Notes under the pieces: model-generated
Database searches by the model: none
Told to the model about the DNA's origin: nothing
What the model saw: only the letters and a program-made list of their open reading frames with translations
Assembly (NCBI GenBank): GCA_010093995.1
Contig: ML992513.1
Coordinates: 803,203-867,202 of the forward strand
DNA: 64,000 bases
From: Elsinoe ampelina
Lineage: Eukaryota
Reading direction: 5' to 3'
Shown: piece after piece, positions 1-64,000 of the stretch
How positions within the stretch are numbered: the stretch's first letter is position 1
Layout: each line of letters starts with the position of its first letter
Made by a program: the position numbers and the translations under genes

Positions 1-3000
1 ATACTACTACCTATTATTCTCTAGATTAGTTTTAGCTTAGAGCTAGATATATATTCTTCTCTTCTCTTTCTCTTCTTCTTTTCTCCTTTATAATACTTTC
101 TTTACGTAAGTATCTTACTTAATACTAGCTCTATACTTACGTAGGTCTAATACTATACTAGTAACCTATTTTAGGTGCTATATAGTATAGACTAGGTCTT
201 ACTAGCCTAAGGGCTAGTAGGGGAAGCTTAGCGTATATACTAAGTCTACGCTACTATAGATCTAGCTATTAAGCTTATCTATTTAGTTGTTTATTTACTA
301 ACCTAGTATAGTACCTATATAGTAATTTTTTTTCTCTTTATTATTCTAGCTCTATACTAGCTTATCTCCTATACGCTTATATACTTTAACAACTATAGCC
401 TCTAAAGTTTCTAAGGAGTAAGTATTATATATAGTACTTATACTATACTAGCGCTAACCTTTTATAGACTTTATAAGAGCAATTTTACTAACTAGAACTA
501 GTACTCTATACTATACTTACGCTACGCTATTGCTATTAATAAGCACCTCTAGCTTAAAGATAGTATACTCTCTATTAAGGATCCTCTCTACTAGATTACT
601 AAGGCTAAGGCTACCTACTATAATTGTTATAGTTATAGTAATAAACACTACTACTAGGTATACTCTATATCTACGCTATATCTACTTTATACTAACCTTA
701 GTAGCCTACTAAGCTTAACTCTAAGAATTAAGTTACTACTAAGAAGCTCTAGGATAAATACTTTACTATATATATACTACTCCGTAATAATACTACTACT
801 CTTAAGAAGAACGTTATTCTCTTAAAGTACTAGATTACTACCTATACTAACTATATATATAAGAAGGCTAGTGCTAAATATATATAGAGTAAGTCTAATA
901 CTAAGAGTAAGAGTAAGGTAGTTAATAAGAGTAATAGTAATAGTATAACTTCTTTATACTATAATAGCGCTATTACTATACTTTTCGCCCTTAAAGTCGA
1001 TACTAAGTAGCTAGCAAAGGCGCTACGCCTAGGTATAATTAGTAACACTAGCTTTATACTTAAGGCTTTAGCTAATTATATAAGTCTAGAAGTATACCTC
1101 TATAACGCCTAAGCTATACTAACTTTCTTATAGATAGTTACTAAGAATAAGTAAGCTACTACTATATAGGTAATTAACAACGCTATAAGAGCACTAACTA
1201 GGTATACTAATAGTGTTAAGAAGAATAATAAGAATAAGACTAAGGTAAATAATATAGATAATTAATATAAGGAAGGCTAGAGCGCTATACCTATACTATA
1301 CTCTCTTTACTTTAGTATAATTCTATAGTTTTTACTACGCTAGCGTTCTCCCTACGTAAGCTAATAATACTCTAAGCTAACTTAGTACTATACCTAGGTA
1401 CTTTTTACTTTAAAATTTATACCTTTAACTTATTAATCCTAAGTATATCTAGAGTATTTAGCTAGCGCTATACTTACGCTAAGCTACCTCGTATTTATAT
1501 AGTAATTCCTTAGCATTTATAAGGTTTTTTACTAGCTTCTATATACTTTCTTCTATAGGGTAACTCTACTACTTTACTAGGTAGTATAGCGCCTTTAGGG
1601 TACTAGTATAGCCCTTGCTAAGAATATATTTAATAATATATTCTTCTTACTCTTCTACCTCTAGAGGTAGTAGATATACGCTCTTACTACGCCTATATAG
1701 CTCTAGTAGCGTAATATTAAAGACGTTATAGATTAGCTTTATTTTGTCTAGTAAGTATAGCTTATACGCCTATATACTAATTCGTTATATAATTGTAAAC
1801 GGGCTAATATACTTAGCTAATAGCTTATAGCTAGGTCTAGTACTACGAAGATTCTTAGTGCTAAGTATAACTTTGTTACTATTATAGAAGACTTTTACTT
1901 ATTAATCTCTATTATAGACTAGCGCTTAGTCTTTCTATACTTTATAGAGGTGTTAGGTAAGCTCTATATACATTTTAGTAATAAATTATACTTAGTTATT
2001 AACTAATAGGTTATACGCTAGTATATAGCTAAGTAGCGCTAGCACCTTAATATTATTAAGTAAGTATATCTCTTATATAAATAAGAACTATACTAGCGTA
2101 GTATATAGTAACGCTTAATATATATTATTATACACGAATTACGCCTACTTAACCTAGTATAGCTAGTCTATCTAGTAATAGTTAATAAAGTAGCGTAGGT
2201 ACTACTCTAGCGTCTAGTTTTGTCTTTTAGTTTAGCTATCTATCTATAGATAGAAACTAGTACTAAGCTTATATTACGCCTTCTAGCGCTAGTATAGTAC
2301 ACTCTAGAATTTACTTATAAAGATAAACTCTCTATCTAAGACTAGCGTCTTTAGCATTCTAAACAATGTTATAATATCTATTTTAAATAGATTAGTAAAG
2401 TCTCTAGTATTAAGCTTAGTCGACATTAGTATATAGATACTAAACTTAGATAAGTAATAGATATATATAATAATTGTATCTATAATAACGCTAGGCTAAA
2501 GCTCTACTAGGGGTAAGCTAGTAATAAAATTAAGTAACTAGTGTTATAAGGCCTCGAGTATAGGTAGAATTAGTAAGAGTTATAGAAGGCTATAAGGCTT
2601 ATACTATATTACTTTATGCCTTTAGTAGCTATTATAGCGCTTAATATATACTTTCGTAGCGATAGATATACCTAGCTACTAGTACTTTCTTCTTATATTA
2701 AGGTAGGTCTTTATATAGCTAAAGTAACTCCCTAAGGAGTTATTATAATTATACTATATAAGCTTTACTCTTAAGATAGTTTCTTTTAGAATATATACTC
2801 TATCTCTGTTCCGGAGTAAGCTATTACTAGATAGACTTTACTTAGGAGTAGTACTATTACTAGTTAAGGTTCTCTCTTTTAGAAGTTTCTATTTCTTACT
2901 ATAAGTAAAGGTATCTCTTTACTATACTACGTAGATAAGGTCCTAAAGTAATATAGAAGTAAAAGAGATATATATAGTTTTATCTACTAGTACTTATATA

Positions 3001-6000
3001 GTATAGAGGTATATAATCTACTAACTCTAGTCTAAAATTATAATAGGCTTCTTACTAGAGGTGTCCTAAAGTTATATAGGTATTATACTATCTTTATGCC
3101 CTTAGCTCTCTATTATTTCCTAGGCGAGTAGTAGTACGTTCTAGGATACTAAGGTAGGTATATATTGTCTTAATTTAATATTACTAGTTAAGCTTAGAGA
3201 GAGGTTTATATAAGTGCTCTCTAGGCGCTACTCTTCTTACTCTAGAGGCTCTAACTCTTTTTAGTATAGCTATAGCGCTTCTAAGGTAATAGGTAGACTT
3301 ATAGGCGCTATTCTAGAGGCATATTAGAATTATATAAGTGTATTATATTAGAGAGTAGTTTAAGGCATATAAGCTATACTAGCTTTATTACTGTCTTTCT
3401 AAGCTCTACTAGCCTTAGGTTTCTTATCTATAATAGATATAGGTATAACTTCTTTACTTTATATTTATAATACTTACTCTAAGAGAGAGACTAATATATA
3501 GCACTCTTCCTATATATCTTCTTTATACTTATAGTAGTTAGGCCTACGTAATAGACTATTAGCCGGGTTAGTCTTTCTATTATAGTACTAAATAACAATA
3601 TTAAACTACGCTAGTACCTTAGCGTAGTAGGCCTAGCGCTATAAAAGCTTCTTAGTAGTTAGGAAATACCTAAGATTATTATAGTTAGAGAGAACTTTAA
3701 TCGAGGTAGTAGCGCTAAGTAGGTACTAGCGCTAGTACTACGCCGCTTCTATAATAGTAAGAAGCTCTTTATTATAGGTAGTATAGTTTAGTTCTATACC
3801 TTATAGCTTCTAGGACTAGAACGCTATAGAGTACTAGTATCGCGTAGGAATATTACTTTTATTTTACTAAGAGATTACTCTAGAAAGTATAAAATCTAAA
3901 GTGTTAGTTTTAAGCTAGAGAGGCTTACCTAATAAAAAGTAGCGTAGTATAGGCACTTACGTAAAGGTAGCTTTAAGCCTATTAAAGGCCTATACTACGT
4001 TATTACTCTATAGAAATAGGCCTACTTACTTCCCTTAGACTAACTCTTACGTAAGTATAGTTAGTAGTAGTACTATATAAGAGAAGCTCTTAATAAATTA
4101 ATAGTAGAAATTAGCAAATCTAAGAAAGGTTTATAACTCCTTAAGGCTAGTAGAGGTAGGCTAGTTAGTAACAGCTTACACTTAGGGCTACTCTATTATA
4201 ATGCTATTACTACTAATAATATAGCTTAGAAATACTACTTATATTACTTTAAAGATATACTTCTTTAGTTTTATATAGAGGCTATTCTTACGTAGGTAGT
4301 CTAGTATACTTCTAATAGCCTAGTAATACTCTTACTTATCGCCGGCATAGATTAGAATATCGTCTAGGTATATAATATAGTAGTAGTCTACTAAGCTACT
4401 TAAGTACTAATATATATAAGCCTAGAACGTAGCTAGAGCATTAGTAAGGCTAAAAGATATAATAGTATATTCAAAGTAGCTATAGTAATAGCAGAACACT
4501 ATCTTCTATTTATTACTATACTAGATATATACCTTATAGTAGGCATCTATAAGGTCTAGCTTACTAAATAAGTATACGCTCTCGATATAATTAAGTATCT
4601 TAGTAATTAGAGGTAAGAGATAATAGTTCTTAATAGTAATATTATTTAGCCTATAATAGTTAATATATAGGCATAGCGAACTATTCTTCTTAGAAACAAA
4701 TAGAATAGAAGACTCTATAGAGCTAGTACTATACTAGAGTTAACCTATTACTAAGCTATTATCTATATACTCTCGAAGTACCTAAAGCTCCTTCTTACTA
4801 AGGGAGTAGATAGGTCCCTAGAGTAGCTATTTCCCCTCTTTAATATTAATAGAGTAAATAAAATTATTACCTAGTAGTACTATTACTATACTCTTATTAA
4901 AAACATCTACGTAGTTATTAAGCTAGTATAGTAGAGTCGAGGCGCTAGGTTTATTCTAGCATATATATACTAGGTAGAGCTAGGTATTAGGCTAATTTAG
5001 CTCCTAAGAGAAGAAGAGTATATCTAGAATTAATACCTATATAGCGCTAGTATAATGCCTCTATATACTAGCGCTCTACTAAATCTTAGAGTTATAGAAT
5101 AATAGCTATAGTAGGCCTAATATAAGATTATAACTAGTTATATTAACGCTTTTAAACTACTAGTGTAATACCTATATTGTTTCTTTACTATTCTTAATAG
5201 TAAAGACTAACTTAGTATATCTATAGGTAGTTAATTTATATTTGTCTAAGCTATACACTTAGTATACTACTAGGGAGTTAATAGCAATATAATAGCGTAT
5301 AGTAAAATACTAGCTAATAAAGTTACTATTAGCGCTACTATCTATTAGAGCTACCTCTTTAATAGGGCCTTTAGGTAGGTTAACTATAATATTAGTATAA
5401 ATTTAGTATATATTCTATATCGCGCTAGAGCTACTTAGAATTAGTAAATATAAGGACACTATCTATTTTAAAGAGTCCTTCTAGAGGTAGTTTAGCGCCT
5501 AATAGTCTAGGCTCTTATAGATATTATAAGAGTAAGTAGCGCTAGGTTAAGGAGCTATAGGAGTAGCGTTAGCGCTACTCTACTAGTCCTTTTAGCCCTT
5601 ATAGTCTTTATTATAGTAAGGCCTTTTAGTAAAAGTATTAGTCTTCTCTCTAGTGTTATACTTATACTACCCCTATATAGAGTCGAAGTAGCCTAGTAGG
5701 TTCTACTCTAAATAGGATAGATATACTAGAAGTTCTACCTTAATTAGAGATAGGTTCTCTTAATAGAGTACTTCCGAGTATAGCTCTAGCATAGTATAGG
5801 TAATAAGCTATATATAGTAGATATTGTCCGGGAGTAGTACTATCTTAATATAGAACTTATAACTATTAAGAAATATATAGAAATTAGTAATTAACTATTC
5901 TCTATACTAGCGTAATATAAAGAACTTTACTACGTAGCTATTACTATAGTTTTTAAAACTCTAGGCTTAGTTCTAAAGCTAGAACTATATTAGGCTCTAT

Positions 6001-6800
6001 AAGAGTATAACGCTAGTACTCTTAGTATATAAGTTCTAATTATAGCTAAGCTAACCTTTTAAGTAGCTAGTAGCTATATAGTACTAAGTAACTTCTTTAA
6101 AGTAGATATTTAGTACTATCTTAAAGACGTTATTATATATATATATAAATTTCTTAACTCTTACTATAATAGTAAACTCTAAGGCCTCGGGGTAGTATAA
6201 GTTTAGTATATACTCTCTTACAATTTGTAGGTTTATTAGGTAGATATTATTAAGTTATATATTATCGAAACAACTATATAGCACTAGTACTACAACTAGA
6301 AAGTAACTACTAAGTATATTCTTAAGCTAAGTAATATAAGTAAGAAGTGCTTTATATATAGTATTATTTTCTATATCGACTATACTTCCTATAGGAGCTA
6401 TATTAGCGTAGTATAGTCTTAGCGCTAGCTCTTCCCTAGCCTAGCGATCTTTAATAGAAGTTGTCTCTAGAGTTATAGCTAATTTAGTAAATGTCTTACT
6501 AATAGCTAAGCTATTAGAGAGTTATCTATACTAGTGCTACTCTAGTAGTAGTTAGTTATTTCGCTAGCGCTAAGTATAGAGTGCTATCTTATCTATATAG
6601 CTCTATCTAATAGAATATAAGAGAGATTAGAATTATAACAAAGATAGAATATTAGAGCTAGAAAGACAAGTATATAGGAGTAGAATAGGTATTATACTAG
6701 TATACTCTTAATTATTATAAGACTAATCTCTACTCTATCTATTCTATAGGCGAGAAGTGTTTTATTCTTCTATAGAGAATAGTATCTCTAGGGTAAGCTA
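1..6800 (-). mobile_element. Ty3/Gypsy chromovirus relic (element G1), 3' LTR outside window, ends approximate
   Basis: De-RIPped minus-strand motifs in Gypsy order: protease VALIDSGA (~5331-5354); RT YGHFEY..MPFGLTNAPATFQ and YLDDILIY (~4345-4500); integrase TSFHPQTDGQTERQNQTLE (~2205-2260); chromodomain YYLVKW.GYP.EESTWEP.ENL (~1515-1600). Confidence 0.88.
400..1266 (+). pseudogene. RIP-destroyed Cys-rich, acidic-tailed ORF antisense to G1 pol, probably spliced
   Basis: GTAAGT...GCTAAC...TAG intron-like segment at 418-467. TAY codons at CxxC-like spacing (~505-520, ~665-680, ~840-880). Frame 762-1266 reads as helical, then D/E-rich after G->A reversal. Confidence 0.4.
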
Positions 6801-6849
6801 GTATAGTATACTTACTATATTAGTCCTTATATTATAAGCTTAAAAAGTA

Positions 6850-9800
6850 TAGTATTAAAATTTATAGTATAATTAATAAATTCTTATACTATATTATTTA
6901 GACTTATATAAATATTAGAGGTAGATTATATTAATACTAGTAAGTATATATAATAATTAACTTATAGTAGTATAAGGATAGCTCTTAATTAGTAATATAA
7001 ATAATACTTAAGAAAGCTCTCTTCCTTAGGTAGTATATAGTAAGATTAGAGCCTATATATATAGGCTATTTAAAGCTAGCTAGACTCTAGATTCTTATAC
7101 CTAATTAGAAGCTTATACTTTATCTCTAAAAATCTCTATAATAATAAACTTCTTAGTATAGAAAGTAGTATTAATTATAAAGTAGTATACTACTATTACT
7201 ATAGTCTATAGCTAGATACTCCTTAAGATCTATATAGATAGAGAGAATAAGACTATAATAGTCTCTTAAGCTTATCTCGACACTTAGTATTTACTTAGTA
7301 GTATCTATTTAGATATAGATAAGACCTTCTTATTTAGTATAAGTAAGTAGAATTAGCATATTAAATCTTAGTAGACCTAACTTATAAAGAGTACTATAAA
7401 CTACTAGTAAAGATAGTTTACTAAGCTAAAGAAGTTAAAGTACTAGAAGTATAATTTTATTACTTACTAAGTTACTCTTATAGCTATCTATATATCTATT
7501 CTCTATAAGGAGGTATAGTAATTCGTATAGTAGTAGAACTATTACTATATCTAGAAGTAGCTAAGATAACTATATATAATTATAAAGGTACTAAGGCTAC
7601 TATATTACTATTTAGAGGTAGTTAGTATATAGAACTATACTATTACTATACTACCTAACTAGTTTAATAATTTAGACTAGTATACTAGTAAATTTAGTAA
7701 GGTATAACTCCTAGTAGTTACTAGTAGCTAATTAAGTAATAGATTATAAGGAATATTTACTCTTTAATATACTTAATCTCTATATATTAGTTCTCTCTAA
7801 TACTAGTCTCTAGTCTTATAATAGCTAAGTAATTAATGCTAGAGATATTAGACTCTACTAAAGAGCTTATTTTATACTCTATAATATACTAAGTAAGTAT
7901 AATTAATAGTAGTACTATTCTCTACTATTAGAGTACTAAAAACTAAATAATTCTTAAGGTTATTAATTATATATAGAAGTTACTAAGCAAATTATAAATG
8001 CTAAGTAAATACACTATAAATATCTAACTTTTATATATTAAATTTCTCTCTTTAATATACTAGGGCTTTTCTATTATATTTTCTCTATAGTTTTTACTTA
8101 TTACTACTATGTTATTTATTTATTTCTACTAGCAAGATACTACTATCTTCTTGAGTACCTTTTTATAAATATAAAGGTTCTAATTACGTAGTTAAATATA
8201 GATATCTTACTAAGTGTTCTATTTACTATAAGACTAATCTAAACTATTAATAAGTAAGTATAGTATTAATACTAGAAGAGCCTAAGTACTAACCTATATA
8301 GGCTAGTCTGTCTCGTAGTCTAGCTTATAATTTAGCTTATAATCTAACTTATAATCTAGCTTATAATCTAGCTTATAATCTAGCTTATACTCTATCTTAG
8401 ACTAATATAGGCTAACTAGTAACTATAGTAGTAAATATAAAGTAATCTATAGTACTAGTGTTAACTATATATAGTAGTCTCTTAACTAAAGCTAATATAG
8501 TAAGGTATACTAGTTACTAGAAGAGTAAAAAGGCTAAAGGCCTAGTAGTATAACTACTATATATAGGATCTCTACTAGTCTCTTAGTATTTATATAAGGA
8601 TTTACTAAGTAATTTACCTAATAAAGATTCTTCTAAGAGAGTAAAGTCTAAGAAAGAGTAAAGGATTAAACTTTACCTCTATAGCCTAGTAATTAAGATA
8701 GAGTATAAGCTTAAGTATAGTATACCTTATAAGAAGATTGTCTTATAGCTAGAGCTAGCTAAGTAGACGAACTAGATTATACTTTCTAAGTTTAATACTA
8801 AATTACTAGAGAGTAACTATTAAAGAATATTCTTCTTATTAAATTTAGTATATAGCTACTACTCTAATTCTACTATCTACGATCTAGAGATAGTAATATC
8901 TTGCTTTATAAAGTGCTATTTTATATTAATAGAGAATAACGAGGCTATACCTATTACTAATAATGTCTTTTAGTAGCTAACTATTTAAAAAATACTTACT
9001 AGTCTACTACGTAAGCTAAAGTTAAAGCGTACTACTATTAAGTATCTCCTTTATATTATAATTAAGTAAGCTAAAGATAATAAGTTAAAAGAATAGTAAA
9101 AGTATATAGAGTACCTATAGAGAGAGCTAGAATCTCTAAGTTATACTATAAACACTAATATATATATAATAACATCTCTAGCTATAAATACTAAAGCGAA
9201 TATTAGAGCTAATTTACTATATAAAAATCTCTTTATAGAAGATATTAACTTCTTGTTTTTAAATTCTTCTAATAATCTTAATATTAAGCTAGAGCTCTTA
9301 TTAGTTAATAATAAGATTAAGGCCTTAATTAAGAAGTATATATAGTAAGTTTTAGTAGCTAGAGTAAAGAAAAAGAAGAAGTAGTCTAGCTAGCTAGTTA
9401 ATAGTAAGAAGACTATTAACCTAATAGAGTCTTTATTAGCTATATCTACTACTACTATACTAGCTCTACTACTAGAGACTCTATACTTTAAGCTTTATAC
9501 TAGAAGTCTTCTTTTAAGTATACTAACTAGTATAGTTAGTAGTATTAAGTTATTAACTATATAGAATAATCTCTTTAATCTAGATAGTACTACTAAGCCT
9601 CTACTACTATCTAAACTCCCTTAGTAGCTATAGTATATAGTACTAAGTAAGAAGACTCTTAGTAGACTTATAAACTTACTATATAGCTTTCTCTTTAAAG
9701 CTAAGTTATTTATAGAAGTAGAATAAAGAATTAAAACTAAAGTAACTTCTATCTTTAAGAAGTATTAAGTATAGTATAAGTAAGTTAATAAGCCTAAGTA

Positions 9801-9999
9801 ATTATATTAATATTAAATATATAAGTAAATATAAAGTAATTACTTAGTTAAGACTAGTAAGTACTAAAAGACTATAATTAATCCTATAGACTATACTCTC
9901 TATAGTTATACTAGCTATAAGACTAAAAGGCCTTATAAGTCTATATAGAGATATAGGCGTTTATTAGTAGTATACTAGTTTATAGTATAAGTTAGATAG
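6850..9999 (+). pseudogene. Unidentified RIP-degraded coding-like sequence (left half of the target that received element X)
   Basis: Codon-like texture with no RT/integrase motifs recognised. The TAGTATAAGYTAGA unit at ~9983-9999 recurs at ~44880-44908, linking both flanks of X. Confidence 0.35.
8331..8390. repeat. 12-bp tandem repeat (TAGCTTATAATC, about 5 copies)
   Basis: Directly visible; copies differ mostly by transitions. Confidence 0.85.
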
Positions 10000-10195
10000 T
10001 ATTATAAGCTAAGACATAGATTACTTAACCTATAGCTATTATTATAAAGAAATATTAAGATATATAGATAGTATTATAGATAACTAATATAGTAATAGAC
10101 ATATATAACGTAATAGACTAGTAGCTTTAATATAATAATAGTAATAAGGCTAGAGTATACCTACTCGATACTAGGAAGTAACCTATACTATAAGA
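10000..10195 (+). repeat. 5' LTR of element X
   Basis: Direct repeat of 44672-44867; starts TATTATA (RIPped TGT..). Confidence 0.88.
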
Positions 10196-10480
10196 TTAAT
10201 AATCTTATCTAGGGAATATCTAATTTATAGTTAAGGTTCTATTAAGTATTACTTATATTTAGTTATATATATTAAAGGCTATTCTAGCTTCTATAGAGGT
10301 TTAGAAATATAGAGTTATATATAGTATATATATTTATAGTCTATAGCTGTTTTTATAGTATAATATTATATTTACCTAGAATTAATAACCTACTAGTATT
10401 AAGAATAATACTATTTTTAGTATACTACTACGTATTAGAACACTTAAAAGAATTTACTAGGAATACTTAAAAGAATTTAT

Positions 10481-13400
10481 TAATTATAGCTAGTAAGATA
10501 AAGAGGTTAATTATATCTATTTATTAAAATATTAAGACTTAGAAGAAGAAGAAGAAAACTAGTATATAAGACATATATAATATTAAGAGCGAAGTAGCTA
10601 GAAGCCTAAGCTATAATACTAAGATTATATAACTAATCTAAACTAAATTCTAACTAAATCTAGTTCGTATCTATCTTATATTACTACTTCTTCTCTTAAG
10701 TGTATTTACTCTTAAATACTATTATATATTATTTATTAATCTATCTTAGTCTTAGCTTATCTATATAATAGTCTAGATAGTTATATAGTACATTAGCTAC
10801 TTCTTTAAGATTATTAATTAGCTACTAGATAAGATTCTCTAGATAGCTCTTTTAGCTTATATAAGTAACTAGCTTTCTATATAGTATATATGTATTAATT
10901 ATATTATCTACCTTATACTTCTCTTTACTATTAATCTCTATTAGTAGTAGTACTTATTAGCCTATTCTACTATTCGTAACTAGGCGATAGTAAGGTTAGC
11001 CTTAGTAATAGCTAATACTTTCTCTAGTTACTTAGTAAAAGTACAAATTTTAGCTTTATTAAGCTTAGCTTTTATTAATAGTACGTCTAAAGAGAGCTAG
11101 AAGCTTATCCTTAGCTTATATTCTTTACTAACTTTAAATAGTAATAGTTTAGTACTTTCTAAGAGGTTAGTATTAATAGAGAATTTAGTAACTAGTAAGA
11201 CTAGAGTCTAGTTACTAAAATGTATTATATATAACTAAATAACTTATTTAAACTCTTAGTTTATAACTTCTAATTAGCTATCTATTTAATAGTAGCTAGT
11301 AGTAGATAGCTTAGCTATAATCTTTAGAATCTAGTAGAGCCTCTTCTATACGTTACTAATAAACTAAGAGCTATAGTTAGAAGTAATACTATCTAGTAAG
11401 CTATATAGTTTCTATACGTAGAAGAATAGTAGCTTAGCTATCTTAAATATAGAAGTTTCTTCTTCTCTAGAGAAGTAAGAGATTAAGTATTATTTCTTAG
11501 TTAAGTAATTAATAATATATAGTACTACGTTATAGTTATCTACTAAAGGTAGACTAGTAACGAAGTCTATAGTAATATATTACTAAGGCCTTACTAGAAT
11601 AGGTAAAAGTAATAGAAGACTAGCTAGTAAACTATAGTAAGCTTTTAAGTACTTATAATTATAGTAATTAGTAACGAATCTCTTAATATTACTATTATAC
11701 CTAGGGATATAGAAAGTAAACTTAATTATAGTAGCTATCTTAGTAACTTCTATATATATATAATTCTTTAATATATAAACTTCTTAGATAATCTTTATAG
11801 CTATAGAGAAAGGTATAATTAGTTAGCTATTAGCCTATAGTATTCTCTTTTTAATTGTAATATTAGTTAATAGTAGCTATTTCCTCTTTAGAAAGGCTTC
11901 TATTATATAGTAGATACTATAAACTAACTTAAAGTTAGAGTCTTATAAGTTAGCTCTAGCTACTTTATTAAATAGTAGTAAAGATAGCTCTTCTAAGACT
12001 AAGATAGGTACTATATAGATATCTAGCTTATAAGCTAAAATAGGCGTTAAAATAGATAGTAAAATAGGAGGTAAAATAGGTAACGAACTAGTTTATAAAC
12101 TAGATACTAAACTAGATCTTAGTTTAGCTTAGATTAGTAATCTAGTTTAGATACGACCTAGATTTAGTTTGTTAATAATACGCTAATCTAGTACCTTATA
12201 TAGTAATAGTGTTTAGTATAGATTAGAGTCTTTCTTTAAGTATAGTATATCTCTATTTCTCCTTATAAGTATATTAGCCTTACTATTAGTAGCACTAGGC
12301 CTATATATAATCTTAAAGTTAAACTATATAAGGTAGAGAGCCTAGTATACTTATTAGTATAATAGCTTCTAAGTCTTTATAAAGTATATTAAGGATTAGT
12401 AGTTAGTAAGGACGTAAATAGCCTTATTAAATTAAGTACTTATAAGCTTAAAGGCCTATTTCTTAAAGACTTAGATAATTACTAATAGCTTCTTATTATA
12501 GATAGTATAGTTACGTTTAGCTTTACTTATAGATTTACTAAAGAAGATAATAGGCTAGAGAATATTAGATTTATTATATTATAATAGAATTCTAGTAGTA
12601 GTAGTATTAGAGGTATTAGTCTTAAGAATTATCTACTTTAACTAGTTAAAATATATAAGAATTAGTATACTTATAATAGTATACTTTATATAATTAAACG
12701 TAGTAGTATACTTATCGTTCTATAGTATAGTATTCTTCTTAAGTAAATTATTTAGTAGTTTAGTAATAGTACTAAATCTCTTAATAAAGTAACAATAATA
12801 GCTATAGAAACTAATAAAGCTCCTTACCTAAGTAGTATTACTAGAGGCTAGCTACTTCTAGGCTTATATAGCTTCTATCTTCTTTAGATCTATTTTAACT
12901 CTATCTTAGCTAATAATAATACTAAGGTACTTTACCTCTATTAGGTAGAATTTACTCTTCTTAATATTAGTATTTAGGCCTAATTTATAGAGCCTCTAAA
13001 GTACTAGCTTAATATACTTAGTATACTTCTAGTAAGAGCTATTACTATAAATAAGAATATTATCGAGGTAGATTAATACGAAGTACTTTAGTATATTAAT
13101 AAAGTTATTAAGAATATAGCTCTCTCTAGATAATTAGGCTATAAAGTTATATAACCTTAAGTTATATAATGCTAAGGCTTAGAGATTTATAGCTGTTCTT
13201 TCTTCTAGTAGATAGACTCCTTAATTAATTAACTTATCTATTACCTAATTAGTGTGTAATTAGTTCTATATAATATTCTACCTCTAAATATGTCTTCTAC
13301 TTAATAGGTTATAAGCCTAGAGCTATAGTATAAGTATAGGATTATATATATCGTAGTTAAGTATCTACGTTATTAAAATTAGGCCGGATTCTATTAGTAT

Positions 13401-16400
13401 TCTTCTCTATTTCCCCTCTATTATCTTAATCTTAGACAGATTAGTAGAGGTAGTATAAAGCGTAAAAGACTAGTTACTTAGTACATTAAGTAGAACATAA
13501 TTAAGATATCTACTATAGATTTATTTCTATAATTACATAATAGCTGCTATTTATTAGCTATAAATAACTAAACAACTTTAGTTTTATTAATTGTTCCTTC
13601 TAAGGCTAAGCTAGCCTTATTAACTATATTAACTTAAAGGTTATTAACCTCCGGAACTTAACCTTTATCTATTTATTTAATTTTCATTCTCTACTATAGA
13701 TATATTATTAATTAGAAAGCCTATAGCTAAACTTAGCTATAAAAACTACAAGCACTAGTTTAGTATAATAAAATTATAGCTTAAGATAAAAGAAGTTACT
13801 TATATTCTTAATAATAACATAGCTAATCTTAATCTACTATTATTATTAATAGCTTCTTTATTAAATATACTATTCTCCTTAACTACCTCTATACTAATTG
13901 CTTAGTTCTAGTATTTACTATAGACTAGAAAGGCTAATACTCTTTATCTATACTAGATTAAGCTTTATATTAACTATAAGAACAACCTTCTTATCTAAGG
14001 TAAGATAAGAGTAAAGTAGGCATAGAATATACTTAAGGCTAAATACACTAAGAGGCTTATATCTATAGGTAGGTAGCTTATAAAGGAGTTCTCTAACTAT
14101 ACTATATTAGAGGAGACCTCTATTATAGAAGCCTAAGTATATCTAACTTAGCTAGTAAGGAGAATTATCTATATTATACCTAAAGCTAGGTAAATAGAAC
14201 TCTCTATTACTAAGCTATAATAACTCCTTAGTGCTCTCCTAGAATCTTAGTAATCTATTAGAGATAGTATTAATGTCTAGCCTAGGCTAGATATTAAAAC
14301 TATTCTAAGTATTCTAAGAGAGAAAGAGAATTAGAAGAAGAAGCTAGATATAGTAATATTTATAAGAGGTAGACTATAATAAAGAACTAGTAGAAGCTTA
14401 AGCTATATATATATCTTATATAAGAAACCTAGATATACTATTTCTAGGTGTCCTTATCTCTAATAAGCTAAGAAGTATATCTAGCTATTCTATAGAGTTA
14501 CTAAAAGAAGTAGCTCTATAAGGAAATAGTTGCCTAAACGTTAGGAACTAATTAGACTTATAAGATAGCTTACTAAGAGAATAGACTCTCTTAAAGTAGC
14601 TAAGTTAAAGAGGAAAGGTAAAGCTTATCTAGCTACTAAAGAAGGTCTACTATTAATATCTCTATCTCTACTACTAGAAGTCCTTTCTAGTAATAAAGAG
14701 CTTAAGACTATAGGTTCTACATTAGAGGTTTAAGGTAAGCTTCTATACTATTAGTAAATACTTAACTCTAGAGTATCTAACTATATAATAGATAAGCTAA
14801 CTCTCTTTAGAGGCCTATTAAGCAAGATTTATACTTAATAGATCTAGGTTAGGGAGAGTTACCTTTAGTTATAGTTAATAGGAACTATAGTTATTAAGAC
14901 TAAGAAGAGAAATAAGATAAAGATATAAGCTCTTTATATACCTAATCTTAGTATTAATTTAGTCTCCTATTATAAGCTATACTCGGATTTAAGAGTTTCT
15001 AGAGTTCTTAATTTAAATTCTTTTCTTGTCCTTAATTAGTAGAAGCAACTATTACTTAAAGCTAGAATTTGAAAGGGGGTATATATTATCTAATTCCTCT
15101 TTAAGTAATTAGCTAATTAAAAGCTATATTCTAGATCTAAGCCTAGCTTAATTCTAGATCTAGCTAATTAGAATTTAGTATTCCTTACTACCTAGCTTAT
15201 AATTATATTATAGACTAAGTATGTATATCTAACCTAGAATAAGTAATAAGAGAATCTTATTAACTTAGGACCTAACAACTCTAAGATAGAGTATTAGCTC
15301 TAGTATAGGAGATTTGCTTACCTTAGAATTAAGAAGCTTAAAGATCTTTATAAGGTTATAACTCTTAAGAAACCTATTAACCTAAACTATAATCTGTCTA
15401 TCCTATATAAGGTCTATTCCCTTACTAAAATAAGAAACAGAAGAGGTAAAACCTTATAAAAAAGACTAAAGGTTCTTTAGCTTATCTATATAGATATCTA
15501 TAGCCTAATTAAAGCAAGTAGGGAAGGATTTAGATACTTCTTAGAGCTTATAGATAGCTACTTAAGAATAACATAGATTAGTCTACTTAAGACAAGAGAT
15601 AAAGTCTTATAAAGGCTTATTAAGTAGAAGCTAAGAGTTAAGAAGGAAAGTAATGCTAAGGTTAAGGTTACTAGATTAGATAATGCTAGTAAACTTAATA
15701 AAATTCTAAAGTAGTAAGAGTGCTAAGAAGGCATCTATTACACAACTACTAAGCTATATAATTTAATTTAGAATAGACTAGTAGAGAAAGGTATCTAAAC
15801 CTTAGAGAATAGTATAAAAGCAATACTTAAAGACTTAAGGATACTAAATAAGTTCTAGCCTAAAGTAGTTTAGGTAGATATATATCTAAGGAATAGGATA
15901 GTAACTAGACCTATAATTAATAATAAGCAAGTTACACCTATTAAGGCCTATATAAGTATTAAGCTATTAGTTAATTATATTAGGGTCTAGAGCTATAAGG
16001 TATATATCTATATAAACCTAAAGTTCTTTTCTATATATAGAAGAAAAGATAAGCTTATAGATAGAGAGAGAGTAGAAGTATTTCTTAGCTATATAGATAG
16101 AACTAATAAGATATATAAGATATAGGCACCTAATAGAAAGATAGTAATTATATTACTAAATGTTAAATTCTTTAAGTTTAAGAAAGGTAGTAACGTTAAT
16201 CTTAGTATTAGGATTAATACTATAAGTAATTAAGCACTAGTTAGGAGACTAGTTAGTAGACTAACTTAGATTTAGACTAAGGTTAGATCTAGGATAGACT
16301 AACTAAATTAGCCTATTTAGAATAAAGCACCTACAAGGAGAATCTTCTTATATATTAAAATCCTAAGAGTTAACCCTATTAACCTTATAGATTTCTAACG

Positions 16401-19400
16401 TAAAGAAGAGCTAATAGTTTAATCTTTACTAACTAACTATATAAGTTAATCACTTAAGAGATTAAGAGATAATAACTCTAATAATAAAGGCCCTAAAGCT
16501 AAGCACTATAGAGCTTTTATTACTAAGTATATTAATTAGTAAGATAAGGTTAATAAGATTACTATAATAGCCTCTATTAAGTAACATGTCCTAATCCTAA
16601 GGGACTACTATAAGGCTATTACTAATCTAGTATAGGGAAGTAAATAGTAGAAAGTAATTAATATAGAGCTTAATACTCTATACTTAAATAATATATAGAA
16701 AGAGGTTATTCCTCTAAAGGGATTTAACTTAGTAATATCTAAATAGGTCTTTAATGTTAAGTATAATATAGATAGCTCTATTAAAAAGTTTAAGGCTAGA
16801 CTAGTTACTAGAGGCTTCTTATAGAAGTATAGTATTAACTATAAAGACATATTTGTACTAATAGTTAAAGTAGATATACTTAGGCTATTCTTCGCTATTG
16901 TTTATATACGTTACCTTAAGTATTACTAGGTAGATATTAATAATACCTTTATAGAGTTCTTTCTTTATAAAAGAATTTATATAAGGCTACTACCTAGACT
17001 AAAGGTTAGTCCTAGATTTGCCTTCCGGATTCTAAGGAGCTTATATAGACTTAAGTAAGCTACTAGAGACTAGAACTAGTACTATATCTCTAAGCTCCTA
17101 AAGCTAAGCTTTACTTAGAGCGAAGTAGACCCCTATCTTCTTATATACTATAATAAGAAGATTATTCTCTTAGTTTATGTTAATAATATACTATTTATAG
17201 CATAAAGCAAGAAGAACATCTAGTAGTTTAAGTAAGAACTTAGTAAGATCTTTAAGATTAAAGATCTTAGTAAGGTTAATAAAGTTCTTAGGGTTAAGGT
17301 TATAAGGGATAGATAATAAAGCACCTTAAGACTTAATTAAACCTACTATGTAGATAATATGCTATAGAGGCTTAATATAACCTTTAATAAGGTTACTCTA
17401 ATAAAGTAGCTAATAGATAATAAGCTCCCTTAAAGAGCTTAGAAAGATAATATAAGGTTTAGTAGAACTAAGTACTTATATACTATTAGAAGCTAGATAT
17501 ACCTTAGTACTCTAATAAGGCTAGATACTACCTTTACCTTAGAAAGGCTAAGTTAGTTTATAGCAGATCTAATAGATAGTTATACTATTAAAATAAAGAG
17601 AATATTAAGATATATTAGATTAACTAAAGATCTTAGTATTATATTTAGGAGGAATAGGAATAAGACTCTTAAGGGATACTCTAATTTAGACTATACCTTA
17701 GACAAGTTAGATAAGATCTCTATTCTTAGATATGTCTTTATACTTATAAGTAGTTCTATTAGCTAGATAAGTAGGAAGTAGAAGTCTGTTTTAACCTCTA
17801 CTATAGAGGCTAAATATATAGTAATATACTCTTATATAAAGAGATTATAGTTTCTATCTTAGTTACTAAGAGATATAGGCTATTATAAGATAGTTAGGTA
17901 ATTACTATAGAGGCTAACTATAAAGGAATCTTAGAAAGCAATAATAAGATTACTCTTTACTACTAGAATTAATAGTAATAACTAGGTAGCTCTTTTACTT
18001 GTAAAAGAGCTATATACTTATAAAAGAGTAAAGTACATTAATATCGCTTACTACTACATTAGGAGGCTATAGAGAGACTAAAGAATTTAAGTAAAGTTTA
18101 TAAGAATAGTAGATATAGTAGCTAATAGGTTAACTAAGCTATTATAAGGTTAGATCTTTATAAGTTTTATAAAGCAACTTAGCTTATTATTAACCTAATA
18201 GCTTATCTATAGAAGCTAAGTAGGAGTATTAAGAATATAGCTCTCTCTAGATAATTAGGCTATAAAGTTATATAACCTTAAGTTATATAATACTAAGGCC
18301 TAGAGATTTATAGCTATTCTTTCTTCTAGTAGATAGACTTCTTAATTAATTAACTTGTCTATTACCTAATTAGTGTATAATTAGTTCTATATAATATTCT
18401 ACTCCTAAATATGCCTTCTACTTAACAAAAGTTATAATTTATAAATCTCTACTATACTATAGAGATATTAGTAAGGCTAAATAGTATTACTAGCTACTTA
18501 AAGTTACTTATATACGTAGAGAACATAGTAAGGTCTTTACTATTAACAAAGTTATAAAGGTAGTAAAAGGCTTAATAGATGTTAATCTTACTAAACTATT
18601 TAGCTTTACTTACGTACGTAAGTGTCTCCTTAATAAGAGATAGTAGATAAATATCTTACTTAGTTACTTTATTAAGACTATAGTAATTAACGTAGAGGTA
18701 AAGCTCTCTACCTAGCTTATAAATAAAAAGAATAGGTAAGGAATAGCTAGTAGAGCTTAGTATAATAAAGCCTTTTTCGAGGTACTTATAGATAAACTAT
18801 TCTACTATATTAAGCTCTTCTAGTAATAGGTAGTATAGAGGTTTAGTATATAGTAGTTTAGCTCTATCCTTAAGTGTAATTTAATTATTAAAATCTAGCT
18901 AATATTAAGAAAGTATATTAGATTACTTCTTAGAGAAGACATTAGTAAACTCTTATAGTTTCTCTAGGAGTACTACTATAGAGTCTAGTTCTAGCTTAGA
19001 AGCTATTTAGTAGTAATCTTTAATGTTCTTTACTAAGATTATAAATACTTTATTCTTCTAGTATTTAGCTACTAACGTAAAGGTAGTAGTACTAATAAAG
19101 GTAATAGTTAGCTCTTCTTACTTAGTGTTACTTATATAGGTAAGTATATAGAAGAACTTATATATTAACTAAGTACTATAGGAGATTAAATTAAACTCTC
19201 TCTAATTTAGCTTAAAGTTTAACCTAAGAGCTAGTAGTTAATATAGTTTAGTTTGTTCTAACTTAGTAGCTAAGCTAGAACCTAGTTTATAAGTTAAACT
19301 AGAACTAGACTAGTTCTAAACTAGAGTAGTAGCTTTACTAAGTTAGATTCCTAGATCTAAGCTAGGCTTAGATCTAGATTTTAGTCTTTTAATTAGCTAT

Positions 19401-21783
19401 AGTAGCTTCTACTTAATAACGACTAGTATAGAGTCTTCTTTATATATAACTTAGCTATACTTATAGTTAATAGTAGCTCTATTAGCCTTAAGCTAGCTAA
19501 GGCTAAGAATAATATTAAAATAGCTAATATCTATAATATAGAAGGTAGTAAGAGTATTTAGCTTACTAGAGATAGTAGTAGTAAGAGAGACACTATAAGT
19601 AACTTATTCTATTAGAACACTATTATAGGCCTAAAGCTAAATAGAGCTAGCTAGTATTACTAGATAGCTAAAGCTCTTTAGCTTATTAAGGACGTTATAA
19701 TTAACTATAGCGCTAATAAGTATACTAGTATTAATAAAGGCTTAAAGTATAATAGTATAAGAGTAGTTATAGAAGTTATAAATAGTAATAGGAGTTATAA
19801 TAGTAGAGATATAGTAGCTAATAACACTATTTAGTAACTATATACCTCTAGATCTATCTTAAATTACTCTTATTCTACTAGAGAATAGAACTTATTCTCT
19901 AGCTACTTATTTCTCTAGTTAGAGAGGTTAGTAGACTTATAGTCTACTTCGGGGTTAAACTAAGACTAAACTAGATCTAGTTTGTAAGCTAAACTAGTAT
20001 TAACTTAGTTACTTAATTTAGCTAAGTAATTCTAGAGCTACTATATCTCTTTTATAGTACTAATATATATAGAGCATATAGTAGCGTAAGTAGTCGTCTT
20101 AGAGGCGCTAGCTATATACTTAGTAGTAATATAGCTAGGCTTACTATATATATAATAGGTAAGTGTTTAAGTTAAATAGAAAAGTTATAGAGTACCTCTA
20201 GTAGTAGAATAGAAGGTAGCTAGAGTAGTAGATATAAAAGTAAAATAAGATATATAAATTAGTACTATAGTAGTATAGCTTATAGCTAGGCTAGAGTATA
20301 AGGCCTAAGTATACTTAGTAATAAGGTTACTCTACTAGATATTATAGTTAGTAGCGTAGGCCTTTATAATAAAGATAAAGAGGTTATTAGTATTAAAGTT
20401 AATAAGGGCGATATATAATTCGTTAGATATTTTCTAATATAACTAGTAGAGCTATTTATTCTTAGTAATCTTAGTATAAAGAGTATACTTATTAAATTTG
20501 CTAATAAAGAAGTTAAAAGAGATATTATACTAGAAGAGACTAGTAAACTAAGTATATATAGTAGCCTTATAGTTAGAGTTCTTAAAGTACTAGGCTAAGA
20601 TACTAAGAGTAGCTTTAACATTAAGAGTATTATCGCTAGTAGAGTCTATAATAAGAGTATATACTTCGCTAGAAAGACGTAAGTAGAGATAGATAAACTA
20701 AGTAGCCTTATAGAGAAATAGTTAGCGTTAGTATATATCTTATTTTTTATCTAGTACTTAAAAACCTTAAACTATTCTAGAGTACTACTAGAGAAGATAG
20801 TAAAGTCTAGTATCTTTTTAAATAACGTAGTACTATATATAGAGAAAGCTAGTATAGTACGTTTTATCTTAGCTCTTAGCTAGGCTAATTTAGCCTTAAG
20901 TTTACTAATATCTATAAGATAGTATATAGTTTAGATAGTAAGATTATTAGTAGTACTATTAGTAGTATCTAGCTCTATTAGAACGTTATTTAACTAGTTA
21001 TATAGATTAAGAGTATTAGTATATACTAAGTTATATATAGTAACCTATTTATTATAGATAGACTTAATAAAGATAAAGGCCTTATATAGAGTAGTTATAC
21101 TATCTATCTCTTATAGTCTCTTCTTAAGGTTAGTATTACTAAGGTAAATAAGGTTATAGTAGACTAACTAGACTAGTTTATTATTATTATTAGTAGAAGG
21201 TAAAGAGATCTTACTTATATAGTAATTGTTATTACTATAGTTAGAGCGAGCTATACTTAGTATAGTTAGTTATAAATAGATAGTATAAAAAGTTAATATA
21301 TAATAAAGAAGATATTAAAATTTTTAGCTAGTAGTCTACTTCCTTTAAGAGTTATCTATAACTCGACTTATTATTTTCTTCTTATATTTATAGTTTATAG
21401 TATTAACCTATATAGTAGTAGTAAGAATCTATTATAGTATATATAGGAACTATAGTTATAATAGCTTCTTCTTTAATTCTTTATAAGTAGTAGTTATTAG
21501 TAGTTATATAAGTAGTAGAATAACTAGATAATTTAATAGCTCTATCGCTTAGTCGTAGTTATTTTAAAGTCTCGATATAGTAATTATAGCTAGTAAGATA
21601 AAGAGGTTAATTATATCTATTTATTAAAATATTAAGACTTAGAAGAAGAAGAAGAAAACTAGTATATAAGGTATATATAATATTAAGAGTAAAGTAGTTA
21701 AAAGCCTAAGCTATAATACTAAGATTACGTAACTAATCTAAACTAAATCCTAACTAAATCTAGTTTATATCTATTTTATATTA
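10481..21783 (-). mobile_element. Ty3/Gypsy element E1 (full-length, interrupted by a Copia)
   Basis: 203-bp LTRs at 10481-10683 and 21581-21783, minus-strand PPT at 10684-10697. RT YLDDILI at ~13052-13075, RNase H ~12300-12650, integrase ~11000-11750, degenerate chromodomain-like ~10780-10910, gag ~20000-21400. Flanks TTTAT/TATAT (one mismatch). Confidence 0.9.
13106..18427 (+). mobile_element. Complete Ty1/Copia retrotransposon (RIP-inactivated) inserted in the RT of E1
   Basis: 201-bp LTRs at 13106-13306 and 18227-18427, perfect TSD AAAGT, PBS GGTTATAAGCC (RIPped GGTTATGAGCC) after the 5' LTR. Copia domain order: protease LDSG.SNH (~14761), WHRRFAHL (~15301), integrase (~15480-15950), RT KARLVARGF.Q and VYVDDI (~16790-17190), RNase H (~17670-18140). 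Confidence 0.95.
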
Positions 21784-23773
21784 TATATTAAAAGTTATTA
21801 GAAGTAGTATAATATAGAAATTAAGAAAACTCTAATACTTTAGAGTAACTAGAACTCTAAATATGCCTTATAAGTAATTATAATTATTTCTACCTCTAGA
21901 TCTAAGCCTAGCTTAAATCTAAAATATAATATAAGTTATATATAAAATCTCCTTAGTAGTATAATTAGCTAGAGTATAGAGGCTTCTCTTTATACTCTAT
22001 AGCTTAAAACTATACTAAGAGTTATATAAAAAAGAGATCTTCTATAGTAGAGTACCTAAAGAAAATATAAGTATTACTTCTTATTCTAATAGAAGAATAT
22101 ATTATATATATAATTTTATTTTTAAAAAGAAAAAGAAACTAAGACTTAAATTAGCTAACTACTACTATAATAGATAAGTTTAGAGTAAGCTTATTATTTA
22201 ATAAGTATTAAGATCTACTACCTCTTACCTTAGCTAGTAGTAATAATAACAAGGAAAAGTCTACTAGAATAGATAAGTCTCTTTTATCTACTAAGAAGAA
22301 GAAGAAGACTATAGCTTCTTTTTTAACTTTATTCTTATAGCTACTATTATAACTAACTCTACTACTATTAACGATTAATTAGGTAATATATCTATTTATA
22401 GTATAGGTAATAATACTAGTACTAAATTCTAGCTAGTAGAGAGCTTTCTTCTTTAATAGTTCTAAAGTTACTAAATTTATTAAGGAATAGAATACCTTTA
22501 TAAGTACTTACTAACTATTTAAGAATATTACTATATAATACCTCCTTTAATACTATACTACTAGTGTTTATAAATAGATAAAGTTATATATAGGTTAGGT
22601 AGAATAAGATTAGAAGAGCTTATAAGTAGATATAAAACTTAGCTTTAAGAATATAAATTTAGTCTACCTTATAACTTTATATACTTACCTAGAATACCTT
22701 TAAGATATACTTTAATAGTTCTACTAAGAGATAATATAATACTACTAGATATTTAGAAGAGCTATAGATACTCTTAGTAAGACTAGGCTTAATATTATTA
22801 TAAGAGATACCTAGTTTACTAAAGAACTTCTAGCTTATATCTAGAACTATATCTAAGCTAAGAGTAGAATAGATATTAAGTATCTAAATAGCTTTAAGTA
22901 TTTTAATTATATCTAGAAACTTACTAAGAAAAAGATCTTAGAGATATAATATTTTAAATTCTTTTAGAGTACTTTAGAAGTTTAGTCTAGTATTAAATCT
23001 ACTATAAAGAAGGTATTAATAGAACTCTACTTTACCTAGGCTATACTACTACTAAGCTAAGTAAGTAACGCTTTAGTGTTAAAGATAAGTATATAGAAGC
23101 TAGTTTATAGAATTAAAAAGTTATCTATTTAGCTATTATAGGTAAACTTAGTTACCTCTATATAGATAAGAGTACCTTAACCTACCTAATATACTACTCT
23201 AGTTTCTTATAGCTATTCTATCTCTAGCTCTAGTATTAGTTCTACCTCTATAAACTCTTAAGGTTACTAGTTCTATAAGAAAGAAGATTATTTCTATACT
23301 AGCTACCTAGTAATTATAAACTTAGTAGATTATAGCTTAATCTATTTTTAAGGTATATAGTTATTCTAGAGATTAGTAGAGAATCTAGAGAATCTAATTA
23401 AAAAACTTACCTAATATAATAAGAGAGATATATAGTTTTAAAAAGAATAGATTAAATAGTATTTAATAGTATAAGGTAAGCTCTCTATATAGAACTTAGA
23501 TTACTAGTAACCTAGTATAGAGAATAATTTAGATAAGAAAGCTAATAATTCTATCTAGTATATTAACTTTATACTTAAAGAGTTTTCTTCTCTATAGAAA
23601 GTCTCTATTTTAGTAGTAACTTACTAAGCTACTACTACTACTTAATTAAATAAAGCTAGAGCTCTAGCTATAGGTATATAGAAGCCTAGAATTACTTACT
23701 AGCTATATAGTATAGTAAGATCTCTTTATACTAGTAACTATTAGCTAGTACCTAGTCTATTTAAGGTTATAAT

Positions 23774-23981
23774 TATTAAGTAAAAGGCACGTTTAGGGGT
23801 AGAATATTATATAAAACTAATTTATATACTAGTAAGGTAATAGACAAGTTAATTGTTTTTTATTAAGAAGTCTATCTACTAAAAGAAAAAATAGCTATAA
23901 ATCTCTAAGCCTTAGTATTATATAACTTAAAGTTATATAACTTTATAGCCTAATTATCTAAAGAGAGCTATATTCTTAATA
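23774..23981 (-). repeat. Solo LTR of the same Copia family, inserted in element X
   Basis: Reverse complement of 13106-13306; flanked by 5-bp TSD ATAAT (23769-23773 and 23982-23986). Confidence 0.92.
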
Positions 23982-26442
23982 ATAATTTCTACTAGTGTCT
24001 AAGTAGAATAGAGTTAGTCTATAACTATAGAACTAGAAGAGAATAATAATATAGAAATAAGAGTAGAGGCTAAGACTACTAAACTAGGTAGAGATACTAC
24101 TACTAGGTAGAAGAGAGTACCTAAGACTTATTAGTTTAATAAGGTACTTTAATAGGCTATAGATCCTTAAGATACTATATATTTACTACTAGATTCTAAT
24201 ATTATCTTATATATAGATACTCTCTTTAGAATATTCTAGTCTCTCTTCTATATTCTATATTAAAGGTTTAATAATCTAGATCTACTAGATAACGAGGTTT
24301 CTAAGCTCTTTTACTCTTATTACTTAACTATAAATCTCCTTTAGTAGTCTAAGAAGCTAGTAACTTTTAATAATAGTTAGAAAGTAGAATAATAAGAATT
24401 ATTAGAGAAGCTAGTTACTATTATAAGTCTAAGGATTATTATTAGTCTTAGATATAATACTTATTCTATATATACTCTACTAGATAGTAGTACTAAGTAT
24501 AACCTTATATTAACTAACTTAGCTATAGAACTTAGCCTTCTAGTATAAGAGATTAGTATTAAAATACTTAAAGTAACTAGTACTAGTTTCTTTTTAGAAG
24601 CTTATATAAATATTATAGTAAATATTAGAGGTGTAATAACTAATACTTACTTCTTACTAATAGACTAGAGGTCTAAATATATTATTCTTAAATATTCTTA
24701 TAAGTATAAGGTCTATCTCTTATTCTATAATATAGATAATAGTTCTTAGTAAGGTACTATCTAGTCTAAGAATAGAACCTATAGAGTTACTTTCTAAGGT
24801 ATTAAGTTAAAGAAACTAAAGAACTACTTATTCTATAAGTTACTCTAGGTATTAAGGTCTTTAAATAAGTAAGTAGTATTAGTCCTAGTAAGAGTATTAT
24901 AAGTATAATACTAAAAGAGTTTTCTTTATCTCTAGAGAGTAGTTTAGTTTTAGTATAGACATTTAAGATTAGTAAGTGTATAGTATTAGTAAAATATAAT
25001 CTAAAATATAACCTATAGTTAGGTACTAAAAATATAATATTTACTAAAGAATAAAGAGATAATTAGGTAAAATTAGGTAGCTCTATAGAAGTATCTAAAT
25101 TTAAGCCTAGCTTAGATCTAGGAGCTAGAAAGTTTTACTAGATATTAATATTTACTAAATCTAAACCTAGCTTAGATATAGAAAGTATAAGAAGTATAGA
25201 AGTAACTAAATTACGTTATTAGTTTATTCTCTCTCTAGATAGATATAACTTAGAGTTCTAGACCTTCTAGAAGAATAACTAGTTTTCTCTTCTATTAGCT
25301 ATAAAGCTTAGTCTCTAAAGGTAAGTAGATATAGCTAGAGTAGCTATAAGAACACTCTATAAGTAGAAGAATAAGAAGGTATAGCCTATAGATATAGATA
25401 ATAGTAATAGATCTATACCTAGAGGAAATCTATACTAGTAAAGATACTATCTAGAATAAGAAGTCCTTTTTCTCTTTAAATCTATACTCTTCTATAAATA
25501 CCTTATCTCTAAGTTCTCTAATATTAACTCTAGATTATAGCTAATAGATAAGTACTAAGCTAAGCTAATTCTTAAGGCTAAGGTCTAGCTATAAGAGAAA
25601 GAGTTATTTATATAGATACTACTTAATTATAAGGCTAGTTTAGCTTAGAATTTCTCTAAGATTAGATATATCTAACTTAAGGTAGTACTAATATAGAAGA
25701 TATAGACTATACTATATACTCTATAGTAAGAGTCTAGGTTCTCTATACCTAAGTCTCTAATACCTACTATAGTAAATATAGTAAGGAACTATATATTAAA
25801 TAGGTTAGTAGAGTAGAGCTATATATTATACTATAATCTATAGTTTTTAGTAAAGAAGAAGAATATACTAGTTAAGGAGAAGAAAATAGCTTAATATTAA
25901 ATAGTTAACGTAGTAATATAGATTAATAGAGTTACTATTTAAGACGCTAATCTCTCTCTATTAGTTAATAACTTCTCTAAGTCTTTTATAGGTATATAAG
26001 TTACTTCTCTTATAGACTATTTCTCTAGGTATAACTAAGTTTCTCTAGTAGAAGAAAGTAGAGATATAATATTCTTTATAATACCTCTTAGTCTTATATA
26101 GAACACTACGTTATTATAAGGTACTACTAATTCTATTACTTAGTTCTACTAAGTTAATAATACTATCTTATATAAATATATTCTCTATAATATATAACTC
26201 TTTATAGATAATAATAAAATTAAAAGTCTAAGATTAAACTATAGTAGAGAGGAAACTAAGTCTAGTATCTATTAGTTTATACTTAAATATATCTAAGCTA
26301 TTAACTATACCCTTATAGATATTAAGTAAGTAGAGTATACTATCTTAGGTACTAAATTCTAGTTTCTATAAGTAGACTTAAGTATAGTTAGGTTCTTATA
26401 TAATACTTAAAGAAGGTACTTTAATAGTATAAAGGTAAAGAA

Positions 26443-26914
26443 TAGAGTAGTTTTTAGGTACCTAATATAACCTAACTAGACTCTAGATTTAGCCTAATAG
26501 AGTTATATTACTCTATAAAAATTTTACTTTACTTTCGCATTTCTCGTAATTTACTATATTAATCTTAGCTAAATCTAAGTAATATATATATTATTAGAAT
26601 CTACAAAAAAATGTATACTAAATAATATATAGTATATTTATATAATCTAAAAGCTTAATTTTATATAAGTATTTAAAAAGTTTAGCTTTCTTTCTAAATT
26701 TAGAGTTTTATATTATATAAGTATACTATATACTATTTAGTGTACATTTTTTGTAGATTCTAATAATATATATATTATCTAGATTTAGCTAAAATTAATA
26801 TAGTAAATTACGAGAAATGCAAAAGTAAAGTAAAATTTTTATAGAGTAATATAACTCTATTAGGCTAGATCTAGAGTTTAGTTAAGTTATGTTAGGTACC
26901 TAAAAACTACTCTA
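26443..26914. mobile_element. Non-autonomous long-TIR element (MITE/foldback), hAT-type, inserted in RT of X
   Basis: ~204-bp inverted arms (26443-26646 and 26712-26914) around a ~65-bp spacer; 8-bp TSD GTAAAGAA/GTAGAGAA. Removing it restores KVEKIIKWP in X pol. Confidence 0.92.
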
Positions 26915-29900
26915 GTAGAGAAGATTATTAAGTAGCTACTATATAATACTACTATAGAGGTATACTTATTTCTTAAAGTCTATATATACTATAGGCTATA
27001 GGTTTAGAACTTTATAATTATAGCTAAACTCTTATATTAATTACTCTATATAGAGGTAGTATTTATATAGAATACTATAGCTTAAGTATTAATAGATAAG
27101 CTTAAGGTAGTCTTAATATCTCTACTAGCCTTAATATTTATTAACTATATAGATAAAGCTAGAAAGATTATTCTAGCTATAGATACTAGCCTTTTAGGAT
27201 AGAAAGTAGTACTAATATAAGTTAATAAGAGCAATCTAAGACAATAGTATATTATTTATTTTAAGTCTAGAATATAGTCTAATATAGAGTAAAAGTATAA
27301 TACTAAGAAACGTAAGTACTATAGGCTACTTAAAGTATTATAGAAGGTTAAGTTATATCTCTATAGCGTTAGTTTTATAGTAGAAACTAATACTAACACT
27401 CTTATAGTATAACTAAATAAGTCTATAACTAATCTTCCTAGATCTATTACTATATACTAGATTATATAGCTTTAATTATTTATATTTAATATCTAATATA
27501 TTTCTAGTACTAAGAATTTTATAGCTAATAGACTCTTATATAGACTAAGGTTTCTATTAGATAATATAGAAGAAGCTTATAATAGAGATATTAAGAATGT
27601 TATTAATAATAAGTTTTTCTCTATAGATATATAACTACTATAGATTAGAAATATTCTTAAGTAAGGCTATAGTAACTAATTAATTATAATTATAAAATAC
27701 CTATATAATCTTTAACGCTCTATAGATATAGATATAAAAGAGTTTATCTAGTTTAAGTATAATACCTATAACTTCTTAGTAAAAGAAAAGTACCTATATT
27801 AGTAAGTATATAAGAAGTTACTACTATAAAGAGTTATAGACTAGAATATAGAGTATAAATATATAATATAAATAGTATATAATAAAGAAAAGTATAAAGA
27901 ATAAGAGGGGACCTAATATAAAGCCTCTAATAGATATTAGTAGCTAACTATATATATAGACATTTAATATTATATAGAGATATATAATAAGTACTAGAGA
28001 AGAGTATAGAAATACTCTACTAAAGAGCTTAAGACTTTAGGCGTTTCTACTCTTTATATAAAGTAGTATATTAATGTTGTCTATATATTAGTCTCCTAAG
28101 GTAAGAAGTATATATTAGTAGTAAAAGAAGCTATAAGTAGTTAGCTAGAGATATATAGACTTACTACTACTAATATAAAGGCTATTACGAGGTTTCTCTT
28201 TAAAGATATTATAATAAGGTATAGTACTATTAGTAGTATTATCTTTAATAGAGAACTAGAGTTTAAGAAAGCTATTTACTTAGTATATCTATAGTATAAT
28301 ATTAATTATATTATTATATTATTCTATAATCCCTAATCTAATAAGGTAGAGTATAGCTATCTAAATATAGTTAATAGCTTTATAAAGTTAACTAATAACA
28401 ATAATACTAGCTAGATATATTACCTTTATATAGTACTATAGGTAGAGAGAACTACTACTAACTATATTACTAGCTAAACTATAGTAATACTTATATATAG
28501 TAATAATATTATTCTTCTAGTTAAGTTTAAAATCTATATATAGTATATATAAGATTAGACAACTATTTAAATATATAAGGACCTACTTACTATATATGCT
28601 TATTAGCTTTAGCTATAAGATAATAACTTAGAAGAGATAAGAGTAAGAGTACTTTATCTATAGAAAGAGTATAAAGATATATAGAACTTAAGTTATAATA
28701 TATAAAGAGAGTAACTAAAGATTAATTATATAGTATTAGTATATAATTTATAGCTATAAAAGATCTACTAAGATAAGCTAAAGAATTAGTAGAGAAGCCT
28801 ATACTAAATTATAGTAGTATATAATTCTAGGTACTATAAGCTAGCTAAACTATATAGGTACTAACTCTCTAGAACCTATATATAATAGTAATTAAAGCTA
28901 TATTAATTAGTTAATAAGTATTAAATTAAAGCTATAGCTATTAGGTAAGTAATAAGAGAACTAGTAATTAAGATCTAGCTACTAGATAGCTTTAACTCTA
29001 AGAAGTATAAGTAATATAAGTAGAGTTTATTATTAGTATAAGGTATTTAGTGTTTTTATATCTAGAATAGATACTTAGTTAGTTAGAGAGAGGCGTTATT
29101 AGTAAATAACTAGCTACCTTTCTAGATAACGTAATAGAAGTCTTCTTATTCTTCTTCTACTTCTAGACTAATAGCTACTAGCTATAGAAGGACATTTAAA
29201 GTATATAAAGCTATCCTTATAGAGGACTACTATAGCTAATAATAGGTCTAAGAGTTATAGTTTAGTTATTAGAATTACCTATAGAGAGTAAAGTATATAG
29301 ATAAGAATAATAGATAGTTCTATATATAAGTCTAGCCTAAGGCTAAAGAAACTTCTAATCTAGATTAGTAGTTATATATAAGAAGAGAGAAGTATATAAG
29401 TAAAAGAAGAATATTTACTAAGGTCTAAGAGAGGTAAAGTTTTCTTTATAATTATAATTTCTTATATTTATAATTAGTTTTAGTATATTCTTTATTTAAT
29501 AGGTTTATAAATTCTTCTTATATAATAGATAGCTAGTTATAGAAGCTAAGGAGATAAAGTAGTAGCTAGGAGAAATAAAGAGATAGCTATAAACGAGATA
29601 TAGAAGAAGTATTAGAGTTATAAGGCACTTAATTATAACTAGTAAAATAAGAAGTTAATTATGTCTATTTATTAAGATATTAAGACTTATAAGAAGAAGA
29701 AGAAAGCTAGTATATAAAGTATATATAATATCGAGAGTAGAGTAGCTAGAAGTCTAAGCTATAATACTAAAATTATATAACTAATCTAAACTAAATCTTA
29801 ACTAAATCTAGTTTATATCTATCTTATATTACTACTTTCTCTCTTAAACGCGTTTACTCTTAAATACTATTATATACTATCTATTAATCTATTTTAGCCT

Positions 29901-31882
29901 TAGCTTATTTATATAAGAGTCTAAATAGTTACGTAGTATATTAGCTACTTCTTTAAGATTGTTAATTAGCTACTAGATAAGATTCTTTAGATATTTCTTC
30001 TAGCTTATATAGGTAACTAGCTTCCCTTATAATATATATATATTAATTATATTATCTACCTTATACTTCTTTTTACTATTAATCTCTATTAGAGGTAGCT
30101 CTTTAAAGACTTAGCCTAGAAGAGAGTTATTAGAGTACTTAGTTAGAAGATTAGCGTAAAACACTAAGTAAATTTGTTATAGCGCTAGTAGAAGCTCTAG
30201 CTTATATAATAGCCTTAAACGCTTCTTTAAGATCTTATATAGACTAACGTGTTTTAGTAGTAGCTTTAGATTACCTTAAAGCTAAAGGTTTTTTATCGAT
30301 AACTAAACTAAATTATCTATCTTAAATTCTATTAGCTAGTAGTATTTATTAGCTTATTCTACTATACGTAATTAGGCAATAGCGAGGTTTACCTTAGTAA
30401 TAGATAGTGCCTCCTTTAGTTATTTAGTAAGTGCTTAGATATTAGCCTTATTAAGCTTAGCTCTCATTAATAGTATATTAAAGAGAGGCTAGAAGCTTAG
30501 CTTAGACTTATATTCTCTAGTAACTTTAAAGAGTAACAACTTAGTACTTTCTAATAGGCTAGTATTAGTAGAGAACTCTACTACTAGTAGAATAAGAGTC
30601 TAATTACTAAAGTATATAGCGTATAAATAGATAACTCGCTTAAACTTATAATTTATAACCTCTAATTAGCTATTAGTTTAAGAGTAGCTAGTAGTTAAGA
30701 GCTTAGCTATAATTTTTAAAATCTAGTAGAGCCTACTCTATACGTTACTAACGAACTAAGAACTATAGTTAGAGGTAATACTATCTAGTAGACTATATAG
30801 TTTCTATATATAGAAGAATAATAACTTAGTAGTCTTAAATACTAAGGTCTTTCTATCTCTAGAGAAGTAAGAAATTAAGTGTTATTCCTTAGATAAACGA
30901 TTAATAATATAGAGTACTACGTTATAGCTATTAGCTAAAGGTAGACTAGTAACGAAGTCTATTATAATATATTACTAAGGCCTTTCTAGAATAGGTAAAG
31001 GTAATAGAAGGCTAGCTAGTAAGCTATAGTAAGCCTTTAAGCGTTTATAGTTATAGTAATTAGTAATAAACCTCTTAATAAAGTTATTATAGCCTAGAAT
31101 AAAAAAGATAGTCTTAATTATAGTAGCTATTTTAGTAGCTCTAGTATATATATAGTTCTTTAATATATAGATCTCTTAGATAACCTTTATAGCTATTAAC
31201 TATAGTACGAATAGTTAGCTAGCAACCTATAACATCCCTTTATTAATAGTAATATTAGTTAATAGTAGCTATTTTCTCTTTAGAAAGGTCTCTATTATAT
31301 AGTAGATGTCTCGAACTATTTTACACTTAGTGTTCTATAAGTTAGTATTATAAACTATCTAAATATAGTCTACGCTAGTAGTTTAAGCTAAGCTAAAAAC
31401 GAGGTAGTTTTACTTCTATAGTAGTATAGCACTAAGGTAAGAGTTAGAGAAGGTATATCTTATAGATAATAAAGTACAATTAGATAGTATTATAAAGGCT
31501 AGCCTTAGTAATACTAGTATTTACTATCTAGACAAGGTTAACTATAGTACTTATATAAGGTAAGAACTATTCCTATATATATATATTCTTTACTATATAC
31601 TCTATATACTCTATATACTCTATAGTAAGAGTTAGAGGCAATATAGAGTATATGTCCGCTAGTAACTTATATACTCTATAGTTTCTAGAGTAAAGCTACT
31701 AGAGAAGATAGAGAACTAAGTAAATATTAAGCTAAGTTACATAATAACCTTAGTAGCTTAATTAGTCCTAACGTCTCTATACTCTAGCTGTCCTACTAGT
31801 TTATAATATTACTTTTCTCCTTTAATCGAGTTATTCTAATAAGTAAGTATTTCTTTTTATCTTTATACGCTATATACTAAAT

Positions 31883-32430
31883 ATGTCTCCTAGTTGTCGA
31901 AGGCATAGTAAATCTAGTATATCTATATAAAAGAACCTCTTAGAGTTTATTAAATTATTTAGAACTAATATACTATAAGCTTACTCTTGTTATAAGTTAA
32001 AAGAGCTAGACTATAAAGTCTATATTTAGTCGGGTATTTATAGCTAGTATATTATAAGTAACTACTTAGGTTATAATATTTAAGTAATAAAATTAAAATA
32101 GTAGTATTTCTAGTCTAAATACATTTATTTACGAAAGAAATTAGTTATAGCTAAGGCTACTAGAAAGAAAGCTAAAGAAGCTTATAAAAAGGTAAAAGAG
32201 GCTTACTAAAGAGCTATAAGTAATAAGCTTCGCCTATATAAAGAGATATAGAAATTAAAGAATAAGGTAGAGAAAGTAATTTCTCTAGAGAAAACTTATA
32301 TTTAAGTTCTAGAGTAAGAGGAAATACTATTATTAGTAGATCCTATTCTACTATAGGATTAGTAATTATTTATACTCGACTCTAATTAGAGTTCTCTATT
32401 TAGTAACAATTAGAGTACTTCTATTAGCTA
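31883..32430 (+). pseudogene. Antisense accessory ORF of E3: Zn(II)2Cys6-like cluster plus coiled coil (RIP-destroyed)
   Basis: In-frame ATG at 31883. TAY (ex-TGY) codons at 31982, 31991, 32012, 32039, 32048, 32072 give C-x2-C-x6-C-x8-C-x2-C-x7-C, followed by a K/E/A-rich heptad-like stretch. Confidence 0.7.
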
Positions 32431-34943
32431 AGTAGTCTTCCTTAAGTATTCTTGTTTTTATTTAGTGTTAGTAGCGTTAGACTTACCTAGTTAGTTTACT
32501 TAGGATAGGTTTTTAGTTTAGTAATTTAGAATTACTTACGAGGTAAGGTGTTTCTCTAGTTTCTATATTACTTTACTATACTAATGTCCCTTCTAGTAAA
32601 TAAGATAGTAGTGTTTTTCTTTTATAAGTTTATAATGTAAAACTCTTTTAATCTTATACTATAGCTCTTATGTTTCTTTATTTAGTTTAATAGGTCTAGG
32701 TACTACGTCTTATAGTACTTTCTCTAATAGTAATATATAAAAGACTAAGTAGATTCTTATATACCTAGGTAGTTCTAGTTTATATACATTTTTATTTTTC
32801 TTTTCTAGGATCTTAAAGAGTCCTAGTTTAGTATAGTTAAGTTTCTTACTTAGTTATTTTATTTTAATGTTTTTACTAAGGAGGTAAACTTTCTCTCTCT
32901 TCTATAGAATTAGTCTTATAATTCTCTTCTAGTTAGTAAACTCTACTATTCTTTATAATATAAATACTATATCGTAGTATAGCTAGTTATATAGTTTCTT
33001 AATATTAGCTACTAGTATATTAGTATCCTTAGATATTAGCTTAATTCTAAGTATGTTATAGTATAGATCTAGGTATATTCTATAGTTTATATAGAATAGT
33101 AAAATTCTATTTACTAACTTTCTATTATTAATAGTAAGCTCTATAAGTAGTAATAGTATTACTTATAAGTCTTACTTATAGTTTAGGTAGTATTATAGGT
33201 ACTACTCTAGTACTTAATTTGCCTATTTAGTTTATTTGTCCGTTTATAGATAAAAGAAAGTTAATAGCTTATATTTAACTCCTAGTAGATTTATAAATAA
33301 TTACTAGAATTATAACGTAAATAGCTTATCTCTATTAGTTATTAGGTCTTATAGTACTCTATATTATAAAACAATTATTCGGAGAAAGATAAAGGCTATA
33401 TCCTTAGTAGTTACTATTGTCTTATATAGTATAAAGTAGTAATACTTTATAAACCTATCTACTAGAACTAGAATACTATTATACCTTACACCTATAAGAG
33501 ATTCTTCTAATAATAGTAGAGGTTCTATAAAGTCTATTATAACTAATTACTATAGTTTATCTAGTAGTAGTAAGAGTTATAGTAGGCTATATAGTTTATG
33601 TCGGGAGTACTTAGACTTATAGTAAGTATCGTAGGCGGCGATATATATCTTAATATCGTTTTAGAGTTCTTTCTAGAGGTAGTTTTATATAAGAAGTTTA
33701 ATAGTCTTATTAATTCTGCTATGTCCTACTATTAGGTTATTATAGTATATTTAAATAACTTCTTATTTCTATTCTTACGTAAGCTTCTAGGTAAGGCTAT
33801 ATAACTACTTTACCTTTAGGTACTTATAGACTAAAGCGTTATCTTACTACTTTAGTATAGAGGCCTCTATTATTGTTATATTCTTTAAGTAGTCTAGTTA
33901 TTAGCTAAGAGCGTCTACTTTACTATTCTCTAATTCCTTAATATAGTAGATCTAAAAGTTATAGCTTATAAGTGTTTCTAACTATCGAACCTATTGTCTA
34001 TTAAGAACCTTAGTTATTGTCTAATATAATAGGTTCTTATAGTTAGTATAGACTTATATAGGTAAGGTTATTTCTTCTAGGTATACTCTTTACTTACGAA
34101 ATACTTTTATAATTATAAGTAACTCTTTATTATATATATTATAGTTAAGTTTAGGTCTAGTTATTTTTCGTAAGTAGTATATAATTAGGTAGCATTATTC
34201 TTCTACGTTCTTCTATGCTAGATATACTTCTATTATAAAGTCTAAAGTATCTATTTCTAGTAGTGCTTATTAGTCTAGGTTAAAGAGTACTAGGATAGGT
34301 ACTATTATAAGTCTAAGCTTTAGCTTCTTAAAGGCCTACTTACATTTTTCGTTAAAGATAAAGCTAGTTTCTTTCTTTATAAGGTTAGATATTAGCGTAG
34401 CTACCTTAGAGAATTCTTTAATAAACTTATAGTAGTAGTTAAAGAACTCTAGTAGCGCTTAAATCTCCTTAACTATAGTAGGTTCTAGCTAGTTATTTAC
34501 TAACTTAATCTTTTTTAGGTTAGGTCTAATGCTATTAGTAGATATAACATAGCCTAGAAATTATATCTTATATTTATAAAACTTATACTTAGAGAGCTTT
34601 ACTAGTAGGTCTTTTTCTTTTAGTTTCTATAGTACTTTATAAATATGTCTTATATGTTTATTGTATATCTTTAAGAAGATAATAATATTATCTAAATATA
34701 CTAAGACAAAGTCGTTAAGGTATTCTTATAGAGTATTATTAATTAACTCTTAGAAGGTTATAGAAGTATTAGTTAACTTAAAGAGTATAACGAGGTACTT
34801 ATATAGACTCTATTACGTTCTAAAAGCTATTTTCTACTCCTTACTCTTCTTTATTTATACTTAATAATAAGTATCTCTAATATTAATCGTAGTAAACTAT
34901 TTAGCTTTAAGTAGTTAGTTTTAAAGTTTGTCGATCCTTAGTA

Positions 34944-35033
34944 GAGAATAGTAATTCTTCCTAGTAAGTATATTAAGTTTCTAGTAATGAGAATAGTAAT
35001 TCTTCCTAGTAAGTATATTAAGTTTCTAGTAAT
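34944..35033. repeat. Perfect 45-bp tandem duplication inside E3 RT
   Basis: GAGAATAGTAATTCTTCCTAGTAAGTATATTAAGTTTCTAGTAAT twice. Confidence 0.9.
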
Positions 35034-38000
35034 TAATATATATTTATAATATCTTATTCTTTTTAGGTATAAAAAGCACTCTATATATAATAGGTAATTT
35101 TAATAGTTATATAAATTCTTTAAGTAAGTACTTGTTAATATAGTTCTTAAGGACATTCTTCTCTTATTTCGATAGTAGTATAAGACCTTAATAGTATATT
35201 AGGGATTTACTCTCTTTAAAGAGTATTTTATAATTCTATAGTTTATATTAGAGTAAGGCTATAATGTCTTTTCTTTCTTTAAATAAGTCCTTAAAGTCTT
35301 TATATTCTAGCGGAAGTACTTAATTACTTACGCTAGCGATAGCTCTAACTATTAGTCGTATCTATACTATTCTTATAGTTAGTATTCGTAGAGCTAATTA
35401 TACTCTCTATGTCTTATAATTATACTTAGGGAATTCGAGTGTTTCTTTAATCTAGTCTATATCTAGATTATGTTATTAAAGCTAGTCTATACTAAGTACT
35501 ATATTATACTATATATTAACTATATCGATTAATCGTTTTTCTATATATGTTTTAATTTTAATTATAACGCTTTATAGTTCCTAAGTAACTTTCCTATTCT
35601 TCCCTATAGGAGTTCTATTCGCTATAGTAAGTAAGTAAGGTAACTCCTTCTAGTATTAATAAAGTTTAAGCTAATTAGTAACTATTATAGAGACGTAGCT
35701 ATAGTTAGCTTCTAAATCTATTATTACTCTTACCTTATTCCCTTATATCTTAACTTCTAGTATAAAGTAGTTTAATATATAAATCTTTATTACGTTAAGG
35801 CTTTAGCTAGTGTTATTATCTTACTTTACTAGGCGACAACTAGCTAGTTTTTTATTATTATAGCTCCTTAGATAAGTAGCTAATTCCTTCCTATACGTAT
35901 CTACTATTAGTACTATACCTATTAGGCTAGTTATATCTTATTACTATTTAATATAGTAAAGTAGACTTCTAGCGCTTAAGTTCCTTAATAACTATAAAGT
36001 CTAATAATTCTCTACTAATTATACTAAGTAGTATTATATACTTATATTAGTATAACTATTCCCTCTAGATAGAGCTATATATTAGCATTAAAGACAAATA
36101 TAGGTTAAGTAGATTTATCTTGTCGTATTCTACTCTAGTAGTAAGTATATATTATTATATAATTTCTCTATATTTCTATAAGGTATACCTTAAGTTGTTT
36201 GCCTAGTAGTAGTATATTGTTATTATTATTGTTATTAGATAAGTTCTTATTTATGTTATTATATTATAGTTGTTTAGTATATTCTTTATTATATCTCTCT
36301 TTATTACTACTACCTCTAGTATAGTTATAATTAGTAAGGCTATACTAAGTATATTCTCTTACTTAGCTATAAAGGATAGTACTATCTATTTTAATTACTA
36401 AGAAGTCTATAGTATATTTAAGACTAATAGTGTCTTCTCTAAGTATATTATATAAGTAGATAGTATAGTACTATTTATAATTTAGATTTGTATATTTCTA
36501 GAGTAATATATAATATACCTTTCCTTATAGTTTACTATAAAAGCTAAAGGTAAGACTACTATATTATTATATAGTACTTACGTCCTAATACTTCGTCTTA
36601 ATAATTGTATATTAGTAATTGTTACTAACTACCTTCTAAGGTTAGTTAGTGTTACTACTAATTATAGAGAGCTCTTTTAGGTTAAGTTTCTAGTCTAGCT
36701 ATTTTATTAGTTACCTACGCTTAGATAGCTTATATAGAAACTAACTAGATCCTTACTTGTCTAATAAGTAAATATAATAAGAGTTATTATAATATACTAT
36801 CTATAATAGCGTTACGTATTAGCTTTATTATTTACTATTAGTTATAGAGATATTAAGTATAATATTTAGAGAGAATTCTCTTACCTCTTAAGTCGTTATA
36901 GACTTCTTCTATATTTCCTTACCTATACTAAAGGTCGTTAGGACTTCTATAGTAGTATTAGCCTTTATTTCTACTAGCCTAGTAACTATTATATATAATT
37001 TATCAACTAGCGCCTCTTATTAGTAGTCCCTAGCCCGATACCTAGGTCTTTTATACTTAAAACATAGATTGTCTTATCTATACTTCTCTCTCTCTTTTCT
37101 ACTAAGGAACTTTTCTCTATAGCTATAGCTTTATACCTATAAGGGGCAGCCTTTATATATAATATTAAGTTCTATAAAGTCTCTATAGTTTCAGGAGAAA
37201 CATATATATCTAGTATTTATCTTATATCTTCTATAACGTTCTATATATCGTTTATAAAGTTAGTTATTAATAGTAATTATAGTGTCTACTAGCTCCTAAA
37301 GGCTATTAGGCAGCTTAGGTATTATTTAGTCTTTAACTAAGTCGCTTAGTCCTTAGTAGAATACTAAATGTTTAGCACTATTATTCTAGTCTAGGTATAT
37401 TACGAGCTATTAGAACTAGGAATAGTACTAGGCTATAGACTCTTATTATTATAGTTATTAGATCTTTGTCGCGGCGATATGTTTCTTATTAGATATATTA
37501 AAGACTTACTTAATCTTTGCCTAGAAGATACTAAAGCTCCTAAAGATAGCCTTTATATCTAGGCTTAGTTATCTATCTAGGTAGCTACTTATATAAGACT
37601 TAAACTACCCGAAGGTAGCGCCTTTAAAGTGTATTTTAGTATAGAGAACCTTTACTACGTCGTTAGTATACTTATCTTCTTTTAGAGTAAAGAAAGCTTT
37701 AAGTTAGATAAGAAAGTACCTTAAGTAGGCATAGTCTCTATAGAAGAGTTCTATCTCTAGCTTAGGCTTACTCTATCTTTTCTCTATACTAAGAGACCTT
37801 CTATATTCGCCCGAGGTTAAACTAGTAGTAGATATATTATTAATAGTAAGCTTTTCTAGCTTACTAGTAATCGAAGATACTAATAGTAACTTAGAGTAAG
37901 AGTTACTTATTAACCTCGTAGCGTGCTATACTATAGTAAGAGTAGTTAAAATGTTATAAACTATCTAAATATAGTCTATACTAGTAGTCTAAGCTAAGCT

Positions 38001-41000
38001 AAGAATAAGGTAGTTCTACTTCTATAGTAGTATAGTACTAAGGTAAGAGTTAGAGAAGGTATATCTTATAGATAATAAAGTATAATTAGATAGTATTATA
38101 AAGGCTAGCCTTAGTAATACTAGTATTCGCTATTTAGATAAGGTTAACTATAGTACTTATATAAGGTAAGGACTATTCCTATATATATATATTCTTTACT
38201 ATATACTCTATATACTTTATATACTTTATAGCGAGAGTTAGGAGTAATATAGAGTATACGTCCGCTAGTAACCTATATACTCTATAGTTTCTAGAGTAGA
38301 GCTACTAGAGAAGATAGAGAACTAGGTAAATGTCGAGCTAAGTTACGTAATAACCTTAGTAGCTTAATTAGTCCTAACGTCCCTATACTCTAGCTATTCT
38401 ACTAGTTTATAATAGTTAGCTTTAGCTACTTCTTTAAAAAGAGATAAAGGCTCTTCTATAGCTATTATAAGTACTACGTAGATACCTAGTTTAGTAGCTA
38501 AAATAGGCGCTAATATAAGTTATAAAATAGAAAGTAAGATAGGTAATAAGCTAGATAATAAACTAGTTTATAAACTAGATAACGAACTAGATACTAGTTT
38601 AACTTAAGCTAGTAGTTAATATAGTCTAGCCTATCCTAACTTAGTAGCTAAGCTAAAATCTAGTTAGTAAGCTAAACTAGAACTAAACTAGTTCTAAACT
38701 AGAATAGGGATTTTACTAAGCTAGATTCCTAGATTTAAGCTAGGCTTAGATCTAGATTCTAGCCTTTTAATTAGCTATAGTAGCTTCTACTTAATAACGA
38801 TAGGTATAGAATCTTCTTTATATATAACTTAGCTATGTTTATAGTCGATAGTAGCTCTATTAGCCTTAAGCTAACTAAGGCTAAGAATAATATTAAAACG
38901 GCTAATATCTATAATATAGAAAGTAGTAAGAGTATTTAGCTTACTAGAGATAGTAGTAATAAGAGAGATACTATATATAACTTATTCTATTAGAACGCTA
39001 TTATAAGCTTAAAGCTAAATAAGGCTAGCTAACACTATAGAGTAGCTAAAACTCTTTAGCTTATTAAGGACGTTATAATTAACTATAGCGCTAATAAGTA
39101 TACTAGTATTAATAAAGGTATAAAATGTAATAGTATAAGAGTAGTTATAGAGGTTATAAATAGTAATAGGAGTTATAATAGTAGAGATATAATAGCTAAT
39201 AATGCTATTTATTGTCTATATACCTCTAGATCTATCTTAAATTACTCTTATTCTACTATAGAATAGGACTTATCCTCTAGCTACTTATTTCTCTAGCTAG
39301 AGAAACTAGTAAGTTTATAGTCTATTTTAGAGTTAAACTAAGACTAAACTAGATCTAGTTTATAAGCCGAACTAGTATTAACTTAGTTACTTAACTTAGC
39401 TAAGCGATTCTAGAGCTACTATATCTCCTCTATAGTACTAATATATATAGGGTATATAGTAGCGTAAGTAGCCTTCTCTAAAGTACTAGCTAGGCACTTA
39501 GTAGAGATATAGCTAGGTTTACTATATATATAATAGGTAAGTACCTAAGTTAAATAGAAAAGCTATAGAGCGCCTTTAGTAATAGAGTAGAAGGTAGCTA
39601 GAGTAGTAGGTATAGAGGTAGAATAAGATATATAAGTAGGAGTAGTAGTAGTATAGCTTATAGCTAGGCTAAAGTATAAAGCCTAGGTACGCTTAGTAAT
39701 AAGGTTACTCTACTAGATATTATAATTAGTAATATAAGCCACTCTAATAAAGATAGAGAGGCTATTAGTATTAAAGTTAATAAGAGTAGCACGTAGCTTA
39801 CTAGATATCTTCTACTAAAGCTAGTAGAGCTATTTATCTTTAGTAATCTTAGTATAGAGAGTATACTTATTAAACTTGCTAATAAAGAAGTTAAAGAAGA
39901 TATTATACTAGAAGAGACTAGTAAACTAAGTATATACTATAGCCTTATAGTTAGAGTCCTTAAAGTATTAAGCTAGAAGAGTAAGAGTCTTATTAACGCT
40001 AATAGTATTATTACTAGCAGTGTCTATAATAAGAGTATATACTTTACTAGAGAGGTATAAGTATAAGTAAGTAATTTAGATAGCCTTAGTAGAGAAGTAG
40101 TTAGCGTTAGTATATATCTTGTTCTTTATCTAATGTTTAAAGACCTTAAACTATTCTAGAGTACTACTAGAGAGGATAGTAGAGTCTAGTATCTTCTCTA
40201 ATAATATAACGCTATATATAGAAGAGGCTAGTATAGTACGTCCTATCTTAGCTCTTAGCTAGGCTAGTTTAGTTTTAAGTTTACTAATGTTAGTAAGGTA
40301 GTATATAGCCTAAGTAGTAATATTATTAGTAGTACTATTAGCTATATCTAGTTTAATAAAGACGTTATCTAACTAGTTATATAGATTAAGAGTATTAGTA
40401 TATACTAAGTTATATATAGTAATCTATTTATTATAAGTAGACTTAATAAAGATAAAGGCCTTACGTAGAGTAATTATACTATCTAACTCTTATAATTTCT
40501 TCTTTAGGTTAGAGTTATTAAGGTAGATAAAGTTATAATAGAATAACTAGATAGGTTTATTATTGTTATTAGTAGGGGGTAGAGAGATCTTACTTACGTA
40601 ATAGATATTATTACTATAGTTAGAGTAAGCTATACTTAGTATAGTTAGTTATAAATAGAATAGTATAAAAAGTTAATACGTAATAAAGAAAATATCGAAA
40701 TTTTCGGCTAGTAGCTTACTTTCTTTAAGAGTCGTCTATAACTTAACTTATTATCTTCTTCTTATATTTATAGTTCGTAGTATTAACCTATATAGTAGTA
40801 GTAAGAATCTATTATAGTATACGTAGGAACTATAGTAGTAATAGCTTCTTCTTTAATTCTTTAATTCTTTATAAGTAGTAGTTATTAGTAGTTACGTAAG
40901 TAGTAGAATAACTAGATAGTTTAATAGCTCTATTACTTAGTCGTAGTTGTTTTAAAGTCTCGATATAGTAATTATAACTAGTAAGATAAGAGGTTAATTA

Positions 41001-41369
41001 CGTCTATTTATTAAGATATTAAGACTTAGAAGAAAAAGAAGAAAGCTAGTATATAAAGTATATATAATATTAAGAGTAAAGTAGCTAAAAGTCTAAGCTA
41101 TAATACTAAGATTATATAACTAATCTAAACTAAATCCTAACTAAATCTAGTTCGTATTTATCTTATATTAGTACTAGTAATATATATATAGAAAGACTTC
41201 TAATATAAGGTAAGTTACTAGATATAATATAAACCTAGTAGCTTACTATAGAGGTATACTTACTATAGCTATAGAAATTTTTTTATATTATATTAATAAC
41301 TATCTTATATATCTTTTATCTTTATTTTATACCTTCTATACTTTTATATATATATTATCTCTTTCTATA

Positions 41370-44300
41370 TAATACTAAAGTACTTTCTTTAAGCTTACTA
41401 GAGTAATTCTTTCTAATAATAAAGGTTTCTAGCTAATATATACTTTTCTAATCTACTATATAAGTCTTATATTAATAAGTTAAGTTTTATATACATCTCT
41501 AAAGAGATAGTAGATAATAATAAGTAGCTCTTAGCTAGCTCTAGCTTAGCTACTATTATAGCTAGGTTAAATAGCTAAAATAGTTAGTATACTCTTTTTT
41601 AGTATAGAGAATATACCTTTAATAATATTAATAATGTTCTTATATATATATACTACTATAACTCTAATATCTATATAAACTTTATTAACTATATATTAGA
41701 GATATATATCTATACCTAGACTCTATTTAATAATACTCTTTTTAATATTATTAGTACTATCTATAAAGAGAATATAATATTCTTAGATAATACTAGCTAG
41801 AAGAGTACCTTTCTAGAAGCCTTTATAACTTATAAAAGAGTTAGAGATAGAAGAAATAAGAGCTTAAAGTATAAGGTAGCTATTTTAAAGACTATCTTAG
41901 ATCTATATAACTTCTCTCTATATACTAAATAGTACTATAAGCTTACTAATACTACTCGTTAGAGGTTTAATTACTATACTAAGGACTAGATCTTCTACTT
42001 AACAATTAATATATTCTACTATACTACTATTATATATATCTCTACTACTAGTACTATTACTAGTTATAATATCTAGAGTACTAATAGTAAATAGGCCTAC
42101 GTTAAGGTTTAGACTAGCTAGCCTCTATAATTAAGAGACCTTACTAGTTTAGAGCTTATAGCTAACTATTCTAGCTACTAGGTTAAATACTATATATAGA
42201 ATTTACTTAGCTTCTTAGTAGAATTAGTTACCTCTATAGAAGTTAGCTATATTATAGAGAGAGAATCTTTAGTAATTACTATCTCTTCTATAGAGACTAT
42301 TAAGGTAGAGGCTACTATCTAAAATTAAAGATTAATAGCTAGTAATATAAATAGACTTACTACTATAGTAATTACTACTATAAGTAGTAGTTCTTAGATA
42401 ATTCTTAGTAATTCTATATCTAAGCCTAGCTTAGATCTAGAAGTCTACTATACTAAACTAGAACTAAGTAGCTTACTTTACTAGTCTAAGTATAATTACC
42501 TTACTATACTTAAGAATACTAATTAGAAAGAGACTATAATTCTAATAGTAGAGATAGCTATTAAGAATAGAGGTAAATTACTCTATAAGAGATACTACTA
42601 AGATAATAAAGAAGAAAAAGAAGAAGATACTAATTACTATAAAAGCTCTAGAGTAGTAATCTCTAACTACTTTATATCTATACCTATAAGGAAAAAGAGA
42701 AAGAGATATATAGTTAAAGAAGAAGATAAAAAGACCTATATATATAATAGTATCTTATAGACTATTAAGAGAGAGTTTAAGAGTTAAGAGCCTACTTCTA
42801 ACACTAAGAAGGCCTCTTTAGTTTATATCTAGTTATAGAAGAATATAGTAATAAAGGTAAAGGTCTACTATCTTTATACTTAAGCTCTAGTCTAGTATCT
42901 TTATTTTCTTACTAACTTCTTCTAAGATATACTTACCTACTATATTTACTACTAGTATACTACGTTCTAGAATAGTACTCTTAGTCTCTTTAGTATTTAT
43001 AGAGAGACTTTAGTATAGCTCTAGGCTTAATACTATTATATATATTCTTTAATAAAGTAAGGTATCTTTAAGTATAAGCTAAAGATAGTAAGGTAATGTA
43101 TTTCTAATAAGTAGAGGAAAGTAATTCTAGATAGTTTCTAAGAGAGGCTTTTTAAAGAGTAGACTACTAATAGAAATATAAGGCTAAGTATCTTTAAATA
43201 GTAGTTTAATAAGAAGAATAGTCTTACTATAATTTTCTTAGAGAAGATAGAGATATATTAATACTACTTTAAGTACTATATAGATAAGGCCTAGCTTAGC
43301 TAGTTACGTAATATGTTCTATTCTCTTAGCTAATAAGCTATATATATAGATCCTAGGTACTATTATATATATATTACTAGTTATTCTAATAGTCTTACTT
43401 AGTTAATCTTCTACTCTTACTATACTAAGTATACTTATACTAGAGACTATATATAGTTCTACTATATTAATATTAATCCTAGTTATCTTGTAGCTAGCTA
43501 TAGAATTAATACTATATAGAGTTCTATTAGTCTTAATAATAAGTCTAAGATAAACTTTACTCTTGTTATCTATAAGATATATTACTATATAAATAAGTAA
43601 GTTACTAACCTAAAGGAGTATAAGATTCTTAATAATACGCCTATTATTAATATTACTAATATATACTATATAGAAAAGAACACTAAGAAGTATAGAGCTA
43701 GTTAGAAGTACTTCTCTTATAAGGCTAGTAATATCTATCTTACTATACTATATACTCTATATAGTTCTACTAGTTCTACTAATAGAGTTCGTTATACTAT
43801 ACTTCCTTAGTTCTATAGGATTAACACTAATTATAAGACTCTTAAGTAATCTAAGAGTAGTATATATAGTTAACTTACTAATACTTATATATAGAAGAAG
43901 CTTAGTTCTTTAATATTCTCTAGTAAGCCTAATATATATAGAACTATTTATTCTACCTTTTCTACTATAGTATACCTTTATATTAATAGCCTAGTAGAGA
44001 ATACTCTTATTAGTTAAGCTTAATAGAATAATTCTACTATTATCAAGGAGGTTAGAGTTTTACTTAGTATAGATCTAAATACTACTATAGATAGAGTAAA
44101 TAATATTTATATAGAGATTAACTAGGCTATCTATAAGGCTTAGAAGAAGGTTATTAAGTATAAGAAGGCCTACTTTACTAAGGCTTATTTATTCTTCTAT
44201 TATAAGGAGAAAGGCCTTACTACTACTCTCTATAATAATCTAAATTCTATTATAACTAGTTCTTTAGATATAGCTATAGATAGAGAGCTAAGATAAGGAA

Positions 44301-44510
44301 CTTTCTCTAGTATAGTTACTATAGAGGAGAATAGTAAAGAGAATATTAAGTTATTTAAGAATAAGAATAAGAACTTAACTAGAGAGAAGTTAGCTAGATA
44401 GTAGTACTAACGTTAGAAGACTAAGAATAAGGTAGCTAACTATACTAACGTACCTATTATTATAGTTACCTATTATCTTCGTTAGTGTAGAAGTAATAGT
44501 TATATAGCTT
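41370..44510 (+). pseudogene. Extra ~1000-codon ORF of element X with a C-terminal PhyH-like Fe(II)/2-oxoglutarate dioxygenase domain (RIP-destroyed; ends approximate)
   Basis: One frame (position mod 3 = 2) reads protein-like at 41810, 42602, 43151, 43268 and 44129. De-RIP: GWLRNMF(H/Y)SLGQQ (43298-43336), F-R-H-I-D (His 43463, Asp 43469), QGS.SLDDE (43517-43543), PCKAGDIRLT.P.TPHGSTGPA..VRRT.LPWF (43715-43813; His 43760, Arg 43790). Confidence 0.72.
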
Positions 44511-44671
44511 ATTAAGAGAGATAGAGAGAAGTACTTTCTACGTAGCTAAGAGTTATCTTATTTAAGGTATTTAAGGAAAGGTAGCCTAGGTAGGTAAGTA
44601 TCTAGTATAGAGAAGTATAGAGTATTATTATTATTCGTGTCTAAGATAGACACTAGTAGAAAGAGAATAGT

Positions 44672-44867
44672 TATTATAGACTAAGATATAGATTATCTAA
44701 CCTATAGCTATTATTATAAAGAAATATTAAGATACGTAGATAGTATTATAGACAACTAATATAGTAATAGACATATATAATATAATAGACTAGTAGCTTT
44801 AATATAATAATAGTAATAAGACTAGAGTATATCTACTTAATACTAGAAAGTAACTTATACTATAATA
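44672..44867 (+). repeat. 3' LTR of element X
   Basis: Direct repeat of 10000-10195, preceded by purine tract AGAAAGAGAA. Confidence 0.88.
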
Positions 44868-45029
44868 ATAGTAGTTAAATAGTATAAGCTAGATAGTATA
44901 AGTTAGATCGCTAGTAGTTTACTAAGTAATTTATAGTAAGTATAGTTACGATTTAATATTAACTAGAGAAGAAAATATAAAGAGAGTAAAATTATAGTCT
45001 ATAAACTCTAGAAGAATATATAGGTATTA

Positions 45030-45330
45030 TATTTACTACTAGTTTATATCTCTATTTATAAGTTCTATAATTCTATCTCTTAGCTACTATAATTTAGCCT
45101 TAGTAGTAAGTATATTATTCTCTAGTACCTCTACTCTCTACTTAAGCTTCTTTATATAGCTTATAGTTACTAGTATTTAATTCTCTAGCTTCTTCTTTAT
45201 AAGTTAAGAGATATACCTCTAGCAATAGTAGTAGTAGTAGGTATAGAACTCTACTAGCTTATTAAGGAAGTAAGTATATAGCTTATTTACCTTTATATAC
45301 TATTTATAGGCACATTTACTAATATTACTT
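45030..45330 (-). pseudogene. RIP-degraded Cys/His-rich plus coiled-coil ORF fragment
   Basis: Minus strand de-RIP reads roughly KCA.KQC....PCTCFL.EPVEF.TC.HC.C.RCI followed by KLEQRVEVLE...L.QLRDRI.EL. Confidence 0.3.
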
Positions 45331-46746
45331 TTATCTATCTCTATAATATAGTTAATAGTGTCGTATATATAGAGTATTATAAAGTCCTTACTATACTTAT
45401 TACTACTATTCTTATAGACGTTAATAAGCTTAAACTAGTTAGACTTAGAGATAAACTAGAATCTAGCTAGATTTATAGTCTTAAGGTAGTAATATATATA
45501 TATAATAGAGTAGTAAATTAGTAGTAAATACTAGCTAAAGGAGCTATAAAGATATATATAGCCTTAGTATTACTAGTAGTTTTCTTAGAGGTATTAGAGC
45601 TATAGACATTATTATTAATTATAGTATCTAGTACTTATAGACTATACTTTCTAGAGTATAAAGTTAGTAGTAAACTAGCTATAAATATACTAAAATACAT
45701 ACTTAGTAGAGGTTACTTTAGTAGTATTAGCTATAGTAAATATTTAATTAAATTTAGAGTTATAATAATATAGTAGAGGTCTAATTAAACTATATAGTAA
45801 CTATAAGCTTATATATATTAAAGCTACTATTATTGTTGCTAGTTTAAATAGTAACAATAGTAATAATAGTAATAATATAAAGACCTAAAAGTAGAAAGAA
45901 ACAATAAATACTTACTAGATTAAGTCTTACTCTTAGAAGCTTAAATAGAGAATAATAGAGATCTATTCTAATAGTATTTATAGTATATTCGCCGCCGTAG
46001 TTGTATATTATAAGTAATATAAAGGTATTAGAGGTAGAAGTATAGGTAGAGTGCTAAGTACATTGCTACTTAGCTACTATAATAGGCACTAATTACACTA
46101 GTACTAAAATTAGCTTAAAAAAGATACTTTAACTTACATAGTAAGTAAATAGACTAAGCTAATTAATTTAGTGTTAATTATATAGAGATACTAGCGATAT
46201 TAGTAGAGTTAAAGAGGTGTAAACTTTAGTAATTTAGGATTTTATGTATTTTAACGTTTTAGCGGAAACCTAGTAGCAAGTTCTAGGTCTAGATTTATTA
46301 GCGAATCTATAGCGTATATAAAGAACAAGTAATACTAGAACTATAGCTTTTGCAGCGAGATTCTATCTTATCTACCTAAGTAGAGGCGCTAGCCTAAGGC
46401 AAATGCTATATTAGCTAATTTTAGGTTGCTATTCTTATACGATTACTTATAAGGCAAGAGATCATTTTTAGTCTAATAGTTCTCTTCTCTAATATCCCTT
46501 AACAAGATAAGACTAAGAGGCTAGCTAAATAGTACGCGTTATATTTACCGTAGACTACAGTAGAGGTCCTATCGACAAAAGCTAACATGACGACTAAAGT
46601 GAGTATTATAGTTAATTACAAACATTAATATAACTAATTGTAAGGTAGTCTAAAGGGGATTCGTATGACATGCGAGACTAATTATCTAGAAAACAAAACA
46701 ATGTGCTCGATCCGAACGAGCTAAGGTTTATATTACTTCTATAACC

Positions 46747-47094
46747 TCATTGTTTGCGCTGATCAAAATCAGCCTCTAGCTTCTTAGTAAGCTCGGCGGG
46801 AGTGTCGTCCTTCTTTATCACAACTTTGCTTGTTATAGCATAGCTGTCTACTAGGGCTACTTTCTTAACTCCTAGATCCTCTGCCTCGCGATTAGCTTAG
46901 AGAATTATCTTAGGCTCTCTATTGACCCGCGATCCTATGTCGAAACGGAAGTTGTATTTCTTGTCGTTCTTCGAGGTCTTACTAGGAAACAATCGGTCTC
47001 CTCGGTTTGCGGTCTCTGCTTTTTGCCGGACCTTGTCCCACTTGACTAAGGGGAGAAACTTGTCGAGTGCCTTTTTGGAAATGTTGTGCGGCAT
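46747..47094 (-). pseudogene. Small (115 aa) basic hypothetical protein gene with one RIP-type premature stop
   Basis: ORF MPHNISKK...EPKIIL stops at TAA 46897-46899 (CAA->TAA plausible), but the frame continues ANREAED.GVKK...ELTKKLEADFDQRKQ to TGA at 46747-46749. Confidence 0.65.
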
Positions 47095-47423
47095 TGTATC
47101 GGATGCGTCTATGTTCGTGCGGTTGTATAGTAATGTGCTCTGAGGGGATTGAAGATGTTTCTTGAACGAGAATCTGATTTGGACGATAATAGAGGGAGCA
47201 ATGCTGGCTTTATGTCTGCTTAGGAGCTCTTCGTTGGAGAGCCCCCTTTACCTAGCTGAAGCATAATGATACACAGAATTGCTCCTGCCCATCCATTCCA
47301 CCGGGGGAAATCTCTGTGGCGATGAGCGCTTCATGTATGGACAGGACGACACTGGAGCACACCGACATCCTGCAAACGCCAGTAGAGACACAGCAATCTT
47401 GGATCTCCCACTTCGTGACTGAA

Positions 47424-47506
47424 ACAAAGTATCATCCATGGCTCGTGCAGGCGAGTGATCATACAAAGTATCATCCATGGCTCGTGCAGGCGAGTGATCA
47501 TACAAA
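47424..47506. repeat. 39-bp perfect tandem repeat (2.1 copies)
   Basis: ACAAAGTATCATCCATGGCTCGTGCAGGCGAGTGATCAT twice. Confidence 0.95.
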
Positions 47507-47726
47507 CTAAGGCCATCAGCTGAGTCGCACAAACGAGATGGTGGCTGCGAGGGGTGCTCGCAGAGCGGGCCGAAATTCCGGGCGGCTGTTGTTGCACAAG
47601 CGTCCTCCCTTTGTGAATCAGTTACCCACATGTCTTCCCAGGTTCCACCTTCATACCAGGGTACCGCCGACTATTTCGCTGAAGCCCAAGGGCCCGAACA
47701 ATGCGTAGTCCGACATCACAGAACCG

Positions 47727-49577
47727 ATGTCACGCCATTTGTTTTCGCGGAAGCTTCATCGGCTTCTACAAAGACAACCTTCCCCCTCGAGAATAGGTTG
47801 CGTTCACGATCAGCAAACACGCAAAATGTTCTGGTCTCGTGGCGATGAGGACTTGTTCCGGTACACATCCGGTCGTTGGCTCTGGGACGAGGATCGACAA
47901 CTCAAACTGCGGTATCGCAAATTCAACGTCGCCAAGCTCAAGCAGTTCGCCATCGATGCTGCTGGAGCGAGGACCTGCAAGAGCATCGAAAAGATCGCGG
48001 AAGGAGGGAGTAATCGGGTATTCCGGCTCACGCTTGACTCTGGCTCTGTGATTGTCAGAGTCCCCTTGGTGAATGAAGCGCACATCTCTATCAGCATGGC
48101 CTCGGAGGTTGCCACTATGGAATTTGTATCTCACCTTTACTCGATGCTCTCCAACGTCAATCCCTCTGACTTTAGCAGGCCCGGACACTACTTGGACTGC
48201 CAGTCCCAAAAGTTCTAGCATGGAACAGTGATGAGGGAAATCCGGCAGGTATTAGCTACATGATTATGGAAGAAGCCAAAGGCAAACAACTGTCTTTGAT
48301 TTGGGACGACTTGGAACTGGCAGACAAGGTGGCAATCGTCACACAAGTCGCCAATGTGGCAGACACGATGACATCGGTGCGCTTCAACACGTTAGACCAT
48401 CTTAGCTTGCCCTACAATGTTCACTCACTGATTGGGTACAGTACTGGCAATCTTTTCTTCCGCTCCACTCCAACTGCTCCATCTTGTGATATTCAAGTCA
48501 AAGATGGGGTTCCGCAGCATGGTTCGGATCACACAATCTCCCGCTTCGTTATGGGACCTTCTGTTGCAAGTGGTTTCTGGGAGGGGGGAAGAGATTGTCT
48601 GGAGCTTGATAGGGGCCCCTGTGAGTCGCAGAGACCTCAACATGATCTCACCATCTGACAGCATCGTAGGGTCGAGCTCAATCGATTACGTCAGAGCTAT
48701 AGGACTCCGCGAGCTGGCGTGTGCCGAGACAGGGAAGCCAAGTCTAGTTCGAGCCCGGACTGTCATGCAGAATCAACGTGAGGGTGTCAACGGCGATACG
48801 GGCGACATCATCTCGTTGTACCGCAAGTTTCTGGAAGTTGCGGATGCGTTGTGTCCGAAGGAACCCGAGCTTGATGCCTCAGTTCTCTGGCATTGGGATC
48901 TCCGCGCCCCAAATATTTTCGTAGAAGACAACCGGATCTCAGCGATCATCGATTGGCAAGACGTCTGGATAGGCCCACTCCATCTTCAAGCCGAGCATCC
49001 ACCACTCATTGACTATGATGGTCCGCAGATACTGGACATGCCTGAAGAGTACAAGTCCTTGACAGATGAAAAGGAACGTCAACGAATTCGAGATCAAGTT
49101 TGCAAGTCGCTCTTGCTCTACACCTATGAGTACGAGATGCAAAAGCGAGGCAGCGTGGTCGACTCGGTTCTGCACCTGGCTCACGGGAAAACCATTCGAG
49201 AGACTATCTACTTCGCCACTCACTTGCGAAATGAGGGACTGGGACCCCTCAGACAATGTCTGATGCGTATCGAACAGTAAGTATATGGAACATTCCCCAT
49301 CCAGATGAGTCAATCACGCTGACCGGGCAGGAATTGGTCTGAGATCGGCGGAGACAGACCTTGCCCCTTCGCTTTCTCTGCTGCGGAGCTTGAGCAGCAC
49401 TATGCTTCTGCGAAAGAGTGGAATGCTGAAGCGGACTTTTGGGACGGATTGGATGGTCTGGTCATGAAGGACGGGTGGACGAGCAACGAAGATTATGAAG
49501 ATGCCCTGGCTTTCTTCGAAGGTTTGGGAGAAGAAGGTCGTATATTTCTAGACTACAAATGCCATCCTGCTCCGTGA
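47727..49577 (+). CDS. APH/choline-kinase-like phosphotransferase family protein (AIM9-like), 5 exons
   Basis: Motifs DLFRYTSGRWLWDE, KIAEGGSNRVF, ASEVATMEF, LPVPKVLAW, LWHWDLRAPNIFV, IIDWQ. GT-AG introns at ~48126-48178, ~48391-48441, ~48621-48669, 49277-49330; stop TGA 49575-49577. Start codon uncertain. Confidence 0.88.
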
Positions 49578-49765
49578 TAATGCAGCACGGCTCATCGAAT
49601 ATGATCCTAACAAGGCACGCTTATGCACGAAAAATTGACTGGCTTGCCGCGCAAAGATGGTCACGTGCCCGGCGGAAGTAACGCCACTAAACAACTTTTG
49701 TCTCAAGACACCTTCTTGCTCTGCTATAACGCTGAACCATCAACATCTTGCGCACAAGCTAAGTG

Positions 49766-51247
49766 ATGGCTCACCGAGCCGTCCCGCTGCATGTCGCCTA
49801 CGCAAAAGCTCCTCACGGATGGACCGCCGATGCTGAGAAGAAGTCTCGTGCTGGTGTCGGAGAATCGACAACAACGACGCCACTAGACTCGCCACGACAC
49901 CCTGACAAAGCCTACTTGCATCTTCCGGACGAGATACTACTTGAGATCATCTCCTACCTAGATCCCAAGAATTTCGCATACGACTATGGAAAAGCGGAGA
50001 AACAGCGTGACCTACATGCATTCAGTCTGGTGAATTCTCAGTGGAATGCTATAGCCACACCAGTTCTCTACTTTTCTCCACGACTGGAGGGTTCACACTA
50101 CGACAAATTCACGCGAACGATCTGCCCTTCGATCAATCTCAATGTGCGGAAGTCACCATTGTCCTCATTCGTCCGCGAGCTCGATTTGTCTCTGCTGGTA
50201 CATCAAGGAAGCAAATCGACCACTGCTCGACTCCTTGGTCGGACGAAGGAAAGATTACAAACATTCACAGCGCCCCAAGCATCTTTCAGCCTCAATTGCT
50301 ATCCAGCTCTATCAAAATGCCATGCCCTGAAGAAGCTGGACCTATCTCTGGTGTCTGAGATTTCCAGCCTGAAGACTCTCTTCGAAGTCACTGCAGGTCT
50401 CGAAAGTCTGAAGGACTTTGATCTACCTCGATCTTCCGGGTTCGGCAATAACATTAATCCTGCAACCATCAAGTGGCCACCCAACCTCGACAGCCTGGGA
50501 CTGTCAGGAGGTTTGAGCAGCCAATTCTGGACGGGCCAGTTCCATCTTCCTGCTGGACTGATGACCGTCAGCATCACGCACTGCCCGAAATTCGACGATG
50601 ACTGCCTCCATGCTTTCTTCCTCACGCTCATATCATCCGATTGTATCATTTGCCATCTCGCGTTTGCCCACCTTCCCCTGCTGCAATCAGACTCACTTGA
50701 CTGCGTATTGGATATGTTTCCCTTCTTGTTGACACTGGAAGTCAGCGTGGACTATGTCACGCCCGAAGTCCTGAACCCAGCTGAAGCGCGGATCGATCCG
50801 ACCAGTGCCAGATATCTCAGCGATGGGGAGGAATACTACTCTGGGAGCGAGGAGGATGAGGTGCATCTGGAGACTTCGGACCAGCCAGACCACGAGAATC
50901 GGGCAGAAAATGTCTCGGTCCCATCAGATGGCGACCTGATCCCAAACAAGCAGCGAAGGAGGAAGCCGCGGCTGAGAAGTATTGTGAAACTGGAGCATCT
51001 CGAACTCTCGGACAGCGGCGAGAGGGACAATACGGAGAAGATTGAACCATTAGACGTACTAATGTATGCCGATGACTATGGTATGGTCCCAAGGTTAGTC
51101 AGAGTGGCAGTGGCAAAGTCGTTGAATTGGACTGGCGAGAATCTGGAGGGTGATTGTGATGCTCTTGATGACTGGTTGGTGGAGAATGCAAGAGCGAGAA
51201 ACCCCCCGGGTGAAGAATGGTGGTCTGGTGTGCGAACCTTTGGGTGA
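49766..51247 (+). CDS. F-box / leucine-rich-repeat protein
   Basis: Intact ~493-aa ORF with F-box LPDEILLEIISYL...L..FSLVNSQW and LRR-like repeats (LKKLDLS, LDSLGLSG, LTLEVS, LEHLELS). Confidence 0.88.
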   Translation: MAHRAVPLHVAYAKAPHGWTADAEKKSRAGVGESTTTTPLDSPRHPDKAYLHLPDEILLEIISYLDPKNFAYDYGKAEKQRDLHAFSLVNSQWNAIATPVLYFSPRLEGSHYDKFTRTICPSINLNVRKSPLSSFVRELDLSLLVHQGSKSTTARLLGRTKERLQTFTAPQASFSLNCYPALSKCHALKKLDLSLVSEISSLKTLFEVTAGLESLKDFDLPRSSGFGNNINPATIKWPPNLDSLGLSGGLSSQFWTGQFHLPAGLMTVSITHCPKFDDDCLHAFFLTLISSDCIICHLAFAHLPLLQSDSLDCVLDMFPFLLTLEVSVDYVTPEVLNPAEARIDPTSARYLSDGEEYYSGSEEDEVHLETSDQPDHENRAENVSVPSDGDLIPNKQRRRKPRLRSIVKLEHLELSDSGERDNTEKIEPLDVLMYADDYGMVPRLVRVAVAKSLNWTGENLEGDCDALDDWLVENARARNPPGEEWWSGVRTFG

Positions 51248-51375
51248 TTTTCGAAAGCGGCAGAGCGATCTTGAGTAATGCATGATTGTATTGTATGTGT
51301 CTTTGGCATGTATGTACGGGTATCTTGTGGTCGTCTAATCATTTCCAGCTGTTTCAACTGACTATGCGGATGCCA

Positions 51376-52659
51376 TTACTTTCTCGACCGCCCTGCATCT
51401 TTCAAAGCCCATTGAACGGCCGAATACACATCCTCTGCGATTGTCCTTGGCTTATGAGCTGGCTCCCGACCTCTGTATACACCGGTCTTGACCAGGATTG
51501 AGACCCACTCGATGCCATGGAGGCTCGTGAAACCGTTCGCGCCCTGGATGTCCGATTCTACCGAATGTCAGTTGTGAACTCGGTGTGACGGCCCTGGTAT
51601 CTACCTGGATTGTCGCCGACCATGTATACCTTCCGCAGAGGCGGCATTGTGGCGCCGTGAGCTTCGGCGACCCTGTCACGATTCGTCCGCAGCTGCTTCT
51701 CTGCATACTCGTACGTCCCTTGGTGCGGTTTCCCGATGACCGTCTTGTGTAACTTCACCCCATTGCTGGGCCCGCCTGTGACAGCTGCCCATACTCCTTC
51801 AAGTGCTTCTCGGAAAGCGCCTTGGCCGAGTCGTGGAAGAGGATTACTGTTTGCCCACCACAAGTCCGGGTTGGAGAAGAATAACGGCGGTTGCCCGTCT
51901 TGTTGGTAGCCCTTGTTGGGCAGACTCTGGTCGCCATTCTTCTTGGACAGAGTGCCATGGATGCCTTGAGAGGAAAGAAGGAAGTCGATCGTGATCTGGA
52001 GATCCAGACCGAGATCTCGTGGGTCATTGTAGACAAAGATTGCATCAATCTTTAATTCTTCTGGAACAATCGTCGGTTGAGCGAACTTGTCGTAATATGA
52101 CTTGAAAGGATTGGAAAACGGCCAGACATCGCGTCTCCCGGCCCAAATATCGCCTGGCGTAAAGACATTTGTGAAACCATACTTTTGCGCAACGTGCCTG
52201 CAATTGTCTCCCTCTCCTCCAACCACTAGTACATTCTTGTCGTGAAATTGCGACAGGTCCCGGAAGGGCGTGTGGCTTTGGATGATCGAGGCTTCCTCCA
52301 GGTCGGGACATTCCAATTTTGCCCTCAAATCGCTGATGCGTGCCAGTTCTGATTTGCCGCCTCCGTTGGTCAAGAAGATGCAGGGGATCTGGGATTTGAG
52401 GAGATGCTGAAGGGCAGCGGGCGAGTTGCCGCAGGGTGCTGAAGATCGGAGAAGGACGCCATCAATGCTGTCGACCCGTCAGAATGAGTGCTGACGTGTG
52501 GTGACCAGGAGGAACAGACTCGAATGCGAATGCAATGTCATTGGGTACGCCAGTCTGGGATATGGTAGGTGAGGACTGCAGCTGCCGACGCGCCGCTGGC
52601 AAGATGAGTGAACGTCCTGTCAATCGCGACGCTGGACCGAGAGACCGAGCCAGAGCCAT
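51376..52659 (-). CDS. HAD-superfamily subfamily IIA hydrolase, HDHD5/CECR5 type, probably mitochondrial; 3 exons
   Basis: Spliced motif I FAF-DIDGVL (intron 52519-52468), LTNGGG, GKP..TY.YA, VYMVGDNP-ESDI.GA (intron ~51605-51558), SILVKTGVY; Arg/Ser-rich N-terminus; stop TAA 51376-51378. Confidence 0.92.
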
Positions 52660-52937
52660 TGGCTATATCTGAAGCGCGCCCAGTCTGCCTGTGATGCTGG
52701 GATGAGACTGGCGGGTGTCATGCAGTGTAGACGGCGGAGCATCAAAGACCGAGAATGAGCCGAGGCAACCGCGGGAAATGCCAAGCTTCAATGACATCGT
52801 CCCTCTTTGCTGCGGAATCAAGCTTGCGTGTGCGTGTGCTTCCCAATATAGCCCTTCCCTTCCTTATTACACGTGTCGCCATGCACACTTTGACCCTTCG
52901 GAGGACCTAGCAGCTCTTCATCAACGCCCAAACCACA
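52660..52937. promoter_or_regulatory. Short bidirectional promoter region between the HAD and RhoGAP genes
   Basis: Head-to-head ATGs with 278 bp between them. Confidence 0.5.
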
Positions 52938-55256
52938 ATGGCAGACTTCCCAAGCAACGGCGACAGCAATGGCGCACTGCCAGCGAATGGCTCAGCACCC
53001 GCAACTGGGCCCTCGGAAACAATCATGAAAGAGATGGACGACGTTTTGTATTCAGATGTGAGCAGGGATAGAGGCCGAGTCTTACGGTTTGACCCACTGA
53101 TTATATCAGATTGGACTCGCGACCATTTTGGATCGATTGAAGCAGAGCATCGCGTCAGCAAGGGTAAGATCGTTTGAAACGGAACGCCGGCGCAGATCTG
53201 ACAGGCATGCAGGACTTTGCGACGTTCCTTAAGAAGCGATCGGTAATGGAGGATGACCATCAGAAAGCCATGAAGCGACTAGTCAAGACCACAGAGGAAG
53301 CGTTGCACCACACCGAGTCGCGACAAGGGTCGTACAAGCGTCAAATGGAAGAGTCGCTCAAGACGCACGCGAAGATGGCCAACAACACCAACAGCTTTGC
53401 TCTGTCTCTCAGCCAAATGCACGAGGATCTTACCCAGCTCACCAACAACATGGAAAGAGGACGGAAAGAGTGGAAGCATGAAGGACTCAGTGCAGAGAAG
53501 AGAGCAAGCGACGCAGAGGCGCTCATGAATCGAGCAAAGACAAAATACGATGGTCTCGCAGACGACTATGACCGAGCAAAGACTGGCGACGTCAAGGGCA
53601 AGGCCAAATTCATCAAGGGACCCAAGAGTGCTGCCCAATATGAGGAGAATGTCCTGCAGAAGCTTCAGGTCGCCGACAACGACTACCAAGAGAAGGTTCA
53701 ACTTGCCAAGTCGCAGCGAGACGAACTGATCAAGTCGACGCGACCTCGCGCGGTAAAGGCAGTTTTGGAGCTGATCAGGGAGTGCGACTCTGCTCTGGCC
53801 ATGCAACTTCAAAAATACGGTACGTCGACGAGGCTTTGGTCAAGCTGGTGCTAATCTGCTCATAGCTACCTTTACCGAAAAGTTGCTCATCGGCAACGGC
53901 GTCCTCATCACACCGCTACCGAATGAGGCCGCTCACCGAAGTCTTCGCGATATCATGTCCGACGTCAACAACGACGCCGACTTCCAGCACTATGTCATAT
54001 CGCACAAACCGAAGGTGCCGGTGAGAAACACCGGTATTGAATATGTCAAGCATCCGGTATTATGGCAATCCGCGCATTTCTAGCGCGTCAATGGGCTGAT
54101 TAGTGAACCAGACACTTGCGCCCAAGACGCAGAATCCTACACCTTCCAGCCGACAATTATCAGCTACTTACCCGCCTCAACAGCCACTGCCTCCTCCGCA
54201 ACAGGAGGCGACGTATGCGCCGCCACCGCAAGACCATAGCAGGTCACACTCGTTCGGTCAGCCTGCGCCGCCACCGTCAGCACCTTACTCGCAGGGTCCT
54301 CCATCACTCCCACCGCAGGACTTTGGACACTCGAGGGAAGCTTCAGGATCGGCATCGTATCCGACAGGCTCTTCTGCGCCAGGTGCGCAATACAATGAGC
54401 CACCTTACCCTACAGGCGGCCCTTCTTCAAATCTCGATGCCCCGCAAGCTCCGTTGCCTCAAATTCCATACCACAACGGACCACCATCTCATACGGCCTC
54501 GCCAATGGGAGGACCAGTCGGGGCACCGCCACCATCGAGTAATTTGCCTCCCCCTACACGACCTGTCTTTGGGGTGGATCTCGATGAGCTCTTTGCCAGG
54601 GATGGCTCGGCAGTGCCCTTGGTCGTCTACACATGTGTGCAGGCGGTAGAATCGTTCGGTCTCAGCGTTGAGGGTATCTATCGACAGAATGGAACTGCTC
54701 AGCACATTACCCAGCTCAAGGCCCAATTCGACAACGATGCATCGAAGGTCGACTTTCGGAATCCGGCGAGCTTCAACCACGATGTCAATAGTGTGGCAGG
54801 TTTACTGAAGCAGTTTTTCAGGGACTTGCCGGATCCACTGTTGACCAAAGAACGATACGGCGAATTCATCAGCGCGGCTCGAATCGATGACGACATTGTG
54901 AGGAGAGATACCTTGCATGCTATCATCAACGGGATGCCCGATGCCAACTATGCAACATTGAGAGCGGTCGTCTTGGTAAAATTCACTTGTATAGTGTTAC
55001 TTGAATGTCGCTGACACGGTGTAGCATCTTAACAGGATCCAAGAGCACCAAGCACAGAACAGAATGAGCAGCAGTAACTTGGCAATCTGCTTTGCGTGAG
55101 TGTTTCCTACGACTGCTTTCCTCAGTGATACTAATGCACTCCAGTCCAAGCCTGATGGGCGTCTCTGGTGGAGCTCAGATCCAGGATTCTGCCTTGCAAG
55201 CTCGAGTAATTGACACGATCCTCCTCAACACGTATTCGATATTCGACGAGGATTGA
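52938..55256 (+). CDS. RGD1: F-BAR (FCH) domain Rho GTPase-activating protein, Rgd1-like, multi-exon
   Basis: N-terminal F-BAR (DFATFLKKRSVMEDDH, coiled coil), Pro-rich linker, RhoGAP domain (PVFGVDL, EGIYR, DVNSVAGLLKQFFRDLPDPL, NRMSSSNLAICF-APSLM); several short GT-AG introns; stop TGA 55254-55256. Confidence 0.92.
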
Positions 55257-55449
55257 GACGGGCACGAGGATGACTTTGAGCATTGCAATCTATTCCCGTC
55301 CTACCATGTAGCGTTATACCACTTTGCGGGAAAATAATGAATGAGCGCATTCTAATGTCTATCTATCTTTCTCTAGGCTCTATGCGTGCATCTACGTCTC
55401 ATGCTAGCCATTCATGCACCATGCTATCCATGCAAGTGGAATACAATGC

Positions 55450-56643
55450 TCACTCCTTGACGACCCACTTCCACCTCCCCTGATCGTCCTCCCTGACAAA
55501 GCCACACTGGGCCCAGTTCTTGCTCAACTCGCCAAAGAAGCTCACATCCTTCCTCTCCCTGTAGTTGCTGCCCAACAATGGCATCATGGCCTGAGTCGCT
55601 CGCTCGGCCTTGTAGAAGGGGATGCGGCTGAATAAGTGGTGTACGACATGGTGGTCGATGATATCGTGCATGAAGTGGCGACCGATGAAGCCAAAGTCCC
55701 TATCGACGGTGGAGAGGGCGCCTTTGGTAAAGTTCCATGTTGAGGAAGAGTAGTATGGTGTCGCTGGGTCGGTGTGGTGCAGGTAGGTGATGGCGACAAT
55801 GAAGAAGTGCACCATCATGTAGGGCGGGAAGTATAGCAGAGCGACCGTGGAGGTGGGAAGCACGTAGGTGGCGCTGTAGACACCGGTCAGGGTGAGGATC
55901 AAGCCAAGGGTGCTCATGGCGATCAAGTAACGCTGGTCGGGTGTGAAGAGATCGGAGTATGGGTTGAGATGGGAGCCGGAGGGGCGACCGCCGTGAGACG
56001 GAGGTCCAGACTTGGGACCCGCGGTGACATTGGTGAGGAGATAGAGCTGGAAACCAGTGATGTGATGGATGAGAAATTGGACAGTTGAGACGATCGGGGC
56101 GTCCTCCCAGAGATCATGAGCGTCGTGGTCGTGGTCTTCGGGGAGCTCGTTCTCCTTGGTCGGGGAGAAGACAGGGTCCCGGTCGATGTGGCCGGTGTTG
56201 CGGTGGTGACGAGCATGGGTGATTTGCCAGGAGAAGAAGGGGACGAGCAGGATCGAATGAAGGACCCATCCGATGAAGGAGTTTACTCTTTGGTAACGAG
56301 AGAAAGCCCCGTGGCCACACTCGTGGGCAAGAATCCAGATACCAGTTCCCACACAGCCCTGGAAGAAGGCATAGATACCCCAAGCAGCGACGCGGAGAGG
56401 AAAGCTCGGGATGTGGTGTATCTGTAATGCTAGATAGACGAGGGCGCCGGCGTAGGAGAGATCGCGAGCGACATAGGCAAGTGAAGTTGGGAGGGACGAC
56501 TCGAAGCAATCCTTGGGAATGGCATCTCGAATCTGTTGAAGCGTTGGGTGAGCATCCTGATCCAGCTTCTTCTGCTCTGGTGATACACCGCGGACACGGA
56601 TGGTCGGGTGGGCGGGGGTGGCAGTCAGCACAATGGTAGACAT
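55450..56643 (-). CDS. FAD2-family (delta-12/omega-6 type) membrane fatty acid desaturase, intronless
   Basis: Three His boxes HECGH, HARHH, HVVHH, plus IRDAIP..CF, AITYLHHTD and GALSTVDRDFG. Start at 56643 (MSTIV) preferred; upstream in-frame ATGs exist. Confidence 0.93.
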   Translation of the reverse strand: MSTIVLTATPAHPTIRVRGVSPEQKKLDQDAHPTLQQIRDAIPKDCFESSLPTSLAYVARDLSYAGALVYLALQIHHIPSFPLRVAAWGIYAFFQGCVGTGIWILAHECGHGAFSRYQRVNSFIGWVLHSILLVPFFSWQITHARHHRNTGHIDRDPVFSPTKENELPEDHDHDAHDLWEDAPIVSTVQFLIHHITGFQLYLLTNVTAGPKSGPPSHGGRPSGSHLNPYSDLFTPDQRYLIAMSTLGLILTLTGVYSATYVLPTSTVALLYFPPYMMVHFFIVAITYLHHTDPATPYYSSSTWNFTKGALSTVDRDFGFIGRHFMHDIIDHHVVHHLFSRIPFYKAERATQAMMPLLGSNYRERKDVSFFGELSKNWAQCGFVREDDQGRWKWVVKE

Positions 56644-58180
56644 GGTTGTGGTGATTAGCAAATGCGGAAGCAGTGCAGCAAAGGAAACCTTTGTACAGAC
56701 TTGTGGATAGGGCAGAAAACCCGCGCTCATTTTGTTTCGCACAATGCTCCTACCTTGTGCGTGAAAAGGACGTGCACAATCAAGCGCGGCCGAGAAGGGG
56801 TTGGCGCAGGTGGACGGGCGAGATCAACGACATGTGAAGCAACGGGAGCGAGGCTCTATGTCTGGTAGCGCCATTCGTCGAGAGGAAGATCGTCTTATCG
56901 CGTTAGAAGCGTGGTTGGAACGAACGAGACAGCTGTCTTTGAAGGGAGCGATAGTTAGATCTCTGATCGCGAGGAACCGGCAATGATGAGCAAGAACAGA
57001 CCCATACCGTGGGTCTCGCGGGGCCCTGCAGGACCCTTGAGTGGTTTCTTTGGAAAAAAGATCTGTGGGAAAAGGAGATTCAACCAAAAAGACATTCTAC
57101 TCTGTAGGGGCAAAAGAGATGAGAGATCCACTATTTTCTCGCCTCAATGGAAAATGCCAATCGGCGGATGCACGTGGCACCGGGCCCGGAGGCGTTGACA
57201 TCGGGAATTATCGTTGGCGCCAGGTGGTGGTGAAGGGGAAAGCCTCGGCCTTTCTAAGCGAGGCTCAAAGTGTCTGATGTTTCTCCGAAGTTGAGTCTGG
57301 AACGTATCGCGTCCGAAGAAAGGATACATACAGTACGAGGTAGGATCCTGCGGGAGTGACATGCGGCTGCTTTTTGTAATAGTCGGATTGGATGTGGTTC
57401 AGGGTCTCCTCGAGCTCTGCATGACCTCTTTTTTGGTCCCCTGCTGACGCGTGTATACATCGAACCTGTGTAAGTGATCAGGCATGGGCGGCAGGGAAGC
57501 GTTTGTAGTGGGCAGCCCCGTTAATATTCTTTCGGCCAACATGGCAATCTGTCTGGACTCCGCCCGCATGGATTTGAGCTTTCACCCATGACATAGACAT
57601 GGTGTAACAGGCCTGCTTTTTGAGCTTGTATCTCTTTTGCCCCGCGTCACAAATCTCTGCCATTCCTGTCTGATGGAATCACGAACCTGAACCTCTCTGA
57701 CTTCTTCAAATTTTGTCAATATCTGCATTCACCACAACTTCCCGACCATTCCGACGAGCCTTGGGAGCCGTGCAGCCTTGTGAGCTCCTTCGTGGTATAT
57801 TGTCTCAACTTCCGAGGTGGCGCAGGTCGTGGATGATGACGAGACCCCAAGATGGAGGCGGCATCCCCTGCTGTCTGCAAAGATCCTAGTGCTGCCCGCG
57901 AATAGGAGACAAACGACACGCGACTTACTAGGCAGCTGACAGGTCCAGAATAGGTAGGTGATGCAACGACAGGCACAACAAAAGTACGTCTTGATCCCTC
58001 ATTGCTGCTAATGCGGCCGGGTCCAGGACTTTCCATCTAAACCTGGCCGCCCCCTCCGGGATCGTCTCTAAAGCAAAATTAACCCTAGGTGATAAATCCA
58101 ACCGCAGATTTCATGCACACGATGAGGCTTGTTTTGTATCCCTCCGCGCCTGGTAAGCTCAAGAAGAGCGTAGGACCACA

Positions 58181-61100
58181 ATGAACGCAACTGGATACCT
58201 TCGCAAGTTGTCCTTGGCAGGTCTCTTTGCCACTCTCACTGGAGCTGTCCCTACTTTGCCGTCCCACAATCACCATCATCACACCCGAGACGTTGCCGGA
58301 GATCCTGGGCCCGGCGGAAATGCACCAGTTCGGCCTTTCCGCCTTGATCAAGTCCGCCTTGGTGATGGCTTGTTACAAGAGAAGCGAGACCGGATGAAGC
58401 CCTTCCTCGAGACCTTCGACGAGCGTCGCTTTCTGATCCTCTTCAACGACCAGGCCGGCCGACCGAACCCGTCTGGACTAGCCGTGCCTGGCGGTTGGGA
58501 AGATGGTGGTCTTCTCAGTGGCCACTGGGCAGGTCACTACATGTCGGCTTTGTCCCAAGCCTATGCCGACCAGGGTGAAGAGGTGTACAAGACCAAGCTT
58601 GACTGGATGATTACCGAATTGGCTGCTTGTCAGGAAGCGATCACTGCCAGACTCGACGCTGCCACAGTCACCAAAAGACAAGCTCAACCCCTTCCAATAC
58701 CAAGAGTCGAGGGAAAGTTCGGCAGCGCTCTTCAACCCAACGGTAACAGCGAGGCCCAATACGTAACCCTTCCGCAAGAGAACATCAACCAGCTTCAAGA
58801 CTTCACTATTGCTACATGGATCAATCTGGCCTCGACGCAAAATTGGGGTCGTCTTTTCGACTTTGGCCAGAGCACGAGCATCAACATGTTCCTCGCTCCT
58901 CGATCTGGCGCTGTCAATCAAGTACCTCGTTTCGCCATCACGACTGGAGGAGCTGGTCAGGAGCAGCAGATCAACGGCAATCAAGCGCTGCCCATCAACG
59001 AGTGGGTGCATGTGGCCGTAACTCTTGCAGGCAACACTGGTACGTTATACGTCAATGGTGAAGAGGCAGGTAGCAACACAGCCATGACACTTGATCCCAC
59101 CAACCTTGGCAGCGCTGGATTGGACGATCTCAATACGGAGATGCTTTTCTCAATGCTACTATCGACGAGTTTCAAATGTTCAACAGGGCACTCACTGCGG
59201 CAGAAGTCCAGTCCATGCAAATCTCACCGAGTGGGACTACCGAAGGCGGTAACATTGCCTGGTACAAGTGCGATGAAGAAGATGGCACCACCCTGTCCGA
59301 TGCGTCTCCGAATAGTAGAGATGCTGGTATCGTTGCCGCCACAGAAGGTGATGCCTCTCTCTGGACCCCTACCTATCCTGGCTACCTCGCCGCATTACCA
59401 GAGGATACTGTTCTACGACTCGGTCCTCCTCGTTGGGCTGTCTATGGAGGTGACAAGGATACCAATACTTGGGCACCTTGGTACACCCAACACAAGATTA
59501 TGCGAGGTCTGCTAGATGCGTACTACAACACCGACAACAAGCAAGCACTCGATGTCGTCACCAAGATGGCGGACTGGGCCTATCTTGCGCTCACACGGGG
59601 CGACAAAAATCACCCGGACTATAAGGGTAATCTTACTCGGGACGATCTCAACTACATGTGGGACTTGTACATTGCCGGTGAGTTTGGTGGAGTGAACGGA
59701 GTTTTCCCGGAAATCTACGACTTGACTGGGGATGCTGAACATCTGGATACAGCGAAAGCTTTTGACAATCGAGAGTCGTTGTTCGGCGCAGCAGTGCAGG
59801 ATGACGATATCCTGGTAGTCACTCCAGACAAGATCCCAGGTCGGCGCCGACAAGCAAGACTTCACGCTAACACCCATGTCCCTCAATTCATCGGCTACTT
59901 GAGAGTGTTTGAGTATAGCGGGGAGCAAGACTACTTTGACGCTGCGAGAAACTTTTACCACTGGGTCGTGCCTCACCGAGAATTTGCCAGCGGAGGTGTG
60001 GGTGGGAGTTATCCTGGATCCAACACCAATGCCGAACTGTTCCAGAATCGTGACAACATTGCCAACGCCATTGCAAAAGATGGAGCCGAAACATGTACGA
60101 CCTACAACATGCTCAAATTGGCTCGCAACCTGTTCCTACATGAGCACAATGCAACATATATGGATAACTACGAACGTGGTCTGTTCAACATGATCCCTGG
60201 ATCTCGTGCCGACACAAGTAACACCGCGAATCCCCAACTCACCTACTTTCAACCCTTGACACCAGGGAGCAATCGCAATTACGGCAACACTGGCACTTGC
60301 TGCGGAGGCTCGGGTCTTGAGAGTCATACCAAGTACCAGGAGACAGTATACTTCCGCACTGCTGACAATTCCGCTCTGTGGATTAACCTGTTTGTCCCAA
60401 CTGTATTGACATGGACCGAGAAGGGCTTCACCGTGAGCCAGGAGACAGAGTTTCCTCGTGGAGATACTGTCAAAGTAACCATGGACGGCAATGGTCAACT
60501 AGATGTCAACCTTTGAGTGCCTGCTTGGATCCGGGAAGGCTTCTCAGTCAGCATCAATGGTCAAGTCCAGAATGTGCAGGCACAACCTGGCACCTATCTC
60601 ACGTTAAGCCGAGCGTGGGCCACAGGAGATGTTATCAATATCTAGATGCCTATGACACTCCGCATTAAACGGACTTTGGATCGTCCAGATACACAAGCAC
60701 TGATGCTGGGTCCAATTCTGCTTCAGATTGTAGGATCCCCACCTGGAGGGACTAGTAACTACCATAGTGTATCACTTTATTAACACTTCAAGCTCGATGG
60801 CTCATACGAATCTGCTTTCACGAGGACGATTAATCCTAATAGCGATCTAACCTTCTCTCTTCTTAGAACAAATCTAACTATGCAACTATACTATATTAGC
60901 GACACTTAACCTATATCGTTCTACTTCCGTCGCCTCGAGCCTAATATAGTCTTTAGGGATAATAATACTAGTGTATAGAATTGCAAGCGTAACGACTGCT
61001 TACCTAGCTATAATATGCCTATTAGAGGTATCGTTAGCCCCGGCTTAGATAGTTCTACCTTCTTAGATATACTTTAGAATAAAGCTCCTTTTAAGGACAA

Positions 61101-61210
61101 GGATAAGTTTATAAGTACTATTATAGCTTAAACTAGGGAATTTATTACTATAAGAGTATATAATTAAGTAGAAGGTAATACTCTAATTAAAGTAGCAAGT
61201 ATATAGTTAT
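58181..61210 (+). pseudogene. Secreted GH127 (beta-L-arabinofuranosidase-like) glycosidase with inserted LamG domain; frameshifted and RIP-truncated
   Basis: Signal-peptide-like start; GGWE..GLLSGHWAGHYMSAL, WAPWYTQHKIMRGLLD, GEFGG, LHANTHVPQ, AETCTTYNMLKL, GTCCGGSG; LamG (DFTIATWI, NEWVHVAVT, WIGRSQY, IDEF). Frameshift at ~59114-59116; stops from TGA 60514 onward. Confidence 0.88.
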
Positions 61211-61934
61211 AAGATAGATCTAATCTAGAAGAGAATTTAGGTTAATTAGAGAAGTATAAATATATTACTATTAGTCTCTACTCGTTCTAGAAAGGAGCTA
61301 AGAAGAAGAAGTAGAATAAGTAGAGTTAATCTTAGATTTAAGTATAGTAACTTACTATCTAGCTTTCTCTAAGTAGTATAGTTAGGTAATTCCTAGATAT
61401 AAATACTCTCCTACGAGACTTATTATTATACTTACCTCGTTTCTAACTTACTTATATACTAACTTTAGCCTAAAGAGACTTCTTATCTATAGTTAATAAG
61501 GAATTTTGTTCTTCTACTAGATTATTATCTAGTAACATAGATATACTATCTATTTATAGCCTTTATAGTAGTAGTAGAATAAATAGTAAGTAGGCATATA
61601 GTAGTTATTAAGGCTCTAGTTATAAGCCTAGTTATTATATATATACTACTACCTCTCTATAATTACTATTATTAACATATATAGAATTAAAAAGCGTACT
61701 ATTAACGCTCTATCTTATATACTCTCGAAATATGTATAATTAGTAATAAGACCTATTTACTTAAGAGTGTTATTTATAAGTAGTATCTATAGTAACTCTC
61801 TAGGAGAGAGTTAATAAGAGTATCTATAGAGAGTATAGATATTAAAATTATAAGAACTAGTATAGAGATAGATATATTTAACTAGTCTATAGCTAACTTA
61901 TTTACTAAATTTATATACCTTAGTATAAACTTAT

Positions 61935-63173
61935 TATTACGAACTAGTAGAATAGCTAAAGTATAGAGACGTTAGGACTAATTAAACTACTAAGGTTATT
62001 ACGTAACCTAGTCTAATATTTACTTAATTCTTTATCTTCTCTAGTAGCTCTACTCTAGAGACTATAGAGCATATAGGTTACTAGTAGATATATACTCTAT
62101 ATTACTCCTAACTCTCGCTATAAAGTATATAAAGTATATAGAGTATATAGTAAAGAATATATATATATAGAAATAGTTCTTACCTTATATAAGTACTATA
62201 GTTAATCTTGTCTAGATAGTAAACACTAGTATTGCTAAGGCTAGCCTTTATAATACTATCTAATTATACTTTATTATCTATAAGATATACCTTCTCTAAC
62301 TCTTACCTTAGTACTATACTACTATAGAAGTAGAACTACCTTGTTTTTAGCTTAGCTTAGACTACTAGTGTAGGCTATATTAGATAGTTTATAATATTTT
62401 AACTACTCTTACTATAGTATAGCACGCTATAAGGTTAATAAGTAACTCTTACTCTAAGTTACTATTAGTATCTTTAATTGCTAGTAAGCTAGAAAAGCTT
62501 ACTATTAATAATATATCTACTACTAGTTTAACCTCGGGCGAATATAGAAAGTCTCTTAGTATAGAGAAAGAATAAAGTAGACCTAAGTTAGAAGTAGAAC
62601 TCTTTTATAAGAACTATATCTACTTAAGGCACTTTCTTATTTAACTTAAAGCCTTCTTTACTCTAGAGAGAGATAAGTACGCTAATAACGTAGTAAAGGT
62701 TCTCTATACTAAGATACACCTTAAAGGCGCTATCTTTAGGTAGTTTAAGCCTTATATAAGTAGCTACCTAGATAGATAACTAAGCCTAGATATAAAGGCT
62801 ATCTTTAAGAGCTTTAATATCTTTTAGGTAAAGATTAAGTAAGTCTTTAATATATCTAATAAGAAGTACATTACTATAATAAAGATCTAATAACTATAAT
62901 AATATAGGTCTATAGCCTAGTACTATTCCTAGTTCTAATAACTTATAATATACCTAGACTAGAATAATAGTACTAAACACTCTATATTCTATTAAGAGCT
63001 AAGTAACTTAGTTAAAGATTAAATAATACCCGAGCTACTAGATAGCCTTTAGGAACTAATAGACACTATAATTGCTATTAATAACTAACTCTATAAATAA
63101 CATATAAAACGTTATAGAGGATATAAGGTAAATATTAAATATATATATTTCTCCCGGAGTTATAGAGACTCTA
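61935..63173 (+). mobile_element. 5' LTR (61935-62396) and gag of a second E3-family chromovirus
   Basis: Reverse complement of E3 LTR 37952-38414, followed by sequence matching E3 37951 down to ~37175. Confidence 0.92.
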
Positions 63174-64000
63174 ACTAGAATACTAAATTAGACCTAGGCT
63201 AGGTCTAATTAGAGTAAGAAAAATTTGTATATAGGGAAATAACTCTAAGGGGGTAGAGTTTAGTTTTTTTTAAGACCTAGGGTCTAATTATGTTTCTAAA
63301 TGATTTCTAACTCAAAATTGGTACTAGTTTAAAGAACATCTAAATCGAGTCCTAGTTATTAATATAAAAAGTCTAGAATTAACAAAACATAAGCAGTTAT
63401 AATAGCTTAAAAACTATATTAAGTTAGGAATATTTAGAATAAAGTTCCTATAATTTATAGAGAAAGGACTACTACTATATATAATAGACACTTTATAGAG
63501 ATAGACTAGTAGAAATAGAGCGCTCTAGGCTTAGCAAAGCTGCTCTAAACTGTTTATTCAACTTTGTAAATGTGAATACTATTACTATACTATAGTTATA
63601 AACTATTATTTAGAGATTAAATTATCTACTCTTTATTCTAAAACTTTGTACTCTAATCTCTCTATAGCTTAAAGCTATAAAGGACAACTAAAATAGTATA
63701 GAAACAAGTCTTAAAGACATAAGAAGGACCTTTATACGTTCTATCCTATTAAGACCTAGGCTACTAGCTAATAAGAATAGCTAAAAACACTAGAGTATAT
63801 TAATAGCCTTAACTTCGAACAGGTTAAGGTATAGCTTTAAGAGGTTCCTTCTAATAGTACTAGTCTATAGGAGATTCTAGAAAGAGATACTAGGGGTTAG
63901 ACAAAGGCTTAGGTTATTAGGGATGTTATATCTAGGCTAACTAATGCTACTCTAACCTCGAGTAAAGATATAGTACTTATATAGAAGTATATGACATACT
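63174..64000. mobile_element. Different insertion interrupting the E3-family gag, probably a DNA transposon; runs off window
   Basis: Homology to E3 stops abruptly after a TA at ~63172-63173. The new sequence has a subterminal perfect hairpin (63186-63210) and retains more CA/TG than its host. Confidence 0.45.

Follow-up and report, generated by a model that had tools for sequence, protein, structure and literature searches.

A PhyH-clan 2-oxoglutarate dioxygenase as a conserved third gene of Gypsy retrotransposons in filamentous ascomycetes

Dioxygenases carried by mobile elements

Fe(II)/2-oxoglutarate (2OG) dioxygenases have been described on two kinds of mobile element that are close to the one analysed here. 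According to the accessible text of PMC9289625, Gypsy elements of the orchid Phalaenopsis contain an open reading frame for an AlkB-type 2OG dioxygenase with demonstrated m6A RNA demethylase activity; these elements are ~25 kb long, and the acquisition is presented there as recent and as an exception. In fungi, dioxygenases of the TET/JBP type reside on DNA transposons, Kyakuja-Dileera-Zisupton and others, and the available part of the survey that describes them stresses that none was found on any retrotransposon (PMC12730594).

In the window, a 64,000-nt stretch of Elsinoe ampelina DNA, we identified a Ty3/Gypsy LTR retrotransposon, designated X. The segment at 41.4–44.5 kb is very probably the third open reading frame (ORF3) of X, read from the + strand and destroyed by repeat-induced point mutation (RIP). 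Gypsy elements in several filamentous ascomycete classes have, as their third gene, a conserved PhyH-clan 2OG dioxygenase; to our knowledge, LTR retrotransposons rarely fix extra enzymes. Like the orchid elements, those with ORF3 are Gypsy LTR retrotransposons with an additional frame for an Fe(II)/2OG dioxygenase. In contrast to the orchid elements, as far as the accessible description goes, they are fungal, measure 10–12.7 kb and encode a PhyH-clan/DUF1479-like domain with N-terminal domains of its own, and ORF3 is spread over pol lineages that are only 20–50% identical. With the TET/JBP transposons, as characterised in the available text, X shares the combination of a fungal mobile element and its own 2OG dioxygenase, which is thought there to serve the element; the carriers of TET/JBP, however, are DNA transposons and Helitrons and their enzyme belongs to another dioxygenase family, whereas ORF3 is found on Gypsy. 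The earlier note on this DNA knew of no described Gypsy lineage with a PhyH-like frame, and our literature searches likewise retrieved no description of Gypsy or other LTR elements with a PhyH-like third ORF, Repbase, Dfam and subscription journals lying outside the search.

Element X and its decayed third reading frame

The positions of X and of its parts are given in Table 1. The element lies on the + strand and has a net length of ~11.3 kb after subtraction of nested insertions. Its two LTRs are 90.3% identical over 207 nt in self-BLAST, and the ORF3 segment lies between them, as the earlier note had proposed. A second LTR of 209 bp, present in four copies (10475-10688, 21575-21783, 29629-29836 and 40963-41175), defines the nested elements E1 and E2, each of which contains a further LTR element (13106-18437 with the LTR pair 13106-13314 / 18227-18437 in E1, and 31346-38422 in E2). 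Direct reading of the E2 flanks revealed the 5-bp repeat GCACT (29625-29629) / GTACT (41171-41175), by which E2 can be excised just as had been suggested. For X itself the flanks were also read, and no clear 5-bp target-site duplication was visible through the RIP damage.

Table 1. Features of element X and of the elements nested in it (positions in the window)
Feature	Position	Strand	Basis
5' LTR of X	9996..10201	+	self-BLAST and repeat family D10
E1, nested LTR element, not part of X	10475..21783	+	209-bp LTR copies at both ends
X pol, reverse transcriptase part	25559..26458	+	tblastn: L014 pol residues 212-492 (E 2.9e-27), L041 gag-pol 1180-1464
X pol, RNase H and integrase part	26894..28747	+	tblastn: L014 pol 478-1022 (E 2.3e-33), L041 gag-pol 1477-2071
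E2, nested LTR element, in the X spacer between pol and ORF3	29630..41170	+	LTR copies 29629-29836 and 40963-41175
Probable ORF3 of X, ~1000-aa protein, RIP-inactivated, with C-terminal PhyH-clan dioxygenase domain	~41480..44475	+	stop periodicity and homology; approximate bounds
Acidic/basic linker of ORF3	42400..42800	+	K and E runs in translation
Conserved dioxygenase domain of ORF3	43061..44230	+	family HMM positions 467-863, 142.9 bits, E 3.7e-45
HxD iron-binding motif of ORF3, now TAT-ATT-AAT (Y-I-N)	43463..43471	+	alignment to family H and D
Distal His, codon mutated to TAT (43760-62), and the preserved Arg codon CGT (43790-92) ten residues downstream	43760..43792	+	family alignment
3' LTR of X	44667..44873	+	self-BLAST and repeat search

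The pol region was located by tblastn with proteins of ORF3-bearing relatives. Matches to pol of the relative L014 cover 25595-26458 and 26894-28534, the match to L041 extends to 28747, and between the two parts a 472-bp palindromic insertion (26443-26914, a self-match in self-BLAST) interrupts the gene. Pfam recognised RT_RNaseH at 27158-27424 on the + strand (E 5.8e-7) and missed the reverse transcriptase and integrase, although both are present. In L014 pol the Pfam domains are ordered reverse transcriptase (332-472), RNase H (536-669) and integrase (794-958), and this order also fits X. No gag was detected in X with the relatives' proteins (tblastn, E<1e-3). We also considered whether X is RLG_Rolly of Leptosphaeria maculans (11,875 bp), and this was ruled out by the differing LTR sizes in the table available from PMC3105345. 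A search for sequencing runs returned two DNA runs from the same sample and study and no RNA runs, which has no bearing on expression.

For the segment downstream of E2, the earlier note had described one protein-like frame of ~3.1 kb at 41370-44510. The frame in question (codons 41171+3n) contains 88 stops in 1167 codons, vs. 107 and 207 in the other + strand frames of 41171-44671, and shows strong three-base periodicity from ~41476 to 44475. Coding periodicity, together with a weak colinear match of the family profile to the N-terminal part, puts the ORF at ~41480-44475 instead. The codon-aligned antisense frame contains still fewer stops (68), so that stop counts alone are unable to settle the strand; the purine/pyrimidine codon classes gave a mixed strand signal, and it was homology that settled it. 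When the stop-masked + frame was searched with phmmer against 1.84 billion representative sequences, 178 proteins were matched at E<=1e-3, of which 44 also passed E<=1e-10; the top match had E 9.9e-28. All matches are confined to query residues ~630-1040; for the N-terminal half, a weak colinear match to the family profile was obtained at 41615-41917 (i-E 0.13). Pfam gave nothing at E<=1 in the six stop-masked frames of 41170-44671, a result that is uninformative since Pfam also missed two of the domains in X pol. Neither the + frame nor the antisense frame found a match in word-indexed protein searches, as RIP leaves too few exact 5-mers. RIP-saturated DNA can nevertheless be assigned through stop-masked profile searches.

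Among 197 conserved columns of the family, 61 are identical in X and 96 can be reached by C>T/G>A changes only (157 together), while 1000 shuffles gave a mean of 36.4 (sd 5.2) and a maximum of 53. The three iron-ligand codons are each one RIP-type transition away from a His or Asp codon, and the HxD, the distal His and the Arg that the earlier note had restored by reversing C->T/G->A changes coincide with near-invariant positions of the family alignment (58-59/60), with His/Asp/His at these very codons. The linker it had placed at ~42400-42800 is recognisable by its runs of K and E and matches the disordered acidic linker of an intact relative. The X copy of ORF3 is dead: it has 88 in-frame stops, and its iron ligands have been changed to Tyr and Asn by RIP.

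The ORF3 family and the fold of its catalytic domain

ORF3 belongs to a family of uncharacterised Pezizomycotina proteins of ~850-1150 aa, with named members in Leotiomycetes, Eurotiomycetes, Pezizomycetes and lichen-forming classes, every one of which is labelled hypothetical. In 2OG dioxygenases, HxD/E...H is the iron-binding triad and a basic residue after the distal His binds the C5 carboxylate of 2OG. Residues H, D, H and R occupy the catalytic positions in 59, 59, 59 and 58 of 60 family members, respectively; the Arg, ten residues past the distal His, we take to be the 2OG binder from the pattern in the PhyH family.

PhyH (PF05721) was the only fold family that Pfam matched. At E<0.01 it was found in 8 of the first 15 phmmer hits, three scoring over Pfam's curated gathering threshold of 22 bits, and at E<=0.01 in 20 of the 60 members. 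Scores over this threshold were obtained for P0009 (36.1 bits), ORF3 of L043 (25.1), P0008 (22.8) and P0007 (22.5), and most other members fall below it. PF07350 (DUF1479 / Gig2-like) was matched in none of the 15 or 60 proteins, and the family profile produced only noise against PDB sequences (E 0.4-0.5). Look-alikes in the Atlas were PhyH and Gig2-like clusters (0.87-0.88), a lead only. Judged from sequence, the family is to be placed as a divergent branch of the PhyH clan and not as a plain PhyH member. Proteins of PF05721, such as human PhyH (2a1x), PHYHD1 (3obz), EctD, SnoK/SnoN and GriE, have the fold, the HxD...H triad and the Arg in common with ORF3, yet ORF3 proteins exceed them two- to threefold in length.

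To characterise the fold, the catalytic domain of an intact relative (L014 ORF3, residues 470-930), rather than the decayed window copy, was modelled with AF2 (pLDDT 91.4, pTM 0.86). The model is confidently that of a PhyH-clan double-stranded beta-helix, in agreement with the fold and PhyH-clan context proposed earlier. Foldseek returned 268 PDB matches at E<=1e-3 and, among the matches listed, all were PhyH-clan dioxygenases. In VIA-align, 48 chains reached Z>=8 and PhyH-clan enzymes headed the best 50 rows. Closest was the DUF1479 protein YbiU (4rgk, 7twe; Z 20.0, 279 residues aligned, 3.3 A), followed by Candida Gig2 (6akz; Z 18.5), with human PhyH at Z 13.4. For YbiU and Gig2, ~280 residues align at 3.3-3.5 A with a Foldseek E of 5.4e-8, but sequence identity is 11-12% and the likeness is structural only; both are single-domain cellular proteins of ~400-450 aa, whereas ORF3 is multidomain. 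YbiU is counted among the uncharacterised E. coli genes in the literature text that we could access. The elements may give the DUF1479-like branch of the PhyH clan a biological context for the first time.

Four parts are predicted for the full-length protein. It starts with a helical domain, followed by an acidic linker that is disordered; next comes a basic helical module, whose conserved C-x-C...C-x2-H set is probably a zinc site, and the Fe(II)/2OG dioxygenase domain of the PhyH clan forms the C-terminus. In the intact relative, residues 253-380 have pLDDT below 50, and the linker has a median pI of 4.5 across the family. The Cys/His module adjoining the catalytic domain is consistently basic (median pI 9.8, charge about +10). 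The N-terminal half modelled as one piece resembled no solved fold: Foldseek matched nothing at E<=1e-3, and the best VIA hits (Z 5.4) were to single helices. Conserved non-catalytic domains ahead of the enzyme amount to ~500 residues.

Linkage to Gypsy elements and possible roles of ORF3

Of 73 metagenome loci, 11 have a Gypsy pol (E<=1.3e-10) that is closely followed, in the same orientation, by the ORF3 homologue. At five of these (L014, L028, L031, L041 and L043) Pfam confirmed gag, protease, reverse transcriptase, RNase H and integrase directly upstream and in the same orientation, and tblastn added pol-linked L020, L023, L026, L029, L057 and L060. LTR pairs enclose gag-pol-ORF3 in L014 (100% identity over 127 nt), L023 (92% over 300 nt) and L026 (96% over 149 nt), the LTR-bounded units being 9,975-12,659 bp long; the third gene explains the 10-12.7 kb length of some fungal Gypsy elements. 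Together these results suggest, with a good degree of confidence, a Pezizomycotina Gypsy lineage organised LTR - gag - pol - ORF3 - LTR to which X belongs. As intact three-gene relatives occur in many other fungi, such elements seem to bring their own enzyme.

Since this part of the window is crowded with nested insertions, the segment 41176-44666 might instead be a piece of some other element, or a host gene trapped between X pol and the 3' LTR. Arithmetic on the coordinates showed that the pol and ORF3 frames are not continuous over the E2 excision point, and X shows no clear target-site duplication. We nevertheless regard such an origin as highly improbable. The order seen in X on one strand, pol, ORF3 and 3' LTR, recurs elsewhere, with a spacer of ~0.3-1.4 kb after pol, in seven or more distinct elements, whether intact or decayed; neither self-BLAST nor the repeat search found an additional repeat boundary between 41176 and 44666; the net length of X fits the units of its relatives; and X pol is most similar, by tblastn, to pol of ORF3-bearing elements.

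The expectation that homologues would sit beside Gypsy pol inside LTR pairs was borne out in several divergent elements, though the family is not exclusively Gypsy-borne. Linkage could be evaluated at 26 loci, which either have 4 kb or more of upstream sequence or are circularly permuted: a strong pol is present at eight, five that are nearly identical to one another have a weak one (E about 7e-6), and the other 13 show none. Gypsy-linked rows are scattered across the whole ORF3 tree; in one clade, none of the 15 rows is linked to Gypsy. This clade and the 13 loci without pol indicate that the gene also exists outside Gypsy elements and can persist without one. Upstream of the ORF3 homologues in L005 and L008, ORFs of ~1280 aa were found, in which Pfam detected no domain.

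Such persistence would be expected if ORF3 were a passenger without a role in transposition, acting as a small-molecule or free amino-acid hydroxylase or being an inert structural protein. The characterised folds closest to its domain, among the matches listed, are indeed proline, leucine and ectoine hydroxylases and natural-product tailoring enzymes (small-molecule hydroxylases at Z 13-15). We consider this reading improbable all the same. ORF3 is intact in elements whose pol proteins are only 20-75% identical, and it stays open with all four catalytic residues where these have diverged to 20-50% identity, which a neutral passenger would hardly do; HxD...H and the Arg would not be retained in 58-59 of 60 members if the protein were inert; and ~500 extra conserved residues outside the catalytic domain are unusual for a metabolic hydroxylase. 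In our judgement intact elements would quite probably make an active oxygenase from their own RNA, and it is likely, if somewhat less so, that ORF3 helps the element rather than riding along. If it does serve the element, the enzyme opens a direct way to study how retrotransposons deal with genome defence in fungi; sequences of intact elements are available, and catalytic mutants are readily designed.

The substrate of an ORF3 oxygenase that helps its element may be a macromolecule (protein or nucleic acid/chromatin), engaged through the basic Cys/His module, rather than a metabolite, a proposal to which we attach about even weight. A more specific version, that ORF3 is a demethylase or oxidase of nucleic acids or chromatin (5mC or 6mA in DNA, methylated RNA or histones) and shields the element from RIP- or methylation-based silencing, appears doubtful. 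Neither the best 50 fold rows nor Pfam tie the domain to AlkB, TET/JBP or JmjC: TET and JmjC entries are missing from these rows, AlkB-family chains score Z 8.0-8.1, far under DUF1479 and the small-molecule hydroxylases, and Pfam yields PhyH alone. Moreover, the X copy is fully RIPed, so the enzyme gave this copy no protection. Equally speculative is the full scenario, in which an ancient and widespread Pezizomycotina Gypsy lineage would carry an active Fe(II)/2OG oxygenase that, directed by its basic zinc module, oxidises marks on the element's own DNA, RNA or chromatin, or disables a host defence protein, as a counter-defence against RIP, cytosine methylation and heterochromatin.

Other observations do agree with action on nucleic acids or chromatin, which, if true, would concern a dioxygenase family not previously linked to either. 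The hosts belong to Pezizomycotina, a group in which RIP is active, as seen in the window itself, and transposon-borne 2OG dioxygenases of such a kind exist, judging from the accessible texts on the orchid AlkB-type (PMC9289625) and fungal TET/JBP (PMC12730594) enzymes. The basic Cys/His module abutting the catalytic domain, with the acidic disordered linker before it, is the sole hint of polyanion binding. A PhyH-like fold is also present in a subunit of a trypanosome RNA-editing complex (8fnc), which aligned to the L014 model with Z 14.8.

Decayed third gene of element X

Evidence was drawn from the 64-kb window and public sequence collections. Up to 46 kb the window is AT-rich, with a GC content of 0.21–0.30, and a block of 0.43–0.54 follows; between 40 and 46 kb no ORF of at least 40 aa is left. 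This AT-richness and ORF loss is the pattern that repeat-induced point mutation (RIP) leaves in the DNA of filamentous ascomycetes. Self-BLAST and a repeat search of the window gave the structure of X, a Gypsy LTR retrotransposon (Table). A second LTR of 209 bp, found in four copies, delimits E1 and E2, two copies of one other element nested in X. E2 is flanked by GCACT (29625–29629) and GTACT (41171–41175), the target-site duplication read in the earlier note. After arithmetic removal of all nested insertions, the net length of X is about 11.3 kb.

Features of element X and of metagenome loci carrying ORF3 homologues
Feature	Position	Remarks
X LTR pair	9996–10201 and 44667–44873	206-bp direct repeats, 90% identical
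E1, nested in X	10475–21783	209-bp LTR copies
LTR element inside E1	13106–18437	5.3 kb, 209-bp LTRs
E2, nested in X	29630–41170	209-bp LTR copies
LTR element inside E2	31346–38422	461-bp LTRs
Solo LTR inside X	23767–23982	− strand; same family as LTRs of the 13106–18437 element, inverted
Palindrome inside X	26443–26914	472 bp
L014 gag-protease	1501–4677	same strand; Pfam
L014 RT-RNase H-integrase	4653–8294	same strand; Pfam
L014 ORF3	8638–11595	same strand; Pfam
L014 LTR pair	1289–1415 = 11654–11780
L023 LTR pair	538–837 / 11181–11480	92% identical
L026 LTR pair	1573–1721 / 11548–11696	96% identical
L028 ORF3	7054–10491	with gag and pol, same strand; Pfam
L031 overlapping ends	1–207 = 10826–11032	unit 10,825 bp
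L041 overlapping ends	1–127 = 12660–12786	unit 12,659 bp
L043		Gypsy gene set upstream, same strand; ORF3 above PhyH threshold; Pfam

In the pol of X, Pfam recognized RT_RNaseH (27158–27424, + strand, E 5.8e-7) and matched neither RT nor integrase, which shows how strongly RIP blunts Pfam here. A tblastn search using pol from an intact relative located RT at 25595–26458 and RNase H plus integrase at 26894–28534, and the pol of a second relative extended the match to 28747. The palindrome fills the gap in this alignment, within RT, between 26458 and 26894. It aligns with its own reverse complement at 89% over 473 nt and resembles a foldback or hairpin element of small size that has landed in RT. 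Coding periodicity fades past ~28.8 kb, so that E2 sits in the spacer behind pol. An inverted partial second copy of the element inside E2 lies at 61927–63180 (89–92% identical), beyond a GC-rich gene island at 47–60 kb, and the island is thus flanked by one repeat family in opposite orientations.

ORF3, the third gene of X, had been described as one frame reading as protein for ~3.1 kb; we observed strong three-base periodicity from ~41476 to ~44475, and the + frame matches a protein family. From 41171 this frame contains 88 stops in 1167 codons (107 and 207 in the other two + frames), vs. only 68 in the antisense frame codon-aligned to it, and purine/pyrimidine codon classes over the segment are ambiguous for strand. 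In the known pol region of X the sense frame likewise has more stops than an antisense frame, so strand is not derivable from stop counts in RIP-saturated DNA. This antisense deficit extends over 25201–28800 and 41401–44100; in RIP-saturated coding DNA all sense-frame YRR codons are stops, and stop counting alone may therefore pick the wrong strand.

Neither Pfam on all six frames of the ORF3 segment nor word-indexed protein searches on both strands gave a match. An exhaustive phmmer search, with stops masked in the + frame and 1.84 billion representatives as targets, returned 178 proteins at E ≤ 1e-3 (44 at E ≤ 1e-10, best 9.9e-28), all aligning query residues ~630–1040 with the C-terminal third of proteins mostly 700–1060 aa long, or fragments thereof. 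A profile of 26 full-length members matched nt 43061–44230 with 142.9 bits (E 3.7e-45); its N-terminal match at 41615–41917 was colinear but weak (i-E 0.13). At the family motifs F-R-H-I-D-x-N, I-Q-G-S-V-S-L-D-D-E and V-P-C-K-A-G-x-V-R-I-T-x-P-x-L-P-H-G-S...R-R-T-x-L-P-W-F, the aligned window residues differ almost entirely by RIP-type transitions. The alignment has 197 conserved columns: identity holds in 61, C>T/G>A changes alone account for 96, and the other 40 cannot be explained in this way; the 157 identical or RIP-explained columns compare with 36.4 ± 5.2 (maximum 53) in 1000 shuffles. The HxD (43463–43471), the distal His (43760) and, ten residues on, the Arg (43790, still CGT) named in the earlier note are the family H, D, H and R, kept in 59, 59, 59 and 58 of 60 members. 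Its observation of a dioxygenase gene within X is confirmed.

Fold and domains of the family

On the family Pfam recognized PhyH alone, and weakly: of the 15 first hits, 8 had E < 0.01 and three scored above the cut-off of 22 bits, the best with 36.1 bits; of 60 members, 20 were matched. The family profile found no match among PDB sequences. AlphaFold2 modelled residues 470–930 of the intact ORF3 of L014 from a 60-row alignment with pLDDT 91.4 and pTM 0.86. Foldseek gave 268 PDB matches at E ≤ 1e-3, headed by DUF1479, EvdO1, SnoN/SnoK, proline hydroxylases, GriE and EctD. An independent structure scan placed YbiU (Z 20.0; 279 residues, 3.3 Å) and Gig2 (18.5) before a plateau of PhyH-clan enzymes at Z 13–15 (human PhyH 13.4, PHYHD1 12.8), with AlkB-type enzymes at Z ~8. 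The PhyH-like fold previously proposed is supported, and in fold, iron triad and Arg the family conforms to active Fe(II)/2OG oxygenases. The model (L014:10045–11427) also matches chain 14 of PDB 8fnc at Z 14.8. This subunit of RESC, the trypanosome RNA-editing complex, has the same PhyH-like fold, so the fold can serve within an RNA-binding assembly.

The N-terminal 515 residues were modelled as a confident helical domain (50–250), a disordered stretch (253–380) and a second helical module (390–510); neither folded part matched a solved fold. Median pI is 4.5 for the linker, which is acidic, and 9.8 for the basic second module, whose charge is ~+10 and which carries a conserved C-x-C...C-x2-H set. 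Named members come from Venustampulla, Sclerotinia, Coleophoma, Rhinocladiella, Coccidioides, Penicillium, Kalaharituber and several lichen-forming fungi, and are annotated as hypothetical or uncharacterised throughout, with one JGI entry labelled PhyH.

Linkage to Gypsy elements and possible role

Scanning metagenome contigs for the family yielded 73 loci, and Pfam was run on 42 flanking ORFs. Complete Ty3/Gypsy gene sets lie immediately upstream on the same strand at L014, L028, L031, L041 and L043. The contigs of L031 and L041 close on themselves, as expected of a multi-copy LTR element assembled through its LTR. With six further loci from tblastn (L020, L023, L026, L029, L057, L060), upstream same-strand pol is present in 11 of 73 loci (E ≤ 1.3e-10), and in three elements (L014, L023, L026) an LTR pair encloses gag, pol and ORF3. 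Homologues beside Gypsy pol inside LTR pairs, the test set by the earlier note, were therefore found, and the window carries a dead ORF3 copy placed as in its intact relatives. Low GC (0.34–0.39) and hardly any long ORFs at L026, L042, L057 and L068–L072 indicate that ORF3-bearing Gypsy elements are RIP-degraded in other fungi too.

Among elements with open ORF3 the pol proteins are only 20–75% identical; the gene stays intact in divergent elements. ORF3 is mostly close where the pol pair is close, an exception being L041/L043 (pol 75%, ORF3 39% identical). Gypsy-linked rows spread across the whole family in a tree of 50 domain rows, where the window's row, on a very long branch (3.76), is placed beside Gypsy-linked L023, without support.

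The protein is probably an active oxygenase benefiting the element, and its target may be a macromolecule, as suggested by the acidic linker and the basic Cys/His module. That this enzyme counters silencing of the element, as suggested earlier, seems unlikely; hydroxylation of a protein, or a small-molecule substrate, would fit the data equally well. 2OG dioxygenases carried by transposons are known, as are LTR elements that have accessory ORFs, and the ORF3-bearing Gypsy is a further form of these. Its closest precedent is found in orchids, whose Gypsy elements carry an AlkB-type ORF (PMC9289625). Fungal TET/JBP genes ride on DNA transposons, and their survey states that none is on retrotransposons (PMC12730594). 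In the literature searched, which lay outside Repbase, Dfam and subscription journals, fungal Gypsy elements bearing a PhyH-like gene were not described.

Copies outside Gypsy elements

Twenty-six loci had 4 kb or more of upstream sequence or were circularly permuted; of these, eight have strong pol, five near-identical ones weak pol (E ~7e-6) and 13 none. One clade of 15 rows in the 50-row tree contains no Gypsy-linked member. The pol-less loci and this clade argue against an exclusive link of the gene to Gypsy. Transfer may have run from a host into Gypsy elements, or from Gypsy into hosts and other elements. Neighbours at loci without Gypsy link are mixed: SNF2 and other helicases, Helitron, Plavaka, TPR/Sel1 and an unannotated ~1280-aa ORF. 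The latter precedes the dioxygenase gene by 1.4–4.7 kb, in the same orientation, at two pol-less loci (L005:4481–8344 and L008:518–4354); the two ORFs are 24% identical, show no Pfam domain and may represent a second, unrecognised kind of carrier. A helicase gene adjoins several non-Gypsy copies in differing orientations, SNF2/Helicase_C at L003:10990–15960 and L016:3897–6628, and OrsD plus a DEAD-box helicase at L006:4081–8648 and L038:12640–17034. Two partial dioxygenase-domain matches ~40 kb apart (L048, L067) share one 250-kb contig, so the gene is multi-copy there even without detected pol.
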